In this document: piece by piece, positions 1-64,000 of the stretch
Layout: the number at the start of each line of letters is the position of its first letter
Numbering within the stretch: the first letter of the stretch is position 1
Assembly (NCBI GenBank): GCA_035352955.1
Contig: DAOPYQ010000001.1
Span: 101,536 to 165,535, forward strand
DNA length: 64,000 nucleotides
Direction: 5' to 3'
DNA from: Candidatus Omnitrophota bacterium
GTDB lineage: Bacteria; Omnitrophota; Omnitrophia; Omnitrophales; Aquincolibacteriaceae
Made by a program: the position numbers and the translations under genes
Notes under the pieces: generated by a model
What the model saw: only the letters and a program-made list of their open reading frames with translations
Databases searched by the model: none
Told to the model about the DNA's origin: nothing

Positions 1-291
1 GATGAAGTGATCGTTACTAAGGGAAAAGATAAAGGCAAAAAAGGCCGTGTGATGCGGGTGTTCCCCAAGGAAAGCATGCTCTTGATCGAGAAGATCAATT
101 ACCGGACGTGTTATTTGAGGAAGAGTAAAGATAATCCGAAAGGCGGCATCACGAAGATGGAAGGCAAGCTCCATATTGCCAACGTGAAGCTGGTATGCCC
201 GCGCAGCGGCAAGCCCTCCCGTGTCGGGTATTCGATCCTCGCGGACGGGACCAAGCACCGTATCGTTAAAGCGTCAGGTGAGGTTCTATAA
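1..291 (+). CDS. rplX: 50S ribosomal protein L24, 5'-truncated by the window edge
   Basis: Frame 1 reads from position 1 ([17 protein letters not shown]..., the KOW motif of L24). The stop codon TAA is at 289-291, and rplE follows immediately. Confidence 0.85.
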
Positions 292-296
292 AAGCT

Positions 297-857
297 ATGA
301 ATCAAAAGGTTGCAGTGATGCCACGATTGCTCGAAAAATACCGTCAGGAAGCCCTTCCGGTTCTTATGGAAGAGTTTGGTTATAAAAATCCGATGCAGGC
401 TCCCAGGCTGGTCAAGGTCGTTATCAATATGGGCGTGAAAGAAGGTCAGGAGGATATCAAGATCCTGGATCAGATCGCGATCGAGCTTGGGCGCATTACC
501 GGGCAAAAACCGGTTGTGACGCGAGCCAAGAAATCCATTTCGGCTTTTAAGTTGAGAGAGGGGTCTCCCATTGGTCTTAAGGTGACGCTCCGGAAGATTC
601 GCATGTATGAATTCGTGGACCGGCTTTTTAATGTGGCGATGCCCCGTATTCGCGACTTCCGAGGGTTCTTGGATAAAAGTTTTGACCAGCGTGGGAACTT
701 TTCGATCGGCTTGACTGAACAGACGATTTTTCCGGAAGTCGAGTATGACAAGATTAAAAAGACGCAGGGGATGGATATTACCTTCGTGACTACAGCGGAG
801 AATCATAAAGAAGGAAAGAGACTTCTCGAGCTATTAGGATTTCCTTTTAGGAAATAA
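297..857 (+). CDS. rplE: 50S ribosomal protein L5
   Basis: The 186-aa ORF has typical L5 sequence ([12 protein letters not shown]..., [14 protein letters not shown]). Its position after L24 is conserved. Confidence 0.95.
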
Positions 858-872
858 CCCAGGGACTGATTC

Positions 873-1058
873 ATGGCAAAGAAATGTTTAGTTGTCAAAC
901 AAAGGCTTGAACCGAAATTTAAAGTGCGGAAATACAACCGCTGCCAGCGTTGCGGGCGGCCCCGCGGCTACATCCGGAAATTTTCCATCTGTCGTATTTG
1001 TTTCCGTGAATTAGCGAATACGGGGATGCTTCCCGGCGTGGTCAAATCCAGCTGGTAG
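873..1058 (+). CDS. rpsN: 30S ribosomal protein S14, type Z (zinc-binding)
   Basis: The 61-aa product has the CQRCGR...CRICFRE C4 zinc ribbon typical of short S14 and sits in the conserved position between L5 and S8. Confidence 0.95.
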
Positions 1059-1086
1059 GCTCGCGGACCCAAGAAGGAGTCATAGC

Positions 1087-1488
1087 ATGGCGCGTAGTGA
1101 TTTTATAGCAGATTTTATAACGGCGATCCGGAATGCTTCGAAGGCCAAGAAGGACAAGCTGACCATACCGGCTTCGAAACTGACCGTCCGTTTAGCGGAG
1201 ATCCTGAAGGAAGAGGGTTTCATCGAGAACGTGAAGCCGTTCAGCGAAGGGCAGAAGAATTTTGTGAGGATTCATTTGAAGTATCTTCCCGGGGGGAAGA
1301 AGGCTGCGATCCAGGGATTGCGCCGAATTTCCAAGCCCGGGCTTCGTCGGTATGTTGGTTATCAGGAGATCCCGAAGGTCCTTGGGGGGCTTGGGATCAC
1401 GATCCTTTCGACGCCTCGCGGTGTTTTGGCGGACAAGCAAGCCCGGGAACTCAAAGCGGGCGGCGAAATTCTTTGCACGGTTTGGTAA
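1087..1488 (+). CDS. rpsH: 30S ribosomal protein S8
   Basis: The 133-aa product begins MARSDFIADFITAIRNA..., typical of S8. Operon order is conserved. Confidence 0.95.
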   Translation: MARSDFIADFITAIRNASKAKKDKLTIPASKLTVRLAEILKEEGFIENVKPFSEGQKNFVRIHLKYLPGGKKAAIQGLRRISKPGLRRYVGYQEIPKVLGGLGITILSTPRGVLADKQARELKAGGEILCTVW

Positions 1489-1506
1489 GCAACGGAGTCT
1501 ATTGAA

Positions 1507-2043
1507 ATGTCACGTATCGGAAGAAAACCAGTAACAATCCCGGAAAAAGTTAAAGTGTCTGTTCAGGGCCTTACGGTCCAAGTGCAGGGGCCCAAGGGCT
1601 CTTTGACGATGTCTGTCCATCCCCGTATCAAAGTGGCGGTGGAAGGCAGCGAGGTGAAAGTTTCGCGGCCGACGGACATCCGGACCGACCGCGCGCTTCA
1701 TGGCCTTACGAGGAGTTTGATCCAGAACATGATCCATGGGGTCACTACAGGATACGGCAAAGACCTTGAGATCGTTGGCGTCGGCGCCAAGGCTGCTGTG
1801 AAGGGCAATGTTCTTTCAATGTCGCTCGGTTTCACTCATCCGATCGACTATGCGTTTGGCAAGGATGTTGAGATTAAATGTCCCAAGCCGACCCAGATTT
1901 CGATCACGGGGTTAGATAAGCAGCGGGTCGGTCAGGTTGCGGCAGAGATTCGTGCCTTTGCCAAACCCGAGCCTTATAAGGGCAAGGGGATCCGCTACGT
2001 CGGCGAGTACGTGCGGCGCAAACAAGGCAAAGCCGTCAGTTAA
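1507..2043 (+). CDS. rplF: 50S ribosomal protein L6
   Basis: The 178-aa product begins MSRIGRKPVTIPEKVKV..., typical of L6. Confidence 0.95.
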   Translation: MSRIGRKPVTIPEKVKVSVQGLTVQVQGPKGSLTMSVHPRIKVAVEGSEVKVSRPTDIRTDRALHGLTRSLIQNMIHGVTTGYGKDLEIVGVGAKAAVKGNVLSMSLGFTHPIDYAFGKDVEIKCPKPTQISITGLDKQRVGQVAAEIRAFAKPEPYKGKGIRYVGEYVRRKQGKAVS

Positions 2044-2064
2044 TAATAGAGGAGTTTAGAATTT

Positions 2065-2427
2065 ATGGTTCATGCGACAGAGTGGGGAAGAATTCAGAGG
2101 CATCGCCGGATCCGGAAGAAGATTTTCGGGACCGCCGAAAGGCCCCGCGTGGCAGTTCACCGTTCCCTGAACAATATTTTTGTCCAGGCGATCGATGATG
2201 GCGCCCAGAAGACGCTCGCGTCTTTTTCATCGCGCGACAAGGATTTTTTGAAAGTGGCCCCTAAAAAAGGGAAGACCACGATCGCCCAAGAGCTGGGCAA
2301 GCTTTTTGCCGAAGAGCTCAAGAAAAAAGGCATTGTGAAGATCGCCTTTGATCGCGGCGGCTATCTTTATCACGGACGCGTGAAGGCTTTGGCCGAAGCG
2401 ATCCGTCAGAACGGTATTCAATTTTGA
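2065..2427 (+). CDS. rplR: 50S ribosomal protein L18
   Basis: The 120-aa product ends ...[23 protein letters not shown], a C-terminus typical of L18. Confidence 0.95.
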
Positions 2428-3029
2428 AGAATCCAGCGAAAGGAAATCCAAGTAGCATGCAAAAGCCAGACGCATCGGTAAAAGACGAACCTAAAGATGT
2501 TGTAGCAGCTCCCGCGCCTAAGACGTGGGGGGCTTCTTCCCGGAGGCCTGTGGCGGATGACGCTACGGCGTTCGAGAAAGTCATCCAGGTCAACCGTTGC
2601 GCCAAGGTCGTGAAGGGCGGTAAGCGTTTTAGTTTTAGCGCTCTTGTGGTGATCGGGACCGGAAACGGGGAACTCGGATACGCTCAGGGAAAGGCGAACG
2701 AGGTTGCAGATGCGATTCGTAAGGCGCTCGTTGCGGCCCGCAAGAGCCGTATCAAGATCACTTTAAAAGGGACCACGATCCCCCATGAGATCATCGGACG
2801 CTATGGAGCGGCCAAGGTCCTTCTAAAGCCTGCTTCGCCGGGTACCGGCGTCATTGCCGGCGGCGCGGTCCGTGCGGCTTGCGAAGCTTGTGGGATTAAG
2901 GATATTTTGACAAAAAGTCTCGGCAGCGATAATTCGGTGAACGTGCTTAAGGCCGCCATCGACGGGTTGACTTCTCTGGTCGACCGGAGAATGCGCTACG
3001 ACACGGAAGGTGAGAAGAAAGCGTCATGA
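2424..3029 (+). CDS. rpsE: 30S ribosomal protein S5 with an N-terminal extension of about 35 aa
   Basis: The 201-aa product has a conserved S5 core ([36 protein letters not shown]). Its start overlaps the rplR stop (ATGA), and there is no internal Met that would allow a shorter start. Confidence 0.9.
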
Positions 3030-3463
3030 GAGCCAAATTTCCGTACAAGAAAAAGAGAAAACGTATCGGTTGCGGTATCGGTTCCGGGCATGGGAAGACC
3101 TCGACCAAGGGGCATAAAGGGCAACGCGCCCGTTCCGGCAAACAGGTCCGGCAGGGGTTTGAGGGAGGACAGAATCCTCTTTACCGCCGTCTCCCGAAGC
3201 GTGGTTTCAACCATGATGCTTTCAGAAAGTTTTACTGCATTATCAATCTTCAGCAGCTCGCGCTGCTTAGTGAGAAGGAAATCACACCGGAATTATTGGT
3301 GAAGAAAGGCGTCGTTAAAGAGCTTCTTTCGGGACTTAAAGTCCTCGGTAATGGTGAAGTGAAAAAGGCTCTGACCGTAAAGGCCCATCTTTTCAGCGCT
3401 TCGGCGAAGACAAAGATCGAGGCGGCCGGCGGCCAGGCAGTCGTGATCCCCTTCAAGGGGTAA
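3026..3463 (+). CDS. rplO: 50S ribosomal protein L15
   Basis: The 145-aa product carries [20 protein letters not shown], the glycine-rich L15 signature. It directly follows S5, with no L30 gene in between. Confidence 0.9.
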
Positions 3464-3472
3464 AGGGTTTCG

Positions 3473-4822
3473 ATGCTGCAGGCGTTCGCTAATATTTTAA
3501 AGATTCCGGATCTTCGTAAAAAGATCCTCTTCACGTTCGCGATCATCGCGGTCTACCGGATCGGGACTTATGTGCCGACCCCCGGGATCGACGGTGTCGC
3601 GCTCGCCCGGTTTTTTCAACAGCATATGGCCGGCGGGACGCTCCTCGGATTTATGGGGATGTTCACCGGCGGCGCGCTTCAGAAAGCGACGATCTTCGCG
3701 CTCGGGATCATGCCTTATATTTCGGCGTCGATCATCCTGCAGCTTTTGACGGTAGTGATTCCCGCTCTCGAAAAAATGGCCAAAGAGGGCGAAGAGGGCC
3801 GGAAAAAGATCATTCAGTACACGCGCTATGGCACGATCATCCTGAGCGCACTTCAGACGTTTTTTATCGCTCTTTGGCTTGAAAATCCTGCGGCTTTTCA
3901 GGGCGCGGTGATCGTTCCGAATCCCGGGTGGGGGTTCCGGTTGATGTGTATGCTTACCATGACCACCGGGACGGCGTTTATTATGTGGCTCGGCGAGCAG
4001 ATCGACAATTACGGCATCGGGAACGGTATGTCGATTATCATTACTGCCGGGATCATTGATTCATTGCCGGAAGCGCTGCGGCAGACCTGGGTTCTGCTTT
4101 CACCGCTTGATCCTGCGCGGCAGCAGCTTCCGTGGTGGAAATTTGCGATCATGATCGGATTGTTCGTCGGGGCGATCGTTTTTTTGATCCTGATTATTCA
4201 GGGGCAAAGAAAGATCCCCGTCCAATATGCCAAACAGATCCGGGGGCATAGAATGTACGGCGGGCAGAGCACGTATCTACCGTTAAAGGTGAACCAGGCG
4301 GGCGTGATTCCGATTATCTTTGCGCAGTCGGTGATTTTGTTTCCGGCAACGATAGCGGGGTTTTTCCCGAACGCCGGGGCGTTAACGCGCGTGGCGCAGA
4401 TGATCAGTTACGGGACCGGCGCTTATATGTTGATCGATGCTCTTTTGATCGTGTTCTTTACGTTCTTTTATACAGCGATTACGTTTAATCCGATCGAGGT
4501 GAGCGAGAACCTTCAGAAGTACGGGGGCTTCATCCCGGGGATCCGTCCGGGGCGCAATACGGCCGAGTATCTGGATTATTTGATGACAAGGATCGCGTCT
4601 TCTGGCGCGATCATCCTGGCGTTGATCGCACTTTTCCCGAAGATTGTTTCGGCACCTTGGTTCTTGAACATCCCGTTTTTGATCGCCAGCTTTTTCGGTG
4701 GTACGGGACTTCTCATCATTGTCGGCGTGGTGCTGGACGTGATGAAGTCCGTAGAATCGCAGCTCGTGATGCGTCACTACGACGGTTTTATAAAAAAAGG
4801 CCGTCTTAAGGGGCGCCGCTAA
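3473..4822 (+). CDS. secY: Preprotein translocase subunit SecY
   Basis: The 449-aa product is multi-pass membrane protein with typical SecY motifs (IFALGIMPYISASII, GEQIDNYGIGNGMS). Its position after L15 is conserved. Confidence 0.95.
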   Translation: MLQAFANILKIPDLRKKILFTFAIIAVYRIGTYVPTPGIDGVALARFFQQHMAGGTLLGFMGMFTGGALQKATIFALGIMPYISASIILQLLTVVIPALEKMAKEGEEGRKKIIQYTRYGTIILSALQTFFIALWLENPAAFQGAVIVPNPGWGFRLMCMLTMTTGTAFIMWLGEQIDNYGIGNGMSIIITAGIIDSLPEALRQTWVLLSPLDPARQQLPWWKFAIMIGLFVGAIVFLILIIQGQRKIPVQYAKQIRGHRMYGGQSTYLPLKVNQAGVIPIIFAQSVILFPATIAGFFPNAGALTRVAQMISYGTGAYMLIDALLIVFFTFFYTAITFNPIEVSENLQKYGGFIPGIRPGRNTAEYLDYLMTRIASSGAIILALIALFPKIVSAPWFLNIPFLIASFFGGTGLLIIVGVVLDVMKSVESQLVMRHYDGFIKKGRLKGRR

Positions 4823-4823
4823 T

Positions 4824-5483
4824 ATGAATCTTATTTTTCTCGGGCCTCCGGGGGCGGGGAAGGGAACGCACGCGCAGATGCTTTGTAAGGGGCTTCAGCT
4901 GGCTCATCTCGCGGCCGGTGATATTCTCCGGAAAAACGTCAAGGAAGGCACACCGCTCGGAGTTGAGGCCAAAGGGGTGATGGAGCGCGGAGAGCTCGTC
5001 TCGGACGATCTTGTGAACAAGATGATGTTCGATGCGATCGGTTCGTTGAAAGGATTCAAAGGGTTTGTGCTCGACGGTTATCCCCGGACGATCGGACAAG
5101 CGGAAGCCCTTGAAAAGTTTTTGATTGAGCGGGCGCAGCCGTTGACGGCGGTCATCAATTTCGACGCGTCGGAGCAAGTGGTCGTGGATCGGCTTTCGGG
5201 CCGCCGAGGCTGCCCGAAATGCGGGAAGATCTATCATGTGCGGAACATGCCTCCCAAAAGCGAAGGCGTGTGCGATGTGGACGGGGAAAAACTCACGACC
5301 CGTAAAGATGACGAGCCGGAAACGATCCGCCGGAGACTCAAGGTGTATCATGAGTCCACAAAGCCTTTGATCGATTTTTACAGGAAACGGCGGTTGCTTC
5401 GGGATGTTCCGGCGGATGGCGATGCACCTTCCGTGCAGAAGACTTTAGAGAAACTTTTTGAAAAGATCCGTAAAACTGCATGA
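4824..5483 (+). CDS. adk: Adenylate kinase (zinc-lid type)
   Basis: The 219-aa product has the P-loop GPPGAGKGT and a CPKCG...CDVDG zinc-binding LID. Confidence 0.95.
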   Translation: MNLIFLGPPGAGKGTHAQMLCKGLQLAHLAAGDILRKNVKEGTPLGVEAKGVMERGELVSDDLVNKMMFDAIGSLKGFKGFVLDGYPRTIGQAEALEKFLIERAQPLTAVINFDASEQVVVDRLSGRRGCPKCGKIYHVRNMPPKSEGVCDVDGEKLTTRKDDEPETIRRRLKVYHESTKPLIDFYRKRRLLRDVPADGDAPSVQKTLEKLFEKIRKTA

Positions 5484-6235
5484 TTGAGCTGAAATCGAAC
5501 CGGGAAATTCAGTTAATTCGGGAAGCCGGGGAGATTGCGCAGAAAGTTTTTAAAGCAGTTCAGCCGCGCGTGGTTGAAGGCGTGACCACTGACGAGCTGG
5601 ATGGTGTCGCGGAGAAAATTATCCGCGAGAACGGCGGACAGCCGGCGTTTAAGGGATATCGAGGTTTTCCGAAGACCGCCTGTATTTCGGTTAATGAGGA
5701 AGTTGTGCATGGGATCCCGGACGCAAGACGCCTCCAAGAAGGCGATATTGTTAGTTTTGATATTGGTGTGAAATTTAAAGGTTTTTTTGCGGATGCGGCA
5801 CGGACCTGGCATGTAGGCCGGGTCGGTCAGAAGGACAAAGATCTTATCCGGATCGCGAAAGAGGCTTTTGATCGCGGTCTGGATGGTTACAAACCGGGCT
5901 GGCGGATCGGGGACCTTTCCGAAACCATCCAGAAGTACATCGAGTCCCAAGGCTACCAGGTGGTTCGCGATTATGCAGGTCACGGGATTGGACGTGAGCT
6001 TCATGAAGACCCGCAGGTGCCGAATTACGGGAAGCCCGGGCGGGGCGCCAAGCTAGAACCGGGGCTTGTCCTCGCGATTGAGCCGATGGTGACCGCGGGA
6101 CATTATGCGGTTGAAACCCTCGCAAATGGCTGGACGGTGGTGACCAAGGACGGAAAAAACGCAAGCCATTACGAGGACACGGTCGCTTTTACAGAAAATG
6201 GAATTATCAATCTTACAGGGGATGAGGCTTCTTAA
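5480..6235 (+). CDS. map: Methionine aminopeptidase type I
   Basis: The 251-aa product contains conserved metal-ligand regions (FDIGV, GHGIGRELHEDP, EPMV). Its start overlaps the adk stop (ATGA). Confidence 0.95.
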   Translation: MIELKSNREIQLIREAGEIAQKVFKAVQPRVVEGVTTDELDGVAEKIIRENGGQPAFKGYRGFPKTACISVNEEVVHGIPDARRLQEGDIVSFDIGVKFKGFFADAARTWHVGRVGQKDKDLIRIAKEAFDRGLDGYKPGWRIGDLSETIQKYIESQGYQVVRDYAGHGIGRELHEDPQVPNYGKPGRGAKLEPGLVLAIEPMVTAGHYAVETLANGWTVVTKDGKNASHYEDTVAFTENGIINLTGDEAS

Positions 6236-6238
6236 ACC

Positions 6239-6457
6239 ATGCCGAAGGAAGATGCCATCGAGGTTGAGGGAAAGGTGGTTGAGCCGCTGCCGAACGCGAT
6301 GTTCCGCGTGCAGCTCGAGAACGGGCATTTGGTGTTGGCGCATATCTCTGGCAAAATGAGAATGAATTACATCCGCATCCTTCCGGGTGACAAGGTGAAG
6401 GTGGAGCTCTCGCCCTACGATCTGAACCGGGGCAGAATTACTTTTAGGGTTAAATGA
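6239..6457 (+). CDS. infA: Translation initiation factor IF-1
   Basis: The 72-aa S1-like product reads [20 protein letters not shown]...[16 protein letters not shown]. Confidence 0.95.
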
Positions 6458-6473
6458 TCTTCGAGGTGACAAA

Positions 6474-6587
6474 ATGAAAGTCAGAAGTTCGGTTAGAAGG
6501 ATTTGTGAAAATTGCAAGATCGTACGCCGCAAGGGCTATGTCTATGTGATCTGCTCGAATCCGAAGCATAAGCAGAGACAAGGTTAA
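6474..6587 (+). CDS. rpmJ: 50S ribosomal protein L36
   Basis: A 37-aa ORF that the ORF track does not list, because it falls below the length cutoff. It translates to [37 protein letters not shown] (C-x2-C...C...H zinc ribbon) and lies between infA and rpsM, as in most bacteria. Confidence 0.85.
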
Positions 6588-6616
6588 TTTTTCTTTTTTA
6601 AAGAAAGGATCTTAGT

Positions 6617-7003
6617 ATGCCGCGTTTTTTTGGGGTGGATATCCCGCGAGATAAAAGAGTGGATGTGGCGTTGACCTACCTGTACGGGATCGGGAAGACG
6701 CTTTCCAAGAAGGTTTTGCTGGAAGCCAAGGTGGACCTGGCGAAACGGGCCAAGGACCTGACCGAGGCGGAGATTTCCTCGATCACGAATATTATCCAGC
6801 ACCTGGTGAAGGTGGAAGGGGATCTGCGTCGTGAGATCCAGCAGAACATCAAGCGGTTGATGGATATTCGCAGCTACCGCGGGCAGAGACATTTGAAGGG
6901 CCTTCCGGTCCGGGGACAGCGCACCCACACGAATGCGCGTACCCGTAAAGGCAAACGTAAAACGGTGGGCGGGCTCAACAGGCAGGCGCCCGCACCCAAA
7001 TAA
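6617..7003 (+). CDS. rpsM: 30S ribosomal protein S13
   Basis: The 128-aa product begins [15 protein letters not shown]... and has a basic C-terminus, typical of S13. Confidence 0.95.
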
Positions 7004-7030
7004 TCCTAAGTGAGATAAAGAGGAAATAAA

Positions 7031-7399
7031 ATGGCAAAGAAGAAGGTTAAACATATCACGCGCGGTGTCGCTCATATCGCGGCGAGCTTTAACAACACGA
7101 TCATTACGATCACCGATGCCGGCGGGAACGCGATTTGCTGGGAATCTTCCGGGTCTGCCGGGTTCAAGGGCTCCAAGAAATCTACGCCTTTCGCGGCACA
7201 GATCGCGTCCGAAAAGGCCGCGAAGAAGGCCATGGAGCACGGCATGAAAGAAGTGGAAGTCTATATTAAAGGACCGGGCGCCGGGCGTGAATCGGCGATC
7301 CGGGCATTGCAGGCCGCGGGGCTTACGATCAGCGCGATCCATGACATTACCCCGATTCCGCACAATGGTTGCCGCGCGCCGAAGAAGAGGAGAGTTTAA
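7031..7399 (+). CDS. rpsK: 30S ribosomal protein S11
   Basis: The 122-aa product contains [18 protein letters not shown], a conserved S11 core. Confidence 0.95.
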
Positions 7400-7402
7400 T
7401 TT

Positions 7403-8026
7403 ATGGGAAGATATCGCGGTCCAGTCATCCGGTTGCACCGCCGTGAGGGCGTCAATTTAGGGCTCAAAGGCCGCCGCACGACGGATGAAAAACACGACAA
7501 GCGTTTGAGCAAGCCGCCCGGCCAGCATGGTCTCGCGCGCGTGAAGCTTTCCGACTACGGTGTGCAGCTTCGCGAAAAACAGAAAATGAAAAGGATCTAC
7601 GGCGTCACCGAGAAGCAGTTCCGCGTGTTCTTTCAGCGCGCTGTCCGGACGAAAGGCGTGACCGGCGAAATGCTCATTCAGTTGCTTGAGCGTCGCTTGG
7701 ACAACGTCGTGTACCGGCTTCTTTTTACCGCCTCCCGCCGGGAAGCGCGTCAGATGGTCGGACACGGGCATATCACCGTGGACGGAAAGAAAGTTAACAT
7801 TCCGTCGTACATCCTCAAGATCGGCCAGAAGATCGGCGTGAAGCAGAAGGAAGCGACGATCAAAAGAGGGCAGGCCAGCATGGAGAAGTGGAAGGACCTG
7901 ACCGTGCCGGAATGGTTGAAGCTGGACCGCGAGAAATTGACCGGGGAGGTTCTTCGGTTCCCCACGAAAGCGGAAGCCGGGTTGCCGGTCGAAGAGTCGC
8001 TCATCGTCGAATTGTACTCGAAATAA
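7403..8026 (+). CDS. rpsD: 30S ribosomal protein S4
   Basis: The 207-aa product begins MGRYRGPVIRLHRREG... and carries an S4 RNA-binding domain. Confidence 0.95.
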   Translation: MGRYRGPVIRLHRREGVNLGLKGRRTTDEKHDKRLSKPPGQHGLARVKLSDYGVQLREKQKMKRIYGVTEKQFRVFFQRAVRTKGVTGEMLIQLLERRLDNVVYRLLFTASRREARQMVGHGHITVDGKKVNIPSYILKIGQKIGVKQKEATIKRGQASMEKWKDLTVPEWLKLDREKLTGEVLRFPTKAEAGLPVEESLIVELYSK

Positions 8027-8086
8027 TTCATCCTGACCGGGTGCCCGTTTTTGCGGGACGGCAGGATTCATCGGAGGATAAAGAAA

Positions 8087-9097
8087 ATGGGAATTCGTTG
8101 GAAAACATTTGAAATGCCGAAACGTCTGGAGGCGGAACAGAGCAGTTTGACGCCGACCTTCGGGAAGTTCGTTGCCGAACCGTTCGAACGCGGCTACGGA
8201 ACCACGATCGGGAACGCGCTTCGCCGCGTGCTGATCTCTTCGATCGAAGGGGCGGCTGTTACCAATATCAAGATCGACGGGATGCTGCATGAGTTCTCTA
8301 CGCTGGACGGAGTCCTTGAGGACGGCGCCCAGATCGTTATGAACGTCAAGAAGCTGGTTCTTCGCTATCATGGCAAAGGTCCCAAGAAGATCTATATTGA
8401 TGTGAAGAAGCAGGGTCCGGTGAAGGGTTCTGACATCCAGGCCGATGAGACCGTTGAGATCGTCAATCCCGATCTCGTGCTCTGCACCCTGACCAAAGCC
8501 GTTTCTTTCAAGATGGAAATGGAAGTGGGTCGTGGCCGCGGGTATGTGCCTGCCGAACGCAACAAGCAGGAAGATTCCCCGATCGGCGTCGTGACGGTGG
8601 ATTCGATCTACTCACCCGTGATGAAGGTGAACTTCTACGTCGAAGACACCCGCGTCGGCCAGATCACGGATTATGATCGTCTGATCCTTGAGATCTGGAC
8701 CAACGGATCCATGGGGCCGGAAGAGGCGCTTTTGTACGCGTCCAACATCCTTCAGCGCCATCTCGATATCTTCGTTAATTACGGAGAGCTTCCGGAAGAA
8801 GAAGAAGAAGAGGAAGAGCAGGATAAGGAATTCCTCGATATGGTGAACAAACCCATCAGTGAACTCGAACTCTCCGTCCGCAGCGCGAACTGCCTTGAGG
8901 CCGCCAGCATCAAAACGATCGGCGATCTCGTGCAAAAGACGGAAGCGCAGATGCTCAAATACAAGAATTTCGGGAAGAAATCCCTCAACGAGATCAATGC
9001 CATCCTGACCTCCATGGGGCTTCACCTCGGAATGAATCTTGAGGAGCGTATGCCAAACAAGCCGGCAGCTGTTGTGACTCCTGCTGCGGAGGCATAA
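8087..9097 (+). CDS. rpoA: DNA-directed RNA polymerase subunit alpha
   Basis: The N-terminal domain (NTD) reads ...[20 protein letters not shown].. and aligns with alpha subunits. I take the start at the second in-frame Met (MGIRW...), which is preceded by GGAGG; the track ORF starts 36 nt earlier, at 8051. The linker between the NTD and the C-terminal domain (CTD) contains a poly-Glu run, [10 protein letters not shown]. Confidence 0.9.
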
Positions 9098-9106
9098 GAG
9101 GATCCC

Positions 9107-9673
9107 ATGCGCCATCGTCGACTTCGGAGAAAATTAGGCGTTAGAAGCGAACACCGGGAAGCCCTGTTGCGGAATCTTGTGCGGGCTCTCGTTTTCAAGA
9201 AGAGGATCGTGACCACGTACGCCCAGGCCAAAGAGGCCGGCGCGTTCGCGGACAAAATGGTCACGCTCGCGAAACAGGAAGGGCTTCACGCCCGGCGGTT
9301 GCTTGTTTCGAAAACGCATTCGGATGAGATCGCGAAAATGCTGATCCGTCAGATCGTTCCCCAGTTCAAGGACCGTAAGGGCGGTTACACCCGCGTCCTG
9401 CGCCTCGGGTTCCGTCCCGGTGACGGCGCGCAAAAGGCCCTTCTTGAGTGGACGGCTGTTTTTGAGGCTCCCGCAAAAAAGACCAAGAAAAAGAAGGAAG
9501 AGAAAAAATCTTCTGAAAAGCCGGAAGTGAAAGCCAGCGCCAAGGAAGTTGCCAAAGCGCCTGAGTCTAAGAAGGAGACCGCTAAGGTCGAGCCCGTCGA
9601 AAAGAAAGACTCGGAAAAGAAGGGTGGCTTTCTCAAAAGCCTTCGGAAATTTCTCAAGGGCAGCGAAGACTAA
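9107..9673 (+). CDS. rplQ: 50S ribosomal protein L17 with a Lys/Glu/Ala-rich C-terminal tail of about 70 aa
   Basis: The 188-aa product has an L17 core (MRHRRLRRKLGVRSEHREALLRNL...). The tail reads KKTKKKKEEKKSSEKPEVKASAKEVAKAPESKKETAKVEPVEKKDSEKK... Confidence 0.9.
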   Translation: MRHRRLRRKLGVRSEHREALLRNLVRALVFKKRIVTTYAQAKEAGAFADKMVTLAKQEGLHARRLLVSKTHSDEIAKMLIRQIVPQFKDRKGGYTRVLRLGFRPGDGAQKALLEWTAVFEAPAKKTKKKKEEKKSSEKPEVKASAKEVAKAPESKKETAKVEPVEKKDSEKKGGFLKSLRKFLKGSED

Positions 9674-9688
9674 GGAGATTTTCCCCCC

Positions 9689-10870
9689 ATGGATCTTTCG
9701 CGCAGAGTGCTTGCGGTCAAACCCTCCGTCACGCTTGAGATCGCCGCAAAGGCGAAGGCCATGAAAGCGCAGGGGATCGACGTGATCTCCCTGAGTGCCG
9801 GCGAGCCGGATTTCGATACGCCCTCTTTTATCAAAGAGACCACGATCGAATCCCTCAAGAAAGGGAACACCAAGTACACGCCCGTCCCAGGGACCGTGGA
9901 ACTCCGCCAGGCCGTTTGCCGTAAGCTCAAACGCGATCAAGGTTTGGATTTTGCGATCGATCAGATCGTGGTCGGCTGCGGCGCGAAGCACGTGATCTTC
10001 AATGTTCTTTTCGCGATGCTTAACCCCGGGGATGAAGTGCTCATTCCTTCGCCTTATTGGCTGAGCTATCCCGAGATGGTGACCGTGATCGGTGGGACGA
10101 ATGTTTTCCTTCCGACCTCCGTCAAAACAAGTTTCAAGATCACGCCGGATATTCTCGAAAAATCCCTTACGCCGCGCTCCAAACTTTTGATCCTGAATTC
10201 TCCGTCGAATCCGACCGGTGCGGTTTACACCCGGGAAGAACTGTTGGCGCTCTGCGCGGCGCTCAAAAAACACCCGGATGTTTGGATCCTGAGCGATGAG
10301 ATTTACGAAAAGCTCGTTTTTGACGGCGCCCAACATATTTCGATTGCGTCGTTGGACTCCGAGATCGCGAAACGCACGATCATCGTCAACGGCCACAGTA
10401 AGGCTTATGCCATGACCGGATGGCGGCTCGGATACGCCGCGATCCCCGAAAAGGTCCTCGCCAAAGCCGTGGAAAGCATCCAAAGCCATTCGACGTCGAA
10501 TCCCGTCTCTTTTACGCAGCCCGGTGGCGTGGTCGCCCTCGATCAGGGGGATGAGGAAGCCGCGAAGATGCGCGAGGTTTTCCAGAAACGCCGCGATCTT
10601 TTTATTTCCCTTCTCAAGACCGTTCCTTCCTTCAAACCTTTTAAGCCGGCCGGTGCGTTCTATCTTTTTATCGATATCCAGGATACCGGATTGAGCGCCT
10701 TTGAGGTTGCAAGAAAGCTTCTCGAAGAAGCTCACATTGCCGTTATCCCGTGTGAACCCTTCGGCAGCGCGGCTCATATCCGTACAAGTTTCGCTACCTC
10801 CGAAAAGGATATCGAAAGAGCCGTTGAGCGCATCAGCGCCTGGACCAAAAAACTGGCCGTTTCTGCTTAA
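9689..10870 (+). CDS. Class I/II pyridoxal-phosphate aminotransferase (aspartate aminotransferase-like)
   Basis: The 393-aa product has a PLP-lysine region (IIVNGHSKAYAMTGWRLGYAA) and N-terminal LSAGEPDFDTP, typical of AspC-family enzymes. The ribosome-binding site AAGGAG lies upstream. Confidence 0.85.
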   Translation: MDLSRRVLAVKPSVTLEIAAKAKAMKAQGIDVISLSAGEPDFDTPSFIKETTIESLKKGNTKYTPVPGTVELRQAVCRKLKRDQGLDFAIDQIVVGCGAKHVIFNVLFAMLNPGDEVLIPSPYWLSYPEMVTVIGGTNVFLPTSVKTSFKITPDILEKSLTPRSKLLILNSPSNPTGAVYTREELLALCAALKKHPDVWILSDEIYEKLVFDGAQHISIASLDSEIAKRTIIVNGHSKAYAMTGWRLGYAAIPEKVLAKAVESIQSHSTSNPVSFTQPGGVVALDQGDEEAAKMREVFQKRRDLFISLLKTVPSFKPFKPAGAFYLFIDIQDTGLSAFEVARKLLEEAHIAVIPCEPFGSAAHIRTSFATSEKDIERAVERISAWTKKLAVSA

Positions 10871-10912
10871 CTTTTTTCATATCAGTCGATACCCAGTATT
10901 CCAAGGAGTCCT

Positions 10913-11455
10913 ATGAAAAAGAATTCGAAATCCAAAGATTCTTCTCCGACATCCGCCGGACCGGATTTTTTAGGCTTCATGGCCAAGGTCCAGGAGCAGC
11001 TTTTGGCGTTAGGGCGGAAAATGGACAGTTTGATCACGCGGCTTTCCGTCGGCGAGGACCTTTCCAAGCCGGTCCAGCGTCCCGAACAGCCCCAGCAATC
11101 TTCCCGGCCTCAGGAAACACCGCAGCTGGGCCAGGGCAATCATCATCCCCAAGGGCACCGCGAAAGGATCCTTCATAAAGCGGTTTGCGCGGATTGCAAA
11201 AAGGATTGCGAAGTTCCTTTTAAACCAAGCGGCGACCGTCCGGTCTATTGCAAAGAATGCTTTGCGCAGCGTAAGGCCGCCTATCATCCCAAGGGCAATC
11301 CCGTCCCCCAGAAAGCCCCCGAGCCGCAGCGTCATGTGACTGTTACCAAAAAAGGTGTCGGGAAGGTGACGGTTTCCGAAGTGATCGCTCCCGCGCAACG
11401 GAATCCTACGCCGAAAAAAAAGCCCTCCCGGCCGCCCAAAAGATCCAAGAAATAA
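10913..11455 (+). CDS. Hypothetical small basic protein with a C4 zinc ribbon (CADCKKDC...CKECF) and a Pro/Lys-rich tail
   Basis: The 180-aa ORF has a good ribosome-binding site (AAGGAG). Its sequence is low complexity, Q/P-rich, with two CxxC pairs 21 aa apart, and I recognise no family. Confidence 0.5.
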   Translation: MKKNSKSKDSSPTSAGPDFLGFMAKVQEQLLALGRKMDSLITRLSVGEDLSKPVQRPEQPQQSSRPQETPQLGQGNHHPQGHRERILHKAVCADCKKDCEVPFKPSGDRPVYCKECFAQRKAAYHPKGNPVPQKAPEPQRHVTVTKKGVGKVTVSEVIAPAQRNPTPKKKPSRPPKRSKK

Positions 11456-11522
11456 GATACGCGGCACTTCCCAAGGCTTCCTCGGAGGTTTGCGCGTAAA
11501 GCATGCCCGCATGGTTTTTCTC

Positions 11523-11531
11523 TGCTAAAAT
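11523..11531 (+). promoter_or_regulatory. Extended -10-like element TGCTAAAAT exactly 9 nt upstream of the mfd-like ATG (possible leaderless transcript)
   Basis: This is a TGnTAnAAT match. There is no Shine-Dalgarno between it and the ATG at 11541. The same spacing is seen at the surA-like and polyprenyl synthase genes. Confidence 0.3.
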
Positions 11532-11540
11532 AGCTTCCCC

Positions 11541-13472
11541 ATGGAAATCAAAAGGCTCAGGGTTAATGCTACGATCGGCCCCTCGGGGCTTGAAGAGCTT
11601 CTGAACGGCCTTCATTATCAGAAAAGGGAGTTTGTTGCCCTTCCGGGGGAGTTTGCGGTCCGCGGCGGCGTGATCGATATCTATCCCGTGACCTACCGGC
11701 TTCCCATTCGTGTCCAGTTCCGCGGTGACTTGCCCGTCCAGATCCGTGATTTCTCGCTCGCGACCGGCGAAAGCACGGCTACGTTCGAGGAGGTCTTCCT
11801 CATTCAGGTCTCCGACATGTTCCGCAAAAAGCTCCGGCGCATGGAAGAAAGGCTCGAGACGTTCGAGCCCGTGGAAGGTCCCAGAGATCTCGAACGCGGG
11901 GATCTGGTCGTGCATTTCCAGTACGGGATCGGACGCTTTCTTGGAACGAAGGCGATCCAGATGCAAGGCAAAAAGACCCGGTGCCTCGCCCTGGAGTATG
12001 CGAACAAAGAGATCCTTTATCTTTCTCTCGAAGAACCGCTTGAGCGCTATGTCGGCGGTTCCGGGGTTTTGCCAAAACTTACAAAACTCAATACGAAAGA
12101 GTGGGAGAGGATCAAACAACGGACGCGTATCGCGCTCCACAATGTCGCCAAGGACCTGATCGAGCTTCAGGCGAAGCGGAGCCTTTTGAAAGGACTTGCC
12201 TTTCCCGTGGACACGCCGTGGCAAAAGCAGTTCGAAGATGAGTTTCCGTTCGACGAGACGCCCGGGCAGAAACGGGCGATCGAAGAGGCCAAACGCGATA
12301 TGGAATCCTCCGGGCCGATGGATCGCTTGCTGTGCGGGGACGTTGGTTACGGAAAGACCGAAGTCGCGATGCGGGCCGCTTTCAAAGCCGTTACCGGCGG
12401 AAAACAGGTCGCGTTCCTTGTCCCGACCACCATTCTTGCCGAACAGCATTACATTCTTTTCAAGGAGCGTGCGAAGAATTTTCCTGTGACGGTGGAACTT
12501 CTGTCCCGATTCCAGACGCCGAAGGAACAGCGGGCGATCGTAAAATCTCTTGAGACGGGGGCGACTGACGCTGTGATCGGCACCCACCGGCTTTTGTCCA
12601 AAGATGTGCGGTTCAAGGACCTGGGGCTCGTGATCATTGACGAGGAACAGCGTTTCGGCGTGAGGCATAAGGAAAAACTCAAACACCTTCGCACGCAGGT
12701 CGATGTCCTGACGCTTACCGCGACCCCGATCCCGCGAACGCTTCATATGGCGCTTCTGGGGGTTCGCGATATGTCCGTGATCGATACGCCTCCTGAGAAC
12801 CGCTTGCCGGTCGAGACCTTTGTGATGGAATATCATGAAAATATCGTGAAGCAGGCGGTGGAGCGGGAGCTCGCGCGCGGCGGGCAGGTTTATTTTGTCC
12901 ACAACCGGGTTCAGTCGATCGAGCGGGTCCACGAAAGGATGCGAAAACTTCTCCCGGGCGTGCGGTTCGGCGTGATGCACGGACAGATGAACGTTGAGAT
13001 GCTCGAAGGGGTGCTGAAGGAATTTCTCAAGGGAGAGATCGATTGTCTTATTTCGACCAATATTATCGAGTCCGGGATCGATATCCCGAACGTAAACACC
13101 CTCATTGTGGACCGGGCCGATTGTTTTGGTCTCGCGGATCTTTATCAGCTTCGCGGGCGCGTGGGGCGTTTTAAGCAGAAGCGTCAAGCTTACGCCTATT
13201 TCTTGATCCCGAAGGACTGGGTGATGACGCAGGATGCGCAGAAGCGGCTTGCCGCTATTGAGAAATTCACCCAGCTCGGGTCCGGGTTCCGGATCGCGAT
13301 GGAAGATCTTGAGATCCGCGGCGCGGGAAATCTTCTCGGGCATGAGCAAAGCGGTTTTATCCATGCCGTCGGGTTCGATCTTTACTGTAAAATGCTTAAA
13401 AAGGCAGTGGAGGAACAGCGCCAAGATGCCGGCCCTCGGTCTTCGGTCCTCGATCCCGCGACGGGGGCCTAG
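11541..13472 (+). CDS. mfd: Transcription-repair coupling factor Mfd, compact form that appears to lack domains D1a and D7
   Basis: The 643-aa product has, in order, a UvrB-homology D2/D1b-like N-terminus (EFAVRGGVIDIYP), an RNAP-interacting-domain-like region (GDLVVHFQYGIGRFLG) and a superfamily-2 translocase with the motifs CGDVGYGKTEVA, DEEQRFGV and TATPIPRT, plus the TRG region (LGHEQSGFIHAVGF). The protein ends about 25 aa after the TRG region, and an in-frame stop lies 13 nt upstream of the start. Confidence 0.8.
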   Translation: MEIKRLRVNATIGPSGLEELLNGLHYQKREFVALPGEFAVRGGVIDIYPVTYRLPIRVQFRGDLPVQIRDFSLATGESTATFEEVFLIQVSDMFRKKLRRMEERLETFEPVEGPRDLERGDLVVHFQYGIGRFLGTKAIQMQGKKTRCLALEYANKEILYLSLEEPLERYVGGSGVLPKLTKLNTKEWERIKQRTRIALHNVAKDLIELQAKRSLLKGLAFPVDTPWQKQFEDEFPFDETPGQKRAIEEAKRDMESSGPMDRLLCGDVGYGKTEVAMRAAFKAVTGGKQVAFLVPTTILAEQHYILFKERAKNFPVTVELLSRFQTPKEQRAIVKSLETGATDAVIGTHRLLSKDVRFKDLGLVIIDEEQRFGVRHKEKLKHLRTQVDVLTLTATPIPRTLHMALLGVRDMSVIDTPPENRLPVETFVMEYHENIVKQAVERELARGGQVYFVHNRVQSIERVHERMRKLLPGVRFGVMHGQMNVEMLEGVLKEFLKGEIDCLISTNIIESGIDIPNVNTLIVDRADCFGLADLYQLRGRVGRFKQKRQAYAYFLIPKDWVMTQDAQKRLAAIEKFTQLGSGFRIAMEDLEIRGAGNLLGHEQSGFIHAVGFDLYCKMLKKAVEEQRQDAGPRSSVLDPATGA

Positions 13473-13491
13473 GACCGGAGACCCGGTTTCA

Positions 13492-13500
13492 TGATATAAT
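13492..13500 (+). promoter_or_regulatory. Extended -10 TGATATAAT exactly 9 nt upstream of the surA-like ATG (possible leaderless transcript)
   Basis: The hexamer TATAAT is perfect and carries a TG extension. There is no Shine-Dalgarno before the ATG at 13510. Confidence 0.35.
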
Positions 13501-13509
13501 GCTCGCCTT

Positions 13510-14478
13510 ATGAAAAAGCTTCTTCTGGCCATTTTTATTTTTGGATCATGCCTGCCGTCCTCCCACGCGGCGGACCGGGAGCTTCTCGACCGCGTGGTCG
13601 CTGTCGTCAATGACGAGGTGATCACTCAGGCCGAATTGGATAATTTTCTCCGGCCGGTCTATGAGCAGTACAACAAGGAATATAGTGGCGAAGAACTGAT
13701 GAAGATCGTCCAAGAGGCCCGGCAGAAGATCCTCAACCAGATGATCGAGGACAAGCTGGTCTATCAGGAGGCCGTGCGCGAAGAGATCGTGGTGAAAGAC
13801 GAGGATCTGGAAAAAGAGATGGACCAGTTCAAGAGCAAGATGGAAAAGCCGGAAGAACTGGACTTGATGCTTGAAAAAGAAGGGATGACCCTGAAAGACC
13901 TGCGCGAGCGGTTGCGCAAGCAGGCCATGATCCGCCAGCTCCAGGACCGGGAGATCCGTTCGAAGGTTGTGGTTTCGCCGGCCGAGGCTGAAGATTTTTA
14001 CAAAAAAAACACCGACAAATTCCAGGTGAAAGAACGGGTCCGGGTGCGTTCGCTGACCCTCAAGAAGGGTGACGAATCCCGCCAAAAAGGCATCCCGGAT
14101 GAAGCGGTCCGCAAGAAGATCGAGGAGCTTTATCAGCAGGCCGAAGCGGGCGGAAAATTCGAGGAGATCGTCAAGCGGTTCTCCGAAGACACCCATGCGT
14201 CCCAGGAGGGTACCGGTGACTGGATCGAGCAAGGCGCGATGATCGAGTCGGTCGACAAGGCGATCTTTACGACGCCCGTGGGAAAATTGACGGGGGTGGT
14301 TGAGACGCCGATCGGGTACCATGTTTTCCGGATCGAGGAAAAACAACCCGGCAAGACCGTTCCTTTTGAAGAGGCCAAGGAGCAGATCAACAACTACCTT
14401 TTCCAGCAGAAGAGCAACGCACGTTTCCGTGATTGGATGGAAGAAATCAAAAAAGCCGCCTATATTTCGATACGGTGA
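13510..14478 (+). CDS. surA: Periplasmic chaperone / parvulin-type peptidyl-prolyl isomerase, SurA-like
   Basis: The 322-aa product has a signal peptide (MKKLLLAIFIFGSCLPSSHA), a SurA_N-like region (VAVVNDEVITQAELD) and a single parvulin domain (GYHVFRIEE). Synteny with pdxA and rsmA matches the surA-pdxA-ksgA arrangement. Confidence 0.75.
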   Translation: MKKLLLAIFIFGSCLPSSHAADRELLDRVVAVVNDEVITQAELDNFLRPVYEQYNKEYSGEELMKIVQEARQKILNQMIEDKLVYQEAVREEIVVKDEDLEKEMDQFKSKMEKPEELDLMLEKEGMTLKDLRERLRKQAMIRQLQDREIRSKVVVSPAEAEDFYKKNTDKFQVKERVRVRSLTLKKGDESRQKGIPDEAVRKKIEELYQQAEAGGKFEEIVKRFSEDTHASQEGTGDWIEQGAMIESVDKAIFTTPVGKLTGVVETPIGYHVFRIEEKQPGKTVPFEEAKEQINNYLFQQKSNARFRDWMEEIKKAAYISIR

Positions 14479-14481
14479 AAC

Positions 14482-15438
14482 ATGCCTAAGCAAAAGCCAG
14501 TCCTAGCGATCACGATGGGGGATCCGGGCGGCATCGGTCCCGAGGTTATCTGTAAGGCGCTCAAGGGTCACGTTTTCAAGAAGTCCCTCAATTACGCCGT
14601 CATCGGCTCCCGGGCCGCCTTTAACGCCCTTGAAAGTCACATGAAGCTTAAACTCCCGGCCCGGAGCGTTTCTTTTCATGAGACCGGCGATGAAGATTTC
14701 GATCTTGCCGCGGAAAGCGCATCGAACGGTCGCCTGGCCATCAAGGCCATCGCGATTGCGGCGGACCTTGCTAACCGGGGATTTATCCAGGGCATCGTTA
14801 CAGGGCCGCTTAACAAAGCCTCGGCGCGTCTCGCGGAACCCGGCTTCGTCGGCCACACCGAATTTTTTGCCCGGGCGAGCGGCGCTTCAAAATTCGCCAT
14901 GATGTTCGTTGGGCCGAAACTGAAACTGACGCTTGCGACGATCCACGTGCCTCTGCGGAAAGTGAGCGAACTGCTGACGGCGGACCTTATTTTTGACAAA
15001 ATTTTCCTGACCGACGAAGCCTTGCGTCGCGATCACGGGATCAAAAAACCCCGCATCGCCGTTTGTGCCTTAAATCCGCACGGACGTGAAACCGGAGAAG
15101 AGGAAGATCGCGTGATCCTTCCGGCGATCCATCGCGCTGTCAAAGCGGGGATGAACGTTACGGGTCCGCATCCCGCGGACCAGATCTTCTATCCGGCCTA
15201 CCAGGGGGAATACGACGCGCTGATCGGGATGTACCACGACCAGGCGCTCGCGCCGTTCAAGATGGTTTCCTTTCATGACGGGGTCAATGTGACGCTCGGT
15301 CTTCCTTACGTCCGTACTTCTCCGGACCACGGCACGGCTTTCGATATTGCCTGGCAGAAGAAGGGGAAAGCGGATCCCTCGTCGATGAAGGCTGCGCTGG
15401 TTCTTGCCGAGCGGCTTGTTCTTGCCCGGTATGCTTAG
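14482..15438 (+). CDS. pdxA: 4-hydroxythreonine-4-phosphate dehydrogenase
   Basis: The 318-aa product has the PdxA N-terminal signature (AITMGDPGGIGPEV) and conserved HVPL and SPDHGTAFDIA motifs. Confidence 0.9.
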   Translation: MPKQKPVLAITMGDPGGIGPEVICKALKGHVFKKSLNYAVIGSRAAFNALESHMKLKLPARSVSFHETGDEDFDLAAESASNGRLAIKAIAIAADLANRGFIQGIVTGPLNKASARLAEPGFVGHTEFFARASGASKFAMMFVGPKLKLTLATIHVPLRKVSELLTADLIFDKIFLTDEALRRDHGIKKPRIAVCALNPHGRETGEEEDRVILPAIHRAVKAGMNVTGPHPADQIFYPAYQGEYDALIGMYHDQALAPFKMVSFHDGVNVTLGLPYVRTSPDHGTAFDIAWQKKGKADPSSMKAALVLAERLVLARYA

Positions 15439-16336
15439 TCAGATCGAACTCCTCAAAAAATACGATCTTAAGATCCGCGGTCATCTCGGCCAGCATCTTT
15501 TGATCGATCCCAATACGATCCGAAAGATCGTAGATTCCCTGGACCTTCAGCCGGGCGACCGCGTTTTCGAGATCGGCCCGGGGCTCGGTGCCGTGACCCG
15601 CGAAGTATTGGAACGGGGTTTCGCGGTACTTGCCGTCGAAACCGACAGGAAATTTGTCGAAGTCCTGACCGCCGAACTTTTACCCGAGCACGGAGATCGT
15701 TTCAAGCTGGTCCATGCGGACGTGTTGAAATGCGATCTGACGAAACTTATTACGGGGGCGGAAGCCTTTTCTGATGGGAAAAAAGGAGTTTTACCTTCCG
15801 TCAAAGTGATCGGGAACCTGCCGTATTACATCAGCACGCCGATCCTGTTCCAGCTGATCGATCATGCGGCGGTTTTTTCGAAGGCCGTGCTGATGCTTCA
15901 GAAAGAAGTCGCGCTGCGTTTGACGGCCAAGGCCGGGGACGAAGATTACAGCCGTTTGAGCGTGACGAGCCGGCTTTGCGGGGAGGCGGAGTTTCTTTTT
16001 GACGTGTCGCCCTCCTGTTTTCTTCCGAAACCCCAGGTCATGTCGCGCGTGATCTCGTTTCTGTTCCGTCCGTATCCTTTGGAAGGGCGCGTCAAGAGCC
16101 TGGGATTCCTCTTACAAGTGGTCCGGGTCGCATTTGCTCAGCGCCGCAAGACCCTTCTTTCGGTCCTCGCAAAAAATCTCACGCCGAAGGTAGCCCGCGA
16201 AAACTTGGAGCAGGCCCTCTCGAAGCTCGGTCTTTCGTTGAACGTTCGCGGTGAGGAACTTTCCCTCGAGCAATTTATCGTGCTTACCGGAATGCTGGAG
16301 CGCGGGGCGGGTCACGGAAATATCCCTCAGGCGTAA
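15431..16336 (+). CDS. rsmA: 16S rRNA (adenine1518/1519-N6) dimethyltransferase RsmA/KsgA
   Basis: The product has a GQHLLIDPN motif matching the KsgA QNFL-box region and a SAM-binding EIGPGLGAVT motif. The start at 15431 (MLSQIEL...) overlaps the pdxA stop by 8 nt; an alternative upstream Met lies at 15404. Confidence 0.85.
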   Translation: MLSQIELLKKYDLKIRGHLGQHLLIDPNTIRKIVDSLDLQPGDRVFEIGPGLGAVTREVLERGFAVLAVETDRKFVEVLTAELLPEHGDRFKLVHADVLKCDLTKLITGAEAFSDGKKGVLPSVKVIGNLPYYISTPILFQLIDHAAVFSKAVLMLQKEVALRLTAKAGDEDYSRLSVTSRLCGEAEFLFDVSPSCFLPKPQVMSRVISFLFRPYPLEGRVKSLGFLLQVVRVAFAQRRKTLLSVLAKNLTPKVARENLEQALSKLGLSLNVRGEELSLEQFIVLTGMLERGAGHGNIPQA

Positions 16337-16345
16337 AGACAGTTT

Positions 16346-16354
16346 TGTTATAAT
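16346..16354 (+). promoter_or_regulatory. Extended -10 TGTTATAAT exactly 9 nt upstream of the polyprenyl synthase ATG (possible leaderless transcript)
   Basis: The hexamer TATAAT is perfect and carries a TG extension. No Shine-Dalgarno is present, and the ATG is at 16364. Confidence 0.35.
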
Positions 16355-16363
16355 AAAGCCCTT

Positions 16364-17371
16364 ATGAAAACAACCCTGACCCTGGACGAGATCTACGCGC
16401 CGATAAACGAACCGCTTAAACGGGTTCCGACGCTGATCCTGGAGACGCTGAATACGCCGATCCCGAAGATGCGCGGGATGGTCGATCATTTTTTCTCGAA
16501 AAGCGGGAAGCTTTTGCGTCCCGCCCTGATCTTTTTAGGCGCCGGCCTTTCGAGGTCATCGCAGCCGGGCATGGGGATCCCCTCCGAGCGTAACGAGACC
16601 GCCGAACTTTATCTTGCCGTAGCGGTCGAGATCTTCCACGCCGCGACATTGATCCATGATGACATTATCGACTCCGCGCCGCTCCGGCGCGGCGTGGCGG
16701 CCCTTCATATCAAGGCAGGCCCGCAGGCGGCCGTGCTCGCGGGCGATTTTTTTCATGATCGCGCAGTGGCGGTGGTCTTCCGTCACGGGAATGACAGGAT
16801 CTTCCCGCTTTTTCTCAAAACCGCCGGGGAGATTTGCGAAGGCGAGGTCCAGGAGATCAGTGAGAAAAAGAATATTAACATGACCGAGGAAGCGCATCTG
16901 GAGATCGTCCGCAAGAAAACGGCGTCCCTTCTCGCGTGCGCGCTTCAGACGGGCGCCCTGATCTGGGGGCTCGGGCCGGAGCGATGCGAAGCGCTTAGCC
17001 GTTTCGGGACTTTTTTCGGCATGGCGTTCCAGATCATTGACGATTACCTGGATTTTGCCGGCCAGGAAAGCGAGTTTGGCAAGACGCTCGGCTCCGACCT
17101 GGAAGAGGGGGTTTACACGCTTCCTGTGATCCATTGCCTGGCTTCCGAGGAACGGGACAAAGTGGTCCGTATCCTTTATTCCCGCAGTTATCACAGGCGT
17201 TTTTCCATGCTCCGGGAAGTCCTTGAAAAAAGCGGAGCGCTTGCCTACGCCTTTGCAAAAGCCAGGGCATTGATCGCGATGGCCAAACGCGAGCTCGAGG
17301 TTTTTCCGCCGTCCTGTTTCCGGACAAGCCTTGAGCAGCTTGCCGATTATGTGGTTGAACGGAACCGGTGA
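16364..17371 (+). CDS. Long-chain trans-polyprenyl diphosphate synthase (IspB/HepT-like)
   Basis: The 335-aa product has a first DDxxD motif (LIHDDIIDSAPLRRG) and a second DDYLD motif (FQIIDDYLDF), as in the polyprenyl synthetase family. Confidence 0.85.
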   Translation: MKTTLTLDEIYAPINEPLKRVPTLILETLNTPIPKMRGMVDHFFSKSGKLLRPALIFLGAGLSRSSQPGMGIPSERNETAELYLAVAVEIFHAATLIHDDIIDSAPLRRGVAALHIKAGPQAAVLAGDFFHDRAVAVVFRHGNDRIFPLFLKTAGEICEGEVQEISEKKNINMTEEAHLEIVRKKTASLLACALQTGALIWGLGPERCEALSRFGTFFGMAFQIIDDYLDFAGQESEFGKTLGSDLEEGVYTLPVIHCLASEERDKVVRILYSRSYHRRFSMLREVLEKSGALAYAFAKARALIAMAKRELEVFPPSCFRTSLEQLADYVVERNR

Positions 17372-17377
17372 TCTGAT

Positions 17378-18100
17378 ATGTTGAGCATTGTCCCCACGCC
17401 GATCGGAAATCTCGCGGACATCACGTTGCGGGCGCTCGAGGTCCTGAAACAGGCCGACCTGATCCTTTGCGAAGATACGCGTCGCACCCTGACGCTTCTC
17501 CGGCACTATGAGATCGGCAAACCGCTCCTTAGTTATCATGAGCACAGCTCCGACAGGCGGGCTGAAGAGATCCTGAAGCTCTTGAAGGAGGACAAGCGCG
17601 TCGCGCTCGTCTCAGACGGAGGGATGCCGGTTATTTCAGACCCCGGATTCGAGATCGTCCATGCGGCGCTTAAGGAAAAACTGCCGTTCGAAGTTCTTCC
17701 CGGACCGTCGGCCGTCACCACGGCGCTGGTGATGAGCGGGCTTCCCGTGGACAGTTTCGGGTTTTACGGTTTTCTTTCCAACAAGGGCGCGAAGCGGAAG
17801 AACGAATTGAAGGCGCTCGAAGACCATGAAGAAACGCTGATCTTTTTTGAGTCGCCCTTCCGTGTTCTGAAGGCTCTTCAAGACATGCTCGAAGTGCTCG
17901 GGGATCGCGAGGCCGCCGTTGCCCGGGAAATTTCAAAAAAATTCGAGGAGGTCCTGCGCGGCAACTTGTCGGAACTTATCGCGGAGATGACCCGGAAAGA
18001 ACGGCCGGGGGAGATGGTCGTTCTGGTTGCGGGGAAGGGAAGAAAGCGTATTTTTGAAAAAGGAGATAGCGCGACGCTCAACGCGCAAACCACGACGTAG
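17378..18100 (+). CDS. rsmI: 16S rRNA (cytidine1402-2'-O)-methyltransferase RsmI
   Basis: The 240-aa product belongs to the tetrapyrrole-methylase superfamily and has an N-terminus (LSIVPTPIGNLADITLRALEVLKQADLILCEDTRRT) typical of RsmI. Confidence 0.85.
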   Translation: MLSIVPTPIGNLADITLRALEVLKQADLILCEDTRRTLTLLRHYEIGKPLLSYHEHSSDRRAEEILKLLKEDKRVALVSDGGMPVISDPGFEIVHAALKEKLPFEVLPGPSAVTTALVMSGLPVDSFGFYGFLSNKGAKRKNELKALEDHEETLIFFESPFRVLKALQDMLEVLGDREAAVAREISKKFEEVLRGNLSELIAEMTRKERPGEMVVLVAGKGRKRIFEKGDSATLNAQTTT

Positions 18101-18192
18101 GTTAAGAGTTTTTACGTTGTGCGTTGATCGCTGACCGCCCAATTTTCGCTTTGCGGAAATTGACAGGCATTGAGACCGTTGCGCGAAAAAAA

Positions 18193-18789
18193 ATGAAACG
18201 TATCGCATTTTTAGTGTCGGGTTCCGGAACCAATATGGCCAACCTGGTCGAAAAGATCAAGGCCGGGAAGGTCCATGCCGAGGCGGCGCTTGTGATCTCG
18301 AACAAGCCTGACGTGAAGGCCCTTGAGCGCGCGAAAGAACTGGGCGTGCCGGCCGTCGTCATTTCCCACAGGGATTACGCCACGCGGGCGCTTTTCGACG
18401 AAGCGGTCGCTTCGTGTATTGATTCCCACAAGATCGATTATGTTGTCCTGGCCGGATTCATGAGGGTCCTGACCGAAGGGTTCGTCCGGAAATACTGGGG
18501 ACGTCTTATCAATATCCACCCGGCGCTTTTGCCGGCCTTTCCGGGCGCCCATGGGATTCGGGACGCATGGAATGCGAAGGTTAAAGAGACCGGTGTGACC
18601 GTTCATTTTGTCGATCCCGGTGTCGATACCGGGCCGGTCATTCTCCAGAGAAAAGTTCCGGTATTGCCCGGGGACACGCTCGAGACGCTCGAGGCCAGGG
18701 TCCACGGCGCCGAGTACGAGATCTACCCCGAAGCGCTTGAGCTGGTGGTTTCCGGGAAGGTCAAGGCACCTTCTACGGCGCATCCGTGA
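18193..18789 (+). CDS. purN: Phosphoribosylglycinamide formyltransferase
   Basis: The product begins MKRIAFLVSGSGTNMANL..., with NIHPALLPAFPG and conserved HFVD motifs. The track ORF starts at 18124, but the PurN alignment begins at the Met at 18193. Confidence 0.85.
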   Translation: MKRIAFLVSGSGTNMANLVEKIKAGKVHAEAALVISNKPDVKALERAKELGVPAVVISHRDYATRALFDEAVASCIDSHKIDYVVLAGFMRVLTEGFVRKYWGRLINIHPALLPAFPGAHGIRDAWNAKVKETGVTVHFVDPGVDTGPVILQRKVPVLPGDTLETLEARVHGAEYEIYPEALELVVSGKVKAPSTAHP

Positions 18790-18795
18790 GGAAAC

Positions 18796-18823
18796 TGGAC
18801 ACCTTGGGCGTATTTGCTATAAT
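18796..18823 (+). promoter_or_regulatory. Putative sigma70-type promoter upstream of eno (-35 TGGACA, 16-bp spacer, -10 TATAAT)
   Basis: The -35 element spans 18796-18801 and the -10 element 18818-18823, in the 146-bp intergenic gap between purN and eno. Confidence 0.35.
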
Positions 18824-18884
18824 CAGCCTCTGATTTTCCGGGTTTCTTTCCCTGTTATCCCCGAAAGTTTTCGACCCTCCATAG

Positions 18885-20245
<1,361 letters not shown>

Positions 20246-20246
<1 letters not shown>

Positions 20247-20683
20247 TGCTGAAAAAATTCTTCATCTTCCTCGCGATAGCGCTCGCCATCTTTCTGGTGT
20301 TGTGCTGGATCTACCTGCCGTCGGTCACGCGCTATCGCGAGCTGAAGCTTGAGGAAGAGAAGCTCAATAAGCGGATCCACGATATCGATATGAAGATCAA
20401 GGGTCTCGCCGAGGAGAAGAACCTTCTCCAGACCGATGTCGCCTACCTCGAAAAAGTGATCCGCGAAGAGCTTGGTTTCGTAAAACCCGGCGAGATCGTC
20501 TACGAACTTGTCACGAAAAAAGGTGCGCCGGTCCCAAAGCCGGACGCTCCGGCAGTAGCTCCCGCGCTTGCCTCAAAGACAACGCCTGATGTTGCCCAGG
20601 CATCTGTTGCGGCTACTTCGACGAAAAAAGTCGCGTCCGCGACGGCCGTTTCCAGAAAAAAATCCTCTTCGACGCGCCGCTAG
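20246..20683 (+). CDS. ftsB: Septum formation initiator-like protein (FtsB/DivIC family) with a low-complexity Ala/Ser/Thr-rich tail
   Basis: The 145-aa product has one N-terminal TM segment (FFIFLAIALAIFLVLCWIYL) followed by a coiled coil (ELKLEEEKLNKRIHDIDMKIKGLAEEKNLLQ), the typical FtsB layout. Its start overlaps the eno stop (TAATG). Confidence 0.6.
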
Positions 20684-20705
20684 AAGCGCGTTTGTTGTTT
20701 CTTTG
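20672..20705 (+). terminator. Putative rho-independent terminator after ftsB
   Basis: A stem ACGCGC/GCGCGT with an 8-nt loop (CGCTAGAA) is followed by a T-rich tract (TTGTTGTTTCTTTG). Confidence 0.35.
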
Positions 20706-20739
20706 TCGGAAGGGGATCCCTCTCTGTATTGCCTCCCAA

Positions 20740-20903
20740 TGAAAAATGTCAGAATTCTTTGAAAGTGCAACCTATCAAAAAATATCAATTTATAGCATTC
20801 CTGGCACATCAATAATTCCATAAATCCATGAATTTGCGCGATTTAGATCCGCCTGTTAAATTTCTAAAGACTTTTTAAATACCACAAAGTAAGGGCAGAG
20901 GTC
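20740..20903 (+). promoter_or_regulatory. AT-rich leader and promoter region of giant gene 1
   Basis: The region is markedly AT-rich compared with its GC-rich flanks. It contains TTGAAA at 20759-20764, TTTATAGCATT at 20789-20799 (also present upstream of gene 2) and a ribosome-binding site GGGCAGAGG before the ATG at 20904. Confidence 0.35.
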
Positions 20904-23900
20904 ATGGTAAAAAAAGGCGTATTCCATAGAGAGGACTGTCTCCGGAAAGTGATCGCTTTCCTGACAGTCCTTTTCTTTTTAACGACCGACCTCTTCGGGC
21001 CTAAGGCCTATGCCTTGTCTGCCGTACCCAATTCTGCACGCTCCATGTCTTCCCATGTTCAGGAGGGGAACCTCACCGGCGCTCCTTTGACCTCTGCCAA
21101 GTTTTCGAAGGTCGCCATCCCCTCCGAACATGGAACTATCCTTGAAAGATTTCAGGGAAAAACGGACCGGACCGTAGTCCTGATCCAGGATGCACACGAC
21201 GTTTCAGACGCCCAGGAGAACATCCGGGCGCTGATCGGCTATTTCCGGAAGACGTACGGGATCGGCCTTGTGGCGCTCGAAGGGGCGGCGGGACCGCTTG
21301 ATGCGCGGATCTTCCGGAGTTTTCCTGACAAGGAACTTTTGAAGAGTGTTCTCAAGGAATACCATGAAAAGGGCGAACTGACCGGCGCGGTTTCAGCGGC
21401 CATCCTGGATGAGGAGGCCGGGGATTATTTCGGGATCGAGGACTGGCAGCTTTACGAAGAAGGTCTTGCGCTCTACCGTGCGGCATCGGAAAAAGAGCCG
21501 CAGCTTTTAAAAGCCCTGAATGCCGAGAAGACGAAGAACGACGAGGCCAAGAAGAAACTTTATTCCGCGGACCTTTTTGCGATCGACCGGGGGTGGGGAA
21601 ACTTTTCCAGGGACGGGAAGGGGCTTGCCGAGCTCCTCGGGAAATTGGTTGCCGTCCGGAAACCGGCGCAGGGTTCGGGATTGGCGGCCATCGTCGAAGC
21701 TCTCGGGCAGGGATCATTCGACGGCGCCGCGCTTATTGCCGAAGTCGAAGCGCTTGCGGGGAAGGTCCGGCGCGCGCTTCAAGCGGCATCCGGCAAGGAA
21801 CAGGAAAGGTTCAAGAAGTTCAACGCGCTTTATCAGGATTTCCGCAGCTCAAGAATCACGCCGCAAGCCTTCGCTCTTGCCATGGGGCCCTGGCTTCGGG
21901 AGCACAGGGTCCCTTACAAGGCTTCCGGCGCACTTGAGAGATGGGTCCGCAACCAGAAGATGATCGAATCGATCCGCGGCCCGGAGCTTTTTGCGGAGCT
22001 CAAGGCCTATGTGGCTGAAGTGAAGACCGTTCTCATGAAAACGCCGGAGCAAAGATCGCTCGATGAACAGGGCGAAACGATCCGGATGCTGACAAACCTT
22101 GCCCGCCTCGAATTAAGTGATGAAGAATGGCGGACTTTGTGCGCAACGTCACGGGTCTCTTTGGATGATCGATTTCAGGATCACCGGAAGTTCTATGAGA
22201 ACGCGGAGAGGCGTGACGAGTGTTTTTACCGTAATCTTTCGGAGCGGATCGGTTCTCAGGGCCGAGAAGCGTCCCGGACGGCGCTTTTGGTCGCCGGGGG
22301 GTTCCACACCGAAGGGCTGACGCGCCGGTTCAGGGAGAACGGGATCTCCTATTTTCTTGTCTCGCCTCGCACCGGAGACGCCTCCCTAAAAACGAATTAC
22401 CGCGCCCATATCCGGGGCGACGTTTCCTGGAAGGACCATTTCAAGGTCGAGAATGGCCGCGTCGATCTTTACGCCGCGTTCATTCGCGCGACGCGGGATA
22501 AATTGTTGCAGACGGAACGCGGCAACCGGGGCCCGGAAGTTTTCCCTCCCGTTACTGTCCGGTTACCCTCGTTTGCGGCGAAGGAATGGCGCGATCAGAT
22601 CATTCGCGACCTGGCCCGGGAAGGGAAGATCGCCGAATCGTACCGCTATGTCCGGTTCATGGATGAAACCGCGGAAGGGAGCCGCACCTTTCCGGGGCTT
22701 GAAAAAGTCGACCGTTTTATCGAAGCGCTTCGCCGTCTGGAATCCTCCGGCGCGTTGACGCGGGAAAATATCGTCCATCTTTTAAAGCCGTCGACCATTC
22801 TTTCCGCAGCGGCCGGTAATGCGATCCTCGGCGGGATGACCGTGCCGGCGGCGTTGTTAGTCCGAGAAGGCGGTAAGCGGGACGAGAAACGGGATGAGAA
22901 GCAGGAGATCTCGGCCATGCTTCCTCCCCAAGGCGGGATTGACCTCAGCCGTTATCTATGGTTTCGGTCGCTCCGGGTGCCCGAAATGTACGGGATCCAC
23001 GGGCAGGTGAACGCGCTCAAAGTGAAGGAAGCCGAGTTTTTTGATAGTCGCGAGGACCCGGTGGGCGCGTTCCTGGCTTCAGAGGGTTTTTTGGCGCTCC
23101 CGAACGGCCGTGATCGTCGGGCCGCGCTGACGGCTTTAAGTGAGATCTGGAAAGCTATCAGCAACATCCATTTTGCCAAGGACAGAGTTGTCCGAGGCGA
23201 GAGCGCGTACGATGCGGTACGGGTCCTTGCCGAATATTTAAATCATCCGTTTATCCGGGGGATCAAGGATGATGCGGCTCGCCTTAAATCTATCGAGATC
23301 TTTCGTGAGATTTCGGTCGATACCGTCCTGGAGCTTAACAAGGAAAAGGACTGGCTCGTGAAGCTCTTGGCCGGGGCGGCAACCGCCGGGATCCGGGACG
23401 CCGGGGAAATGGAAGAGTTTTTCGAGATCCTCCACCGGATCCTGAAGAATGTTCTCTTCGATCGGGTTCGCGGCGTAAATGGTCGCGATGATTCTTTCCG
23501 GGACCTCGACGGCATTTTGCGCGATCCCGCGTTTCTCCGGCTGGAAACGTCCGGAGAGCGGAGGGAGGCCCTTGCGATGTTCAAGCGAGTTCTTCCTCTC
23601 GCGCCGCTTTCGCTTATCGGGGTTATCGAATTCAGCGGTGATAGTCGTAGCGCCAGTGTCTTTTTGAAAAGTTTCCTGGCCTCGGACCTTTTTTCGATTC
23701 TCCCGGATTCCCGGGCACGGGAGTACGGTATCGCGCTCATGTCCCGCTTGTATTTTCATAAAGATCCCGAGATCGCCGCGATTGTCAGAAATATTTTTTG
23801 GGAATTCCGCAAAGAAGATGACCGGTTGCAGGAGATTTTCCATAGAGCTATGGCGGACATCGCTTCGCGGAGCGGCCGTGTGGATATAGAACGAGTCGTT

Positions 23901-26900
23901 GACGAAGCGGCTGAAAGTATCCGTCAGATGTTTGCGCAACGTGAAGCCCGTCAGACGCGCGGGGAACAGCAGGACGCGCAACGCGCGACGCAGGGCGCGC
24001 AACGAGAAGCGGAAGGGAAGTTGTGGATTGAAACGGAAAAGCCGGGGGACGGAAAACGGATGACGGATGGAGTAAAGCCTGGTTTTTCGAAATCCGCCAT
24101 CCGTCATCCATTATCCTCCGCCGAAGGCGACGGTCGCGCTGAATTACGGGTCAATCCCGACGAATATCCCTGGTTCAAAAGTCTGGAGCCTCTTGAGAAA
24201 ATCGGAATCCGTGACCAGTTGAATGATCTCAGTGAAAAAGAGAGGAAAAACTTCCCCAAAAGTTTTGGAAGGCTCCGGCGGTTCCTGAACTCGAAGGGAT
24301 TTTCGGCACTCCGCAGCGGACGTGAGCGATGGGAGGCGATCACGGGCCTCCAGAAGTTCTGGACCCGGCTGGTTGACAATTTCGGAGATGATTATTCCCG
24401 CAGCGTTAGAGCGACGAGGTTCGGCCTGTTTTTCGAGGCTTATATGGCAAGTCCGTTCTTTATGGAAATGGAAGGTCCCGCGGAACGTTTGAAAGCCCTT
24501 GCGATCTTTCACGAGATCGATTTCGAGACAGTGAACCATCTGGACAGGTACGAAGGCGGCATCCTGGAGATTTTGAACAAGTCCGTACGCGCAGGGATCA
24601 ACACGGCGCCGGAAAAAGTCGAAGTCGTCGAGATCCTTCGGCGGAGCTTCCAGAATATTCACCAGGACAGCTACAAAGAAAACGTGGATTTAAGGGAGGT
24701 TTTGGCGATCTTTTACGAATTTCTGGATGTGCCGGCGTTTTCCTCGCTTGCGACTCCGGGAGAACGGCAGGCCGCTCTTTCCGTTCTGAAAAACGCTTAT
24801 CCTACGAAGTCCACGCGGTATTCCTCGAAAGAACATTTAAACACGATCCTGGTGACCCGCGCGGCCCTGGTTGCTTTTCTGAAATGGGACTCTTTCAGGA
24901 ATCTTTCGAATCCCCAGGCCCGTCGTTATGGGTTAGCGCTTTTCGGGCGTCTTCTTTTTCCGCCGGAGACCCTTAAACGGGGGTGGATCTGGATCCCCAA
25001 AGGTTTACTGGATACGCGGGCGGCGGTCGCTGAAATTGTCCGGGAGGCTTTCCTTCATCCCGGAAAAAGCAGCGAAGAGGTTCTTAATATTTTTCGTGAG
25101 GTGATGGAACGCATGGACCGGGAGCGGGGGCAGTTCCAGCTCAAGAAGATGGTGGTGGGGGCTGTTCGGGCAGTTCTTCAGGCGTGTGATCATATCCTGG
25201 CCCGGAAAACGCGGGGAGAGCCGCAGGACGCGCAACGCGCAACGGACAACGTACAACGAGAAGCGGAAGGGAAGTTGTGGCTTGAAACGGCAAAGCCGGA
25301 TGAGGGAGAACGGATGACGGATGGAGTAAAGCCTGGTTTTTCGACATCCGACATCCGGCATCCGCAATCCGTAAGCGAAGACGGCGGCCGCGCGGAATTG
25401 CGGGCGAAAGAGCTTATCTTTCTGCCGTCCCTGAGCGTCATTGAACGCAGATTGAAAAAGGATCCGGGGTATGCGACCGAAGCGAATTTCGAACCGTTCC
25501 GCAAGGTCCTGGCCGGGGAAGATGCGGCGTTTAACCGGTTGTTGAACGTTCTGAGATGGCTTCCCCAAAAGACGATCGACGCGGCGGAAGGCGTTTGGAG
25601 ACTTCTCATGAAAGGCGCGATCGCTTTTCTGGCCATTTCCTTGGCGGGCGGACAGATCATTGCCATCCTGCTGGGAAGTTTCGGGGACCCCGTCTTGTTT
25701 TTCTGGCTCAAGAGCATGGGGGTTGCCGGTTTGATAGCCGGGGGAGCAGCGGTTATGATCAGGATTGCCAACGTTTTGCGTGAGAGAGGGTTGCCTTCGA
25801 TCCGCAAAAACATTCACGAGGCCAGGACCGTCAAATCTTTCAAGGCGCTCCGGCTGTTCGCACGGCAGCATTCCGTTTTCCGGTCCGGAAAATATCTGGA
25901 TTATGCCGGAACGCATCTCCGCTCCAGAAGCTTTGTCGTCACAAAAGCGGCATTTGGATTTTTAGATCAGATCCACGGGTGGGGTTTTCCCCCGGCATGG
26001 TATCCGGAGCTTTTTGAGGCCCTGAAGCCGTTCTTTTCCAAAGAGTTTACGGTTGACCGGGGAGTTCTGGCCGTTCTGGATCAAGCGTCTTTCCGGAAGG
26101 ATAAGGCCGAGGCGATCGCATTTGTCCGCCAACAGCTGGAGATGATGGAAGAGCAAGAGCAGGCCAGAAAAGAAAGAGGAACGGTTCAGCCGGTGCCCGC
26201 ATCGCAACGGCGCGGTTCCGGGAACGTGGAAGGCTCCCTGTGGGAAGAAAAATCGTTCCGCGCGGAGGTGCGGGTTGTGTCACAAACTTTTGCGGATGTC
26301 GTGGCGAAGATCCGCCAAACGGGTACTTTTGGGATCAATGTGGGCCTGGGACAGCCGCGCGAATTGTTTTCTGGTCTCGCGAAACAGGCTCCCGGAGAAT
26401 TTAATGAGGCGAACCTGGGAGCGCTGATCGGGGAGATCCTCGACCATTCGGGAGCCGAAGCTGAAGCGTGGTGGACGATCCTGAAAGCCGCGGACCCTTA
26501 TTTCGCGTTGGCTGGCGCCAAGGATCCCGCTTTAAGCCCTTACAGTCCCGCGAATCTTCGCCCGGTCCTGGAACGCGCGATCACGCAGGATCCCCCCGGC
26601 AAATACGTTCTCAACCTTTTGAAACGGTTTTCCATAAGAAACCAGGCCGCCTTTGATGAAGAGAATCTGCGTCATTGCATCGATCTTTTTGATCTGGAAC
26701 GGCGAGAGTTCTTTTTCCGGGTGAAGCCGTTTTTCAGTCATCTGCTGGTCTCCGGCATCTTTTTCACCGAGACGCAGCTGGATCCTTTTCTGGATAAGGT
26801 CATTGAGTTCTTTCTGAGGAGAGAAAGGGAGGTGGATCTGAGCTCGTTCCACGGTTGGATCACGGCAGTCGCCGCGGGAGTGCCGGGCGTTGCCCTTCGG

Positions 26901-29900
26901 GCACTTAGCCTGCTCTTTGCCATTGAGGTCTTTCCGGATTTTAATGACATGAAAACATTCGCTCTGAATCTTTTCTCGATTCTTGAAAAGCGCTACGGGC
27001 CACTGGACCGGGAGGCTATGGTGGACGCGGCAGAGGATCTTTGGAACAGCATGTTCCCGGCACCGCGCGTGCGGAATTTCTGGACTACAAAAACGAAAAG
27101 CGAGTTTGAGGCATTTGACAGCCTTTTCCGGGACTTTGCGGCCTCGCTTGATGCGGCAAGGACGGCAGGAAGTGAGAAGGCTTATAAACAGGCTGTCACA
27201 CAATTCAAATTGCAGCTGCATCATTATGCGGGACAAAGGCAGGCCAGGGTTACACGGGGAGAGCCGCAGGACGCGCAACGCGCGGCACAGGGTACGCAAG
27301 GGGTAACGGAAGGGAAGTTGTGGGCGGAGAGGGCCGAAGACGGTTTGCGTTCGGAACTTCGCGTGACGCATCCTGACATTCGCGAAAGGATGCGTGGCTT
27401 GAGGCAGAAGATAGAAAACCAGGTCGGGGATACCGGAGCGTTCGGAGCTTATGTCCAACTGCTGGATTTGCCCCCTGCCGCCGCGAGGTCCCAAGTCATT
27501 GGCGATATCAGTAAAGAGCTCAAGAAACAAGCGCGAGCGATCGCGGACACGGTTACGGATCCGGACCCCAAAGTCCAGGAAACGAAACAGAAGACTTTGC
27601 TCGCGAATCTGACAGTGCTTGCGGTCCTTCAGACCATCGACCGTAACGCGAGAAAGGCGGCTTCGACGGAGCCTGCGGGCGACAAGTTCTTCGGCCTGTA
27701 TGAGCGGGAAAGTTTCGTCGAAACGGCGTTCTTCACGCACATGACGGTTTCGCTGAGCAGTTTGCTGAAGGACCTTGATCCCGACTATATCGAGGATGAA
27801 GAACTGCGGCTTTTAACTTTCAAGATCCAGACTTACTTCGGGCTGGAAGCGTTTTTTAAAAGTTCGCCGAAGGTCCATTTCCGTCCGTGGTTTAGCAAAT
27901 TCCTGCTCAATTACATTCTCCGTGAACGTCCCGAACTCGCGCAGGCCCTGTATTCTCTGAATCCGGATCAGAGCCTTGTGGGGCTTCTCGAAGACTGGTC
28001 CGTTGAATCCAAGCTCAAATTCCAGGAGTGTCCGGAGATTACGATCCTGCGGGACATCGTGAAGCGCTACCAGTTCACGTTCCGGGATTTTGTCAGCAAG
28101 AAGAGCGGCCAGCCCTTCGATGAGAACGAGGTCTCGGAACAGTACCAGGGCGACCTTGAAATGCTCATGGAAGACGAAACCGTGCGCGGGCTGATCCAAC
28201 GGGATCTCCGGGGGCTCCAGGATATCGTGACGATCATGCTGACGGAAGGCCGGATCGAAGCGGAAAAGGCCAAAAAAGAAAAGGGCGGCAAGGACGACGG
28301 GTACGGCGAAGTTCGGTACATCCTGGAACAGATCATCCCGAAGGCCCTGCCGAAGATCCGGGAGAGGCTGAATAACGCGGACCCTCTCGAGATCCTTGAT
28401 GCGATGGCGAGCATTGTGCAGGTGGCGAACGGGGAATTCTCCGCGTTGATGGGCAAGTTGCTTGGGGCGCACCCGCGGATCGGGGACAAGTATTCCCGTC
28501 TGATCGCGGGCAACGTCCAACGCCTCAAGCAGATCGGACTGATCCTTGTGGCGGTCGGCGAGACCGGATTTGACCAGATCCCGTTCGATAAACTGGTCGC
28601 ACGCTACAAGATCGTAAAAGGGAGCGACGCCGAAGGCCGGCTTCTCGAGATCATCGCGAACATCGCCCGTTCCGCGAAGGAAGGGACCGCCGGACTGATC
28701 GAAGAAACCTTCGATCTTTACAGCCAGGAGGCCGGCGAGACGTTGGACGACCTGAACAAACTGCTCCGCGCGTTCAATTATTTCGTCAGGATCGTCAATT
28801 TTCACTATGAATACGAAAAACTGGTCCTTGCCGGCGAGGTCGGCCAGATCAATAACGAAACTTATTTCGTGAGCTTGCGCGACCTCAAAAAGACCCTGCA
28901 GATCGTACGGCGCAACTTCAACGCAGGCATGGACATCAAGGAAGCTGCGGCCGATGCGGTGAAACGCCGCTATTACAACCGTCTTAGTCCCGAGGACCGC
29001 GACCGCGTGCGGGGCCTTATGATCTCTCACAGGATCATCCATCCCCACGACGAATTGAAGTTCAGTTATGAGGTCCAAGGATACGAGGTCGGCAGCCGCG
29101 AGATCGTGATCACGGAGAAACGGCCGCCGTATCAGATGCAAAAGAAGGACCGGGTGACGGGGCAGCTCTACATGGAAGAGATCCAGGTCGGGAAGCCTCG
29201 AGAGGTCATGCGTATTCAGTTTAAGGAACCGCTGGAACCCGGAGACGTCGATCCGGACATCATCTTCAACGAAACGACCTGCCGGAATCTGTCGGCGGTG
29301 CTTGAGGCGCTGGAGGTCAAAAACGGCGAAAAATTCAATCCCGTGCTGGAATTCGGGACCACGGCCGGCGGCAAAAGCACGATCGCCAAGCTCGCGGCGA
29401 AGGTCCTCAGGGTCGGTTACACCCGCATCCAGATCAACGAACGCACCGACGAGTTCGATCTGTTCGGGTCCTTTCAGCCGTTCGAGATCAACATGGAGCT
29501 GGGCGATGCGATGGAGCGGATCCGGGAAGCTCTCGATCGCGGGGAATACAACGCGCTTGAAGATGTCCTGAGCCGCATGTTGACGGGCGGAGAGGGGAAG
29601 TTCTGGGAACGGTTCTTCAGCGAAGAAGAACGCCGCGAGATCCTTGCGGGACAGGAGGGACTGGACCTTCACGAAGCCAAACGTCTGGCGATCCAGAAAC
29701 GTGTCCTCGCCCGCGTCGAAAATATCCTCGCGCAGGCGCGAGAACTTTTGCCGTTGGAACATGCGCCTGCCCAGGACCCGAAAGCGGCGGAACGGATCCA
29801 ACTCGTCAAGGCCATGGCGTATATGCTCAATCATGAAGTCGGGCTCCGTTACAAGAAAGGGCGTTTTCTCGAAGCTTACGAAAAAGGTGACCTGATCCTT

Positions 29901-32900
29901 CTTGACGAGGTTAACCTTGCGAACGAGGAAATGCTCGGCGTGCTCTACCAGCTTCTGACGATGGGGTATCTCCAGCACGGTGGCAAGGTCGTCGAACCGG
30001 CGTCCGGCCAGAAAGCCCGTATCCTGGCGACGGCGAACCCTTCAAGCTACGGCGGTCGCAACCGGATGAGCGAGGCGTTCATGAACCGGTTCGAGATCAT
30101 TTATATCGATTCGATGACCGATGAGGAAATGGCCGAGATCCTGGAAGGGACCGTTCATAAAGACCTGATCGCTTCCGGCCGGTATGCGGCGGCGGACTTC
30201 AAGAAACGGGAGGGAGAAACCCCTGCCGAGTGCCGGCAGAGGCTTGACCAGATCCTGCTGAAAGAGATCGGAGTGACACGTTACCATCTGACGCTTTTGG
30301 CCCGGGTCCAGGACAAGATCAACGGCGCGCTCCGCGGCGGGAAATTCATCGGGATGGGTGCCGACGCCGATTATGTTTTTACGATCCGCAATTATTTCAA
30401 TTTATACAAGGACCAGATGGCCCGTAAAAAGCAGGGGCAGACGCTTAGTCTCGAGACCTGGCTGCGCGAAGCCTTTATGGAATACGGGAACGTCCTGATG
30501 CGCACGAATACGTATCTCCTGAATCAGCCGGAACTTTTGAAGGAAGAAGCCTCTTACAAGACGCTTCGCAATATTTTCGGGCTCACGATCGGGGATCCGA
30601 TCCTCGACCTTCCGTCGCTTCAGCATCCGCGCGAAGGCCCTGCCGCGGCGGACGGTACCCCAACGGTGCGGTCCACCCTGCGGCCCGAAAATGCCCATGA
30701 AGCCTTTGATGAACTGGTCGCGAACTGGTTCCGCAAGATCGATTACGAATATGACCGGGCGACGCATACGCTCCGGATCGACGGGCTTACGATCACCGGC
30801 CGGACCCTCGAGGAACGGAAACTGATCGAAGAGCTTATCGAAACGGAGTCCACCAAATACAGCCAGATCGCGGTCCTGAAGGCACTGCTCCTGAACGAAC
30901 CGCTTCTGAACGTGGGCCAGTCCGGCGGAGGAAAGACCGAATCGATCGGGGATATTGTCCAGCGCCTCGGCCGCAAGTACGTCACGGTTTCCCTCGGAGA
31001 CGCGACGCTTGAAAGCCTGCTTGGGAACATGGAATGGAATCCGCGGGAAAAACGTTTTGTCTACGTTCCGGGGATCCTCGTCAAAGCGATGCAGGACGGA
31101 TCGGCGCTCGTGCTTGAGGAACTGAACATGGCGAAGTCCGGCGTGATCGAGATTCTGAACGAATATTTTGACGAAGGGACCTTCACCAATCCTTTTACGC
31201 TCGAGAAGATCAGGGTCCATTCTGATTTCCGGTTGTTCGCGACCATGAATCCTGTGCAGGGTATGACGGGGCAGAATGGCGGACGCGTGAGCCTTTCTCC
31301 GGCTCTCCGCAACCGTTTCCGCGAAGTATGGGTGCCGCACGAAAAAACGGATGCGGAAATGCGGGAGATCCTTCAGGGGCGTTTTGCTCAGAAGAATATC
31401 CAGGTCGGGGATGTTTCGATGAAGAAGATCCTCGCGTTCTTCCACGCGTATCAGGAAGCGTTCCGTTTCCGCGGCGAAGCGGCCTACTATACGAGCCCGC
31501 GCGACCTGACGCGTATCGTCCGGATCATGTCCTATCTCATCACCGTCTGCCATATGGATGAAGAAAAAGCCCTCTCCCGAGCGGTGCGGCGCGTGTACTT
31601 TGCCAAGATCGCGAAAGAGGAGGACCGGAACGATGTCCGCAAACTGATCGCCGAGGCAAAGATCCCGTCCGGCGAGATCCGGGCGCCTTCCTACCGGTTT
31701 TCCGAGGACAAACGTTTTCTTGAGGCCTACGATGGCCAGGAACTTGTCGCGCGTTTCGATGTGACCGCCCACCGGTCCCGCCTAGAAAAGATGATCGAGG
31801 ACGAGATCGGTGAAAACGATCCCGGCATTTCCGGAGAGGCGCTCCGCTCGCAAACGAAGTCCAAACTGGAACAGGCACTGAAAGAAGCGACGCTGGTTGA
31901 GAATGCGCACACGATGGAGAATCTGCTCGGGCTCATAGAGGCCGTTGCGATGGACGATCAAGATGTCCGGCAGGGAAAATTCAACCCGGTCCTTCTTCTT
32001 GGCGAAACCGCAGGAGGGAAGACCTCGCTTGTGAAATATCTTGCCGTGGCGATCCTCGGACAGGGGTACACCCGCATTCAGATCAACGAACGCACCGATG
32101 AGCTGGACCTTTTCGGTTCGTATGAACCGCGTGAAATGAAGATCGGAACGGACGATGCGGTCCGGATCGTCCAGAACGCCATCGAAGAAAAAGAGTGGGT
32201 CAAGCTCAAGAAAGCCCTGCAGATGTTGAGAAAGGGGTACGCCGGCGAGGATGAATTCGACCGGTTGCAGGATCCCGAGCGGATTTTCGAGCAGCTTGCG
32301 GCAGAGGAAACGGCCGCCCGTGAAGAGATCTTCCTGTATCTCCGGCAGGCCGTCTCGGATGACGCTGATCCCCAGAGTCGTGACGCGGCGATCCACCGGC
32401 TCAAGGTGATCGCGTATCTCGTGAAAAACGGGGCGATGAGCGTGGAAATGGAGTTCCGGGAAGGGCGGTTCCTTTCCGCCCTGAAACGCGGGGATTTTAT
32501 CGTGCTCGACGAGATCAATCTTGCGAGCGAAGAGTCGATCGCCGTCCTGTACCAGTTCCTCACGCTCGGTTTTGTGGAATATTACAACAAGGACGCCAAA
32601 GATGAGAACGGCAATCCCCACCCGCGCGTCGAGAAGATCTATCCGCCGGCGGGAATGAAACTGGCCGCGACCGCGAACCCGTCCGGTTACGGCGGCCGCA
32701 ACCGTCTCAGCGAAGCGCTCATGAACCGTTTCGAGATCCAGTACCTGCAGAACATGTCGCCGGAACAGATGAGCGAGATCATTATGGGAGAAAGCGCCCG
32801 CAAAAGCGTTTTCGCGAAAAATACGCGGTTGGCCGGCACGGTCCTGAAACTCGCCAAGCTTCAGCGGCAGATCAACTTGACCCTGGGAAGCGACGCTAAT

Positions 32901-35900
32901 CCTTTTCCGTCCGTCGGTTCGGGGCAGACGCAGGGATATCTGTTCACGCTCCGGGACCTGAAGCGGATCATGCGGAGCGCTGAAGAGATCCTTAGCCAGG
33001 GGAGCCGTTCGCCACCCGAGGCCCTGGTGGTCCAGCAGGCGTACCTGGAATATCTCGGCGTGCTCGGCCGAAGCGACGACGAAGTGAAACATCTTCTCCA
33101 GATCTTTAAATTCCCAGAATTTTTCCCGTCGTTCGATCCCGACCAGCTCAATCTCTCGTTCGAGGAAACCCGGAACGCCCGCGGCCGGAAGGTCATCCGG
33201 ATCGGCGGTTTCGAGATCGAAGAGCGCGACTATGACGGCAAAGGACCCTCGAATGAAGCGGACGTCATTGAAGCGCTTGAGGAAGGTCCGCTGACCAATT
33301 TGATCCGCATTGCGATCGTGAAAGGTCTGTTGGACCCACGAAGCCCCGTGATGGCGGTCGGCCAATCCGGCGGCGGGAAAACCGAAATGATCGGGGATGT
33401 CTGCCGGCGGCTCGGATGGAAATACCGGTCTGTGTCGCTCGGGAACGCGTCGCTTGAAAGGTTGATCGGAGGCTATGAGCGGGATCGGGAAACGAAGATC
33501 TTCCGGTATATGGTCGGCGAACTGGTTCGGGCCATGGAGGACGGCGCGGTCTTTGTGCTTGAAGAAGCCAATATGGCGAGTTCGGGGCTCGTGGAAATCC
33601 TGAACGAATATTTCGATGAGGGAACATTCACCAATCCTTTGACGGGGCGGAAGGTTGTGATCCACAAGGATTTCCGCCTGTTCGCCACGATGAATCCGGA
33701 GGTCGGTGTGACCGGGTCGAATGCCGGCCGCGTGGGATTCTCCCCGGCGCTCCGGAGCCGTTTCAAGGAGGTCTGGGTACCGCACGTCAAGACCTCCGAC
33801 GAGACAAAGCGGATCATTCGTAAAAAATTCACAAATCAGAAGATGAAGGTTTCCGACAAGACCGTTGAACAGCTTTATTCGATCTACGAGATGTTCCGAA
33901 CCTACGTGGAAGGATTCAATGATGAGACCGGTCTGTTGCATCCCGCCCGCATCGGCCAGGTGAACAACGAAGGCTACTACACCAGCTTGCGCGATATGGG
34001 AAAGATCGCGGACATCATGGTCCAGGACATGCGGCGTGGCGTTCCAGAATCCGAGGCTCTCCGCTATGCGGTCAAGCGTATCTATTATCTCCGGTTAAAT
34101 TGCGAGGAGGACCGAAAGGTCGTGCGGGAAGAGATCCTTGCCGGTCTGGACATGACGCCGATGGAATACCGATGGAGCCTGGAGGGGGCCGAGTATGTGA
34201 TCCGTCGCGGTCCGATCGAAGTGGCCCGCGTGTCCGCCGAGCTTCTCAAGAAAAAACATTTTGTCCTGACGGGTCCCGCGAAAGAAGAGATGGGTTTTCT
34301 GATCGAAGCGATGAGCCGCGGCCCCGGGTTCAAGCGGTCGTTCAATCCTGTCATGCTTTTCGGTGAAACGAGCGGTGGCAAGTCGACCATGATCGAGATC
34401 GCCGCGCACATTTTCAGGAAGAAGTTCAGACGTATCCAGATCAATCAGCGGACCGACGAATACGATCTCCTCGGAAGCTATCATCCCGTCGAGATGAAGC
34501 TCAGCCTGGCGCGCAGCCTCGAGGTCTTCCAGGAGAACCTCCGGAAGAAGAACTATTCCAAGATCGCGAAAGCGCTCCGGGTCTTGAAGAAGGACGTCCG
34601 GCTCTCGCTTCATCTTACGGAAGATGAGAAAGTGAGCGATGCCGAACTTTTCCAGCGCTTCCTCGACCAATACATCCTGCCCGGCGTGAAGCGAGAAGAC
34701 TCTACCGTCATCGAGGAGGCCCGTAAACTCGCGGTCCTGATCCATAACGGAGTGGCCGGTATCGACCTGGTCCACCAGACGGGATTTTTCCTTGAAGCCG
34801 TCGGGAACCGGGACGAAGGGATCCCGGGCCGGATCGTGCTTCTTGATGAGGTCAACCTTGCCAACGAGGAATCCATCGGGCTTCTTTACCAGATCCTCAC
34901 GCTCGGTTATATGGAATACCAGGGCAAGCGTATCTATCCCGGCGACGGCTTCCAACTCGTGACGAGCGGCAATCCGTTCACCTATTCCGGCCGCAACCGG
35001 ATGAGCGAGGCGTTCATGAACCGGTTCGAGATGCATGTGATCCCGGAGATGACGCCCCAGGAAATGGTCCAGATCCTTTGGGAAGGTTATGATCTGCAGG
35101 CCAAAGGGATCTCGCAGAACGCCTTGCAGGAGATCGTCGCCCTGCAGGTGAGGATCCATGAAGAAAGCATGAAACACTCATTCGATGGGTTCAATCTGGA
35201 CAACACTTACCGTTTCACGCTCCGCAACCTTGAGAGGATCGTCGAAGACGCACTGAAGCGGAAAACCGTCGAATCTTCCCGGAGCGCCGACGAGTGCCTC
35301 TGGGTCGAGGCCTACATCGAATACGCCGGGCTGCTGAGCCAGTCGAACGAGGATGACAACGCCGAAAAGAACAATATCGCGACGCTGAAAGGCCTTTTCC
35401 ACGACACCTTGCTCCGGGAAGGCTATGCCGTGCTGGGCAAGAAGATCGAATCGGGCAAAAAAGAAGAGCTGGAAAAACTTCTCGGCGTGCTCGGGATCCT
35501 GACTGAAAAAAAGACGGTCGACGATATGAAAGCGCAACTTAAGGAGATCCTCGCCTGGTCCCTTGGCGGCAATCTCGGGGCGACCTTGCAGGTCCTGAAG
35601 CTGGTGGAGGCCGTCACGGGCAAGCCTTATCAGCCGTGGTATCCGGACAGGGATCCGCTTTTCATGGAATTCCGGAAGATGGCCGTGACGCAGGAAGGGC
35701 AGACCGAGTGGGCCGAACTCGGAGGGGTCCGTGTCGCGAAACTTTCGGCTTCCGAGATGCTCGAAAGTTTTCTTAAAGAATTCGGGACCGATACGGAAAG
35801 CGGGCTTTTGAAAGGACCGAACGGAGAGGCCTTGGAGGCTTTCGACGGGAACAGCCAGAAGTATATCTTGCAGCAGATCCAAGGTATTGCCGTCCGCCGG

Positions 35901-38900
35901 CTTAAGCAGGAAGGCGGGAATCTCAAGGATCTGTTGCGTCAGGAGGTCCAGAAATGGATCGCCGGGCAGCTGGAAGGTTTCCGTCTGCCGCCCGGTTATA
36001 TCGAAGGGCTCTTGCGCAAACATTTTTACACGCAGGCGGAAAGGATCGAACAACTTGTCGAATTGAGATCGACCCTGATCCCGCGCATGCAGATCATGAA
36101 AGGTTTCCGCGACGGTGGCGTGGTCCAGACGGAGGACACCGAGGGCAATCCGGTCGCGATCCACAAGTCGCGCCCCGTCAATGAGATCGGGCAGTCCGGC
36201 GGAGGGAAGACCGAAATGGTCGCCGACATCGCGCGGGAACTGAACTGGCCGTACATGTCGGTCGCGCTCGGCGCCGCGACCGTGGAATCGCTCGTGGGCG
36301 AATTCGTTCTGAACGACCAGACGGGCGCTTTCGAATTCCGGAAAGGGATCCTTGTTCGCGCGATGGAAGAGGGCGCGGCGCTTGTGCTCGAGGAACTCAA
36401 TATGGCCGAGAGCGGCGTGATCGAGATCCTGAACGAATATTTCGATCGCGGGGTCATGACGATCCAGGGCCGCAAGATCTCGGTGAAGATCCACCGCAAT
36501 TTCCGCCTGTTCGCGACGATGAATCCGACGGAAGGCCGTACCGGGAAGAATGCCGGCCGGATCCCGCTTTCGCCGGCCTTGAGGAGCCGGTTCCGCGAGA
36601 CATGGGTCCGCAGCGAGCGCACGAAAGCGGAGCAGTACCGGATGGCGCTTGGAGGCATTCGCGATCTTGTGAACGGTTTGATGGAACGCGGGATCCCCGA
36701 GGAGTCCGAGGACGCCATGGGGATCCTGGAAGAAAACCTGACGCGGCAGAAGATCGCCGAAAGGTCCGGTCTCCGCAATCTTCCCAAAGGGAGGGACAGT
36801 ATCGAGGACGGGGTCACGGTCGAAGCGGTTCGCCCCGTCACGGCGCGCCCGGCCGCGCGTTCCCCGTCCGCACCTGCCGTGAGCATGGCCGCTCCGGCCG
36901 GCGAGCCTGCCGTCAAGATCCCGACCAAAGGAGAATGGGAACGGCTGCACCTGGAGGAGAGGAAAAAACTTTATGAAGACACGTTCTCGATCATTACCGG
37001 AAAAGCGGACATCAAACTGGTGGCCGGCAAGGGCTGGTCGTGGGCGCCTGCCAGTCATGTTCTGACTTACGATGAAAAAGACATTGAGAACCTGAGCCTG
37101 AATGCTCTTCTCGGCGTCGGGATCCATGAAGCCATGCACCGTATCGGGACGCGGTACCTTTCACTTTTCTGGGAGTTTTTCGACGAGCACGGAATCGAGA
37201 GCCGCGTTTTCAATACGCTCGAGGACGGGCGCATCGAGAACTGGGGGCGTTTCCTTTTCGGCGGGGCCGCCACGCCTTTACGCGCGACTAATGACGAAGT
37301 CGTGTTCGGGAAAGTAAAAGACGTGGACGAAATGGTGGAGCGGTTTGTGTTCCGCCAGAAGGACAAGGAGGGCAACGTTGTCGAACTTTCCTACACGTCC
37401 GCGATCATTAACTTTTTTCTCTATCTCGGCAAACGGGGTTCGGATGCCAACGCTCCCGAAGTCATCGAAAAGTTCCTGAAGGCTTTCGAGAAACGGGACC
37501 CGCAGCTTCGCAGGGACCTCGCGGGGCTGCTTCAGGCAGGGTATTTTGGAGGCGGGCGCGACGAGGATATCCTGAACCCGCCCAACCAGAACCGGGTGTC
37601 GGGCGTTTTCTCTAAACTTCCGATGAAAAGGAACGAATTCGGGACTTACGAGTTCGACGCCAACCCGGCGGGAACGACGGTCGAGAATCTGGCGATCGAA
37701 CAGGGGATCATCATCCGCGAATGCATCATGCCCATTGTTTATAAATGGGCCGTCAAGGATCTTGCGGACGTTCCTTCGGGAAAAGGGAAAAAAGGTAAGG
37801 GCGGAAGGGAAGTTATCCCGCGGAAATCTTCCGGGGGTGGCGGGGAAGATGACAGCGATGGGGACGACGGGGGCGAAAGCGATGGGGAGAGTGAACCCGG
37901 CCAACCGGCTGATGGATCCCCCAAGGATTTCAAGCCTGGAAAGCCGGCAAAGGGCGGTCAGCCCGTGAAGCCGATGACCCCGGCGGAGTGGAAAGCGATC
38001 TGGGACAAGCTCTCCAACGAAGACAAGAAAAAGTTGACGGACAAGATCGACAAGGGCGTCGAGCACAAGGCCCAGGACCGTACGGCCAAGGATTCCAAGG
38101 ATTACCAGAAGGCCCAGCAGGACGCCGAGATCGGAAAGCCGATGAGCGAGCGCGATCGTTTGATGGGACTCCTCGGGCGTATGATCACGGAACTTTCGGG
38201 GTACCTGCGCGACATCATCCAGAATTCCGTCCGTCCGAAAGAGATCACCGGTCTCAAGCGCGGACGTATTGACGTCCGGCGTCTGATCAACTCCATGGCG
38301 CGCGGATTCACGGACATGCGGTTCTATAAGCAGCGGATCCTTCCGCAAAAAAAGAACGTTAAGTTCACGATCATCGTGGACGAGAGCGGCAGTATGTCCG
38401 GCATGGAAGAACCCGGCAAGAAAGTCGAGATCAATACGCCCCAGAAAGGGTACCGGACGCTGATGGGCGTGACGCTTCTCATGGAGGTCCTGGAATCGCT
38501 CGGGATCGATTTCGCCGTCCGCGGTTATCACGACACGACTTGTCTCCACAAACGGTTCAAGAACCAGAGGATCCCTTCGGACAAGAAAGACCAGTACCTG
38601 GAAGCGGGGCAGGATGCCGTTCAGGACGGCTATACGACGAGGCGGGACAAGGAAAGTTTGATCGATCTTCTCCGCCAGAGCATCGGTCGCGGCGGGAACA
38701 ACGAAGGGCCGGCGCTGGAAGCCGCGATCCGGGACGCCGGGGAGGCGGGCGGTGAGCGGCACTATATTATTATCCTGACGGATGGCATGGGCGATGAAGA
38801 GGCGATCAAAAAGCATGTCGCTCAGCTCCGGCAGGCGAATGGTATGGTGAACGGGACCAAGGTGGAATTGATCGCCATCGGCCTCGGGAACGATTGCGAA

Positions 38901-41900
38901 TCGGTGATCAACAATTACGGCGGACGATACTCGATCTGGCTCAAGGATGACGAGGTCCAGAAACTTCCGGCCGAACTCAAACGCATTCTCCAGGAAGTGA
39001 TCCGCGGTGTTTTTCAACCCGGCGCGCCCGGCGCGAACCGTTTTGAGAATATGGCCCGGGGCTTCAGCCTTGCCGGTGTGGCCGGCATGGTCGGCGCATC
39101 CCGCGTCCGTTCGGAACTTCGCGCTTCCGAAAAGGTCCCCTCTCTCTCCGGCGCCGAAGACGAGGGGCTTGGCGAAGATCAGAAAACATGGTTCCGTTCT
39201 TTGCAGTTCAGGAGTCCGGAGGAGCGTTCGGAACTTCTCAAGGTGATCCGGGACAGCCATTTTTATTATGAAGATCTGGTGGGCGAGACCCCGGGGGGAA
39301 GCCCTGATTTTCAATACAAGTTCGGGGATGGTCTGCCGATCCTTCAAACGTTTTGGGAATCGGAATCTTTTACAACACTTCCGGATTCGCGAGAAAGGAT
39401 CCTGGTCTTGAGGCTCTTTGACGGGATTTTGAATACCGGGGATTATTTTATGATCCAGCAGGCTGCCAGGATCCTGGAGCGTTTGGTGGGTCCTGAAATT
39501 CTCGGAAAGGTTACGGACCCTCAGGAAAGGGTCCTCGCCCTGGAAGTGACTGCGGATATCCTGGTCCAATCGAGCGTTTACAGTCCGTGGGGTAATACAA
39601 TATCCCGAAGTGAAACCGTTATGGATTCTTTCCTGTATTTTTTAAGCACCTATTATCCGGAGATAAATAAAAATTTCGAAAAGAACGCGGAAACTTGGGG
39701 CTTTTTCCGGGAAATCATCCGTGCGGGGTATGAGCCCGAGCGAAGGTTTGAAGAAACCAGCAGGGCTTTTGGCATGCTGGGCAAGTTAATGGACTTGGCA
39801 GGTTTTGAGCGGGTTGGCGGACCGGAAGCGAAAAAGAGGGTTCTGGGCGTTGTGAAAGATATCCTGGTTTATTCGCAGCCAGGATCCCAAGAGGCGTTCG
39901 AAGCTTTAAGGACCTTGCTTGGAGGTCAAGGTTTCGGCTCGATCCAGGATCCGGACGAACAGGGAGTGGTGCTTGAGATCCTTTGCGCCGTTCCGTTTCT
40001 GGCCCGCGAGCGGGCGGACGCGTACTTCCAGAGATTCGATCAAATGCTTTCATGGGCTTCCGGTGGGGCCGCGAGCTTTCATGAAAAACGTTTTAGGGAG
40101 ATCCTTCTCGAGTTTTCTTCCCGGCCCCGGTCTGCCGAAGCGGCAGAGAACGCCTGCCAGAAGATCATCCAGCTGGCAGATCAAAGCGCAGCCCGTGAGA
40201 CACGAGGGGAACAAAGCCCGGTTCCCGAGCCTCAAGCCCTGCTTGCCGGCAGGCAAAGTTCTGTTCTTGAGAATAAGGAAGGGAAGTTGTGGTTTGAAAT
40301 TCCAACGACGGATGACGGAGATCGGATGGCGGAGGACGGACGGCTAAAGGCAAAAGGTTTTTCGACATCCGACATCCGTCCTCCGCAATCCGTAAGCGAA
40401 GATGTCAGCCGCGCAGAGCGCAACGCGCAACGCACAACGAAAAACGGAGATTCAACGTTGACCGTTGCGCGTGGCACGTCGAACGCGGACGAAATCCGCC
40501 GTGCCGAGCTCCGCATTTCCGGGATTCCTATGATCCCTCTTGACCGTTACCAATGGTTTAATGCCGATACAAATGAAGAGCATAAGGCCGAGCTTCGCCG
40601 GAAAGTCGCCTTGCTTGAAAACGAACTTCGCCGTTATCAGGGGGATGAACTTAGAGAAGCTCTGCGTTGTTTCAAAGACTGGTTCGCTTCAAAGGATTGG
40701 ACCGCCGCCGGGGTGGATTATGAGCAACGATTAAAGATGCTGGAGATTGCGGTGAACCTGCAAATCCATGTTTATCCGGGAATGGTCTATAGTGATGGAA
40801 GGCCTGCTTTTGACCATGAGAAGCTGAAGCCTTTCTCGGCTTTTCTGAAAAGCGACGCCTTTCGGCAGATCGTCGATCCCGCCGAGCGGCAAAGGGTGTT
40901 CGGCGTGCTCGCGGACATTCCTCCGCGTGCCGGGGATGCTGCGCCTAAAGCTTTCAAGGCCCTGGAAGCGTTTCTTGGCAGAGCAGGGTTTTCCGGAAGG
41001 GTGGACCCTTCGGAAAGAACGCGCATGCTGGAGGTGTTCCGGCAAACGGTGCTGGATATTTCGAATAAAAATGTGAAAGGTGATGCGTTTGCGGGGCTTG
41101 AAGCTCTGAATCGCATCAAGGCCGTTTCGGATCTTGCGGATCCGGCCAGCTTAAAAAAGATATTCGATCTTTTTTGGGAGATCGGCCGCACGCGGGATTA
41201 CTGGAAATGTGACTCTTTCGAACCGTTGGCGCAATTTCTCGCCTCGGATGCAGTACGCGGGATCAAGCATTTCGAGGATCTGTGCGCAATTTTTGACATT
41301 TGCAAAACACTTGTTGATTTAGGGATCAAAAACCGGGCGGCGGCATTCTGGGGTCTCGAAGGGTTTCTCAGAACGCAGGATTTTTCCATGCGGGAGGACG
41401 CGGTTCTTCGGGGGATTCTTTTGAAAGAATTCTCCGGGATATTTGCCCTTGTCGGGAATGTTGGAGGTTACTATTCGGATGAGCGGTCCGGTGCCTTGGT
41501 CGCTTTGGGGGATTTTTTTAACAGAAAATGGGGATTTGAACGGCTCGAGACGAACAGAAAGGTGATCGATCTTTTGGGAATGATCTTGCCCGGTCTGGCG
41601 GATGAAGATGTGCGCGGATGGATCGAAGCGTTTGGCCTGGATATTTCCGCGATCAGCCATACGGAATCCCTGAAGGGAGAGCCTATGGTAAATATCCTTC
41701 AGGAATTTTCTCAAGGAGCGGAAAGCGTTACGGGAGCTGAGGAACGCAAGGCCTTGGCGCAGGCGGCGGCGGAGAAGATCCGGGCGTTGGCAGATCATGC
41801 CCAGGCGCGCGCGGCGCGCGGGGAAGCGCATGACGCGCAACGCGTCGCGAACGGCGCGCAACGAGGAGTCGAAGGGAAGTTGTGGAACCAAACGGCGGAG

Positions 41901-44900
41901 AGACGCAGTGAAGTTCGCTCGGGACAGGGGGAAGAAACTCAGAAAACGATCAATTTGAAGAAAAAAGATTGGTTGGGGCGGTACGACTGGTACAAGCGGA
42001 TCTCTTCGCAGGACGAGAAGAAACGGACCGGGAACCTTGTCCGGGACGTATCCCTTGAGGTCTGGAGATATGCCAGCCGGGAGAAGCCGACCAATTTCGA
42101 TCCTCTGTGGCGGTTGCTTGGGAGCGAAGGATTCGGCCGGATTACGGATTCGAAGGAGCGGGAAGAGCTTCTGAACGTTTTTCTCAAGATCATGAAAGAG
42201 ATCTTCGAAAAACGGTATGTGGACGAAAGAGCGAATCTGGCCTTTCCCAAAGAGAATAAAGATCATGCGCTTGAAGCGTTCGCGTCATTTCTCGGCAGTT
42301 CGGCGTTCAGCCGGACCACGAATCCGAAAGAACGGTTGAGAATGCTGGGCCGTGCCCGGTCGATCCTGATGCGGTTCGCGCAGTATGAGCCGCATGACCG
42401 GACCGTCGCTTTATCAAACCTCGAAGAGTTTTTCAGGAGCAATGGTTTTAACAAGGACCTGAGCCCGGCGGAGCAGGGGAAGGTCCTTCAGCTTCTGGGG
42501 ACGCTTCCTCAATATACCCGGGGAGGCCTTGATCACGCTATTTTGGCTTTGTGGGTGATGATCGAAGGCGCGGGTTTTTCGGGGATCATGGGGTCCGGGG
42601 AGCGGATCATCGCGTTGAAGAAGTTCGGTGCTACTGCGGCCGGATTGCCGCGGTATGAAAAAGCCGGGTGGAACGATGTGACCCGCCGGGGGACGGAATG
42701 GGAGGTTTATGCGGCTTTGCGGGAATTGCTTTCCAGCGGGTATTTTAACCGGATCAAGGACTCTGCGGAACGGATAAAAGTGTTCGACGATTTTGCCGCG
42801 CTGGTCAATATCGCTGCGGTGGGTAAAGAGGAACGGCCGGACCTTGTGCTGGAGGTTTTTCGACATATTTTTCAGGGCGCCTTGTTTACAGAGACTGCAG
42901 ATCCCGGTGAACAGAGGATCGTCTGGGGAATCCTCCGGAAGCTCGCGGCGTACCGGAACGCTTACCAGGTAACGGATGATTTGGCGGATCTGCTGAACGG
43001 TGACGGGCTGAAGGCCGTGGTCCTTCGCGAAGAAAGAGCTTTGATCTGGGAGATCATTAAACCGCTCGCACAGGATGCCGAAAAAGACGGCGGTTGCAAT
43101 TTCTTCCGGGCTCTCAACACGCTGCTTTCCGGAAAAGGATTTCAACAGACGAAGGCCCCGTCCGAACGGTTGGGGGTCCTTCGTCTTGCCGGCCTGCTTT
43201 TAGATCCGGAAGATGACGAGATCGATCATAAGATGAAAGATCTGTCGGAGGCGCTGGTAGAACTTCAGGACGCATTGCAGGAGGGCGTAAGAACGGCAGA
43301 CCTTCCGGCGCTCTTGTCGGATCTTTTTGAAAATGCGGCGTACGTTCGTAGCAGGAAAGAAAAACTAGCGTTGGCGGTGAGCGCATGGCGGCAGATCATC
43401 CAGAGCGCATCTCAGGGCTTATCCCGTATCGATCGCGGGGAACCGCAGGCCGCGCAACGCGCAACGCACACCCCACAGGGGCTGGGCACAGGACGCCCTG
43501 GCGCGCAACGAGAAGAGGAAGGGAAGTTGTGGCTTGAAACGGCAAAACCGGAGGACGGAAAACGGATGACGGATGGAGTAAAGCCTGGTTTTTCGACATT
43601 CGACATCCGTCCTCCGAAATCCGTAAGCGAAGATGCCAGCCGCGCGGAGCGCAACGCGCAACGCACAACGAAAAACGGAGATTCAACGTTGACCGTTGCG
43701 CGTGCCGAGGTCCGGGGCGGGCGGATGCCAAAAGAAAAAGCTTTCGATCAAGTCAAGCGGATCGCGGCGATGTATCAAATGATGCAGTCCAGTTCGGAGA
43801 ACAAGGTTCCCGGGACCCTTTCGCCGGATAATCGCTACTATATTCCTTATCTGTCGGAGCGGGTGATCGATATCCTGACGGGGCAGGAACTTCCGCTTTC
43901 CAAACAGCTTTCATTTGCCCGTGCGAGCGAAACGGTCTTTTCGAAGGACGGGCGTTTTCTGGCCGCAGTCGATTGTTCATCCCCGCTATTTCCATTGAGA
44001 AAGCCGGGGATCGCGGAGATCTACGATCTTGAGACCCTGCAAACATCGGTCGCCCGGCTCCAGAGCAAGCCGCTACGAGAGGATGGGCGCCCCGTGTGGA
44101 TCTCCCGGGAGAACCGTTACCTGGTCGTCCACTACCTTGATTCCACCACAGAAGTATTCAGGATCGAACCCGGCGCGGCAGAACTCACGAAGGTTGAGGG
44201 CCTTGGTGAGAATGTGTATGAGATGGATATCTCAGAGGATGGTACCTGGTTTCACATGCCTTATTTTTTAAGGGACAACAAAGCGCGCTCGATCGATCTA
44301 TTGAACGGTAAGGAATATCCGGTTGCGGCGGGGCGGACAGCCGAAATCGTTCCGTGGCGGTACGGAAGCGCGGTCGTCTTCCTCCCTAAGGAACACGGAA
44401 ATCCGATGCGGCTTCTTGACCGGAAAACCGGGAAGGATATTGCCGATCAGGTCGGTCCTTATTCGGGCGTGGTTGTTCACTCGCCGGACGGCAGGAAGCT
44501 ACTTCTCCGCGGAACGGGGCATGCGCTCAACCTGGTCGTGAATGAGAACGGCGTCTGGAAGAAGACAGCGCTTGCACTGAAGACGAGATCGTCGACGGAG
44601 CCGGTCGCGGTCTTTTCGGAAGACGGGCGCCGGCTTGCCGTCGCGGACATCGAACCCGGTTTTATTCTTGTCTACGATGCGGACAAGACGGACAAAAATC
44701 CGGAGCGTTACTCGATCTGTCCGACCCCGAACGAGATCTTTTTCCCGGAGCGGATCGTTTTTGTGGCGGGGCAAAAAAGACTGCTCATAAAGATCGGCGT
44801 CAAGGGGGCCATCCGGAGCCCGCAGTGGCTGTACGCGTCTCTTTCACGGGAGAACGTCGCGTCCTCCTTTTGGATTACCGATAAAACTCATGACGGTGTT

Positions 44901-47900
44901 TACGGAGAACCTGCGCCGGACGGGTCCTGGATCACGCTGCAAAATCACTCACGCGATCCTTTTGAGGTGTACGACGTCAGGCGGGAGGTCAGCCTCAAGC
45001 TTCCGTTTGAAAGCCGATACGTCAGCGATGTCCGTTTTTCCCCGGACAGCCGGCGTATATCATTCGAATCCCGGGATCCGGATGATCTTGGGCGCCGTCA
45101 GGTTATTGACCTTGAAGCGTTCCGTGAGAACGGTTTTCTTAACAAATTATCGCAGACGGAGGAAGGCCCGAGTCTCCTGTTCCTGCTCTTCCGGAACGGG
45201 TTCTTTCAGCGCCAGGAGGCGGAGCCGTTCTTCGAATTAATGAAGGGGCTTCATCGGCCGAGGTTGGTCACACTGCCTCTCATGAAGTTCTTCACGACCT
45301 ATTATTACGAGAAAGAAGTGCCTGCCTATGTGGTCCGGGCGCCAGGAGTCCCTTTTGCCGACATTGCGGAAGCAATCGGGAGATTTTCGGAGGAAGCGCT
45401 TCGGGTGAAGGCAGAGTCAGGCGAACAAGCCGCAGTCCGGAATTTTGCGGCGCGTCTGGATCAATTCGAAGAACAGACCCTGGCCCGTCAGACGCGAGGG
45501 GAAGCGCAGTTGGTTTCCGGTCCTCAGGTCCCGAAGGTGGAGAGTGAAGGGAAATTGTGGTTTGAAACTCCAACGACGGATGACGGAGGTCGGATAGCGG
45601 AGGACGGAAGGCAAAAGGCAAAGGGTTTGACGTCCTCCGTCCTCCGTCCTCCGAAATCCGTAAGCGAAGATGGCAGCCGCGCCGAGCTTCGCAAGCTTCT
45701 GGAGGATCTCCGCGCGTTGGGGATCCGTGTTAAGGACTGGATCCTTTACCAAACGGTCTATCGATGGGTTTATTTTCATCCGATCATCAGGATCCGGGCC
45801 CTGTGGGCCGGGATTCTGAGCCTGGGAACGCGGGAAGGGCAGCTAAGGATTCTTTATCGATTCAAATACCGCCGGCAGATCCGCGAGATCCGGAAAGAGA
45901 TCTTACAATACGCGAAGGCGACGCACATGTTCAAACAGGACAAGGACCTGGCTCTCGGGGGATTCCGCCGGTTCGTGAAATACGGATTGGTCCTGGTGAA
46001 GGATGCCGCGGAGCGGGAAGAGCTTTTGGCGCTTTGCGCGCGGCTCCCCGGGCATTCCGGAAGCCAGATTTCCGTCGTTTGTATGCTTTTGGCCAGGGCG
46101 ATGGATCCCATCCTGATCCTTTTCCCTGGGCGTTCCGACCGGCATCGGGTCTTTCAACTGATCGAGAACCTTTCCCGGTACAGCGATCGTTCCTGGGGAT
46201 TTATGTCGGTAGCGCATTTGATAGAAGCTTTGGAAACGATCGTGGAATCTCAAAATCGGGACCGGAGAGAAGCGCTGATGCGGTACATGGAAGAATTCGG
46301 TCAAGAGACTGCCGGGATTCAGGATCCCGAGGCGCTGGAGAAGACATCTTTGCGCACTTGTCAAAATATCCTTCAGCTGGCCGATCAGGCCGATGCCCGT
46401 CAGACGCGGGGGGAGCCGCAAGGAACGGGACTCGAACCTTCCGCCCCAGGAGCGTCGGCGGACAGGCAGAATCCGGGACTCGGAGAAAAAGAAGGGAAGT
46501 TGTGGTTTGAAACGGCAAAACCGGATGACGGAAAACGGATAACGGATGGCGTAAAGCCTGGTTTTTCGCCATCCGAAAGCCTTCATCCTTCTTCCAAAGA
46601 TGACGGACGGCTCAAGGCAAAGGTTTTGACGTCCTCCGACATCCGTCCTCCGTTATCCTCCGCCGACGGCGGCGAACGGGCGGAGATCCGTAGCGCGGTG
46701 CAACGATCTACGGAGAAAGCGGTATTAGAAGCGAAGATCTTGTCCGCTCGGAGCAAGATTTATCGTTATTCAAGGGAGCATTTTAATTATGCCGGGGAGA
46801 AGGAATCCCAACTGGTGCGGATGGATGACGAGATCCGAAAATTTTTGATGGCTTTCAACGGCGCGGCGGAACGGAAAGCCCTGTTGGAAATATTGCAGAG
46901 CCTTTTTCGCTGTTGGAAAAAGGATGAAACTATGAATCCCTTTGCTTTATGGAGTGTGATCGCCACCTGGAATGCGGCATTGTCGGTCTATCCCGAAGGC
47001 GTGCTGCGGGGCATGATCGCAAGATTCATAGAAATCTTTTCGCAATATTTAGAAGAGGTGTCGGGGATGGATCTGGATATTACCGGATTTAAAGATGCTT
47101 TGATCTCTATTCATGGCGCAGCTGCCGATGGCAATGGTCCCTTGATGGCGGGTGTTTTTTCCGAGTTTTCTGAGGATGCGGGAGGGTTTTCCGATGCTCC
47201 GACAGCCGCAAAGGCTGTGAAAAGGGTGTATCAAGAAGTTTTCCGTGTGCTTGATCAAATAAGCTCCCGTGCGGCGCGGGGAGAAGCGCAGCCGGTTCCA
47301 AGTTCCCAGTCCCAGGCCCGTGAGGACAAGGAAGGGAAGTTGTGGCTTGAAATTCCAACGACGGATGACGGATCCCACGGGACTGCTTCGCCGGATCGGA
47401 GGACGGAGGACGGAAGGCTAAAGGCAAAGGGTTTTCCGACATCCGACATCCGTCCTCCGAAATCCGTAAGCGAAGATGGCAGCCGCGCAGAGCTTAAAGC
47501 GCAGCGCACAACGAAAAACGGAGCCCCAACGTTGACCGTTTCGCGTAGTACGTCGAACGCGGACGAAGTCCGCCGCGCCGAGCGGCGTTTCAGTGACGCG
47601 GAATATGCGACGGCGTATGAGAAACTCAAGTATTTCACTTCGATGGGGTTTGGGGCGCAGCAAGTCGCGGTCTCGGAGCACCTTAGGCGGGGAGTTGTGG
47701 AATACCGAGATGGGAGCGTCAGGGTTTTTGATCTTGAGACCGGGAAGGAGGGCGCGAAGCTCAACCTTGGCCCGGAGAGGGATCACTTGAAGATCGCGCC
47801 TAACGGTCGCTCCATCGCGGTCAAGTATAAGGACAACCGGTGGAAGATAGTCAGTTTGGAGACCGGTGCCGTAGTCTTCAATTTTACACCGGAAGATAAT

Positions 47901-50315
47901 GTCTGGTTCAATCATGCATCCGGAGACCTTTGGCTTAGTGAACCCACGGCCGGAACAAGAAGAACTCCGAGGATCTTTGATGTGGGTACCGGCCAAGAGA
48001 GGAAAGAATTCACTCCCGAGAAGGATGTGGAGGATGCCGAATTTTTGCCGGGGGACAAGCTCCTGACGCGTCGAGTCGGCGGCGTCCTGAAAGTGATGGA
48101 CCGTTCCACCGGGAAGGAGAAATGGAGCCGTTCCTTTCCGGAAGGGACGCTTGACAGTTTCAAGGTTTCACCGGACGGGCGCGTCTTGTACGTCGTGACG
48201 CGCGTCGGTGATGAAAGACAGCATCAGTTCTTTGACCTGGGAACGGGTGAGATGACTTTAAGTTTTTCACCGGGAGAGGCTCTCGTGTCCCGTCTTGATT
48301 TTGTCTTTGGTAGCGGGCACTGGATCTTCGTGACGTTCAGAGGAGAGAAGGGACCGGCGTTCTTCAACACGGTTTCGAACCCGCCTCAAAAAGAAATCCC
48401 GCTCCCTGACAATCATGTTTATGGCATGAGAGCCTTCGCCGGCGGGAAGTTCCTGAGTCTTGAGCCCTATTGCCCGCCGGACGGGCCTTCGATGGAACGA
48501 AGCCGTCTGGTGCTTGCGGAAACCATGAAGACGCCGGAGGCTTTTAATTTGGGTAAAAAGGATTCATGGCAGTTCTTTGACCAGGACCGCAAGATCATGA
48601 TCCAGAGCCCGGACAATACTTTCAGGATCCTGGAGGTGGATTCCGGAAGAGAACTCGGACGTCTTTCGTTGCCGGGAACGCGGGAGATGCGGTTCTGGAT
48701 TATCCAGGGCGACCGCTGGTTCGAAGCGAGCGTTAACGTTCCGGACCGGCACGAATATTGGGACCTTCGCTCGCCGGACTTTTCCCGGAAGCTGTCGTTG
48801 GGAGACAACCTGGATAGTTTCTGGACGTACGGGTCGCCGTCCATTGTTGTACGTTATTCGAACGAATTGCCGGGGTTGATCGACATGGATCGGTTCATCG
48901 AAGATCCGCTGTTTCTCGAATTAATGAATGAAAAGGGCGGGGTGTCTCTGCGTGTTCTTGCGATGCTGGAGATCTTCGGAGCGCTTGGGAGCAAGGGATC
49001 GTTTAAGGCTGCGGAGGAGCTGTTGCGGCAAGCTCCCGAGACGGAGTTGGAAGAACTTGAAAAGGCCCTTTTCGGATTTGGCAAGTTCCAGCCGGGTGTT
49101 TTACCCGGCACGAAGACGCCGGCGTTCAATGAATTGAGCCACTTATTGGAAGGGGTGCTTGCGGGGGTAGCGTCTGGAATGGAAAATGCCGGGCCCGGGA
49201 TTTCGGCACTAGTTCGTGGAATCTCGCAAATGGTCAAACAGGCGGGCGCCCGTCAGACGCGGGGGGAACCGCAGGACGTGCAACGCGCAACGCAGCGCCC
49301 TGACGTGCAACAGGGAGAGGAAGGGAAGTTGTGGCTTGAAACTCCAACGACGGATGACGGGGGTCGGATGGCGGAGGACGGAAGGCAAAAGGCAAAGGCT
49401 TCTTCGACATCCGATATCCGTCATCCGTTATCCTCCGCCGAAAGCGGCAGCCGTGCGGAAAAGCGTGCGCCGGTCGAGGTGACGGCGGAAGATCAAGTTG
49501 TCGCGCGGGATACGGTCGCGGTTTTGCTTGGCGCCGGGGCGAAGGACCGTGAACTCGGAGCTCTTGCGGAAAAAGTGCAGAAGACCGTGACGCGCATGCC
49601 TTTGGAGATCTTCGCGAAACTTCTGCGCCGGGAAGCGCTCCGGGTGTTGCATGCTGCCGGAATGGCCCCAACCGCGGCTTCCGTCAAGGTTAGCCAGGAA
49701 AAAGCGGAGCTCCTTGTGAAGTGGTTCGTCAAAGTATTGGAAACAAGCCATCGGAAGGGAAATCTCGCCATCGGTTTTGATATGGAGCCGGGGCAGAATT
49801 TTCTGGAAGCTTTAGCGAAACTTCGCGCCGGGATCGGGATCGCTGTTTTCAGCAAAGAGATGGCCCGCGCGATGCCGGGGGATGTTCTGAAAGGTCTCAG
49901 GACCCAGACCGTGACCAGTTTTACGAGTTACAAACCGCGGGCCGCGGAGAATACGGCGGTGCCTTTGCTTGCTTCGGATCTCGCGTCCGAGGAGCTGACC
50001 GCCAATCTCGCTCTCTTCGGTGTGGGGGTCGAGACGGAGGGTATCGAAGGTGAGCCGTTCCTTGAAGTGGTGGAGAACGTGGTCCGGATCGTGGGCGGTC
50101 TTTTAATGGCGGACCGGCTCAAATCTCCTGCGGATCTCAAGAATTCCGTGAAAATGGAAGAGATCAGGGCCGAGCTTTTGAAGGCTCTCTTCAAGCTGGA
50201 TGTCGATTCCGGCGTGCTTTCGATCCAGGGGCGAAACCTTATCGTGCACCGCGGTCTTCTCCAGAAATTTATCCTCGAATATCAGGCCCAATCGACGGTC
50301 CGTACCGCCGCGTAA
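20904..50315 (+). CDS. Giant gene 1: 9803-aa midasin-like megaprotein combining a signal anchor, a conserved N-domain, transmembrane segments, six AAA_5-type AAA+ domains, an HExxH motif, an acidic stretch, a VWA(MIDAS) domain, helical repeats, beta-propellers and 11 linker modules
   Basis: There is a single uninterrupted reading frame of 29,412 nt. It contains six in-frame Walker A motifs, sensor/Arg-finger signatures, a DxSxS MIDAS motif, and repeated in-frame modules. Confidence 0.85.
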   Translation: MVKKGVFHREDCLRKVIAFLTVLFFLTTDLFGPKAYALSAVPNSARSMSSHVQEGNLTGAPLTSAKFSKVAIPSEHGTILERFQGKTDRTVVLIQDAHDVSDAQENIRALIGYFRKTYGIGLVALEGAAGPLDARIFRSFPDKELLKSVLKEYHEKGELTGAVSAAILDEEAGDYFGIEDWQLYEEGLALYRAASEKEPQLLKALNAEKTKNDEAKKKLYSADLFAIDRGWGNFSRDGKGLAELLGKLVAVRKPAQGSGLAAIVEALGQGSFDGAALIAEVEALAGKVRRALQAASGKEQERFKKFNALYQDFRSSRITPQAFALAMGPWLREHRVPYKASGALERWVRNQKMIESIRGPELFAELKAYVAEVKTVLMKTPEQRSLDEQGETIRMLTNLARLELSDEEWRTLCATSRVSLDDRFQDHRKFYENAERRDECFYRNLSERIGSQGREASRTALLVAGGFHTEGLTRRFRENGISYFLVSPRTGDASLKTNYRAHIRGDVSWKDHFKVENGRVDLYAAFIRATRDKLLQTERGNRGPEVFPPVTVRLPSFAAKEWRDQIIRDLAREGKIAESYRYVRFMDETAEGSRTFPGLEKVDRFIEALRRLESSGALTRENIVHLLKPSTILSAAAGNAILGGMTVPAALLVREGGKRDEKRDEKQEISAMLPPQGGIDLSRYLWFRSLRVPEMYGIHGQVNALKVKEAEFFDSREDPVGAFLASEGFLALPNGRDRRAALTALSEIWKAISNIHFAKDRVVRGESAYDAVRVLAEYLNHPFIRGIKDDAARLKSIEIFREISVDTVLELNKEKDWLVKLLAGAATAGIRDAGEMEEFFEILHRILKNVLFDRVRGVNGRDDSFRDLDGILRDPAFLRLETSGERREALAMFKRVLPLAPLSLIGVIEFSGDSRSASVFLKSFLASDLFSILPDSRAREYGIALMSRLYFHKDPEIAAIVRNIFWEFRKEDDRLQEIFHRAMADIASRSGRVDIERVVDEAAESIRQMFAQREARQTRGEQQDAQRATQGAQREAEGKLWIETEKPGDGKRMTDGVKPGFSKSAIRHPLSSAEGDGRAELRVNPDEYPWFKSLEPLEKIGIRDQLNDLSEKERKNFPKSFGRLRRFLNSKGFSALRSGRERWEAITGLQKFWTRLVDNFGDDYSRSVRATRFGLFFEAYMASPFFMEMEGPAERLKALAIFHEIDFETVNHLDRYEGGILEILNKSVRAGINTAPEKVEVVEILRRSFQNIHQDSYKENVDLREVLAIFYEFLDVPAFSSLATPGERQAALSVLKNAYPTKSTRYSSKEHLNTILVTRAALVAFLKWDSFRNLSNPQARRYGLALFGRLLFPPETLKRGWIWIPKGLLDTRAAVAEIVREAFLHPGKSSEEVLNIFREVMERMDRERGQFQLKKMVVGAVRAVLQACDHILARKTRGEPQDAQRATDNVQREAEGKLWLETAKPDEGERMTDGVKPGFSTSDIRHPQSVSEDGGRAELRAKELIFLPSLSVIERRLKKDPGYATEANFEPFRKVLAGEDAAFNRLLNVLRWLPQKTIDAAEGVWRLLMKGAIAFLAISLAGGQIIAILLGSFGDPVLFFWLKSMGVAGLIAGGAAVMIRIANVLRERGLPSIRKNIHEARTVKSFKALRLFARQHSVFRSGKYLDYAGTHLRSRSFVVTKAAFGFLDQIHGWGFPPAWYPELFEALKPFFSKEFTVDRGVLAVLDQASFRKDKAEAIAFVRQQLEMMEEQEQARKERGTVQPVPASQRRGSGNVEGSLWEEKSFRAEVRVVSQTFADVVAKIRQTGTFGINVGLGQPRELFSGLAKQAPGEFNEANLGALIGEILDHSGAEAEAWWTILKAADPYFALAGAKDPALSPYSPANLRPVLERAITQDPPGKYVLNLLKRFSIRNQAAFDEENLRHCIDLFDLERREFFFRVKPFFSHLLVSGIFFTETQLDPFLDKVIEFFLRREREVDLSSFHGWITAVAAGVPGVALRALSLLFAIEVFPDFNDMKTFALNLFSILEKRYGPLDREAMVDAAEDLWNSMFPAPRVRNFWTTKTKSEFEAFDSLFRDFAASLDAARTAGSEKAYKQAVTQFKLQLHHYAGQRQARVTRGEPQDAQRAAQGTQGVTEGKLWAERAEDGLRSELRVTHPDIRERMRGLRQKIENQVGDTGAFGAYVQLLDLPPAAARSQVIGDISKELKKQARAIADTVTDPDPKVQETKQKTLLANLTVLAVLQTIDRNARKAASTEPAGDKFFGLYERESFVETAFFTHMTVSLSSLLKDLDPDYIEDEELRLLTFKIQTYFGLEAFFKSSPKVHFRPWFSKFLLNYILRERPELAQALYSLNPDQSLVGLLEDWSVESKLKFQECPEITILRDIVKRYQFTFRDFVSKKSGQPFDENEVSEQYQGDLEMLMEDETVRGLIQRDLRGLQDIVTIMLTEGRIEAEKAKKEKGGKDDGYGEVRYILEQIIPKALPKIRERLNNADPLEILDAMASIVQVANGEFSALMGKLLGAHPRIGDKYSRLIAGNVQRLKQIGLILVAVGETGFDQIPFDKLVARYKIVKGSDAEGRLLEIIANIARSAKEGTAGLIEETFDLYSQEAGETLDDLNKLLRAFNYFVRIVNFHYEYEKLVLAGEVGQINNETYFVSLRDLKKTLQIVRRNFNAGMDIKEAAADAVKRRYYNRLSPEDRDRVRGLMISHRIIHPHDELKFSYEVQGYEVGSREIVITEKRPPYQMQKKDRVTGQLYMEEIQVGKPREVMRIQFKEPLEPGDVDPDIIFNETTCRNLSAVLEALEVKNGEKFNPVLEFGTTAGGKSTIAKLAAKVLRVGYTRIQINERTDEFDLFGSFQPFEINMELGDAMERIREALDRGEYNALEDVLSRMLTGGEGKFWERFFSEEERREILAGQEGLDLHEAKRLAIQKRVLARVENILAQARELLPLEHAPAQDPKAAERIQLVKAMAYMLNHEVGLRYKKGRFLEAYEKGDLILLDEVNLANEEMLGVLYQLLTMGYLQHGGKVVEPASGQKARILATANPSSYGGRNRMSEAFMNRFEIIYIDSMTDEEMAEILEGTVHKDLIASGRYAAADFKKREGETPAECRQRLDQILLKEIGVTRYHLTLLARVQDKINGALRGGKFIGMGADADYVFTIRNYFNLYKDQMARKKQGQTLSLETWLREAFMEYGNVLMRTNTYLLNQPELLKEEASYKTLRNIFGLTIGDPILDLPSLQHPREGPAAADGTPTVRSTLRPENAHEAFDELVANWFRKIDYEYDRATHTLRIDGLTITGRTLEERKLIEELIETESTKYSQIAVLKALLLNEPLLNVGQSGGGKTESIGDIVQRLGRKYVTVSLGDATLESLLGNMEWNPREKRFVYVPGILVKAMQDGSALVLEELNMAKSGVIEILNEYFDEGTFTNPFTLEKIRVHSDFRLFATMNPVQGMTGQNGGRVSLSPALRNRFREVWVPHEKTDAEMREILQGRFAQKNIQVGDVSMKKILAFFHAYQEAFRFRGEAAYYTSPRDLTRIVRIMSYLITVCHMDEEKALSRAVRRVYFAKIAKEEDRNDVRKLIAEAKIPSGEIRAPSYRFSEDKRFLEAYDGQELVARFDVTAHRSRLEKMIEDEIGENDPGISGEALRSQTKSKLEQALKEATLVENAHTMENLLGLIEAVAMDDQDVRQGKFNPVLLLGETAGGKTSLVKYLAVAILGQGYTRIQINERTDELDLFGSYEPREMKIGTDDAVRIVQNAIEEKEWVKLKKALQMLRKGYAGEDEFDRLQDPERIFEQLAAEETAAREEIFLYLRQAVSDDADPQSRDAAIHRLKVIAYLVKNGAMSVEMEFREGRFLSALKRGDFIVLDEINLASEESIAVLYQFLTLGFVEYYNKDAKDENGNPHPRVEKIYPPAGMKLAATANPSGYGGRNRLSEALMNRFEIQYLQNMSPEQMSEIIMGESARKSVFAKNTRLAGTVLKLAKLQRQINLTLGSDANPFPSVGSGQTQGYLFTLRDLKRIMRSAEEILSQGSRSPPEALVVQQAYLEYLGVLGRSDDEVKHLLQIFKFPEFFPSFDPDQLNLSFEETRNARGRKVIRIGGFEIEERDYDGKGPSNEADVIEALEEGPLTNLIRIAIVKGLLDPRSPVMAVGQSGGGKTEMIGDVCRRLGWKYRSVSLGNASLERLIGGYERDRETKIFRYMVGELVRAMEDGAVFVLEEANMASSGLVEILNEYFDEGTFTNPLTGRKVVIHKDFRLFATMNPEVGVTGSNAGRVGFSPALRSRFKEVWVPHVKTSDETKRIIRKKFTNQKMKVSDKTVEQLYSIYEMFRTYVEGFNDETGLLHPARIGQVNNEGYYTSLRDMGKIADIMVQDMRRGVPESEALRYAVKRIYYLRLNCEEDRKVVREEILAGLDMTPMEYRWSLEGAEYVIRRGPIEVARVSAELLKKKHFVLTGPAKEEMGFLIEAMSRGPGFKRSFNPVMLFGETSGGKSTMIEIAAHIFRKKFRRIQINQRTDEYDLLGSYHPVEMKLSLARSLEVFQENLRKKNYSKIAKALRVLKKDVRLSLHLTEDEKVSDAELFQRFLDQYILPGVKREDSTVIEEARKLAVLIHNGVAGIDLVHQTGFFLEAVGNRDEGIPGRIVLLDEVNLANEESIGLLYQILTLGYMEYQGKRIYPGDGFQLVTSGNPFTYSGRNRMSEAFMNRFEMHVIPEMTPQEMVQILWEGYDLQAKGISQNALQEIVALQVRIHEESMKHSFDGFNLDNTYRFTLRNLERIVEDALKRKTVESSRSADECLWVEAYIEYAGLLSQSNEDDNAEKNNIATLKGLFHDTLLREGYAVLGKKIESGKKEELEKLLGVLGILTEKKTVDDMKAQLKEILAWSLGGNLGATLQVLKLVEAVTGKPYQPWYPDRDPLFMEFRKMAVTQEGQTEWAELGGVRVAKLSASEMLESFLKEFGTDTESGLLKGPNGEALEAFDGNSQKYILQQIQGIAVRRLKQEGGNLKDLLRQEVQKWIAGQLEGFRLPPGYIEGLLRKHFYTQAERIEQLVELRSTLIPRMQIMKGFRDGGVVQTEDTEGNPVAIHKSRPVNEIGQSGGGKTEMVADIARELNWPYMSVALGAATVESLVGEFVLNDQTGAFEFRKGILVRAMEEGAALVLEELNMAESGVIEILNEYFDRGVMTIQGRKISVKIHRNFRLFATMNPTEGRTGKNAGRIPLSPALRSRFRETWVRSERTKAEQYRMALGGIRDLVNGLMERGIPEESEDAMGILEENLTRQKIAERSGLRNLPKGRDSIEDGVTVEAVRPVTARPAARSPSAPAVSMAAPAGEPAVKIPTKGEWERLHLEERKKLYEDTFSIITGKADIKLVAGKGWSWAPASHVLTYDEKDIENLSLNALLGVGIHEAMHRIGTRYLSLFWEFFDEHGIESRVFNTLEDGRIENWGRFLFGGAATPLRATNDEVVFGKVKDVDEMVERFVFRQKDKEGNVVELSYTSAIINFFLYLGKRGSDANAPEVIEKFLKAFEKRDPQLRRDLAGLLQAGYFGGGRDEDILNPPNQNRVSGVFSKLPMKRNEFGTYEFDANPAGTTVENLAIEQGIIIRECIMPIVYKWAVKDLADVPSGKGKKGKGGREVIPRKSSGGGGEDDSDGDDGGESDGESEPGQPADGSPKDFKPGKPAKGGQPVKPMTPAEWKAIWDKLSNEDKKKLTDKIDKGVEHKAQDRTAKDSKDYQKAQQDAEIGKPMSERDRLMGLLGRMITELSGYLRDIIQNSVRPKEITGLKRGRIDVRRLINSMARGFTDMRFYKQRILPQKKNVKFTIIVDESGSMSGMEEPGKKVEINTPQKGYRTLMGVTLLMEVLESLGIDFAVRGYHDTTCLHKRFKNQRIPSDKKDQYLEAGQDAVQDGYTTRRDKESLIDLLRQSIGRGGNNEGPALEAAIRDAGEAGGERHYIIILTDGMGDEEAIKKHVAQLRQANGMVNGTKVELIAIGLGNDCESVINNYGGRYSIWLKDDEVQKLPAELKRILQEVIRGVFQPGAPGANRFENMARGFSLAGVAGMVGASRVRSELRASEKVPSLSGAEDEGLGEDQKTWFRSLQFRSPEERSELLKVIRDSHFYYEDLVGETPGGSPDFQYKFGDGLPILQTFWESESFTTLPDSRERILVLRLFDGILNTGDYFMIQQAARILERLVGPEILGKVTDPQERVLALEVTADILVQSSVYSPWGNTISRSETVMDSFLYFLSTYYPEINKNFEKNAETWGFFREIIRAGYEPERRFEETSRAFGMLGKLMDLAGFERVGGPEAKKRVLGVVKDILVYSQPGSQEAFEALRTLLGGQGFGSIQDPDEQGVVLEILCAVPFLARERADAYFQRFDQMLSWASGGAASFHEKRFREILLEFSSRPRSAEAAENACQKIIQLADQSAARETRGEQSPVPEPQALLAGRQSSVLENKEGKLWFEIPTTDDGDRMAEDGRLKAKGFSTSDIRPPQSVSEDVSRAERNAQRTTKNGDSTLTVARGTSNADEIRRAELRISGIPMIPLDRYQWFNADTNEEHKAELRRKVALLENELRRYQGDELREALRCFKDWFASKDWTAAGVDYEQRLKMLEIAVNLQIHVYPGMVYSDGRPAFDHEKLKPFSAFLKSDAFRQIVDPAERQRVFGVLADIPPRAGDAAPKAFKALEAFLGRAGFSGRVDPSERTRMLEVFRQTVLDISNKNVKGDAFAGLEALNRIKAVSDLADPASLKKIFDLFWEIGRTRDYWKCDSFEPLAQFLASDAVRGIKHFEDLCAIFDICKTLVDLGIKNRAAAFWGLEGFLRTQDFSMREDAVLRGILLKEFSGIFALVGNVGGYYSDERSGALVALGDFFNRKWGFERLETNRKVIDLLGMILPGLADEDVRGWIEAFGLDISAISHTESLKGEPMVNILQEFSQGAESVTGAEERKALAQAAAEKIRALADHAQARAARGEAHDAQRVANGAQRGVEGKLWNQTAERRSEVRSGQGEETQKTINLKKKDWLGRYDWYKRISSQDEKKRTGNLVRDVSLEVWRYASREKPTNFDPLWRLLGSEGFGRITDSKEREELLNVFLKIMKEIFEKRYVDERANLAFPKENKDHALEAFASFLGSSAFSRTTNPKERLRMLGRARSILMRFAQYEPHDRTVALSNLEEFFRSNGFNKDLSPAEQGKVLQLLGTLPQYTRGGLDHAILALWVMIEGAGFSGIMGSGERIIALKKFGATAAGLPRYEKAGWNDVTRRGTEWEVYAALRELLSSGYFNRIKDSAERIKVFDDFAALVNIAAVGKEERPDLVLEVFRHIFQGALFTETADPGEQRIVWGILRKLAAYRNAYQVTDDLADLLNGDGLKAVVLREERALIWEIIKPLAQDAEKDGGCNFFRALNTLLSGKGFQQTKAPSERLGVLRLAGLLLDPEDDEIDHKMKDLSEALVELQDALQEGVRTADLPALLSDLFENAAYVRSRKEKLALAVSAWRQIIQSASQGLSRIDRGEPQAAQRATHTPQGLGTGRPGAQREEEGKLWLETAKPEDGKRMTDGVKPGFSTFDIRPPKSVSEDASRAERNAQRTTKNGDSTLTVARAEVRGGRMPKEKAFDQVKRIAAMYQMMQSSSENKVPGTLSPDNRYYIPYLSERVIDILTGQELPLSKQLSFARASETVFSKDGRFLAAVDCSSPLFPLRKPGIAEIYDLETLQTSVARLQSKPLREDGRPVWISRENRYLVVHYLDSTTEVFRIEPGAAELTKVEGLGENVYEMDISEDGTWFHMPYFLRDNKARSIDLLNGKEYPVAAGRTAEIVPWRYGSAVVFLPKEHGNPMRLLDRKTGKDIADQVGPYSGVVVHSPDGRKLLLRGTGHALNLVVNENGVWKKTALALKTRSSTEPVAVFSEDGRRLAVADIEPGFILVYDADKTDKNPERYSICPTPNEIFFPERIVFVAGQKRLLIKIGVKGAIRSPQWLYASLSRENVASSFWITDKTHDGVYGEPAPDGSWITLQNHSRDPFEVYDVRREVSLKLPFESRYVSDVRFSPDSRRISFESRDPDDLGRRQVIDLEAFRENGFLNKLSQTEEGPSLLFLLFRNGFFQRQEAEPFFELMKGLHRPRLVTLPLMKFFTTYYYEKEVPAYVVRAPGVPFADIAEAIGRFSEEALRVKAESGEQAAVRNFAARLDQFEEQTLARQTRGEAQLVSGPQVPKVESEGKLWFETPTTDDGGRIAEDGRQKAKGLTSSVLRPPKSVSEDGSRAELRKLLEDLRALGIRVKDWILYQTVYRWVYFHPIIRIRALWAGILSLGTREGQLRILYRFKYRRQIREIRKEILQYAKATHMFKQDKDLALGGFRRFVKYGLVLVKDAAEREELLALCARLPGHSGSQISVVCMLLARAMDPILILFPGRSDRHRVFQLIENLSRYSDRSWGFMSVAHLIEALETIVESQNRDRREALMRYMEEFGQETAGIQDPEALEKTSLRTCQNILQLADQADARQTRGEPQGTGLEPSAPGASADRQNPGLGEKEGKLWFETAKPDDGKRITDGVKPGFSPSESLHPSSKDDGRLKAKVLTSSDIRPPLSSADGGERAEIRSAVQRSTEKAVLEAKILSARSKIYRYSREHFNYAGEKESQLVRMDDEIRKFLMAFNGAAERKALLEILQSLFRCWKKDETMNPFALWSVIATWNAALSVYPEGVLRGMIARFIEIFSQYLEEVSGMDLDITGFKDALISIHGAAADGNGPLMAGVFSEFSEDAGGFSDAPTAAKAVKRVYQEVFRVLDQISSRAARGEAQPVPSSQSQAREDKEGKLWLEIPTTDDGSHGTASPDRRTEDGRLKAKGFPTSDIRPPKSVSEDGSRAELKAQRTTKNGAPTLTVSRSTSNADEVRRAERRFSDAEYATAYEKLKYFTSMGFGAQQVAVSEHLRRGVVEYRDGSVRVFDLETGKEGAKLNLGPERDHLKIAPNGRSIAVKYKDNRWKIVSLETGAVVFNFTPEDNVWFNHASGDLWLSEPTAGTRRTPRIFDVGTGQERKEFTPEKDVEDAEFLPGDKLLTRRVGGVLKVMDRSTGKEKWSRSFPEGTLDSFKVSPDGRVLYVVTRVGDERQHQFFDLGTGEMTLSFSPGEALVSRLDFVFGSGHWIFVTFRGEKGPAFFNTVSNPPQKEIPLPDNHVYGMRAFAGGKFLSLEPYCPPDGPSMERSRLVLAETMKTPEAFNLGKKDSWQFFDQDRKIMIQSPDNTFRILEVDSGRELGRLSLPGTREMRFWIIQGDRWFEASVNVPDRHEYWDLRSPDFSRKLSLGDNLDSFWTYGSPSIVVRYSNELPGLIDMDRFIEDPLFLELMNEKGGVSLRVLAMLEIFGALGSKGSFKAAEELLRQAPETELEELEKALFGFGKFQPGVLPGTKTPAFNELSHLLEGVLAGVASGMENAGPGISALVRGISQMVKQAGARQTRGEPQDVQRATQRPDVQQGEEGKLWLETPTTDDGGRMAEDGRQKAKASSTSDIRHPLSSAESGSRAEKRAPVEVTAEDQVVARDTVAVLLGAGAKDRELGALAEKVQKTVTRMPLEIFAKLLRREALRVLHAAGMAPTAASVKVSQEKAELLVKWFVKVLETSHRKGNLAIGFDMEPGQNFLEALAKLRAGIGIAVFSKEMARAMPGDVLKGLRTQTVTSFTSYKPRAAENTAVPLLASDLASEELTANLALFGVGVETEGIEGEPFLEVVENVVRIVGGLLMADRLKSPADLKNSVKMEEIRAELLKALFKLDVDSGVLSIQGRNLIVHRGLLQKFILEYQAQSTVRTAA
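20946..21008 (+). other. N-terminal signal peptide / signal anchor of giant protein 1
   Basis: The sequence MVKKGVFHREDCLRKVIAFLTVLFFLTTDLFGPKAYALSA has a positive n-region, a hydrophobic core and an AYA-type cleavage site. Confidence 0.6.
21100..22860 (+). other. Conserved N-terminal domain of about 590 aa, paralogous to gene 2 50690..52410, with possible TraB/GumN/TIKI-like GxxH motifs (tentative)
   Basis: Shared blocks include VVLIQDAHD.., ENIR.LI.YF, LLVAGGFHT.GL, W+D.F...+GRVD and AWRDQIIRDLA....AAAGNAILG. Both LIQDAH and GGFH are invariant between the two genes. Confidence 0.5.
23944..24148 (+). repeat. Linker module copy 1 (RQTRGE..EGKLW..ETxKPxDGKRMTDGVKPGFS..IRHP..RAELR)
   Basis: In frame. 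It contains the inverted repeat CGGATGACGGATGG / CCATCCGTCATCCA. Confidence 0.7.
25204..25402 (+). repeat. Linker module copy 2
   Basis: Reads RKTRGEPQDAQRATDNVQREAEGKLWLETAKPDEGERMTDGVKPGFSTSDIRHPQSVSEDGGRAELR. Confidence 0.7.
25461..25490 (+). other. Conserved DPGYATEANF motif preceding the internal transmembrane module, with a paralog in gene 2 at 61238..61267
   Basis: LKKDPGYATEANFEPFRKVLAGEDAAF in gene 1 matches LRRDPGYATEANFKPFRKVLTGKDAAF in gene 2. Confidence 0.6.
25600..25775 (+). other. Internal predicted transmembrane segments of giant protein 1 (2-3 helices)
   Basis: The hydrophobic segments are AIAFLAISLAGGQIIAILLGSF and VLFFWLKSMGVAGLIAGGAAVMIRIANVL. Confidence 0.55.
26170..26275 (+). 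repeat. Degenerate linker module copy 3
   Basis: Reads ERGTVQPVPASQRRGSGNVEGSLWEEKSFRAEVR; only the ends of the module are retained. Confidence 0.4.
27241..27372 (+). repeat. Truncated linker module copy 4
   Basis: Reads ARVTRGEPQDAQRAAQGTQGVTEGKLWAERAEDGLRSELR. Confidence 0.55.
29330..30330 (+). other. AAA+ domain 1 (A-type, AAA_5 MoxR/dynein/midasin-like)
   Basis: The motifs are Walker A GTTAGGKST at 29355-29381, Walker B LILLDEVN with DE at 29904-29909, and sensor/Arg region ATANPSSYGGRNRMSEAFMNRFE. Confidence 0.8.
30880..31700 (+). other. AAA+ domain 2 (B-type)
   Basis: The motifs are Walker A GQSGGGKT at 30915-30938, Walker B-like LVLEELN (Glu-Glu variant), and sensor FATMNP..GRVSLSPALRNRFRE. 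Confidence 0.8.
31970..32960 (+). other. AAA+ domain 3 (A-type)
   Basis: The motifs are Walker A GETAGGKTS at 32001-32027, Walker B FIVLDEINLASEE, and sensor ATANPSGYGGRNRLSEALMNRFE. Confidence 0.8.
33330..34120 (+). other. AAA+ domain 4 (B-type)
   Basis: The motifs are Walker A GQSGGGKT at 33360-33383, Walker B-like FVLEEANMASSG, and sensor FATMNP..GRVGFSPALRSRFKE. Confidence 0.8.
34330..35290 (+). other. AAA+ domain 5 (A-type)
   Basis: The motifs are Walker A GETSGGKST at 34362-34388, Walker B IVLLDEVNLANEE, and sensor TSGNPFTYSGRNRMSEAFMNRFE. Confidence 0.8.
36170..36650 (+). other. AAA+ domain 6 (B-type)
   Basis: The motifs are Walker A GQSGGGKT at 36189-36212, Walker B-like LVLEELNMAESG, and sensor FATMNP..GRIPLSPALRSRFRE. 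Confidence 0.8.
37000..37700 (+). other. Putative zinc-metallopeptidase-like region carrying HEAMH, between the AAA ring and the VWA domain
   Basis: The HExxH motif (HEAMH) is encoded at 37125-37139, followed by NTLEDGRIENWG about 30 aa later, which could supply a third Glu ligand. Confidence 0.45.
37780..37925 (+). other. Acidic Gly/Asp/Glu/Ser-rich stretch preceding the VWA domain
   Basis: The sequence GKGKKGKGGREVIPRKSSGGGGEDDSDGDDGGESDGESEPGQPADG sits in the same relative position as the D/E-rich region that precedes the MIDAS domain in eukaryotic midasin. Confidence 0.7.
38350..38990 (+). other. von Willebrand factor A domain with an intact MIDAS motif
   Basis: The DxSxS motif DESGS is encoded at 38379-38393, in the context KFTIIVDESGSMSG. 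Downstream lie ..IIILTDGMGDEE and VELIAIGLGND, as expected for a VWA domain. Confidence 0.8.
40190..40525 (+). repeat. Linker module copy 5 (long form with the RAERNAQRTTKNGDSTLTVAR extension)
   Basis: About 97 % identical in DNA to copy 7 over roughly 117 bp. It has the second palindrome GCGCAACG...CGTTGCGC. Confidence 0.75.
40560..43380 (+). repeat. Array of about 55-aa alpha-helical repeats with a DPxER-type core (gene 1, main block)
   Basis: Units include FSGRVDPSERTRMLEVF, FSRTTNPKERLRMLGRA, FNKDLSPAEQGKVLQLL, FNRIKDSAERIKVFDDF, FTETADPGEQRIVWGIL and FQQTKAPSERLGVLRLA. Further units occur at 23000-25200 and 39300-40100. Confidence 0.6.
41805..41925 (+). repeat. Truncated linker module copy 6
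   Basis: Reads ARAARGEAHDAQRVANGAQRGVEGKLWNQTAERRSEVR. Confidence 0.55.
43425..43715 (+). repeat. Linker module copy 7 (long form)
   Basis: Reads RGEPQAAQRATHT..EEEGKLWLETAKPEDGKRMTDGVKPGFSTFDIRPPKSVSEDASRAERNAQRTTKNGDSTLTVAR. Confidence 0.75.
43740..45100 (+). other. PD40/WD40-like beta-propeller block 1 of giant protein 1
   Basis: Blade-like units with SPDGR/SEDGR signatures recur: FSKDGRFLAAVD, VHSPDGRKLLL, FSEDGRRLAVADIEPGFILVYD, FSPDSRRISFESRD. Confidence 0.55.
45484..45695 (+). repeat. Linker module copy 8 (variant B, ETPTTDDGGRIAEDGRQKAKG..)
   Basis: It has the inverted repeat GGAGGACGGAAGG / CGTCCTCCGTCCTCC. Confidence 0.7.
46395..46700 (+). repeat. Linker module copy 9 (composite of variants A and B)
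   Basis: Reads ARQTRGEPQGTG...EGKLWFETAKPDDGKRITDGVKPGFSPSESLHPSSKDDGRLKAKVLTSSDIRPPLSSADGGERAEIR. Confidence 0.7.
47266..47590 (+). repeat. Linker module copy 10 (variant B, long form)
   Basis: Reads RAARGEAQPVPSS..EGKLWLEIPTTDDG..EDGRLKAKGFPTSDIRPPKSVSEDGSRAELKAQRTTKNGAPTLTVSR. Confidence 0.75.
47590..48900 (+). other. Beta-propeller block 2 of giant protein 1
   Basis: Units include FDLETGKEGAKLNL, IAPNGRSIAVKY, VSPDGRVLYVVTRVGDERQHQFFDLGTGE and ILEVDSGRELGRLSL. Confidence 0.5.
49247..49462 (+). repeat. Linker module copy 11
   Basis: Reads ARQTRGEPQDVQRATQRPDVQQGEEGKLWLETPTTDDGGRMAEDGRQKAKASSTSDIRHPLSSAESGSRAEKR. Confidence 0.7.
49440..50315 (+). other. C-terminal domain of giant protein 1 (about 290 aa), function unknown
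   Basis: This is a non-repetitive segment after the last linker module and ends at the TAA at 50313-50315. I recognise no family. Confidence 0.4.
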
Positions 50316-50380
50316 GCCTCGGTTCATTTTTGTCAATTCCCTCACAGGGAAATCCAGTTTTCGGGTCATTTTCAGCGCCT

Positions 50381-50409
50381 ATTTATAGCAATATATAGCA
50401 TTAAATTCC
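50381..50409 (+). promoter_or_regulatory. AT-rich leader motif ATTTATAGCAATATATAGCATTAAATTCC upstream of giant gene 2, sharing TTTATAGCA(T) with the gene 1 leader
   Basis: The motif lies in the 167-bp AT-rich gap between the two giant genes. The same TATAGCATT core is found at 20791-20799, upstream of gene 1. Confidence 0.35.
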
Positions 50410-50482
50410 CCCGATTTGCTTTTTAAGGAAAATGGGTTATTTTTTATTAGTAAAATCATTTAAAAAGATTTAGAGGACAAGG

Positions 50483-53400
50483 ATGCCGTCTAACTTAAGT
50501 CAAACAAATATAACGGTTTATCGAAGATTTATTGCTGCGTTAACCGTCTGTTTTTTTATATTCTCAGACCTCCTGTTTTTTCCGTCCCAAGGCTTTGCCG
50601 GAACCCAGGATATGAGGACGAACAAGACAAGTATTTCCGCCAATATTTCTTTTCCCGCGCAAGTTGAGAAAGTCGAAATCCCTTCCGTGCTTGGCAGCAT
50701 TGAGGAGCGTTTCCGGGGCAACGGTTCGAAGGCTGTGGTGCTGATCCAGGACGCCCACGCCATTCCAACGGCTCAGGAGAACATCAGGAAACTTATCGCT
50801 TATTTCCAGGAACAGTACGGAGTCCGGCTTGTGGCGGCCGAAGGCGCTGCGACGCGACTTGACCCGCAGCTCTTCCGCAGTTTTCCCGATAAGGAACGTT
50901 TGGCGAAAGCGCTGGAACCTTACGCCGGTGAAGGCCATTTGACGGGCGTTGTGGAAGCGGCGCTCCTGAATTCCGTAGCCGGTGATTTCTGGGGGATCGA
51001 AGACGCCGGATTGTATGAGGAAGGGCTGGGTTTTTATCGCCGGGCCATGACCGTTTCTCCGTCGTTGGCTATCGAGATCCAACGAACGGAATTGAGGAAC
51101 TCCGGGCTCAAGGCGGCGATCTATCCTCCGGAACTTTTCGCGGTCGAAAAAGCGCTCGACGCTTTTTATGAGAATAAACTCGGTTTTGCGGAAGCGCTCA
51201 AGACGCTGGTGGTGGTTCGTCCTCCGGCGCGCGGGACCGCACTGGCGCTTATCGCTGAAGAGATCGTCCGTTCCCCGGCGTCTCCGGTGAAAGATCCGGG
51301 GATCGGAAGCGAGACCGGCCGGCTTGCGGAGCGGATGAACGACGCCCTGAAGCAGCGTTTGGTTTCGAGTTCTTCCGAGATGAAGGAATGGAATCAGAAA
51401 TACCAGTCGTTCCGGACGGGGGCCCTGGAAGACGGGGACTACGCGGCCTATCTGAAAGACGTGGCCCGTACGCAGCAGATCCCGATCACCGTCAGCGCTA
51501 CGCTCGATGCGAAAATTTCCCGGCACGAGAAATTCAGGGATATCGAAGGGGGCCTGCTTGTCCGGGAATTCGAATCTTATGTCCGGGAGGTCTCCAGGGA
51601 GCTTTTGAAAAAAAGTTCCGATGCGGACAAGGCGCTACGCCTTTACGAAAGCACGAACCGGCTGCGGCTTCTCAAAAGGCTCGCGCGGCTCGAGCTCGGG
51701 TGGGAAGAATGGGAGATCCTGAAAAAAGACATCGGACAAGTGTCCGCGGGGCTGCTTCAGACGTCGGAACTCCACCGGAATTTTTACAAGAACGCGGAAA
51801 AACGCGACGGCGCTTTTTTGAAAAACCTGGCACGGTTGGACCGCGAGGGTCCGACCCTTCTTGTCGCGGGAGGTTTCCACACCCGGGGGCTTGCGAACGG
51901 ACTGAAGGCCGCGAACATTCCTTACGTCGTCATTCGTCCCGCGATGGGCGCGGTTCCGGAGAAAAGTGTCTATCAGGAGCAGATGTCGGGGAACGTTCCC
52001 TGGAAAGATTATTTTGAAGAGCGGGACGGACGTGTTGATGTCCGTGACGCGTTTACCCGCGCGATGAGCGACAAATTGTTGCAGCCTGCAGGGCCAAAAG
52101 ATTTTGCGTCATCCTTCACCCTTTCGCCGTCCTCTGTGGCGAAAGCCTGGCGCGACCAGATCATCCGTGATCTTGCGGCGCAGGGGAGGATCGAACGGGC
52201 CGGGGAGTACACGCGGTCGCTGGACCGTCTTGCCGGACGTCGTGTTCCGAAGATCGAAAATTTTATCCGGGCTCTTCAGGCGCTTGAAACCTCGGGCGGG
52301 TTGAATCGCGATAACATCCTGGGCCTTTTGAAAGGCGCGCACATTCTTCCCGCTGCGGCGGGCAACGCGATCCTGGGAAACACGACTCTCCCGGTATCGT
52401 TGCTCACTCCGTTCTCATTACCCACAACAACCTCCGAGGTTAAATCTGGCGGCATCCCAACTCAAACCTCGGGGGTTGAGCCCGGCCGTCGTGCGGGCGA
52501 TGAGGATTTTCAAAAATCCCACAGTACGGAATTGGTGGAGAGGCCGACAAGTGATGCTCCCATCCGATCGGAATCACGAATCGAGGCGACAGATGCGGAG
52601 TGGGAGAAGACGCTTGCGTTCTTGAAATCCGCTGTGATGGGGGATTGGAACAGGGAGATCGAGGGATTTACCGAGTATAGTTTGTCCCGCGATGGGCGGT
52701 GGTTCTTTGCCCAATATGATAGTGGGCGGTCGGGAAAGCTGATCGATCTTTCGACGGGTGAAGAGATGCGGCTTGCCGATGGGCGGACGTTTTCGGAGGT
52801 CTACGGGACCAGCGTTAGGCTCGAATTTTCAAAAAATAGCCGTTATGTTCTAGATCGACACAGTGGGATGGTGATCGACCTGATGACCCGTGAGGAAAAA
52901 ACGACCGACGAGGGTGTGCCGTTGTCGCGAGTGATGGATCTCTCCAAGATAGTTTTAAGGGACTTCGAAGCGGATTATCTTGAAGGGACGGTCCGTGGGA
53001 AAAAGGGAGTGATCGTTTTTGATATGGGCACGGGAAAAGAGCTTGTGAGCGCCGCAGGAAAACCGCTTTCGGAGCTGACGGGTCCCGATGTGAAAGCAGT
53101 CCATATTTCACCGGATAAGAGGTGGTGTTTTGTCGGCTATCAAGATCTCGGCCTGAAGTTGATCGATCTTAAGACGGGGCGCCTGGGCCTATCCGGTAAG
53201 GGCAGTCCCGGAAAGGGAGGAGACCCGATGGGAACCTTTTCATCCGATAGTCGTCTTTTTGTGCTGCAGGGGAAAAAGGCAAAAGTCATAGATCTCAGGA
53301 CGGGGAAGCCCCGCATGACAGATTCCGGGCAGAAACTTTCTGACGTGATTGGGAAGACCATCGGCTTTGCTCAGTACCCAGCTTTCGGGAGCAGATTGAT

Positions 53401-56400
53401 CCAAATGGTGTGCTACGCGGAGGAGACAAGTGTCTTCAGATTGTTCGATACAAAGACCGGCCGGGAGCCGATGATCGAGTCCGGCAAGGCGCTTGCCCGG
53501 TTGAAGGGTGCCATCATTGAAAAAGTATCGGAATCTCCGGATGGCCGGTATTTTTGTGTGACCTATCGACGAGCTTCAAAGGGGTTGAAATTCCTGTTGA
53601 TCGACGCTGAAACCGGGAAAGAGAAACTTCTGCGTGACGGGAGGCGGTTTTCTCAGGTTGCCGGGAATGCCGGGAAATGGGTTTTCCCGGAGAATGTCGG
53701 GCTGCTTTGGAGCGTTGAACGCGGGCAAATGTTCGATATCGAGACGGGGGAGAAATATGAAGTGGCCCCGAAATTGATGGGCTCCGGGGCTTGGGCGATC
53801 CCTCGAAATATCACGGGGGCTTCTCTGATCGGGCCAGCGTATGGGATTCTTTTCTCCGTGGATGTTCTTGAAGCTGAAAAAGATCGCATTCTCAGGGCGA
53901 TGGATCCGGGAGCTTTTCAGTCGCTCGCTCTTTTGAGTCGGATGGGGATGATCCGGGACGCTCGGGAATTGAAAGCTCTGACGGCGCTTTTCCAGGGTGT
54001 TTCGGAGAAAATGAACAACGTCTGGCCGGTTGCGGTGGCCAAATTGTGGGAACAGTGGACGGGGAATGAAAAACAAGAGCAGGAATTACGCGGTATGCTG
54101 GAGGAGGCCCGTAGCCTTTTTGAAAGCAAAACTACCGAAAGTGAAAAATTTGAAGTTCAGCAGGATCTTGGATTGAGTTTGGATCAATGGGCCGGCCAGA
54201 TCGCTTCACGCAAGTCGCGGGGAGAACAGCAACGTGCGCAACGCGTCGCGAACGGCGCGCAACGGGGAGAGGAAGGGAAATTGTGGCTTGAAACTCCAAC
54301 AACGGATGACGGAGGTCGGATGACGGATGGCGTAAAGCCCGGTTTTTCGACATCCGCCATCCGCCATCCGTTATCCTCCGCCAAAGGCGGCGGCCGGTCC
54401 GAACTCAGGGAGGGCGACAAGTTTCAAGAAGACGGCGGGTTGCCGGCGGCGATCCGTACCGCTCAGGACAAGATCGCGCAATTGCTCCCCGAAACATTTG
54501 AAGTAGATAACGGTGGCGATTATGAAAGAGAAACACCGGACTATACGATCTATCCCAGGCAGGAAGCTTTGGCGAATTTCTCGGCGATGATGCGGACGGC
54601 GGAATTCACGGCGCTCACAGACGATGAAAAGAAGGTTTTTCTGAAGGCCCTCAGCGGACAATTTTACTCCTGGAGCGGGCTTGATTTTCGGGCTCAGCTT
54701 GAGGTCGTGAAACAACTTCTGTCTTCAGCCGATTTTCAGGCTTTGACGGATCCCGCGGAACGGGAACTGATCTTAAAATGGCTTGCGGATAAGCGTTTGT
54801 GGTTCCCCGGGAAAGGTTCTTTTTTAACCGGATTTCTCCAGACCCGGGCGTTCAGTCTCTCCCGGGATCAAAACGAACGGCTCTTGAACCTCGAAGTTTT
54901 TATCTTGCTGCACACGGAAGGTTTCCGCTTTTTCGGGGATTCGTGGAAGACCTTTCTGGATGCGGCGGAGGGATACCAAGGGATGGGGAGAGAACAGCGC
55001 CTCCGCGTTCTCAAGTTCGCGCGGGCCCTTCTTCTTCGGGAACAACGTTCCCGGAAAATACTCGAAATGGATGATTTCGGGGGTCGTTCGGGCCACCGCT
55101 CGCGGCTGGAAGCGCTTTTGAAATCGGGAATGGAATCTGTCCTGAGCCGGAAAGATGAGGCGCATCTGATTGCCGTAGCGGAGAAAGTTTATGAGCAGAT
55201 CGTTTTATTGAAAAAACAGGTTGTTGCCCGCAAAACGCGCGGGGAGGCACAGCCGGTCCCCGGTCCCCGGTCCCCGGTCTTTGGGAATAAGGAAGGGAAG
55301 TTGTGGCTTGAAACGGCAAAGCCGGAGGACGGGAAACGGATGACGGATGAAGTAAAGCCTGGTTTTTCGACATTCGACATCCGTCATCCGTTATCCTCCG
55401 CCGACGGCGACGGCCGGGCGGAACGGCGGGAAGACAAGGATCCCGCGCAGGCGGAGTTCAGGAAATTCGTGGAGTTTTTCGGATTCTGGAACGTGATGCG
55501 GGGGCAGGAGGGCAGTCAATGGATCGTGACGGAGAACGGACGGTACGCCCTGATCCATCAGAATCGGCGTTCTATCATTCGCCCTAATGAAGGATATTTT
55601 TTGATCAGGGATCTTGTGGCAGGCACGGAACGGATGTTCGAACCGGCTCCGGACACGCTGCCCTTGGCCGATGAGATCCGGCTTTCCGAAGACGGGGCGT
55701 GGATCTTCGCTACGGCATTCGGAGAGACTCAGGACCGGGGCCGGCTTTTCCGGGTGGGAGAGCCCGTGCCGTACAAGATGAAATTCGGTGAGGGTCTGCG
55801 GGACGGATTTTTTTCTCCGGACAGCCGGTATTTGCTTGCGGAATACAAGGATCATCACTTCCGTTTGTCCGCGACTGACCGTACGCCGGCGCCAAAATTG
55901 CAGCTGCCGGAGCGGATCCAGCGCTGGAAATTCTCCGCGGACAGCCGCTGGCTTTCCGTTGTCTCCGGCGGCCGGCTTTTCGTTTATGACCTGGTTGAAG
56001 GCGGGGAGCATTTCCGCTCCTCATTTCTGACCCGCTTCCGGGAGCCTTCTTTTTCCGCCGACGGGCAGTTCTTTTTCGGCCTGACCTCTTCGGCCACTGC
56101 GGTGCGGATCAGCGTTGCGGGAGACTCTCCCGCGGTTCGTCTCTTTTCCCGGGAAGGGATCTGCGGCGGCGGTTTTATCGGGGAAGGGAACAGGATCTGG
56201 ACGCAAGGCCGGATCAAACAAGATTCAACCTCCCTGGTCACGGTCTGGAGCGATCTCGGGAAAGAAGACCGGAATTTTACGCTGGACCGCGGGCTGTTGA
56301 ATCACGGTTTTTCTCCCGATGAACGATGGTTCGTCGCGAGTTATCCTGCCGAATCCGGTACGACGGCTCGTATTGTTCCCACGGGGCTCGGACCTTCCGG

Positions 56401-59400
56401 AGTTCATGCCGGTTATGAAGTCGCGGGGCAGTATTTTCTTTCATTGCCGCCGTTCTTTTTGGATCCCGAAGGCCGGGTCTCCGCGACGCTTAACAAAGGA
56501 GTCCCTCGAAAAAAACAGAATTACTTCGATCCTGCGACCGGTCTTCCTATTTTCCCTAAAAAAGAATATTTGTTTTACACCTTTCACGTGGAGAATCCGG
56601 GATTCTGGTCATTTTTGGGTGATCCGGAAAGAGGCCGTGAGCTGGATCTCCGGTCGCTGAGGGCCGTGAGCGCGCCGCTTGCGGAACTCGCGCAGGCCAC
56701 CGGCCCGCAGTTTGTGAACGTGCTGGGTCTTCTGGGCTATATCGTTCATCTCGGGCTTTTTAGTGAAGAAGATTTTTCCGTAATCCAGGAATGGGCCCGG
56801 CAGAGGAAAGACCCGAAAAATCTGTATGATGTTCTCCAGAAGACTTTGGGAACGGTCCTGACCCATTATCCGGATGCGCAATGGAACGGGACGCTTCTTC
56901 GGGATATTTTCCTTTTGGATGATGAAAAACAGATGGAAAAACGGCTGGAACAATACGCCCAACAGGTCATGGTCCGCCACGAACGCGGCGAAGAACAGCC
57001 CCTGGCCGGTCCTTCTCAACCTTCCGCGGTAAAGGAATCAGAAGAAGGGAAGCTGTGGTTTGAAACTCCAACGACGGATGACGGAGGACGGATGACGGAG
57101 GACGGACGGCTAAAGCCTGGTTTTTCGACATCCGAAATCCTTCATCCTTCTTCCAAAGATGACGGACGGCTAAAGACAAAGGGTTTTTCGTCATCCGCCA
57201 TCCGCCATCCGTTATCCTCCGCCAAAGGCGGCGAACGTGCGGAAAAGCGTGAAGGGGAATTGTCGGCAGAACAACAGGCGTGGGTGGATTCGCTGTCACT
57301 CCGGGATCCGGAAGAACGGGCGCTACTGGTGTCGCTGCTTGGGCGGCTCGGGCGGTTTTCGGGTCTCAGTGTTGAACCCTATGAATATGAAGAGAATCCT
57401 CTTGTTAAACGTCCGCGGGAAATTCAGGAACTGCCGGTCCAAACGTCACTGATGGAATTGTTTGACCCGAAAGTGTATCCGAATCCGTTCACAGACCGTG
57501 AAAAGATCATAGCGCTCCGGATCTTTCATGCCGTTCTGGACAATCTGGACGCCATTTTCCCTTATTTTGAAGAGGCGCGCCGGTCGTTTTTTACTTACTT
57601 GCAGTTTTTGTACGTCAATTCTGCGGTCCGCGGGATCCTCGGTCTTAAGGTTTTTACCAAGCTCAAAACTCCGGAGGAGAGAACGCTGGCCCTGGAGACC
57701 GTTCTGGAGATCCCGGAAAATGTCCGGAAAAATTTCGGAGACGCCGTTAATCACTGGGCTTCCTGGATCATCGGGAGCGCTTTTGACATGATCAAAGACC
57801 TTCCGGACCGGATCGCCCTGCTCGAGGTCGCCCGCCGGACCGTTCCCGCGGCGAAGGAAATGACCGCGCAAAAATTCCGGGACATTGCCGAAGCGACCGT
57901 ATCGATCGATCTTCTCCGCATCCTCCGGGAGTTTTCGTCCCGGGCGGCTGATACCGCGGAGGAAAGCGTCAAGGATCATTTTGCGGAACAGGCGATGGAG
58001 AAGATCAGCCGCGTGGCACAGCGGATCCGGTCCGAGGAAGTTTCGGGCGAGGAACTCCGGGAGTGGCTCGACGGATTACCTTTTAAGAGCCCTGAAGAGC
58101 GGGAGGCATTTGCGGAGATGGTTGCAAAGTCCAATCGCGAGAAGAATGTCCTGACCTACGAATTTGCGACGGGGGAGAATTCCGCAGGCAATACCGAATA
58201 TGAGGACCGTACCGAAGCGATCCTTCCGTATCTTGAAAAACTCTGGCTTTTAGAACCCTATACCTCGCTTCAGGCTCCGCAGGAGCGGGTTCTTGCCTTA
58301 AAACTTTTTGGCGCAATTTTATTCGGGAATTCTGCGCTTTTTCTGGAGGTCATTCCCCATCTCAACAAGATCCTGGGTCCGGAAGTTCTTGGCCCGAGCA
58401 ACGATCCGGCGGAGAGGAGGACTATTCTGGAAATGGCCCGGCAGATCGCGGAACGCGCTACAGGCTCCAGCGAGGACGTTCTCGAAGAAAAATTATCCAA
58501 CTTCGGTCAGTTGCTCGCTCTCAAAGAGGTCCGCGGTCTTGGGATCGCGCAGAGGAGGACGGTCTTTGAAATCATCGGGGAGATCCTCCGTCACGCTGAT
58601 TCTTGGAGGACTTATCAGGGAAGTAAAATGGCCCTCATTACCTTTTGGGAGCTCCTCAGTTCTGACGGATTCAAAAGGCTTCCGGATCCGCTAAAAAAGA
58701 AATCTCTTGAGATCGCGAAGGGATTGCCGGCTTACGCGAAGGGGAAGAGTGATGATGGTATCCAGGCGTTTAGCCAGCTGATCGGTTCGGCAGGAGTTGG
58801 CGGCATTACGGATCCCGTCGAACAGGAAGAATATCTGGACGCGTTCGACAAAACCGCCCGTGTTTTTGCACTCTATGACGAGCCCTTCTCGAGCGGCTCC
58901 GACGCGCCTGACATTTTGTCGGCTTTCGGAAAGTTTTTTGAAAAAGGAAGCATGGATTCTTTCCGGGATCCCGCGGAGCGGAGGGAGATCTTCCGGCTCC
59001 TTGGAGATATCCCGCAACACACGAAAGAAAGAACCGGAGCGGCCCTGGATGTTCTTGGCGGATTGCTTCGGAGCAAGGGGTTCAGAAGTCTTCCGGACGC
59101 GGCCGGGCGGAAAAAGTTCCTGGATAAATTTACGGAGATCGCTTCTGCGCCTTTATTTCGATGGTTTTTCAAGCTCAGCCGCTTGATCGAAAGGCCTGGC
59201 TTTTCGGGGGTTTTTGGCTCTGACAAACAGAGGCGGGTTCTGGAGACCGTTAACGGGATGCCGGAACTTTTGGGTGACAATACCCCTGAGGCGATATCGG
59301 CTCTCGCATCGCTGCTCGATGAGCATGAGTTCCGTGGCGTCGATTTCACAGAAGAGGCGGAGGAGTATCTCACGAAATTTGAGGAGATTCTCAAAGAGCT

Positions 59401-62400
59401 CCCGCAGTATGCCGGAAAGAATGTGAGCCTAGCGTTGAGAGTCCTCGAGGAATTTTTCAAGGAAGGCCTTCCCTGGATCCCGGATCCCGGGCTGCGAAGG
59501 ACAGCGTTGCAGATCGTGAGGTTTTCGCTCAGGCGCTTTACGGAAGGGTCGCATTCTCATCCGGCCCTCGGCTTTTCCAGGGTGATGAAAGATGTCGGGC
59601 GTTCCGTGTACTTGAGTGGCGTGTTGAAGGATTTTTCCCTTCAGCTTGAAGCGGCACCCGACGACGAAACAAGGGTCGCCGAGGCGGAACAGGTTTGCCG
59701 GAACATTGTTTTGATGGCGCCGCAGGTGAGAGCGCGTGAAGTGCGGGGCGAATCGCATCCCGCGCAACGCGCAGTAAACGGCACGCAACGGGAAGTGGAA
59801 GGGAAGTTGTGGTTTGAAACGGCAAAGACGGAAGACGGAAGACGGAAGACGGATGGGGTAAAGCCTGGTTTTTCGACATCCGAAATCCGTCCTCCGCAAT
59901 CCGTAAGCGACGGCGGTGAACGGGCGGAGATCCGCACGGGGCAACAGGAGCGGAAGTACGGTTGGTTCTGGAAAGCCGGACTCTCGGAGAAGGTCGCCGC
60001 GCTTTATTGGGGGTTTCGTTTGTTCGATTATTTCCGCTTGGGTGACCCGCTGGTGCGCGAGGCGTTGTGGGATTTTCTCGGTTCGGAAGGGTTCGGGCAT
60101 CTGTCCCGTGCGGAACGGAATGTGATCTGGCGGTTGTTGGACCTGGTTTTTTGCAGCAACAGCGGGTTGAAGTGGGAAGGTTACCAGCGGGCGCCGGAGT
60201 ATTTCAAGGAACTGGACGCGCTATTGAAATCTCGCGCGTTTGCCGAGATGTCGTTCCCCTGGCGGATGGAATTGTTGACCGCCCTTAAGGCATGGCTCCA
60301 TAAAGGATTCGATCCGAACATTGGAAGGTCCATGGCTGCCGGTTGGGAAGTTCCGCAGATGACCGTTCTTCTCAACACTGAAGTGCTTGGAAGGGTCAGT
60401 CCGGAAACGCGGGAGAAGTTCTGGGAATATCTTTTTCCGAAAGAGACTGTGGGACAGGCGATCCGTCCCGTGCATGATAGCTCGTTACTGAGGTCGTTCT
60501 TGGAAAGCAACGGGGTCAAAGCCTTGACGGTTGAAGAACTCGAAACGATGTTCGGAATGTTCCGGGTTGAAGATGTCAAAATACCCGGCAGCAAGGAACA
60601 AGAACTCCGCCTAAGTATTTCCGTCAGCCCGTCTGTTTTAATCTTTGCCCGGAAGCTTTATGCTTCCCCGCAATGGAAAGCGATGACCGATCCCTCCGAG
60701 AGGTTGGCGATGATCCGGCTCGTGAACGCGGATCCTTTCAACTTGTCCATGGCGGCTCCGGTTGGCGCGACTTTTCGTTCCATGACCATACGCATGCGGC
60801 GGTCACTGATGGATTGGAAAGCTCCCGCGTTGTTCAAAAGAGCGTTTGCGGTGTTGCGCGATGCGGCCCAGGAGCTTGACGCGTCGAAAGACGCCGGATC
60901 TTTCGAGTCGATCCTCGACCGGTCCCGGCAAAAGATCAAACAGATCCTTGAACAGGTCAATGCCCGTCTGGATCGCGGCGAGGCGCAGTCCGATGCCGGA
61001 TCCAGTCCTCAGACCTCGAAGCCGGACAGCGAGGGGAAGTTGTGGTTTGGAACGGAAAACCCGGAAGACGGTAGACGGATGACGGATGGAGTAAAACCTG
61101 GTTTTTCGACATCCGACATCCGCCATCCATTATCCTCCGCCGAAGGCGGCGAACGCGCCGAAGTGCGGGAAAAACAGAGCGAAGAGAAAGCGATCTTTTT
61201 ACCGGCGCTCGATTTGCTCGAGCAACGGCTCAGGCGGGATCCCGGTTATGCTACGGAAGCGAACTTTAAGCCGTTCCGGAAGGTTTTGACCGGGAAAGAT
61301 GCGGCCTTTACTTGGTTTTCAAACATCGTGATTCTTGCTGGGGTTTTATGCTGGGGCTTAGGCTTTTTAGGGTTTTCAAGTGTTGGGGCAGGACTTTTTG
61401 GATTTTTCTTTCTTTCCCGTTCTGAGGATGTTACCGGTTTCAAGATCGCTTGTCTTGTCGCGGGAGGATTTTCGGCATTTGTTTTAGGTATGTCGATTGC
61501 CGAATCCAGCGTGCTGGACACCGGGAAGATGAAGCTCCGGAGAACGAAGGCGGCTTTTCGGGCTCTTGCCATGTTTAAAAATTTCAACGCGGATTTTGAT
61601 TTCGAAACCTACTTACCTTATGTCTACCGGGGGATTTCTTCGCCGTTGTCCGAGGAAGCGTTTGAAACATTGAAGGAACTCTTCGGGTGGGAGCTTCCGG
61701 AGGGCGTTCGCCGGCTGTTTATTTCCGGGGAGCATCGCGAGCGATTTTTCTTTGATGCCCCCGAAGAAATTCTTTCTATTCTTGGCGAAGCTTCTCGGCG
61801 CTATCGTGTGAATGGAAACGAAGCGGAGTGTTGTTCCTTGATCCGGAACGGGATCGAACTGATCGGAGCGCAAGCGATGGCCCGCAAAGCTCGCGGGGAA
61901 CTTAACCCGGTTCCGGGTTCGCGGCCCAAGACTCTTGAGGATCAGGAAGGGAAGTTGTGGTTTGAAACGGCAAAACCGGAGGACGGAAAACGGATGACGG
62001 ATGGAGTAAAGCCTGGTTTTTCGACATCCGACATCCGTCCTCCGAAATCCGTAAGCGAAGGCGGCGGGCGTGCCGAGTTCCGCAGTGAATTGCGGGAGAA
62101 GGCAGGGATGTCCGGTCTGGAGCATGTGGCCCGCGGTGATTACGCCCAACGTTTCTCCGATCTTCTCGACCGGGCTGAGCAAAAAATTTCGCCCCGGGAA
62201 TTCGGGAAGACGGTTGATGTGTTCCGTAGGTTGCTGTCCCGGGAAAGATTTGAGGAGTTTGAAAAACACCGTGAGATAGCGCCTCTTTTTGTGGTTTTGG
62301 AGAATGTCATTCAATATTCATGGCTGAACGCTCCGGAAGCTTTCGAGGCGCTTGCGGCGCTTCTGGATTCGGACGGGTTCAGGAAACTTTCAGCGGGGGA

Positions 62401-64000
62401 ACGGAAACGATTGTTTGAGATTTTTCAGGTCACTCCGAAAAATGCGAGTTTTGCGGCTTATCGCGCGTTTGAGGCACTTTCCGAGCTGATCAATACCCGG
62501 TCGTTGCCGTCTTCCAGATCTCCCGAGCTTCGGCGTCCGGTGTGGGACCTTCTTCAAAAGCTGTCGGCAGAAAATAATCCGCCGGTCCATGCGGCTTACC
62601 GCGCGGCCGGAATCCTGGTGCGGCATTTGTCCGCGTCCGGGTCCGCTTACCGCACGTACGATACGGCCCCTGAACACTGGAAAAATGTGATGGAAACGTT
62701 TGGGGAAACCCTCGAAGCGATTCGCAAGCATGACGGGATCAATGCCATGCAGTCTTACGAAGCGCTCACTTCGCTGATCGCGTCTCCGGGATTTTCGGGA
62801 TTACTTCTGGAGGAGCGGCAGGTGTTTTTGCGACTGCTTCGGTTGATCCCGGAAGGCAGCACTTCGCGGACGGCGAACGTGTTCTCGAAGCTCCGGCAAT
62901 TGATCGAATCGGAAGATTTCACGACGGCCTGGCCGTTGCGGCGGAGTCAGCGTTTGATGTTGTTAAGTAATCTGACAGGGGACTTGTCCCGCTTTTTTGC
63001 GTATCAAGGGATCTTTCTCCCGGCCATATTGAGAGAAGAAGAAAACGCGGCTTTCCAGGTCGCCCGGATACTCTTTCTGGTGCTTTCGTCTTCAGAGAGG
63101 TTCTATCGAGTGTTCAACCATATTGCCAGACAACCTGATTTCAGGATCGCGCTTCTATTTAACGGGATCGGGGATATCCTTGCAAGAGTGGTCGGCAGCG
63201 AGCATTTTAAAAACAACCAAGACCTTGAACAAATGATGCGGGCCTTGGAAGATCCCCAGGCGTACAAGAGGGTTCTGGATTGTTTCGACGAAATAGCCCG
63301 GAGATTTCATGCCAAGAAAAAGGAAGATCGCAAAACAAAGCTGCTGGAAGCGTTCAGTCAAGGTCTTAGGGAATTACTTCCTCAGATCGAGGCCCGCAAA
63401 ACACGCGGGGAAGCGCAGACGGTTTCCGGTTTCCGGCCGCCGGTTTCAGGGGAAAAGGAAGGGAAGTTGTGGTTTGAAACTCCAACGACGGATGACGGAG
63501 GTCGGATGGCGGAGGACGGAAAACGGATGACGGATGGCGTAAAGCCCGGTTTTTCGCCATCCGACATCCGTCATCCATTATCCTCCGCCGACGGCGGCGA
63601 ACGTGCGGAGATCCGCGCGGGGCAACAGGACCGGAAGTACGGTTGGTTCTGGAAAGCCGGGCTCCCGGAGAAGGTCGCCGCGCTTTATTGGGTATTCCGT
63701 TTGTTTAATTATTTCCGTTCGTCCAAATATTTCCGCTTGGACGATTCGCCGGTCCGCGAGACGTTATGGGATTTTCTCGGTTCGGAAGGGTTCGGGCATC
63801 TGTCTCGTGCGGAACGGGATGTGATCTGGCGGTTGTTGGACCTGGTTTTTTGCTTCAAAAGCGGGTTGGAGTGGGAAGATTACCAACGGGCGTCCAAGTA
63901 TTTAAGGGAACTGGACGCGCTGCTGAAGTCCCGCGCGGTTACCGATATGCCGTCCCCCTGGCGGATGGAATTGTTGGTCGCTTTAAAAGCGTTGTTCCAC
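50483..64000 (+). CDS. Giant gene 2, 3'-truncated by the window (at least 4506 aa): paralogous signal anchor and N-domain, beta-propeller blocks, helical DPxER repeats, an internal transmembrane module, 7 linker modules, and no AAA+ domain within the window
   Basis: The ATG at 50483 is preceded by an in-frame TAG at 50471 and by a ribosome-binding site AGGACAAGG. Frame 2 stays open to the window end, all repeat modules translate in frame 2, and the ORF track shows no + strand ORF in frame 2 in this region. The N-terminus is MPSNLSQTNITVYRRFIAALTVCFFIFSDLLFFPSQGFAGT, a signal-like sequence. Confidence 0.8.
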   Translation, partial: MPSNLSQTNITVYRRFIAALTVCFFIFSDLLFFPSQGFAGTQDMRTNKTSISANISFPAQVEKVEIPSVLGSIEERFRGNGSKAVVLIQDAHAIPTAQENIRKLIAYFQEQYGVRLVAAEGAATRLDPQLFRSFPDKERLAKALEPYAGEGHLTGVVEAALLNSVAGDFWGIEDAGLYEEGLGFYRRAMTVSPSLAIEIQRTELRNSGLKAAIYPPELFAVEKALDAFYENKLGFAEALKTLVVVRPPARGTALALIAEEIVRSPASPVKDPGIGSETGRLAERMNDALKQRLVSSSSEMKEWNQKYQSFRTGALEDGDYAAYLKDVARTQQIPITVSATLDAKISRHEKFRDIEGGLLVREFESYVREVSRELLKKSSDADKALRLYESTNRLRLLKRLARLELGWEEWEILKKDIGQVSAGLLQTSELHRNFYKNAEKRDGAFLKNLARLDREGPTLLVAGGFHTRGLANGLKAANIPYVVIRPAMGAVPEKSVYQEQMSGNVPWKDYFEERDGRVDVRDAFTRAMSDKLLQPAGPKDFASSFTLSPSSVAKAWRDQIIRDLAAQGRIERAGEYTRSLDRLAGRRVPKIENFIRALQALETSGGLNRDNILGLLKGAHILPAAAGNAILGNTTLPVSLLTPFSLPTTTSEVKSGGIPTQTSGVEPGRRAGDEDFQKSHSTELVERPTSDAPIRSESRIEATDAEWEKTLAFLKSAVMGDWNREIEGFTEYSLSRDGRWFFAQYDSGRSGKLIDLSTGEEMRLADGRTFSEVYGTSVRLEFSKNSRYVLDRHSGMVIDLMTREEKTTDEGVPLSRVMDLSKIVLRDFEADYLEGTVRGKKGVIVFDMGTGKELVSAAGKPLSELTGPDVKAVHISPDKRWCFVGYQDLGLKLIDLKTGRLGLSGKGSPGKGGDPMGTFSSDSRLFVLQGKKAKVIDLRTGKPRMTDSGQKLSDVIGKTIGFAQYPAFGSRLIQMVCYAEETSVFRLFDTKTGREPMIESGKALARLKGAIIEKVSESPDGRYFCVTYRRASKGLKFLLIDAETGKEKLLRDGRRFSQVAGNAGKWVFPENVGLLWSVERGQMFDIETGEKYEVAPKLMGSGAWAIPRNITGASLIGPAYGILFSVDVLEAEKDRILRAMDPGAFQSLALLSRMGMIRDARELKALTALFQGVSEKMNNVWPVAVAKLWEQWTGNEKQEQELRGMLEEARSLFESKTTESEKFEVQQDLGLSLDQWAGQIASRKSRGEQQRAQRVANGAQRGEEGKLWLETPTTDDGGRMTDGVKPGFSTSAIRHPLSSAKGGGRSELREGDKFQEDGGLPAAIRTAQDKIAQLLPETFEVDNGGDYERETPDYTIYPRQEALANFSAMMRTAEFTALTDDEKKVFLKALSGQFYSWSGLDFRAQLEVVKQLLSSADFQALTDPAERELILKWLADKRLWFPGKGSFLTGFLQTRAFSLSRDQNERLLNLEVFILLHTEGFRFFGDSWKTFLDAAEGYQGMGREQRLRVLKFARALLLREQRSRKILEMDDFGGRSGHRSRLEALLKSGMESVLSRKDEAHLIAVAEKVYEQIVLLKKQVVARKTRGEAQPVPGPRSPVFGNKEGKLWLETAKPEDGKRMTDEVKPGFSTFDIRHPLSSADGDGRAERREDKDPAQAEFRKFVEFFGFWNVMRGQEGSQWIVTENGRYALIHQNRRSIIRPNEGYFLIRDLVAGTERMFEPAPDTLPLADEIRLSEDGAWIFATAFGETQDRGRLFRVGEPVPYKMKFGEGLRDGFFSPDSRYLLAEYKDHHFRLSATDRTPAPKLQLPERIQRWKFSADSRWLSVVSGGRLFVYDLVEGGEHFRSSFLTRFREPSFSADGQFFFGLTSSATAVRISVAGDSPAVRLFSREGICGGGFIGEGNRIWTQGRIKQDSTSLVTVWSDLGKEDRNFTLDRGLLNHGFSPDERWFVASYPAESGTTARIVPTGLGPSGVHAGYEVAGQYFLSLPPFFLDPEGRVSATLNKGVPRKKQNYFDPATGLPIFPKKEYLFYTFHVENPGFWSFLGDPERGRELDLRSLRAVSAPLAELAQATGPQFVNVLGLLGYIVHLGLFSEEDFSVIQEWARQRKDPKNLYDVLQKTLGTVLTHYPDAQWNGTLLRDIFLLDDEKQMEKRLEQYAQQVMVRHERGEEQPLAGPSQPSAVKESEEGKLWFETPTTDDGGRMTEDGRLKPGFSTSEILHPSSKDDGRLKTKGFSSSAIRHPLSSAKGGERAEKREGELSAEQQAWVDSLSLRDPEERALLVSLLGRLGRFSGLSVEPYEYEENPLVKRPREIQELPVQTSLMELFDPKVYPNPFTDREKIIALRIFHAVLDNLDAIFPYFEEARRSFFTYLQFLYVNSAVRGILGLKVFTKLKTPEERTLALETVLEIPENVRKNFGDAVNHWASWIIGSAFDMIKDLPDRIALLEVARRTVPAAKEMTAQKFRDIAEATVSIDLLRILREFSSRAADTAEESVKDHFAEQAMEKISRVAQRIRSEEVSGEELREWLDGLPFKSPEEREAFAEMVAKSNREKNVLTYEFATGENSAGNTEYEDRTEAILPYLEKLWLLEPYTSLQAPQERVLALKLFGAILFGNSALFLEVIPHLNKILGPEVLGPSNDPAERRTILEMARQIAERATGSSEDVLEEKLSNFGQLLALKEVRGLGIAQRRTVFEIIGEILRHADSWRTYQGSKMALITFWELLSSDGFKRLPDPLKKKSLEIAKGLPAYAKGKSDDGIQAFSQLIGSAGVGGITDPVEQEEYLDAFDKTARVFALYDEPFSSGSDAPDILSAFGKFFEKGSMDSFRDPAERREIFRLLGDIPQHTKERTGAALDVLGGLLRSKGFRSLPDAAGRKKFLDKFTEIASAPLFRWFFKLSRLIERPGFSGVFGSDKQRRVLETVNGMPELLGDNTPEAISALASLLDEHEFRGVDFTEEAEEYLTKFEEILKELPQYAGKNVSLALRVLEEFFKEGLPWIPDPGLRRTALQIVRFSLRRFTEGSHSHPALGFSRVMKDVGRSVYLSGVLKDFSLQLEAAPDDETRVAEAEQVCRNIVLMAPQVRAREVRGESHPAQRAVNGTQREVEGKLWFETAKTEDGRRKTDGVKPGFSTSEIRPPQSVSDGGERAEIRTGQQERKYGWFWKAGLSEKVAALYWGFRLFDYFRLGDPLVREALWDFLGSEGFGHLSRAERNVIWRLLDLVFCSNSGLKWEGYQRAPEYFKELDALLKSRAFAEMSFPWRMELLTALKAWLHKGFDPNIGRSMAAGWEVPQMTVLLNTEVLGRVSPETREKFWEYLFPKETVGQAIRPVHDSSLLRSFLESNGVKALTVEELETMFGMFRVEDVKIPGSKEQELRLSISVSPSVLIFARKLYASPQWKAMTDPSERLAMIRLVNADPFNLSMAAPVGATFRSMTIRMRRSLMDWKAPALFKRAFAVLRDAAQELDASKDAGSFESILDRSRQKIKQILEQVNARLDRGEAQSDAGSSPQTSKPDSEGKLWFGTENPEDGRRMTDGVKPGFSTSDIRHPLSSAEGGERAEVREKQSEEKAIFLPALDLLEQRLRRDPGYATEANFKPFRKVLTGKDAAFTWFSNIVILAGVLCWGLGFLGFSSVGAGLFGFFFLSRSEDVTGFKIACLVAGGFSAFVLGMSIAESSVLDTGKMKLRRTKAAFRALAMFKNFNADFDFETYLPYVYRGISSPLSEEAFETLKELFGWELPEGVRRLFISGEHRERFFFDAPEEILSILGEASRRYRVNGNEAECCSLIRNGIELIGAQAMARKARGELNPVPGSRPKTLEDQEGKLWFETAKPEDGKRMTDGVKPGFSTSDIRPPKSVSEGGGRAEFRSELREKAGMSGLEHVARGDYAQRFSDLLDRAEQKISPREFGKTVDVFRRLLSRERFEEFEKHREIAPLFVVLENVIQYSWLNAPEAFEALAALLDSDGFRKLSAGERKRLFEIFQVTPKNASFAAYRAFEALSELINTRSLPSSRSPELRRPVWDLLQKLSAENNPPVHAAYRAAGILVRHLSASGSAYRTYDTAPEHWKNVMETFGETLEAIRKHDGINAMQSYEALTSLIASPGFSGLLLEERQVFLRLLRLIPEGSTSRTANVFSKLRQLIESEDFTTAWPLRRSQRLMLLSNLTGDLSRFFAYQGIFLPAILREEENAAFQVARILFLVLSSSERFYRVFNHIARQPDFRIALLFNGIGDILARVVGSEHFKNNQDLEQMMRALEDPQAYKRVLDCFDEIARRFHAKKKEDRKTKLLEAFSQGLRELLPQIEARKTRGEAQTVSGFRPPVSGEKEGKLWFETPTTDDGGRMAEDGKRMTDGVKPGFSPSDIRHPLSSADGGERAEIRAGQQDRKYGWFWKAGLPEKVAALYWVFRLFNYFRSSKYFRLDDSPVRETLWDFLGSEGFGHLSRAERDVIWRLLDLVFCFKSGLEWEDYQRASKYLRELDALLKSRAVTDMPSPWRMELLVALKALFH
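50690..52410 (+). other. N-terminal conserved domain of giant protein 2 (paralog of 21100..22860)
   Basis: It contains AVVLIQDAHAIPTAQENIRKLIAYF, LLVAGGFHTRGLANGLKAANIPYVVIRP, WKDYFEERDGRVDV and AWRDQIIRDLAAQGRIE...AAAGNAILGNTTLP. Confidence 0.6.
52560..53900 (+). other. Beta-propeller-like repeat block in giant protein 2
   Basis: Units of about 45 aa recur with the pattern [IV]DL.TG.E (LIDLSTGEEMRL, VIDLMTREEKT, VFDMGTGKELV, LIDLKTGRLGL, VIDLRTGKPRM, LFDTKTGREPM, LIDAETGKEKLL). Confidence 0.45.
54216..54408 (+). repeat. Linker module copy 12 (gene 2)
   Basis: Reads SRGEQQRAQRVANGAQRGEEGKLWLETPTTDDGGRMTDGVKPGFSTSAIRHPLSSAKGGGRSELR. Confidence 0.7.
55231..55428 (+). repeat. Linker module copy 13 (gene 2) with a perfect 13-bp inverted repeat
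   Basis: CGGATGACGGATG at 55337-55349 and CATCCGTCATCCG at 55378-55390 flank a 28-nt loop. The translation is ..KRMTDEVKPGFSTFDIRHPLSS... Confidence 0.75.
55440..56600 (+). other. PD40/WD40-like beta-propeller block in giant protein 2
   Basis: Units include FSPDSRYLLAEY, FSADSRWLSVVSGGRLFVYDLVEGGE, FSADGQFFFGLTS and FSPDERWFVASY. Confidence 0.5.
56985..57252 (+). repeat. Linker module copy 14 (gene 2, composite)
   Basis: Reads HERGEEQPLAGPSQ..EGKLWFETPTTDDGGRMTEDGRLKPGFSTSEILHPSSKDDGRLKTKGFSSSAIRHPLSSAKGGERAEKR. Confidence 0.7.
57280..59700 (+). repeat. Array of about 55-aa alpha-helical DPxER-type repeats in giant protein 2
   Basis: Units include FTDREKIIALRIF, LKTPEERTLALETV, SLQAPQERVLALKLF, SNDPAERRTILEMA, ITDPVEQEEYLDAF, FRDPAERREIFRLL, LPDAAGRKKFLDKF, FGSDKQRRVLETV and IPDPGLRRTALQIV. 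Confidence 0.6.
59740..59932 (+). repeat. Linker module copy 15 (gene 2)
   Basis: Reads REVRGESHPAQRAVNGTQREVEGKLWFETAKTEDGRRKTDGVKPGFSTSEIRPPQSVSDGGERAEIR. Confidence 0.7.
60966..61170 (+). repeat. Linker module copy 16 (gene 2)
   Basis: Reads DRGEAQSDAGSSPQTSKPDSEGKLWFGTENPEDGRRMTDGVKPGFSTSDIRHPLSSAEGGERAEVR. Confidence 0.7.
61300..61500 (+). other. Internal predicted transmembrane segments of giant protein 2, downstream of a DPGYATEANF motif at 61238..61267
   Basis: The hydrophobic segments are FSNIVILAGVLCWGLGFLGFSSVGAGLFGFFFLS and FKIACLVAGGFSAFVLGMSIAESSVL. Confidence 0.55.
61888..62082 (+). repeat. Linker module copy 17 (gene 2)
   Basis: Reads ARGELNPVPGSRPKTLEDQEGKLWFETAKPEDGKRMTDGVKPGFSTSDIRPPKSVSEGGGRAEFR. 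Confidence 0.7.
63393..63615 (+). repeat. Linker module copy 18 (gene 2, composite)
   Basis: Reads KTRGEAQTVSGFRPPVSGEKEGKLWFETPTTDDGGRMAEDGKRMTDGVKPGFSPSDIRHPLSSADGGERAEIR. Confidence 0.7.

Follow-up and report, generated by a model that had tools for sequence, protein, structure and literature searches.

Midasin (Rea1/Mdn1/MDN1) functions in 60S ribosome biogenesis in eukaryotes and, like the bacterial protein described here, contains six AAA_5-type modules in one chain. In Rea1, modules AAA2, AAA4 and AAA6 carry alpha-helical H2 extensions; these inserts gate the ring, and the MIDAS domain docks on it (PMC6286127). The AAA1 site of midasin is regarded as non-hydrolytic and dispensable (PMC5116814). 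AAA+ proteins of the MoxR family likewise pair functionally with VWA/MIDAS proteins (PMC13036017; PMC7159879), and a VWA finger has been shown to enter the pore of NorQ (PMC13036017).

In the window analysed, 64,000 nucleotides of a Candidatus Omnitrophota bacterium, one open frame on the + strand (20904..50315) runs from an ATG for 29.4 kb with zero internal stops and encodes 9,803 residues. Its product contains six AAA_5 ATPase modules of two alternating types (A-B-A-B-A-B), followed by an HExxH module and a VWA domain; approximately 2,600 residues precede these parts and approximately 3,800 trail them. Pfam matched AAA_5 and the midasin-type lid in the ring. The region 28716–36617 rather probably encodes the motor of a giant midasin-like bacterial protein, a single-chain, six-module MoxR/midasin AAA+ ring with pseudo-three-fold character in which the B sites would be working ones.

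Domain layout of the ring and downstream parts

A regex scan of the ORF found six G....GK[ST] sites and no more, at residues 2818, 3338, 3700, 4153, 4487 and 5096. It also bore out the motifs of both domain types at the positions given by the original prediction: GRNR[ML]SEA[FL]MNRFE is present three times, as are the B-type GQSGGGKTE, VLEE[LA]NMA.SG and FATMNP...SPALR[NS]RF[RK]E (three copies apiece), and the A-type Walker B reads LILLDEVNLANEE (2997), FIVLDEINLASEE (3865) and IVLLDEVNLANEE (4644). The predicted Walker A string FNPV[LM].FG was found in domains 1 and 5, but domain 3 reads FNPVLLLGETAGGKT. The predicted ring span, 29330–36650 (residues 2809–5249), does run from the first module's Walker A to the sixth module's Arg region, but the true start lies approximately 600 nt upstream, at a B-type small (lid) domain. 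This sixth lid (28716..29138, residues 2605–2745) was recognised by lid similarity and shared motifs: residues 2612–2748 are 30% identical to the lid after B2 (4319–4450; E = 9e-11), and Y[YF].S.RD[LM] and AV[KR]R.Y...EDR are common to it and the B lids. It was found in every locus covering the ring start (profile scores 74–142).

The remaining domains follow on the same + strand. The A1 large domain (29289..30095, residues 2796–3064; A profile 431 bits) contains Walker A GTTAGGKS, Walker B LILLDE (D3001, E3002), GRNRMSEAFMNRFE and a helical insert at about residues 2857–2996 (29472–29891); its lid lies at 30096..30533 (residues 3065–3210; lidA profile 175 bits). B1 has a large domain at 30849..31343 (residues 3316–3480; 308 bits) with GQSGGGKTE, Walker B ALVLEE (E3405, E3406), FATMNP and SPALRNRFRE, and a lid at 31344..31703 (residues 3481–3600) that matches the midasin lid, Pfam AAA_lid_7, over residues 3485–3584 (31.2 bits vs a cut-off of 22.7). 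The A2 large domain (31935..32735, residues 3678–3944; 446 bits; Walker B FIVLDE, D3869; insert at about 3740–3864) is followed by a lid identified by profile (32736..33113, residues 3945–4070). The B2 large domain (33291..33788, residues 4130–4295; Walker B VFVLEE, E4220, E4221) was placed by motifs, profile and model, and its lid (33789..34178, residues 4296–4425) by profile and model. The third unit comprises the A3 large domain (34290..35030, residues 4463–4709; 407 bits; Walker B IVLLDE, D4648; insert at about 4526–4643), the A3 lid (35031..35393, residues 4710–4830; lid profile) and the B3 large domain (36135..36617, residues 5078–5238; Walker B ALVLEE, E5163, E5164; motifs and profile). 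Alignment gaps between the A3 lid and B3 mark a linker of about 250 residues (35394..36134, residues 4831–5077), which is far longer than its counterparts in units 1 and 2 and differs in spacing among species.

Unit alignment and lid profiles revealed no full lid after B3. Judged from sequence, the true repeat is B lid, A large domain, A lid, B large domain, three times over; the sixth lid thus stands ahead of module 1 and the chain still has six large and six small domains. Related loci share this layout, with the last B module likewise devoid of a trailing lid. A modules carry a helical insert of approximately 120–140 residues at the helix-2 position and a canonical Asp-Glu Walker B, whereas B modules are compact and carry Glu-Glu. 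Where the inserts lie and what the N-terminal lid does were judged from sequence together with the secondary structure of a low-confidence model (pLDDT 53).

Beyond the ring, a Pro/Ala-rich low-complexity linker (36801..36923, residues 5300–5340; +) could be read directly from the sequence. A zincin-like HExxH module (37041..37283; +) is marked by the motifs GIHEAMHRIGTRY at about residue 5408 and NTLEDGRIENW at about residue 5440; it matched no Pfam or NCBIfam family, and both motifs are conserved together across three prokaryotic lineages. The VWA domain (38346..38933; +) was likewise read from its motifs, the MIDAS motif IIVDESGSMSG at residue 5823 and ILTDGMG further on. The Pfam VWA model scored 20.3 bits (E = 7e-4), under its cut-off of 23.8, and a faint VWA_CoxE match was also seen.

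Alternation and triplication of the module pair

The alternation of two module types, which the original prediction had left open to refutation by alignment, holds: summed BLAST scores are 176–196 bits for A-A pairs and 179–255 bits for B-B pairs (B1 vs B2, E = 1e-70), vs 44–88 for A-B. At the level of sequence this alternation is far beyond chance, and the A-B-A-B-A-B order recurs in every complete locus among 17 related genomes. The further proposal, that a two-module block was triplicated to give the ring, is supported by neighbour-joining trees, in which the A modules of the family form one clade without the A modules of the sister lineage (78% bootstrap) and the B modules do the same (86%). 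With both lineages pooled, A-types and B-types form clades at 100% each. Each ring position is a separate clade across 15 species, at 98–100% for five of the six positions, and the branching ((D2,D4),D6) (70%) agrees with that of the lids, ((lid after B1, lid after B2), lid before A1) (78%). On these sequence phylogenies the A/B pair is shown to be older than the ring, and the triplication to be specific to this ring family and to have occurred once, before the family radiated. The units are 40–43% identical at the protein level. DNA similarity between them is confined to motif blocks, mostly at 69–85%, which marks the duplication as old. The ancestral two-AAA protein was also sought, as had been proposed, and the search found no complete single-unit example.

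The same divergence bears on whether the repeat is an artefact, produced by metagenomic mis-assembly or by the decay of a pseudogene. The source is probably a metagenome-assembled genome, and in two related loci (L005 and L007) the ring is split over two ORFs. However, the 29.4-kb frame contains no stop, units that differ to this extent cannot stem from reads that were collapsed or duplicated, the DNA shows no tandem repeat, and the same order, with position-specific clades, is found in 17 independent genomes. The artefact reading is effectively refuted and can be given next to no credence.

The Glu-Glu Walker B of the B modules

The replacement of Asp by Glu in the B-type Walker B was confirmed by the codons, by alignment with midasin AAA3/AAA5 and by the B2 model. 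The B modules read GAGGAA (31116–31121, B1), GAAGAA (33561–33566, B2) and GAGGAA (36390–36395, B3), and the A modules GAC/GAT-GAG. Among the 17 related genomes the first acidic position is Asp in all 48 A modules (codons GAT 33, GAC 14) and Glu in 48 of the 49 B modules (GAA 39, GAG 8, GAC 1), the sole Asp belonging to the fourth module of locus L008 (LVLDEINMA). The B-type Walker B aligns column for column with VLDELNLA of midasin AAA3/AAA5, its spacing from Walker A (66 residues) equals that of compact DE domains, and in the B2 model (pLDDT 82.6) beta-3 ends on E4220. Both sequence and model indicate that the first Glu is exactly at the place of the Walker B Asp; the alignments, the spacing and the model disclosed no canonical DE nearby that a misalignment might have hidden.

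In the 49 B modules the Walker A Lys, the sensor-1 Asn (49/49), the Arg residues and the second, catalytic Glu (49/49) are kept in approximately 100% of copies, and core identity across species is 68–71% for B vs 52–56% for A. The better conservation of B and its retention of the other catalytic residues argue against dead sites, and as a sequence pattern this is unlike that of degenerate AAA sites. A literature search found no characterised AAA+ site known to hydrolyse ATP with a Glu in place of the Walker B Asp. The only natural parallel found is midasin AAA1, which reads hhhED in six of seven sequences; this counts against working B sites, although AAA1 is also without the catalytic Glu.

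Alternatively, and in line with the original prediction, the B sites may bind ATP without hydrolysing it, so that three catalytic A modules alternate with three regulatory or structural B modules, much as catalytic and non-catalytic sites alternate in the alpha3-beta3 assembly of F1-ATPase. Dynein, named in that prediction as a precedent, is not a strict alternate-site machine. We regard the alternative as possible but doubtful. It would account for the replacement of the Mg-site Asp by Glu in all but one of the 49 B modules, and tight conservation would also suit a structural nucleotide-binding role. Midasin AAA1, the only other Glu site found, is reported to have no functional Walker B, and its Walker A mutant complements (PMC5116814), while the closed site holds nucleotide (PMC6286127). 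On the other hand, Asp to Glu is a conservative change, one natural B module carries Asp, and the residues that B modules retain are usually lost from non-hydrolysing midasin and dynein sites.

In the favoured reading all six sites would bind nucleotide, and the Glu at the Mg site would be a functional variant kept by selection. The B sites would be working sites, probably differing in kinetics or serving a coupling role, rather than decayed ones. By analogy with the H2-alpha inserts of Rea1, the three A-type inserts may stand out from a single face of the ring and form a three-fold platform or gate. Movements of the ring driven by ATP would exert force on the parts that come after it in the chain, the HExxH module and the VWA/MIDAS domain, with the MIDAS site presumably holding a substrate peptide, as in Rea1 and NorQ–NorD. 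The N-terminus of the ORF resembles a signal peptide, which sits oddly with a cytoplasmic ATPase and would count against this explanation.

Comparison with midasin and other ring ATPases

The original prediction had set the ring apart from midasin as a protein of six individually diverged modules, a contrast that found no support. In dissected midasins the spacing between Walker A and Walker B is 65–69 residues in D1, D3 and D5 and 122–201 in D2 and D4, and D2 and D4 are mutual closest relatives (BLAST bits; 67% bootstrap). Together with the H2 extensions, this indicates that midasin alternates as well, in the opposite register. Rather than arising within the bacterial family, the two-type alternation could have been inherited from an ancestor shared by all midasin-like proteins, the eukaryotic one among them. 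A would then be equivalent to AAA2/4/6 and B to AAA1/3/5, and the two rings would differ in nothing but the cut point of the tandem array. The H2 extensions are placed as in the A modules, and both rings are without a last lid and have another element ahead of module 1 (PMC6286127). A GET-type P-loop is common to A, eukaryotic D2/D4 and one type of a further prokaryotic lineage (lineage 3, below), B and eukaryotic AAA1 share the first-position Walker B Glu and an LGD motif, and in whole-domain profiles D1 favours B by 16–41 bits and D2 favours A by 5–25 bits. However, D3–D6 score inconsistently, and the clear preference of dissected midasin domains mostly reflects insert vs compact architecture. 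When the 160 core columns that are shared are compared, the eukaryotic domains are as distant from bacterial A as from bacterial B. An 'all A-like' split receives 0% in the neighbour-joining tree, and the eukaryotic NTD resembles none of the lid profiles. Alternate modules with inserts may also have evolved in parallel, and we consider common inheritance of the alternation rather unlikely.

Among solved structures, the best sequence relatives by a wide margin are Mdn1 (E = 3e-84) and Rea1 (approximately 7e-81), with NorQ, CobS and CbbQ at 1e-7 or weaker. Midasin shares with the bacterial ring a midasin-type lid, compact modules alternating with H2-insert modules, and a last module without a lid while another element adjoins module 1 (PMC6286127); a VWA/MIDAS domain likewise lies downstream in the same chain. 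The register is insert-compact in the bacterial ring and compact-insert in midasin. The acidic pair, Lys, Asn and Arg are present at all six bacterial sites, whereas midasin AAA1 and AAA6 have no Walker B (PMC5116814). Unlike in midasin, three sites are Glu-Glu, and the modules have diverged far less from one another. The element ahead of module 1 is a recognisable AAA lid in the bacterial ring and a distinct NTD in midasin. The bacterial VWA domain lies approximately 580 residues past the ring with the HExxH module, absent from midasin, in between; that of midasin follows a linker of approximately 1,700 residues and a D/E-rich region. The host is bacterial rather than eukaryotic, and we know of no Rsa4/Ytm1-type substrates in bacteria.

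Two further lineages of prokaryotic giants combine multiple AAA_5 modules with HExxH and VWA, under source labels including Omnitrophota, Elusimicrobiota and Thermoproteota. Lineage 2 (P0016, P0017, P0019, P0022 and P0134) has the same A and B types, with Glu-Glu in B (LVLEEINF), a lid before A, and HExxH and VWA past the last B; unlike in the ring, its units are parted by HEAT-like spacers of approximately 900–2,000 residues, and P0016 has only two units. Lineage 3 (P0020, P0021, P0023 and P0078) also has two P-loop types in alternation, with HExxH and VWA at its end, but its modules are all compact and all Asp-Glu. To our knowledge, no protein of either lineage has been characterised.

MoxR AAA+ proteins with a VWA partner (NorQ–NorD, CbbQ–CbbO and RavA–ViaA) share the fold of the ring modules. 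The top Foldseek matches are NorQ and CbbQ (E = 1e-16, TM 0.7–0.84), Rea1 and dynein also match, and the B2 model shows helix-2 and pre-sensor-1 hairpins, as in the MoxR family. In sequence the resemblance is weak (E = 1e-7 or worse), and MoxR systems are homo-hexamers of one-module subunits with a separate VWA protein, whereas here six modules of two kinds are fused to the VWA domain. Two related ATPase modules also alternate around a ring of six, with labour divided between them, in the hetero-hexamers Pex1/Pex6 and Rvb1/Rvb2 (trimers of dimers) and in alpha3-beta3 of F1-ATPase, but these are separate polypeptides of other AAA+/RecA clades whose homology with the ring extends only to the P-loop fold. 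They offer an analogy for how the ring may work, not a family assignment.

Module architecture of the giant protein

The giant open reading frame occupies 20904–50315 of the + strand and is stop-free in one frame over 9,803 codons. A mechanical motif scan found exactly six P-loops of the form G....GK[ST] in its entire product, at aa 2818, 3338, 3700, 4153, 4487 and 5096. By profile, the ring consists of six tandem AAA+ modules of the AAA_5 type on one polypeptide; Pfam matches to it are AAA_5 (E = 6e-80) and the midasin-type lid AAA_lid_7. Modules 1, 3 and 5 (the A modules, A1–A3) carry the motifs ..GGK[ST], RIQIN[EQ]RTDE.DL[FL]GS, hhhhDE[VI]NLA.EE and GRNR[ML]SEA[FL]MNRFE, and modules 2, 4 and 6 (the B modules, B1–B3) carry GQSGGGKTE, VLEE[LA]NMA.SG and FATMNP...SPALR[NS]RF[RK]E. 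The strict alternation of two motif sets claimed in the original prediction is reproduced by the scan; the exact Walker A pattern proposed for the A modules fits modules 1 and 5 and fails in module 3, which reads FNPVLLLGETAGGKT. Walker A and Walker B lie 160–182 aa apart in modules 1, 3 and 5 and 66 aa apart in modules 2, 4 and 6, and the acidic pairs around the ring are DE, EE, DE, EE, DE, EE.

Tiled BLAST queries of the ring region against the whole protein gave off-diagonal matches at offsets of ~770–940 aa, with identities of 33–46% (A–A), 42–66% (B–B) and 24–33% (A–B) and summed scores of 176–196, 179–255 and 44–88 bits, respectively. In DNA sequence, similarity among the three units is confined to the motif blocks (mostly 69–85%), and Tandem Repeats Finder found no tandem DNA repeat in 20904–64000. 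These two observations rule out an assembly artefact as the source of the repeat; the A/B alternation is real and strong, and it is an old repeat at the protein level.

The repeat unit itself begins with a lid. In an alignment of the three units, the segment ahead of module 1 (aa ~2605–2745) proves to be a small (lid) domain of B type, with the motifs Y[YF].S.RD[LM] and AV[KR]R.Y...EDR in common with the lids after B1 and B2 and a BLAST match to the B2 lid (E = 9e-11). B3 has no following lid and continues into a Pro/Ala-rich linker. When lid profiles were applied to 17 related loci, the order lidB–AL–lidA–BL (AL and BL being the large domains, lidA and lidB the small ones) was found three times, with nothing beyond the last BL, wherever the ring was covered. 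The chain thus provides six large and six small domains, with the sixth lid placed at the front. Between the A3 lid and B3 lies a linker of ~250 aa (35394–36134, aa 4831–5077), far longer than its equivalents in units 1 and 2 and differing in length among species, from ~80 aa (locus L014) to ~430 aa (locus L009).

After the ring, the same chain continues into an HExxH module (aa ~5408) and then a domain with a DxSxS MIDAS motif (aa 5823). The HExxH pair is located at 37041–37283 on the + strand (aa ~5380–5460), between the ring and the VWA domain, and consists of GIHEAMHR followed ~30 aa later by NTLEDGRIENW; the module has no Pfam or NCBIfam family match. The putative VWA domain reads IIVDESGSMSG and ILTDG, with a Pfam VWA score of 20.3 bits, under the cut-off of 23.8. 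NCBIfam has no family matching the N-terminal 2,600 aa, the HExxH–VWA segment or the C-terminal 3,653 aa.

The genes upstream are bacterial housekeeping genes, encoding SecY, an Mfd-like helicase, SurA, PdxA, KsgA, polyprenyl synthase and enolase. A second giant ORF (50474–64000, + strand) starts ~150 nt past the first and has no stop in the 4,509 aa up to the window end; in Pfam it has no match save a faint WD40. The N-terminus of the giant protein (20904–21030, aa 1–42; MVKKGVFHREDCLRKVIAFLTVLFFLTTDLFGPKAYALSAVP) resembles a signal peptide or signal anchor, and two homologues from the database search, P0015 and P0016, have the same type of start. A signal-like N-terminus would be odd beside six ATP sites, and the side of the membrane on which the ring might lie becomes a question. 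A short motif, RSE[VM]R, is found at junctions of repeated modules in several giants across lineages (seven times in P0015, five in P0012 and twice in P0078); the window protein has one copy, AERRSEVRSG, at ~41904 (aa 7001).

The Walker B glutamate of the B modules

Modules 1, 3 and 5 conform to the canonical Walker B, hhhhDE, and modules 2, 4 and 6 have Glu in the Asp column. The placement of Glu at the Asp position, as predicted originally, is upheld by alignments, spacing and a structural model. HMMER aligned B3 ALVLEELNMAESGV with Mdn1 AAA3 WIVLDELNLAPTDV, and when B modules were aligned with eukaryotic AAA3 and AAA5 (13 rows), VLEE.NMA matched VLDELNLA, with the flanking Gly, Leu, Glu, Asn and Ala invariant. 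The 66-aa spacing of the B modules is that of compact modules with a DE pair. In the AlphaFold model that these 13 rows gave for the B2 module (pLDDT 82.6, pTM 0.74), beta-3 comprises residues 102–106 and ends on E4220. The B-type Walker B is therefore neither misaligned nor accompanied by a canonical DE pair nearby.

The 17 loci come from a survey of one genome per species (GTDB): 12 have Omnitrophota, Omnitrophica or a named candidate genus as their label, and the other five are MAGs, four of them labelled 'uncultured bacterium' and one Chlamydiae. Complete rings among them are always A-B-A-B-A-B, and a seventh module is never present. The first acidic residue of Walker B is Asp in 48 of 48 A modules, and Glu in 48 and Asp in one of the 49 B modules; the second is Glu without exception across the 97. 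Both types likewise show next to no variation in the Walker A Lys, the sensor-1 Asn and the Arg residues. The first acidic residue is encoded by GAA (39), GAG (8) or GAC (1) in B and by GAT (33) or GAC (14) in A. The codons thus drift synonymously around a fixed amino acid; as Asp and Glu are one third-position change apart, selection is maintaining Glu in the B modules and Asp in the A modules. Over 15 species, the mean pairwise identity of the core is 68–71% in B versus 52–56% in A.

Two readings of the B sites have to be weighed. In that of the original prediction, the ring has three catalytic sites plus three that only bind nucleotide, a state whose one natural parallel is midasin AAA1, which is non-essential, non-hydrolytic and nucleotide-holding (PMC5116814; PMC6286127). 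The parallel is imperfect, however, as AAA1 has lost the catalytic Glu too, whereas the B modules are more conserved than the A modules and have lost neither the catalytic Glu nor sensor 1 nor the Arg fingers. We therefore think it rather unlikely that the B sites only bind nucleotide, and regard them as probably functional, their Mg coordination or kinetics being altered, rather than dead. A literature search found no paper on an AAA+ Walker B having Glu in place of Asp.

The residue after the Thr of the B-type P-loop is also acidic, GKT[ED] (Glu in 38 and Asp in 8 of 49), as in GQSGGGKTE at 30915–30941; the A modules have Ser or Thr. This acidic residue co-varies with the Glu-Glu pair and might be part of an altered metal site. 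At two of the loci the ring is divided over two ORFs: the break in L005, near nt 11810, lies within the fourth module and leaves the frame unchanged, and that in L007, near nt 10000, lies at the A3 lid/B3 junction and shifts it. These split rings could be sequencing errors, pseudogenes or genuine splits.

Origin of the ring and other prokaryotic lineages

A three-unit profile searched against 1.84 billion proteins gave 716 matches at E <= 1e-30, ranked as the close family, then two more prokaryotic lineages, then proteins of eukaryotic-midasin size, of which three were dissected and all were midasin-like. Lineage 2 (P0016, P0017, P0019, P0022, P0034 and P0134; labelled Omnitrophota and Elusimicrobiota) has the same A and B types, with Glu-Glu in B (LVLEEINF) and a B-type lid ahead of A; in P0016, P0017 and P0019 the units are set apart by HEAT-like repeat spacers of ~900–2,000 aa. 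Lineage 3 (P0020, P0021, P0023 and P0078) alternates two compact P-loop types, every module having Asp-Glu.

P0016 (2,083 aa, apparently complete) has two units only and no VWA domain; because it carries just two, some rings may be assembled from several chains. P0021 (4,005 aa, MFC1753351.1, a MAG protein labelled Thermoproteota archaeon) has six compact AAA_5 modules whose P-loops are GET-type and GPT-type by turns; after them come an HExxH-like segment (HEAGHA) and a VWA domain. If P0021 is binned correctly, archaea also have single-chain six-AAA rings with a MIDAS. The pairing of HESMHR/HEGLHR/HEGGHR with N..ED.R[IV][EN]NW is found in all three prokaryotic lineages and was not seen in the eukaryotic midasins examined.

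In a bootstrapped NJ tree of modules over 160 shared core columns, the A and B modules of the family and lineage 2 form groups with 100% support each, within which the giant-protein family has its own clades (A 78%, B 86%). Across 15 species, each ring position (D1–D6) forms its own clade (bootstrap: D1 100, D2 100, D3 98, D4 68, D5 100, D6 99), as do the front lid (100) and the A lids (95–99%). From these clades, the A/B pair is older than the ring, and a single triplication took place in the giant-protein family, later than its separation from lineage 2 but ahead of its own radiation; the proposed origin by triplication of a two-module unit is supported by these trees. The tree of B large domains, ((D2,D4),D6) at 70%, and that of B lids, ((after B1, after B2), before A1) at 78%, are congruent if the front lid partners module 6. 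For the A modules, the trees give no resolution of the duplication order. No complete protein with a lone A+B unit was found among the profile-search relatives; P0134 had been put forward as a single A+B 'ancestral unit', a claim withdrawn because its record is marked 'partial' and the protein spans its contig.

The single-chain six-AAA rings of dynein and midasin are textbook eukaryotic inventions. The prevailing view is that six-AAA chains arose in early eukaryotes, and derivation of these rings from bacterial one-module MoxR ATPases has been proposed (PMC3495828). A literature search for prokaryotic or bacterial midasin gave nothing relevant, and two papers on giant Omnitrophota genes make no mention of midasin, dynein or MoxR. 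The giant protein and its relatives suggest that prokaryotes too have single-chain midasin-like rings, with the MIDAS in cis, and its construction, a two-module block copied three times, is still visible. The evolution of an asymmetric ring from pairs, including the last lid left at the front of the chain, becomes testable, as does the role of a Glu at the Mg position of Walker B, apparently under selection in three of six sites. Because its modules are far less diverged than those of midasin, equivalent mutations in A and B should give cleaner answers than in Rea1. The giant proteins of Omnitrophota are largely without annotation, and among them this one is recognisable as a machine.

Relation to midasin and to MoxR–VWA systems

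In a phmmer search of the PDB, Mdn1 (2.9e-84) and Rea1 (~7e-81) scored far ahead of CobS, NorQ and CbbQ (1e-7 to 6e-4), so by sequence midasin is the AAA+ family closest to the ring. The original prediction had set it against a midasin of six individually diverged modules, a contrast that does not stand. Rea1 has alpha-helical extensions on the H2 hairpin of AAA2L, AAA4L and AAA6L (PMC6286127). In dissected midasins the Walker A–Walker B spacing is 65–69 aa in D1, D3 and D5 and 122–201 aa in D2 and D4, and D6 aligns across the A-type insert. In two of three species compared, D2 and D4 match each other best (139–168 bits; other pairs 41–150), and in the tree they group together with 67% bootstrap. 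Midasin therefore alternates too, in the opposite register: its compact modules are 1, 3 and 5 and its helical H2 inserts are in 2, 4 and 6, whereas the inserts of the giant protein are in 1, 3 and 5. Midasin AAA2–AAA5 have a canonical Walker B and AAA1 and AAA6 are without one (PMC5116814); in contrast, all six modules of the giant protein retain the acidic pair.

The analyses gave no consistent signal for a one-to-one orthology of A with AAA2/4/6 and B with AAA1/3/5. The corresponding split received 0% in the NJ tree, eukaryotic midasin domains show no preference for bacterial A or B in core-column distances, and whole-domain profile scores favour B for D1 and A for D2 and are inconsistent for D3–D6. 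In one comparison the midasin domains had a clean A/B preference; the difference between insert-bearing and compact architecture confounds that result, which was set aside. Two features hint at a link between A/B and midasin: the GET-type P-loop common to A, D2 and D4, and the first-position Walker B Glu in B and AAA1. In six of seven eukaryotic midasins (P0005, P0006, P0007, P0009, P0024 and P0111) the AAA1 Walker B, ~67 aa past Walker A, is hhhED (e.g. VLIEDIDLA), with Glu in the Asp position and Asp in that of the catalytic Glu; AAA1 of the S. pombe-like P0043 reads ILFTNIEHA. In published accounts such as PMC5116814, AAA1 simply has no Walker B. It is conceivable, if doubtful, that the prokaryotic two-module unit (insert plus compact) is the ancestral block of all midasins, eukaryotic midasin being the same array cut in another phase and the AAA1 'ED' a relic of the B-type Glu. 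Were this true, the origin of single-chain six-AAA rings with a MIDAS would shift from 'early eukaryotic evolution' (PMC3495828) to bacteria or archaea, and the giant protein would be a tractable, less diverged model of the division of labour among sites in midasin-type rings.

The front lid also has parallels. Rea1 AAA6 is without a small domain and the NTD substitutes for it beside AAA1L (PMC6286127), and dynein has a lid-like bundle ahead of AAA1 (PMC4047620); the displaced element of the giant protein differs in being recognisable as a lid from sequence. A relocated lid as the source of the NTD in eukaryotic midasin was considered and dropped, as lid profiles (bacterial and eukaryotic AAA1–5) gave nothing significant on seven NTDs (best whole-sequence E = 0.004, no stretch below 0.027).

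The ring is a single chain of two module types with every nucleotide-site residue intact. By analogy with Rea1 (PMC6286127) and NorQ–NorD (PMC13036017), the VWA/MIDAS domain would bind a substrate peptide and engage the ring, and ATP-driven motion of the ring would pull the segment connecting the two. An AlphaFold model of the A+B unit from a three-row alignment is of low confidence (pLDDT 53), and its secondary-structure order alone was used, with no 3D comparison; by that order, the three A-type helical inserts may sit as the H2-alpha inserts of Rea1 do. They could make up a platform or gate with three-fold symmetry on one face of the ring.

Midasin's removal of Rsa4 and Ytm1 from pre-60S particles is a eukaryotic nuclear process. 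Its ring and C-terminal MIDAS domain are separated by a structured linker of ~1,700 aa and a D/E-rich region, whereas in the giant protein the VWA domain lies ~580 aa past the ring, with the HExxH module between, and is followed by ~3,800 aa more. At 400-aa resolution the giant protein has no D/E-rich segment (D+E 0.12–0.17 throughout), only a short acidic/Gly-rich patch.

Foldseek placed NorQ and CbbQ nearest to the B2 model (E = 1e-16, TM 0.7–0.84), followed by Rea1 and dynein. The model has hairpins at residues 75–90 (helix-2) and ~128–137 (pre-sensor-1), the latter ahead of beta-4 (144–149). The ring thus combines AAA_5 profile matches with a predicted MoxR-like fold. The MoxR clade works with a VWA protein, and the giant protein has its VWA-like domain, MIDAS motif included, on the same chain. 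Classical MoxR, NorQ, CbbQ and RavA are homo-hexamers of single-module subunits, whereas the giant protein, a variant of the midasin/MoxR–VWA kind, carries six modules of two kinds on one chain.

What the first reader, a model, noticed from the sequence alone, without database searches (positions are those of the whole stretch)
37000..38990. An HExxH metallopeptidase-like module plus a VWA domain is fused downstream of the ATPase ring, giving the MoxR-ATPase / peptidase-VWA partner system in one chain
Between AAA6 and the VWA domain lies GIHEAMHRIG, with HEAMH encoded at 37125-37139, followed by NTLEDGRIENWG. This spacing fits a gluzincin (HExxH...E) zinc site. In many bacteria MoxR-type AAA+ ATPases sit next to separate partner proteins that combine a putative HExxH metallopeptidase with a VWA domain (DUF2201-type). 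Here the same logic appears as one polypeptide with six ATPase domains. The protein may therefore remodel, or proteolytically process, a MIDAS-bound ligand.
Basis: partly seen in the sequence, partly recalled or inferred. Interest (0 to 1): 0.8.

Follow-up and report, generated by a model that had tools for sequence, protein, structure and literature searches.

The report
Zincin-VWA tail on bacterial midasin-like ATPase
A 9,803-residue Omnitrophota protein joins a midasin-like ring of six ATPase domains to a CobT-type adaptor tail whose N-terminal domain, unlike the one in the vitamin-B12 enzyme, keeps an intact zinc-protease signature, so a normally two-gene remodelling machine (possibly with a cutting function) sits in one chain.

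Summary
HEAMH (nt 37125-37139) is the only HExxH in a 9,803-aa ORF, and it lies between the sixth AAA_5 domain and a MIDAS-bearing VWA domain. The motif alone could be chance. However, H, E and H are invariant in all 7 orthologous loci and in every homologue aligned. It sits in a confidently modelled zincin fold (pLDDT 92) whose low-rmsd PDB matches are gluzincins (M48, minigluzincins).

The family assignment needs correcting. The module is not DUF2201_N, since PF13203 is never matched. It is a divergent CobT N-terminal-type domain:
- hhalign to a PF06213-positive protein gives 97 % probability, E 1e-11.
- Its top viral fold matches are phage CobT proteins.
- The VWA profile hits solved CobT best (E 2e-28), then midasin (2e-22).

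The tail has the order N-domain, disordered acidic linker, pore "finger", VWA, as described for CobST and NorQD. Canonical CobT has lost the HExxH; this clade keeps it. The AAA modules match midasin at E 1e-68. Standalone relatives sit next to separate AAA_5 genes, so the fusion idea holds.

Protease activity is inferred, not shown. This is a new variant of a known kind.

The parts
20904..50315 (+). Giant ORF of 9,803 aa that contains everything below
   Evidence: Orthologous giant ORFs occur in Omnitrophota MAGs.
29271..36683 (+). Six tandem AAA_5 (midasin-like) ATPase modules. Walker A starts at nt 29355, 30915, 32001, 33360, 34362 and 36189. The modules alternate between two types.
   Evidence: Pfam AAA_5 at E 3e-77 over 6+1 stretches, and Midasin AAA lid PF17867. 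Walker A/B positions. The AAA3-4 pair matches midasin at E 1e-68.
36801..36923 (+). Pro/Ala-rich low-complexity spacer between AAA6 and the zincin module
   Evidence: Read from the sequence.
36924..37772 (+). CobT_N-type zincin-like module (residues 5341-5623): helix, three-stranded sheet, HExxH helix, second motif helix, helical bundle
37125..37139 (+). HEAMH: two putative zinc-binding His and the catalytic Glu (H5408, E5409, H5412)
   Evidence: Invariant in alignments A2, A3 and A6. Lies in helix 59-75 of the model.
37212..37244 (+). NTLEDGRIENW on the following helix. N5437 and D5441 are invariant. E5440, R5443 and E5445 are nearly so. These are the candidate third ligand and site-stabilising residues.
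   Evidence: Lies in helix 91-111 of the model.
37773..37973 (+). Disordered Gly/Lys-rich then acidic linker (GGGGEDDSDGDDGGESDGESE)
   Evidence: pLDDT below 50 for tail-model residues 285-347. Equivalent acidic low-complexity linkers occur in the phage, plasmid and ICE CobT-like proteins.
37974..38225 (+). Charged helical segment preceding the finger (equivalent to the alpha0'-alpha0 extension of CobT_C)
   Evidence: Helices 353-432 of the tail model. Aligned with CobT 348-372. CobT description from bioRxiv 10.64898/2026.07.21.739949.
38226..38360 (+). Finger/shaft-equivalent segment (SVRPKEITGLKRGRIDVRRLINSMARGFTDMRFYKQRILPQKKNV) directly before VWA strand beta1
   Evidence: Aligns with the CobT shaft Q373-R413 and with the same segment of midasin. 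Low confidence in the tail model, pLDDT 53-74, as expected for an element that is ordered only inside a ring pore.
38361..39023 (+). VWA domain with MIDAS residues D5826, S5828, S5830 (nt 38379-38393) and D5960 (nt 38781-38783)
   Evidence: Profile A4 against PDB sequences: CobT 2.1e-28, midasin 1.8e-22, NorD 3e-14. Invariant D/S/S/D/G columns. pLDDT about 90.

Best explanation
Residues 5341-6040 are a CobT/NorD-type adaptor tail fused in cis to a midasin-like ring of six AAA_5 domains.

Shown:
- The tail has four parts in order: (i) an N-terminal domain with an M48/minigluzincin-like zincin fold, (ii) a disordered acidic linker, (iii) a finger segment, (iv) a VWA domain with a complete MIDAS motif.
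- Homologous tails exist as separate proteins encoded next to single-domain AAA_5 ATPases.

Inferred by analogy with the solved CobST and NorQD complexes and with Rea1:
- The finger inserts into the pore of the ATPase ring.
- The N-domain docks on the lid subdomain of one ATPase module.
- The MIDAS face captures an acidic residue of a client protein.
- ATP-driven rotation or pulling stretches the linker and remodels the client.

Distinctive point: in canonical cobaltochelatase CobT the N-domain has lost the HExxH, whereas this clade keeps H, E, H and a conserved N-x-x-E-D-x-R-x-E helix. I therefore infer that the N-domain here binds zinc and most likely acts as a metallopeptidase that clips the client held by the MIDAS domain, or clips the giant protein itself.

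Confidence in the homology and architecture is about 0.85. Confidence that the domain is a working peptidase is about 0.5.
For: Conservation: HExxH is invariant in 7 of 7 orthologous loci and in all homologues aligned.

Fold:
- AF2 model pLDDT 92.1, with HExxH in a helix after a three-stranded sheet.
- Foldseek's top ten PDB hits are all minigluzincins, probability 0.87-1.0.

Link to the CobT N-domain:
- BFVD top hits are phage CobT / VWFA proteins.
- Phage CRP-810 CobT and a Salmonella island protein match PF06213 and carry HExxH...N.LED..IER.
- hhalign gives 97.4 %, E 1.2e-11.
- PHROG 'peptidase' phrog_459 matches the HExxH core of the standalone relatives.

VWA: the profile hits CobT > midasin > NorD.

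Partner ATPase in trans.

Ring: midasin at E 1e-68.

Tail order and disorder.

Mechanistic templates:
- CobT_N resembles M48C, docks on the CobS lid, and the shaft sits in the pore (bioRxiv 10.64898/2026.07.21.739949).
- NorD finger sits in the pore and its N-domain on the lid; midasin has a MIDAS loop in the pore (PMC13036017).
- Phage MoxR plus vWA with an N-terminal metallopeptidase (PMC7824862).

Canonical CobT_N lacks HExxH.
Against: - No activity data exist for any member.
- I could not inspect model coordinates, so the geometry of the metal site and the identity of the third ligand are unverified.
- In the two systems with structures (CobT, NorD) the N-domain works as a docking and lever element without proteolysis, so the fold does not need catalysis to be useful.
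- The window sequence itself does not reach any Pfam model. The link to PF06213 is transitive.
- Docking of the finger and the N-domain on this ring is analogy only. The tail model has pTM 0.55 and says nothing about the ring.
Confidence: 0.6

Rival explanations
1. Non-proteolytic adaptor. The zincin-like domain only docks on the ATPase lid and acts as one lever point, as CobT_N and the NorD N-domain do. The HExxH site binds a structural metal, or holds a metal ion for delivery to a client, as in a chelatase or metal-insertion chaperone.
For: - CobT_N, which has the same fold, functions without HExxH.
- A Caballeronia 'CobT' also lost the HExxH yet keeps the ILEDRRV helix and its AAA partner.
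- MoxR-VWA systems with known roles insert metals: NorQD, CobST.
- E5440 and the following Arg/Glu are retained even in inactive CobT, so that helix has a non-catalytic role.
Against: - The general-base Glu of HExxH is not needed for structural metal binding, yet it is invariant in every aligned sequence of this clade, down to 17 % identity.
- Lineages known or likely to be non-proteolytic did lose the motif, which argues that the motif is under selection for something they lack.
Confidence: 0.3
2. One reading: the module is a DUF2201_N (PF13203) putative metallopeptidase with a DUF2201-type VWA-like domain.
For: - The general logic is the same (HExxH domain plus VWA beside a MoxR-type ATPase).
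- DUF2201-type phage proteins appear far down the structural hit list (E 0.2-0.5), so a distant superfamily relationship is possible.
Against: - PF13203 and PF09967 are not matched by the window or by any family member, even at E<=10.
- The relatives carry CobT_C (PF11775) and TIGR01651 instead.
- Bridging proteins match PF06213.
- CobT-like proteins are much better structural matches.
Confidence: 0.07
3. A chance HExxH in a spacer between AAA6 and the VWA domain, with no domain of its own.
For: One HExxH in 9,803 residues is not improbable (expected 0.16).
Against: - The motif is invariant across 27 or more homologues.
- It lies in a 283-residue domain modelled at pLDDT 92.
- That domain recurs in standalone proteins from phages, plasmids and metagenomes.
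Confidence: 0.01

Closest known systems
CobT-like VWA adaptor proteins of phages, ICEs and plasmids (Pfam PF06213 CobT + PF11775 CobT_C; PHROG 1576), paired with CobS-like AAA_5 ATPases. Includes the jumbo-phage MoxR / metallopeptidase-vWA pair noted by Iyer et al. 2021.
   Same: - Same domain order: HExxH N-domain, acidic disordered linker, finger, MIDAS-VWA.
- Same signature, HExxH ... N-x-x-E-D-x-R-I-E.
- Profile-profile homology.
- A partner AAA_5 ATPase.
   Different: - Here the ATPase is in the same polypeptide and has six tandem modules of midasin type.
- The unit is embedded in a 9,803-aa chromosomal protein rather than being a 550-700-aa protein on a mobile element.
- The window's N-domain is too divergent to reach PF06213 directly.
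Aerobic cobaltochelatase CobS-CobT (CobSTN; PDB 9UKA-9UKL, 21VU, 21VT)
   Same: - The VWA profile's best solved match (E 2e-28).
- CobT_N has a helix, a three-stranded sheet and then helices, and 'resembled peptidase M48C'.
- About 90 disordered linker residues, a shaft in the ring pore, and the N-domain on the ATPase lid.
   Different: - Canonical CobT_N has no HExxH: GDSMA aligns where the family has HExxH.
- Its client is CobN. No CobN or cob operon is seen in the genes examined around the giant ORF.
- CobS is a single-domain homohexamer and is not detected by the window's AAA modules.
Eukaryotic midasin (Rea1/Mdn1)
   Same: - Six AAA domains in one chain.
- Strong sequence match of the AAA modules (E 1e-68) and of the lid (PF17867).
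- An acidic disordered stretch before a MIDAS domain that matches midasin's at E 2e-22, including the pre-beta1 finger segment.
   Different: - Midasin has a helical linker of about 1,700 aa and a long D/E-rich region (own knowledge). Here a 283-aa zincin module and a 67-aa linker take their place.
- The zincin profile finds nothing in midasin sequences.
- The MIDAS domain is not C-terminal here: 3,760 residues follow it.
- The organism is a bacterium.
NorQ-NorD (and CbbQ-CbbO) MoxR-VWA remodellers
   Same: - Adaptor order of N-domain, long disordered linker, finger-VWA.
- Finger in the pore and N-domain on the lid.
- NorD is the third-best solved match of the VWA profile.
   Different: - The NorD N-domain is not described as a zincin.
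- NorQ is a weak match to the window's AAA modules (E 3e-4).
Minigluzincins and M48 peptidases (selecase, projannalysin, proabylysin; Ste24/ZMPSTE24)
   Different: - No significant sequence similarity (E 0.8-0.9).
- The module has an extra helical bundle of about 170 residues.
- The second-helix motif is N-x-x-E-D-x-R-x-E.

Membership tests
Zincin / gluzincin metallopeptidase fold | HExxH located in an alpha-helix (the active-site helix) | tested here: met
   HEAMH is at module residues 68-72, inside helix 59-75 of a model with pLDDT 92.
Zincin / gluzincin metallopeptidase fold | Mixed beta-sheet immediately before the active-site helix | tested here: met
   Strands 31-34, 39-41 and 46-49 precede the helix. 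An invariant Trp (W5378) lies on the middle strand.
Zincin / gluzincin metallopeptidase fold | Third metal ligand (Glu, or Asp) on a downstream helix | tested here: inconclusive
   Helix 91-111 carries invariant N5437 and D5441 and near-invariant E5440 and E5445.
Zincin / gluzincin metallopeptidase fold | Structural similarity to solved zincins | tested here: met
Zincin / gluzincin metallopeptidase fold | Zinc binding and peptide-bond hydrolysis | not testable with these tools
   Needs biochemistry.
DUF2201_N / DUF2201 (PF13203 + PF09967) | Match to the PF13203 model | tested here: not met
   No hit for the window module, nor for any of the 21 sequences of alignment A3 (the window plus 20 relatives), at E<=10.
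DUF2201_N / DUF2201 (PF13203 + PF09967) | VWA-like domain of PF09967 type | tested here: not met
   The VWA region and the relatives hit VWA, VWA_CoxE and CobT_C, never PF09967.
DUF2201_N / DUF2201 (PF13203 + PF09967) | Closest structural neighbours are DUF2201-type proteins | tested here: not met
   DUF2201-type phage proteins score E 0.2-0.5. CobT-like proteins score E 3e-4 to 2e-3.
CobT-like adaptor (PF06213 + PF11775) | N-terminal domain homologous to PF06213 | tested here: inconclusive
   The window and its close relatives do not reach PF06213 directly. The module profile aligns at 97.4 %, E 1.2e-11 with a PF06213-positive protein, and at E 2e-5 with phage CobT. Alignment to solved CobT_N is in register but weak (E 0.0044).
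CobT-like adaptor (PF06213 + PF11775) | CobT_C-type VWA with an N-terminal extension and shaft | tested here: met
   CobT_C is hit by 10 of 19 standalone relatives. The profile's best PDB hit is CobT residues 348-622, which includes the shaft region.
CobT-like adaptor (PF06213 + PF11775) | Disordered acidic linker between the two domains | tested here: met
   pLDDT below 50 for 63 residues that include the GEDDSDGDDGGESDGESE stretch. Equivalent linkers are present in the relatives.
CobT-like adaptor (PF06213 + PF11775) | Works with an AAA_5 (CobS/MoxR-type) ATPase | tested here: met
   In cis here. In adjacent genes at L009, L011, L012, L013, L015, L016 and L017.
Cobaltochelatase CobT proper (TIGR01651 equivalog) | Cobalamin-pathway context with a CobN client | tested here: not met
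   The upstream flanking genes scanned are housekeeping genes, and no CobN was found among the ORFs scanned on either side. The giant ORF itself shows no CobN-type family. HExxH is intact here but absent from solved CobT.
Midasin (Rea1/Mdn1) | Six tandem AAA domains of the midasin type in one chain | tested here: met
   Six Walker A motifs. AAA_5 stretches and Midasin AAA lid. AAA3-4 matches midasin at E 1e-68 over 4 stretches.
Midasin (Rea1/Mdn1) | MIDAS domain homologous to midasin's, preceded by an acidic region | tested here: met
   Profile match at E 1.8e-22 to midasin residues 4562-4781. The acidic stretch is short.
Midasin (Rea1/Mdn1) | Large helical linker domain between ring and D/E-rich region; MIDAS at the C-terminus | tested here: not met
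   Only about 80 residues of spacer and a 283-aa zincin module separate AAA6 from the acidic linker, and 3,760 residues follow the VWA. The zincin profile finds nothing in full-length midasin sequences.

The most novel reading that the evidence does not exclude
The embedded zincin is an active, ATPase-coupled protease. Its substrates are the 18 or more conserved junction motifs of about 80 aa (R..RGE...EGKLW.E...DG..R...PGF.S.S.IR.P.S...RAE.R) that punctuate this giant protein and the adjacent paralogous giant protein. On this reading the two genes encode bacterial polyproteins that the MIDAS/AAA/zincin core captures and cuts into modules.
Probability: 0.1. Interest if true: 0.85.

Novelty: new variant of a known kind. 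Interest (0 to 1): 0.62.

Why it matters
The component parts are already known:
- MoxR/AAA_5 ATPases with VWA adaptors.
- Phage versions whose adaptor carries an N-terminal metallopeptidase.
- The M48-like fold of CobT_N.
- Midasin's ring plus acidic linker plus MIDAS domain.

Three things are new here.
1. All of these are fused in a single bacterial chain.
2. The ring is specifically midasin-like (E 1e-68) while the tail is CobT-like. This links the eukaryotic ribosome-assembly motor and the bacterial chelatase-type adaptors through one architecture. It also bears on the published view that the six-tandem AAA arrangement arose in early eukaryotes (PMC3495828).
3. The protease signature is intact in this clade but lost in canonical CobT. 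That suggests the adaptor N-domain began as a working peptidase and became a pseudo-enzyme in the chelatase.

The fused protein offers a natural construct for testing how a ring, finger, MIDAS domain and zincin cooperate.

Tried and rejected
- **Word-indexed homology search with the module:** no hit. With the profile, only 6 hits, unnamed or called 'ChlD'.
- **Pfam and NCBIfam on the module:** nothing. All family members at E<=10 gave only weak zincin hits: SprT-like, Zn_peptidase_2, Peptidase_M1.
- **AlphaFold-database fold libraries:** not available, so no AFDB family naming.
- **tblastn of the window tail against phages:** no match. The bridge came from a standalone relative instead.
- **N-domain profile A5 and single CobT-like N-domains against PDB sequences:** did not reach solved CobT. 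I recovered the real CobT_N sequence using a remembered CobT fragment purely as bait. Only the database sequence printed in that output was used.
- **Foldseek against the PDB:** returned no CobT chain. The 9UK*/21VU entries were not among the matches.
- **PADLOC:** no meaningful defence-system match for the tail, its relatives or their ATPases. The only hit at the E<=0.001 cut-off was a borderline DrmE match (E 9.7e-4, 15.8 bits) for the E. coli phage-plasmid CobT.
- **Rfam and tRNA scans of the window:** empty.
- **Midasin passages of PMC7203096:** lie beyond the text held.
- **Chance motif:** considered and rejected. **DUF2201 membership:** considered and rejected.

Full report
**1. What is there.**
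The finding lies inside a single ORF, window 20904..50315 (+), of 9,803 aa. HEAMH is at residues 5408-5412, which is nt 37125-37139, exactly as reported. NTLEDGRIENWG follows 25 residues later. Upstream are six Walker A motifs and seven AAA_5 stretches, plus a 'Midasin AAA lid' match. Downstream is a DESGS MIDAS motif at nt 38379-38393. The HExxH is unique in the protein. Composition predicts 0.16 occurrences, so the motif alone could be chance.

**2. Is it more than chance?**
Eight related loci were found in public genomes. Five have record titles naming Candidatus Omnitrophica/Omnitrophota MAGs and three are labelled only 'uncultured bacterium'. Identity is 33-74 %. All seven loci that cover the region keep HE[AS]MH and DGRIE.W.

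An exhaustive HMMER search of 1.8 billion representatives with the 311-aa module gave 28 hits. These were other giant proteins with the module placed internally, about 300 residues after their last Walker A, and proteins of 530-630 aa with the module at the N-terminus. In each of the 27 hits that cover the site there is exactly one HExxH. Where the hit extends far enough, a DxSGS motif lies 300-420 residues further on.

In a 27-sequence alignment reaching down to 17 % identity, W5378, H5408, E5409, H5412, N5437 and D5441 are invariant. R5417, E5440 and E5445 are nearly so. This is a conserved domain, not a spacer.

**3. Fold.**
With a 21-sequence alignment, AlphaFold2 gives pLDDT 92.1 and pTM 0.90. 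The topology is helix 4-25, strands 31-34/39-41/46-49, helix 59-75 carrying HExxH, helix 91-111 carrying N/E/D/E, then a helical bundle.
- Foldseek's ten best PDB hits are all minigluzincins, with probability 0.87-1.0.

**4. Which family?**
PF13203 (DUF2201_N) and PF09967 are never matched, by the window or by any member, even at E<=10. The evidence points to CobT instead.
- The standalone relatives hit CobT_C (10 of 19) and TIGR01651 CobT.
- With only the zincin module as query, the best matches among predicted viral structures are 600-750-aa phage proteins named 'Cobalt chelatase CobT subunit', 'CobT-like' or 'VWFA domain containing' (E 3e-4 to 2e-3, probability 1.0). DUF2201-type proteins score E 0.2-0.5.
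- A standalone relative led by tblastn to Roseobacter phage CRP-810 CobT and to a Salmonella genomic-island protein.
- Both match Pfam PF06213, the CobT N-terminal domain (E 2e-15 and 5e-6). Both carry HEAGH...NALEDIWLER or HEAAH...NVLEDCRIER.
- The module profile aligns to the Salmonella N-domain at 97.4 % probability, E 1.2e-11, over 150 columns. It aligns to the phage CobT at E 2e-5, with both motifs in register.
- The same signature is present in an E. coli phage-plasmid 'CobT' and a Marinobacter plasmid VWA protein. A Caballeronia 'CobT' has lost the HExxH but keeps ILEDRRV.
- PHROGs places the relatives in phrog_1576 and phrog_17276 (CobT). At the HExxH core they also match phrog_459, annotated 'peptidase'.

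**5. The VWA half and the ring.**
A profile of the VWA region hits solved cobaltochelatase CobT best (E 2.1e-28), then midasin (1.8e-22), then NorD (3e-14), well ahead of integrin I-domains. The alignment includes the segment just before strand beta1. This corresponds to the CobT 'shaft' Q373-R413 and is also shared with midasin.

A 700-residue model of the whole tail has these features:
- two confident domains;
- a 63-residue disordered linker containing the acidic run;
- low confidence over the finger segment.

The AAA3-AAA4 pair matches midasin at E 1e-68 over four stretches. NorQ reaches only 3e-4, and CobS is not detected. The ring is therefore midasin-like and the tail is CobT-like.

**6. 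Partner logic.**
Standalone module-VWA genes lie directly next to AAA_5 ATPase genes in:
- three metagenomic contigs;
- the phage (CobS-CobT);
- three plasmids.

Relatives with two AAA_5 domains fused to the module also exist (P0006, P0011), as does one with HEAT repeats, AAA_5, the module and a VWA (P0010).

**7. Mechanism.**
Two recent structural studies give a common picture for this class.
[quoted passage not shown] About 90 linker residues are disordered. A shaft preceding the VWA enters the ring pore on nucleotide binding. The client CobN sits between CobT_N and the MIDAS face (bioRxiv 10.64898/2026.07.21.739949).
- In NorQD, the VWA finger enters the pore, the N-domain binds a lid, and rotation stretches the linker. 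Midasin's MIDAS loop is likewise in its pore (PMC13036017).

By homology I infer the same arrangement here, in cis.

The distinctive point concerns the HExxH. The real CobT_N sequence from the PDB reads ...GLGDSMALRQARH...FDAVEQARVEAIG, so it has no HExxH. It aligns in register with the family. Canonical CobT is thus a pseudo-peptidase, while the window's clade keeps the two His and the general-base Glu under strong conservation. The most economical reading is that this N-domain binds zinc and is a functional peptidase acting on whatever the MIDAS domain holds. Iyer et al. proposed the same for a jumbo-phage MoxR / metallopeptidase-vWA pair (PMC7824862). Catalysis is inferred, not shown. The non-proteolytic adaptor reading remains a serious rival.

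**8. Comparison and novelty.**
Each element is known. The combination is new: a bacterial single-chain midasin-like hexa-AAA ring with a CobT-type tail whose zincin is intact. I found no description of it in the literature available here. The Omnitrophota giant-gene preprint mentions AAA_5 only in a figure legend, and a survey of huge proteins mentions midasin only for eukaryotes. Zhang & Aravind place the six-tandem AAA arrangement 'early in eukaryotic evolution' (PMC3495828). I rate it a new variant of a known kind.

**9. Limits.**
- No coordinates could be inspected, so the third ligand and the site geometry are unresolved.
- The AFDB fold libraries were unavailable.
- The PF06213 link is transitive.
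- Nothing here tests activity or the identity of the client.

Noticed in passing
window 20904-50315 (EGKLW at ORF residues 1037, 1455, 1776, 2136, 6459, 6990, 7539, 8215, 8530, 8810, 9473) and window 50483-64000: There are 18 copies of a conserved junction motif of about 80 aa (R..RGE...EG(K/S)LW.E...DG..R...PGF.S.S.IR.P.S...RAE.R) that divide both giant proteins into modules. The AAA/zincin/VWA core lies between copies 4 and 5. The copies differ at 58 % of aligned residues, and 29 % of identical residues use different codons, so the core positions look selected rather than recently duplicated. The motif is absent from the orthologous giants examined. No Pfam family covers it.
   Followed up: partly
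window 50483-64000 (+): A second giant ORF starts at ATG 50483 and runs off the window end (at least 4,506 aa with no stop). The ORF listing does not show it because it is open-ended. Its N-terminus is paralogous to that of the first giant. It has junction motifs but no Walker A, HExxH or MIDAS motif.
   Followed up: partly
window 29271-36683: The six AAA modules alternate between two types. Odd modules have Walker A G(T/E)T(A/S)GGK(S/T) and Walker B LDE(V/I)NLA. Even modules have GQSGGGKTE and LEE(L/A)NMA. The ring therefore looks like a tripled two-domain unit. Relatives with exactly two AAA_5 domains plus the module exist (P0006, P0011).
   Followed up: partly
window 31941-34250: The AAA3-AAA4 pair matches eukaryotic midasin at E 1e-68, far better than any solved bacterial MoxR-type ATPase (NorQ 3e-4). 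The direction of any gene transfer between bacteria and eukaryotes was not examined.
   Followed up: partly
window 35178-37139 (-) and 37278-39569 (-): Long antisense ORFs of 653 and 763 aa overlap the region. Protein-level conservation is in the + frame, so these are most likely non-coding shadows of the giant gene.
   Followed up: no
L012:8-1852: The AAA_5 partner of standalone relative P0023 carries a C-terminal ribosomal protein L7/L12 C-terminal domain (PF00542, E 1.3e-9). This is an unusual fusion for a MoxR-type ATPase.
   Followed up: no
L014:3576-6734 and L017:284-4734: In the Salmonella genomic island and the Marinobacter conjugative plasmid, a DUF3150 protein lies directly upstream of the CobT-like gene. 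In Marinobacter, an AAA ATPase gene lies upstream of the DUF3150 gene. In Salmonella, ssb, bet and a YqaJ exonuclease lie upstream.
   Followed up: no
L015:2667-4307: The Caballeronia plasmid 'CobT' has lost the HExxH (DMLAA) but keeps the ILEDRRV helix and an adjacent AAA ATPase. This is an independent example of the inactive form outside a cob operon.
   Followed up: partly
window 47697-47897: There are weak beta-propeller / WD40-like matches (THOC3, EML, ANAPC4_WD40, PQQ_2) in the C-terminal third of the giant protein, all far below or near the family cut-offs.
   Followed up: no
window 14482-20246: The genes upstream of the giant ORF are ordinary housekeeping genes: PdxA, KsgA-type rRNA dimethylase, polyprenyl synthetase, a TP_methylase-family protein, PurN-type formyltransferase and enolase. 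No tRNA or Rfam family occurs anywhere in the 64 kb.
   Followed up: yes

Follow-up and report, generated by a model that had tools for sequence, protein, structure and literature searches.

A total of 38 copies of a helical repeat with a modal period of 43 residues were identified in two adjacent genes of an uncultured bacterium of the Omnitrophota. The encoded proteins are giant and membrane-anchored, and the copies are arranged in separate cassettes bounded by a conserved linker. The repeat probably represents an undescribed 43-residue alpha-solenoid family, built as linker-bounded cassettes into giant signal-anchored Omnitrophota proteins. The window, that is, the whole stretch of DNA analysed, is 64,000 nucleotides long, and its assignment to Omnitrophota is based on the N-terminal domain of these proteins, for which 13 of 14 homologues are from Omnitrophota. 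The two genes are as follows.

20904..50315, + strand: gene 1, intact ORF of 9,803 aa (ORF list, Pfam, transmembrane (TM) scan, and N- and C-terminal homology)
50483..64000, + strand: gene 2, intact giant ORF of >4,505 aa, continuing past the window end

In order along the chain, the gene 1 product starts with a signal or TM anchor and a conserved N-terminal domain of about 650 aa and continues with two helical arrays and a TM cluster, followed by seven AAA_5 matches, a weak VWA match, three helical arrays, beta-propeller modules, and a conserved C-terminal domain. Its N- and C-termini are homologous to Omnitrophota loci. Gene 2 is a paralogue of gene 1, sharing the N-terminal domain (40% identity), the repeat and the linkers. 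In the middle parts of related proteins, Pfam matches are absent or isolated. In the TM scan of gene 1, the TM cluster was located at aa 1570-1625 in addition to a signal-like N-terminus, with arrays on either side of the cluster; the topology of the protein is ambiguous, and we infer rather than observe the cellular side of the arrays.

Only nine instances of the strict core [DN]P.ER are present. A 30-column HMM was grown from these nine seeds, and 36 units were detected at a per-domain threshold of E <= 0.05, increasing to 38 units, 23 from gene 1 and 15 from gene 2, upon addition of a family-trained model. No HMM hit was obtained in 30 local shuffles, as against 36 in the real sequence. A model built from gene 1 alone recovered 13 gene 2 units, and one built from gene 2 alone recovered 14 gene 1 units. 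The repeat is real in both genes, as a first-pass annotation of this DNA had proposed from dozens of apparent units, and the three examples that it quoted are all in frame, with FSGRVDPSERTRMLEVF at aa 6696 of gene 1 and the other two, FRDPAERREIFRLLGDIP and SNDPAERRTILEMARQI, encoded by gene 2. The period of about 55 residues given there was not upheld: 15 of 38 spacings across the family are exactly 43 residues, and the tandem spacings within the window range from 42 to 58 with a median of 47. Insertions in the arrays are irregular and up to 15 aa long, and many stretches within arrays are too degenerate for recognition by the HMM.

The unit consensus is AFxxLGxLLGSEGFxRITDPAERxKILEIhxxIPxYAKxxxxx. 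Conservation is not confined to the cap but covers helix A and the G-F turn as well, over about 35 columns in all, and in both helices it follows an i, i+3/4, i+7 pattern in addition to the G-F and D-P-x-E-R positions. Identity between units is only about 17-30%, with no hypervariable residue pair. Tandem repetition at the DNA level was looked for in the arrays and none was detected, indicating that the unit copies are old and diverged.

The structure was predicted by AF2 from input alignments of 10-17 paralogous rows, all from this window, giving pLDDT of 71-80. For gene 2 aa 2717-2905 (189 aa), pLDDT was 79.9 and pTM 0.72 (72-80 in pLDDT among five models), and helix B started at DP in every unit. 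For gene 1 aa 7118-7600, the helical part reached about 80, with about eight stacked helix pairs in aa 7118-7517, while the linker residues 400-483 of the model were below 40. A long terminal helix closes the array that was modelled. In each predicted unit, helix A has 9-13 residues and is followed by the short GFxxI helix of 4-6 residues and by helix B of 13-20 residues, the last beginning exactly at the D-P-x-E capping box with the conserved Arg next. The models thus agree with the alpha-helical stacked repeat first proposed. The secondary-structure pattern together with pTM suggests a solenoid geometry with the conserved residues buried, and a putative role in capping and as an Arg ladder may be assigned to DPxER.

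The units are grouped into separate cassettes of 300-500 aa (1.0-1.5 kb), each with about 6-8 stacked units, and an N-cap motif (Y-x-W-F; L-x-R-Y-x-W-F) is present at the start of several arrays. The arrays and their recognisable units are listed below.

22941..23945, + strand: gene 1 array 1, aa 680-1014; N-cap IDLSRYLWF; units at nt 23058, 23502, 23661
24150..25199, + strand: gene 1 array 2, aa 1083-1432; N-cap DEYPWF; units at nt 24270, 24429, 24708, 24864
39156..40190, + strand: gene 1 array 3, aa 6085-6429; units at nt 39168, 39339, 39471, 39777, 39903; lies immediately 3' of the weak VWA match
40422..41804, + strand: gene 1 array 4, aa 6507-6967; N-cap LDRYQWF; units at nt 40830, 40959, 41223, 41334, and degenerate helices
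41919..43421, + strand: gene 1 array 5, aa 7006-7506; N-cap GRYDWY; units at nt 42102, 42276, 42417, 42549, 42714, 43110, and two degenerate units
54410..55225, + strand: gene 2 cassette in which a single unit is recognisable, at nt 54704-54793
57245..59731, + strand: gene 2 helical region, probably two arrays, aa 2255-3083; units at nt 57260, 57623, 58229, 58358, 58640, 58766, 58922, 59051
59936..60961, + strand: gene 2 array, aa 3152-3493; units at nt 60062, 60485, 60644
62084..63391, + strand: gene 2 array, aa 3868-4303; units at nt 62348, 62762
63617..64000, + strand: beginning of another gene 2 array, truncated at the window end; single unit at nt 63761

Whole cassettes are paralogous, with 24-29% identity over 420-480 aa, as in the case of gene 1 aa 7176-7600 against gene 1 aa 1092-1502 and 6096-6523 and gene 2 aa 2716-3160. 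Array 2 of gene 1 is paralogous to array 5 (29% identity over 445 aa), and the gene 2 cassette at 54410..55225 to the C-terminal half of array 5. The array start at 63617..64000 is a recent duplicate of 59829-60300 (85-87% nt identity).

The arrays are bounded by the linker RGE...EGKLW...GFSTSDIR...RAE, or in fuller form ARxTRGE...EGKLW...GVKPGFSTSDIRxP...RAExR, which is present in 17 copies; the beta-propeller modules also lie between copies of it. Three copies flank arrays 4 and 5 of gene 1.

40191..40421, + strand: linker copy, ARETRGE...EGKLW...GFSTSDIRPPQSVSEDVSRAER
41805..41918, + strand: short linker copy, ARAARGE...EGKLWNQTAERRSEVR
43422..43652, + strand: conserved linker copy, predicted by AF2 to be disordered (pLDDT below 40)

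The linker is predicted to be intrinsically disordered. The first-pass annotation located the repeats as solenoid-like arrays of 1-3 kb at 40560-43380 (which includes most of array 4 and array 5) and 57280-59700, and interpreted them as probably forming long rods or scaffolds. Units are indeed located in both regions (10 and 7, respectively), and additional cassettes lie outside them, at 22941-25199 and 39156-40190 in gene 1 and at 59936-60961, 62084-63391 and 63617-64000 in gene 2. Neither continuous solenoids nor long continuous rods were found, but separate cassettes joined by conserved, predicted disordered linkers; what stands of that interpretation is the helical, lineage-specific repeat without a matching family.

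The distribution of the repeat was analysed by an exhaustive HMMER search of 1.84 billion (1.84e9) representative proteins, in which 14 hits were obtained and about seven are true carriers (P0001-P0005, P0010, and the fragment P0011). The N-terminal domain is common to P0001, P0005 and P0010, and P0004 shares a C-terminal domain with P0001; all the carriers in which the N-terminus is present belong to one giant-protein family. P0006, P0007 and P0014 carry unrelated tandem repeats, which were matched through the DP-x-E-R cap segment alone. The repeat is therefore extremely lineage-restricted, in agreement with its description as lineage-specific.

Seven isolated repeat blocks gave no hit in Pfam/NCBIfam at E <= 1 or at E <= 10, and HEAT, TPR, Sel1, PBS-lyase, ARM, TALE, PPR and PUF were all absent from the Pfam results at the latter level, supporting the earlier statement that HEAT, TPR, Sel1 and PBS-lyase repeats do not match. 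Identity with TPR or Sel1, which have a small/large residue signature in units of 34 aa (TPR) or 36-44 aa (Sel1), was rejected: no Pfam hit was obtained, the period is 43, and hhalign against consensus TPR gave 0.1%. When the unit profile was compared with all PDB sequences, the matches were only to designed proteins with 'DPEERRRVLE'-type caps. With the cassette profile, designed helical repeats were again the best (E 8e-4 to 0.06), and HEAT proteins appeared only at E 0.5-0.7. Foldseek against PDB gave nothing at E <= 1e-3 for both AF2 models, the best match being DHR79 (5cwp; TM 0.47/0.41, probability 0.97, E 0.18). In the comparisons made, of sequences with Pfam, of profiles with the sequences in the PDB and of a small number of pairs by hhalign, no established family was matched with high confidence.

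An alternative is that the repeat belongs to the HEAT/ARM clan but has diverged too far for profiles to detect it, and that it binds proteins as is usual for the clan. HEAT repeats have a conserved Asp/Arg pair, of which the Asp and Arg conserved around the turn and helix B of the present repeat are reminiscent. The 43-aa period falls within the range of ARM (42) and HEAT (37-47), and the AF2 unit with its three helices, one of them short, may resemble ARM H1-H2-H3 after re-phasing, as judged from helix order. As in HEAT, the predicted unit is a stacked helix-turn-helix with a length in the range of 37-47 residues, a property common to many alpha-solenoids and not specific to HEAT. HEAT has also been reported to be more frequent than any other domain in the giant proteins of Omnitrophota (bioRxiv 10.1101/2023.11.21.568195). 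On whole proteins, however, no HEAT-type match (HEAT/HEAT_2/HEAT_PBS) was found in Pfam at E <= 0.1, and the best 50 Foldseek hits of either model included no ARM/HEAT structure, whether of the beta-catenin or importin type or any other. In the relative P0005, genuine HEAT_2/HEAT_PBS repeats, scoring 36.7 bits where the cut-off is 27.7, occur together with the 43-residue repeat, and Pfam detects the former and misses the latter; the HEAT models work in this lineage, and the two families are distinct by sequence. By hhalign, the probability against the P0005 HEAT region was 0.9% for the unit profile and 0.3% for the cassette profile (97% for the positive control), and 0.3% against an approximate designed-ARM consensus. 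Membership in the HEAT/ARM clan is thus considered unlikely.

For a separate family, the conserved positions would correspond to the buried faces of two amphipathic helices and the helix caps, which suggests that selection maintains the fold. The exposed positions would vary between units and between arrays, so that each array, held on flexible tethers, may present a surface of its own and act as a rigid spacer or as a platform for protein docking. A function of the arrays as stiff scaffolds or docking sites is plausible but putative.

A further reading, which we regard as quite improbable, takes the arrays as interchangeable cassettes of a modular system, with the linker as the key element, a recombination joint and/or a cleavage or binding motif. 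Identical codons are used at 74% of identical residues among linker copies against 37% in the arrays, and the linkers, being alike at the DNA level, could serve as joints for homologous recombination. Such joints could duplicate, delete or swap cassettes within and between the two adjacent giant genes, which would diversify an exposed surface protein. Alternatively or in addition, the linkers could be conserved linear motifs for polyprotein cleavage, or be bound by solenoid or beta-propeller cassettes to build a mesh. If this reading is true, the repeat would be more than a spacer and would make up most of the variable payload in a bacterial system for surface variation or self-assembly.

A code-type recognition repeat as in TALE, PPR or PUF, in which successive units would each use a few variable positions to read a single base, residue or sugar along a linear polymer, is highly improbable. 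The units are modular and vary at their exposed positions, and many TAL-effector chains were listed by Foldseek for the long AF2 model (E 0.1-1), but with TM-scores of only 0.11-0.16 and none for the better 189-aa model. The period of 43 differs from the 33-36 of code-type repeats, the low identity between units is at variance with a near-identical unit carrying a hypervariable pair, and the irregular insertions would break a register-based code; hhalign gave 0.1% in the TALE/PPR/PUF comparison. That the motif is a recurrent helix cap or low complexity in a charged helical region, with no homologous stacked repeats, is hardly credible and largely refuted: DP-x-E-R-type caps do arise repeatedly by convergence, and the cap segment alone accounts for the matches of the unit profile to P0006, P0007, P0014 and designed proteins, but the 35-column conservation, the regular 43-aa spacing, the empty shuffles, the cross-gene recovery of units, the paralogy of whole arrays over >400 aa and the single confident domain in AF2 (pTM 0.72) all stand against it.

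Among the sequence databases and families searched, the 43-residue repeat is thus an undescribed and narrowly distributed family, which deserves a family entry and is not a new structural kind. Giant Omnitrophota proteins are mostly 'dark', and the repeat gives a predicted fold and domain boundaries for about 4,000 residues in two proteins; its profile also serves to pick out a giant-protein clade of very small size. A lineage-specific alpha-solenoid alone is an expected type of finding and opens no long-standing question, and the cassettes with homogenised linkers are the organisation most worth following. As a natural repeat with designed proteins as its nearest PDB neighbours, it bears on how much of repeat-protein space is used by nature.

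With respect to known systems, TAL effectors share tandem two-helix units and a superhelix, but their units are 33-35 aa long and near-identical, with a hypervariable residue pair. ARM repeats are similar in the unit of about 42-43 residues and, as far as the predicted models indicate, may be so in the three helices with one short and in the superhelix stacking, and differ in the conserved motifs and the lack of a Pfam ARM match. Designed helical repeats (DHR76, DHR79, FD15 and derivatives; 5cwp, 5cwo, 8ugc, 5cwb) are the best PDB matches in both structure and sequence, at marginal E-values (0.18 and 8e-4 to 0.06, respectively), and share idealised amphipathic helices and D-P-E-E-R-type N-caps, but are artificial and non-homologous, with two helices per unit and no short helix. 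HEAT arrays are likewise alpha-solenoids of antiparallel helix pairs in which the turn has a conserved acidic residue and an Arg lies near the start of helix B, occur in giant Omnitrophota proteins, and are presumed to play a similar scaffold or docking role. The repeat described here differs from HEAT in a turn longer by 6-7 residues that holds the short G-F-x-x-I helix, in the D-P-x-E-R capping box in place of the HEAT D-x-x-V-R motif, and in its separate, in several cases N-capped, cassettes bounded by a family-specific linker, with no profile match. HEAT arrays have been reported in the giant Omnitrophota 'Archaeovorin' proteins (bioRxiv 10.1101/2023.11.21.568195), a type of at least 30,000 aa that is membrane-anchored, with HEAT/TPR scaffolding, AAA_5 and enzyme domains (West-Roberts et al. 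2023). This size class exceeds the products of gene 1 (9,803 aa) and gene 2 (>4,505 aa), which, as compared by description, contain beta-propellers in addition to AAA_5 and a signal anchor.

The 43-residue repeat with a D-P-x-E-R capping box is a genuine, previously undescribed alpha-solenoid family, and forms cassettes (300-500-aa blocks of stacked helical units) in the giant proteins of a very small clade, which are related to proteins of Omnitrophota. The two giant genes are adjacent, follow the housekeeping genes for SecY, Mfd, SurA, PdxA, KsgA and enolase on a bacterial chromosome segment, and both lie on the plus strand:

20904-50315, plus strand: gene 1, 9,803 aa (ORF list)
50483 (ATG) to beyond the window end, plus strand: gene 2, more than 4,505 aa inside the window

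The 9,803-aa gene 1 was also called in JGI metagenome 3300009692 on a 103-kb contig (Ga0116171_10000061), matched via enolase. Giant membrane-anchored proteins are already known as a hallmark of Omnitrophota (bioRxiv 10.1101/2023.11.21.568195; 10.64898/2026.06.07.730766). Two long antisense ORFs (41319-42266 and 42414-43145, minus strand) were set aside as shadow ORFs, the homology to P0001, a protein matched by the unit profile, and others backing plus-strand coding.

The repeat peptides quoted in the first-pass annotation were confirmed to be in frame. No more than nine sites have the strict core [DN]P.ER, and an HMM seeded on these nine and iterated at a per-domain E <= 0.05 converged at 36 units, which increased to 38 (23 in gene 1 and 15 in gene 2) once the family-trained model was added; ten of these are located within 40560-43380 and seven within 57280-59700. 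When the two proteins were shuffled locally 30 times, zero matches were obtained at the same per-domain level of E <= 0.05, and models built from gene 1 only and gene 2 only recovered 13 units of gene 2 and 14 units of gene 1, respectively. The original observation of the repeat therefore stands, with two corrections. The period of about 55 aa is not borne out: the unit is 43 aa long and occasionally carries insertions (consensus AFxxLGxLLGSEGFxRITDPAERxKILEIhxxIPxYAKxxxxx), with tandem spacings of 42-58 aa in the window (median 47) and a spacing of exactly 43 aa in 15 of 38 (all family members). Arrays are indeed present in the two regions first noted, but are not confined to them, profile matches being found also at the following positions:

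22941-25199, plus strand: further array of gene 1
39156-40190, plus strand: further array of gene 1
59936-60961, plus strand: further array of gene 2
62084-63391, plus strand: further array of gene 2
63617-64000, plus strand: further array of gene 2

Tandem Repeats Finder detected no repeat in the arrays, and the motif core is covered by only one DNA-level repeat family (D13, weak, 45 nt); the copies are therefore old.

Two AlphaFold2 models were built from alignments made up solely of paralogous blocks from the window. The model of gene 2 aa 2717-2905 showed a pLDDT of 79.9 (72-80 for all five models) and a pTM of 0.72, and that of gene 1 aa 7118-7600 a pLDDT of about 80 across the first 400 residues. 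In agreement with the alpha-helical nature proposed beforehand, each unit in both models is composed of helix A (9-13 residues, AFxxLxxLLxS), a short helix (4-6 residues, GFxxI) and helix B (13-20 residues), the first residues of helix B being exactly the D-P of the motif. Conserved hydrophobic positions are spaced at i, i+3/4 and i+7 in both helices, as expected of buried faces. The classical helix capping box consists of Asp or Ser at N-cap and Glu at N3, and from established knowledge of helix capping we take the D-P-x-E of the unit to be such a box with Pro at N1. This reading agrees with the search of all PDB sequences, in which the unit profile matched only de novo designed proteins whose caps are of the 'IEDPEERRRVLEEARKIAE' type.

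The units are organized into separate arrays, each of about 6-8 helix pairs. A conserved motif opens six of the arrays: those of gene 1 have IDLSRYLWF, DEYPWF, LDRYQWF and GRYDWY, and two of gene 2 have RKYGWFW. Comparable motifs are present in the relatives (for example IDLEDYEWF and INLNQYDWF), and a long terminal helix closes the array modelled for gene 1. Since whole cassettes are mutually paralogous (24-29% identity over 420-480 aa), the duplication unit is the array, or the array plus the linker that bounds it.

HMMER scoring of the full set of 1.84 billion representative proteins with a 35-column unit profile identified 14 representatives at E <= 1e-3 and five at 1e-10. Seven are true carriers, P0001 (7,743 aa), P0002, P0003, P0004 (1,637 aa), P0005 (6,366 aa), P0010 (3,326 aa) and P0011 (a 76-aa fragment), in support of the suggestion that the repeat is lineage-specific. 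The weak matches P0006, P0007, P0008, P0009, P0012, P0013 and P0014 are unrelated repeats with a DP-x-ER-like cap in common and nothing more. Each of the clusters P0001-P0005 contains no more than two proteins, and these come without exception from JGI or ENA metagenomes. The true relatives surfaced only through this exhaustive search: a word-indexed search of 5.8 billion proteins, with the initially noted region, the cassette alignment and the 64-unit alignment as queries, gave no matches, and none of 39 pattern-matched stretches on metagenome contigs scanned with the cassette alignment was confirmed by tblastn. P0001 is annotated in its source as 'WD40 repeat protein' and has several WD40-like stretches. 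P0005, from a JGI metagenome, is a giant multi-enzyme protein that combines the 43-aa repeat array (aa ~3100-3560) with a genuine HEAT_2/HEAT_PBS array close to the C-terminus.

Conserved domains are located at the termini of the giant proteins:

21021-23003 (aa 40-700): N-terminal domain of gene 1, about 650 aa, VLIQDAH...AQENI...LVALEGA
50600-52400: N-terminal domain of gene 2
49461-50312: C-terminal domain of gene 1, about 280 aa

The first 650 aa of the two proteins are homologous (40% identity), and the 'IQDAH' domain is common to the carriers wherever the termini are present; P0001 shares the C-terminal domain and the RGE...GELW linkers with gene 1, and its N-terminal domain is 53% identical to that of gene 1. 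A scan of GTDB genomes identified the N-terminal domain at 14 loci (26-41% identity), 13 in Omnitrophota-labelled or unnamed-bacterium MAGs and one in Elusimicrobiota, with 48% identity for the C-terminal domain at locus L005; the length of the middle between the two domains varies widely, ~600 aa at one extreme and over 8,900 aa at the other. The repeat and the RGE...GELW linker were found at none of the 14 loci, so the repeat is not general to the N-terminal-domain family; the long ORFs at these loci also showed no internal repeats, which places the repeat in only a narrow subclade within a single giant-protein family. We take the N-terminal motif to recall that of the Tiki/ChaN superfamily. 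Its assignment as a Tiki/ChaN-like protease was unsupported by Pfam, NCBIfam and PDB sequence searches, none of which matched the N-terminal domain; the C-terminal domain likewise gave no match in Pfam and NCBIfam.

Cassettes of different kinds, including two beta-propellers, are set apart by linkers:

Gene 1 linkers (10 copies): 23946-24149, 25200-25403, 27243-27362, 40191-40421, 41805-41918, 43422-43652, 45483-45692, 46395-46691, 47265-47498, 49248-49466
Gene 2 linkers (7 copies): 54206-54409, 55226-55429, ~57000-57200, 59732-59935, 60962-61168, 61880-62083, 63392-63616
43671-45503, plus strand: beta-propeller (WD40-like) cassette between linkers, gene 1 aa 7590-8200
47481-49253, plus strand: beta-propeller (WD40-like) cassette between linkers, gene 1 aa 8860-9450

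The 17 copies are 38-99 aa long with invariant RGE and EGKLW (consensus ARxTRGExQxAQR...EGKLWxETAKPxDGxRMTDGVKPGFSTSDIRHPxSxSxxGxRAExR; short form ARxTRGE...EGKLW...GVKPGFSTSDIRHP...RAExR), and the one copy modelled by AlphaFold2 is predicted to be disordered (pLDDT <40). In the cassette alignment, amino-acid identity is 56% for the linker versus 17.5% for the helical part, and identical residues use identical codons in 74% versus 37%. Outside the AAA region, nearly all DNA-level repeats of both genes are linker copies (61-90% nucleotide identity). From this codon and DNA-level likeness the linkers, unlike the arrays, were homogenised or recently spread. A duplication of about 490 nt in gene 2 (D9/D11, 59829-60300 versus 63510-63999, 85-87% identity), which covers a linker together with the opening unit of the helical array after it, is recent and intragenic; the peptide LWDFLGSEGFGHLSRAER is present twice. 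The linker may serve in recombination as a joint, or it may be a site of processing or binding: its homogenisation fits recombination at linkers that would duplicate and exchange cassettes, and would also fit a linear motif, for example for processing or binding, under strong constraint. PGF-CTERM sorting for 'KPGFSTS' was rejected because no TM helix follows.

Pfam gave no match for the in-window part of gene 2, and for gene 1 seven AAA_5 matches, a weak VWA match and beta-propeller fragments. These and the TM-like segments are located as follows:

29300-36700, plus strand: seven AAA_5 (dynein/midasin-type) matches and AAA_lid_7 (midasin lid), gene 1 aa ~2800-5230
38630-38900, plus strand: weak VWA domain, gene 1 aa ~5911-5998, ~680 aa downstream of the AAA block
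25605-25778: TM-like segments, gene 1 aa 1568-1625
Gene 1 aa ~1989-2007: TM-like segment
61325-61501: TM-like cluster, gene 2 aa 3615-3673

By its domain matches, the combination resembles a midasin-like ATPase ring in a single chain, together with a MIDAS-type domain, within a bacterial giant protein that is signal-anchored. A 2.3-2.8-kb unit is duplicated internally threefold, as DNA repeats D6, D12 and D15-D17 show. The N-terminus resembles a Sec signal or anchor, and clusters of two to three hydrophobic TM-like segments are present deep in both proteins, with arrays on either side of the TM cluster; different modules, the ATP-dependent AAA block among them, may therefore occupy different sides of the membrane.

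With respect to known repeats, Pfam (seven isolated blocks, even at E <= 10) and NCBIfam gave no repeat family, in line with the first-pass annotation, which saw no obvious match to HEAT, TPR, Sel1 or PBS-lyase repeats. P0005 provides an internal control, its bona fide HEAT_2/HEAT_PBS region being detected above the cut-off at 36.7 bits and the 43-aa array elsewhere in the same chain being missed by Pfam; hhalign of the unit profile against this HEAT region gave 0.9% probability, versus 97% for the positive control. Against all PDB sequences, the cassette profile matched designed helical repeats (E 8e-4 to 0.06); HEAT proteins scored E 0.5-0.7, which is not significant. Foldseek of both models against PDB gave no match at E <= 1e-3; the best matches were the designed helical repeats DHR79 (5cwp, TM 0.47), DHR76 and FD15, TAL effectors appeared at E 0.1-1 with TM ~0.14, and ARM and HEAT structures were absent from the top 50 for either model. 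The sequence family is new and the kind of structure ordinary, the more unusual aspect being the organization into cassettes and linkers.

Core and cap positions would be under selection, with exposed positions and inter-unit loops varying freely, and no conserved surface patch was found among the paralogous arrays. In the simplest reading, the array would be a rigid helical module in the role of a spacer or docking platform; every array would have its own surface and be tethered by flexible linkers to the neighbouring AAA+ ring, VWA and beta-propellers. The role thus proposed for the 43-aa arrays is the same as that proposed for the HEAT arrays of other giant Omnitrophota proteins (bioRxiv 10.1101/2023.11.21.568195).
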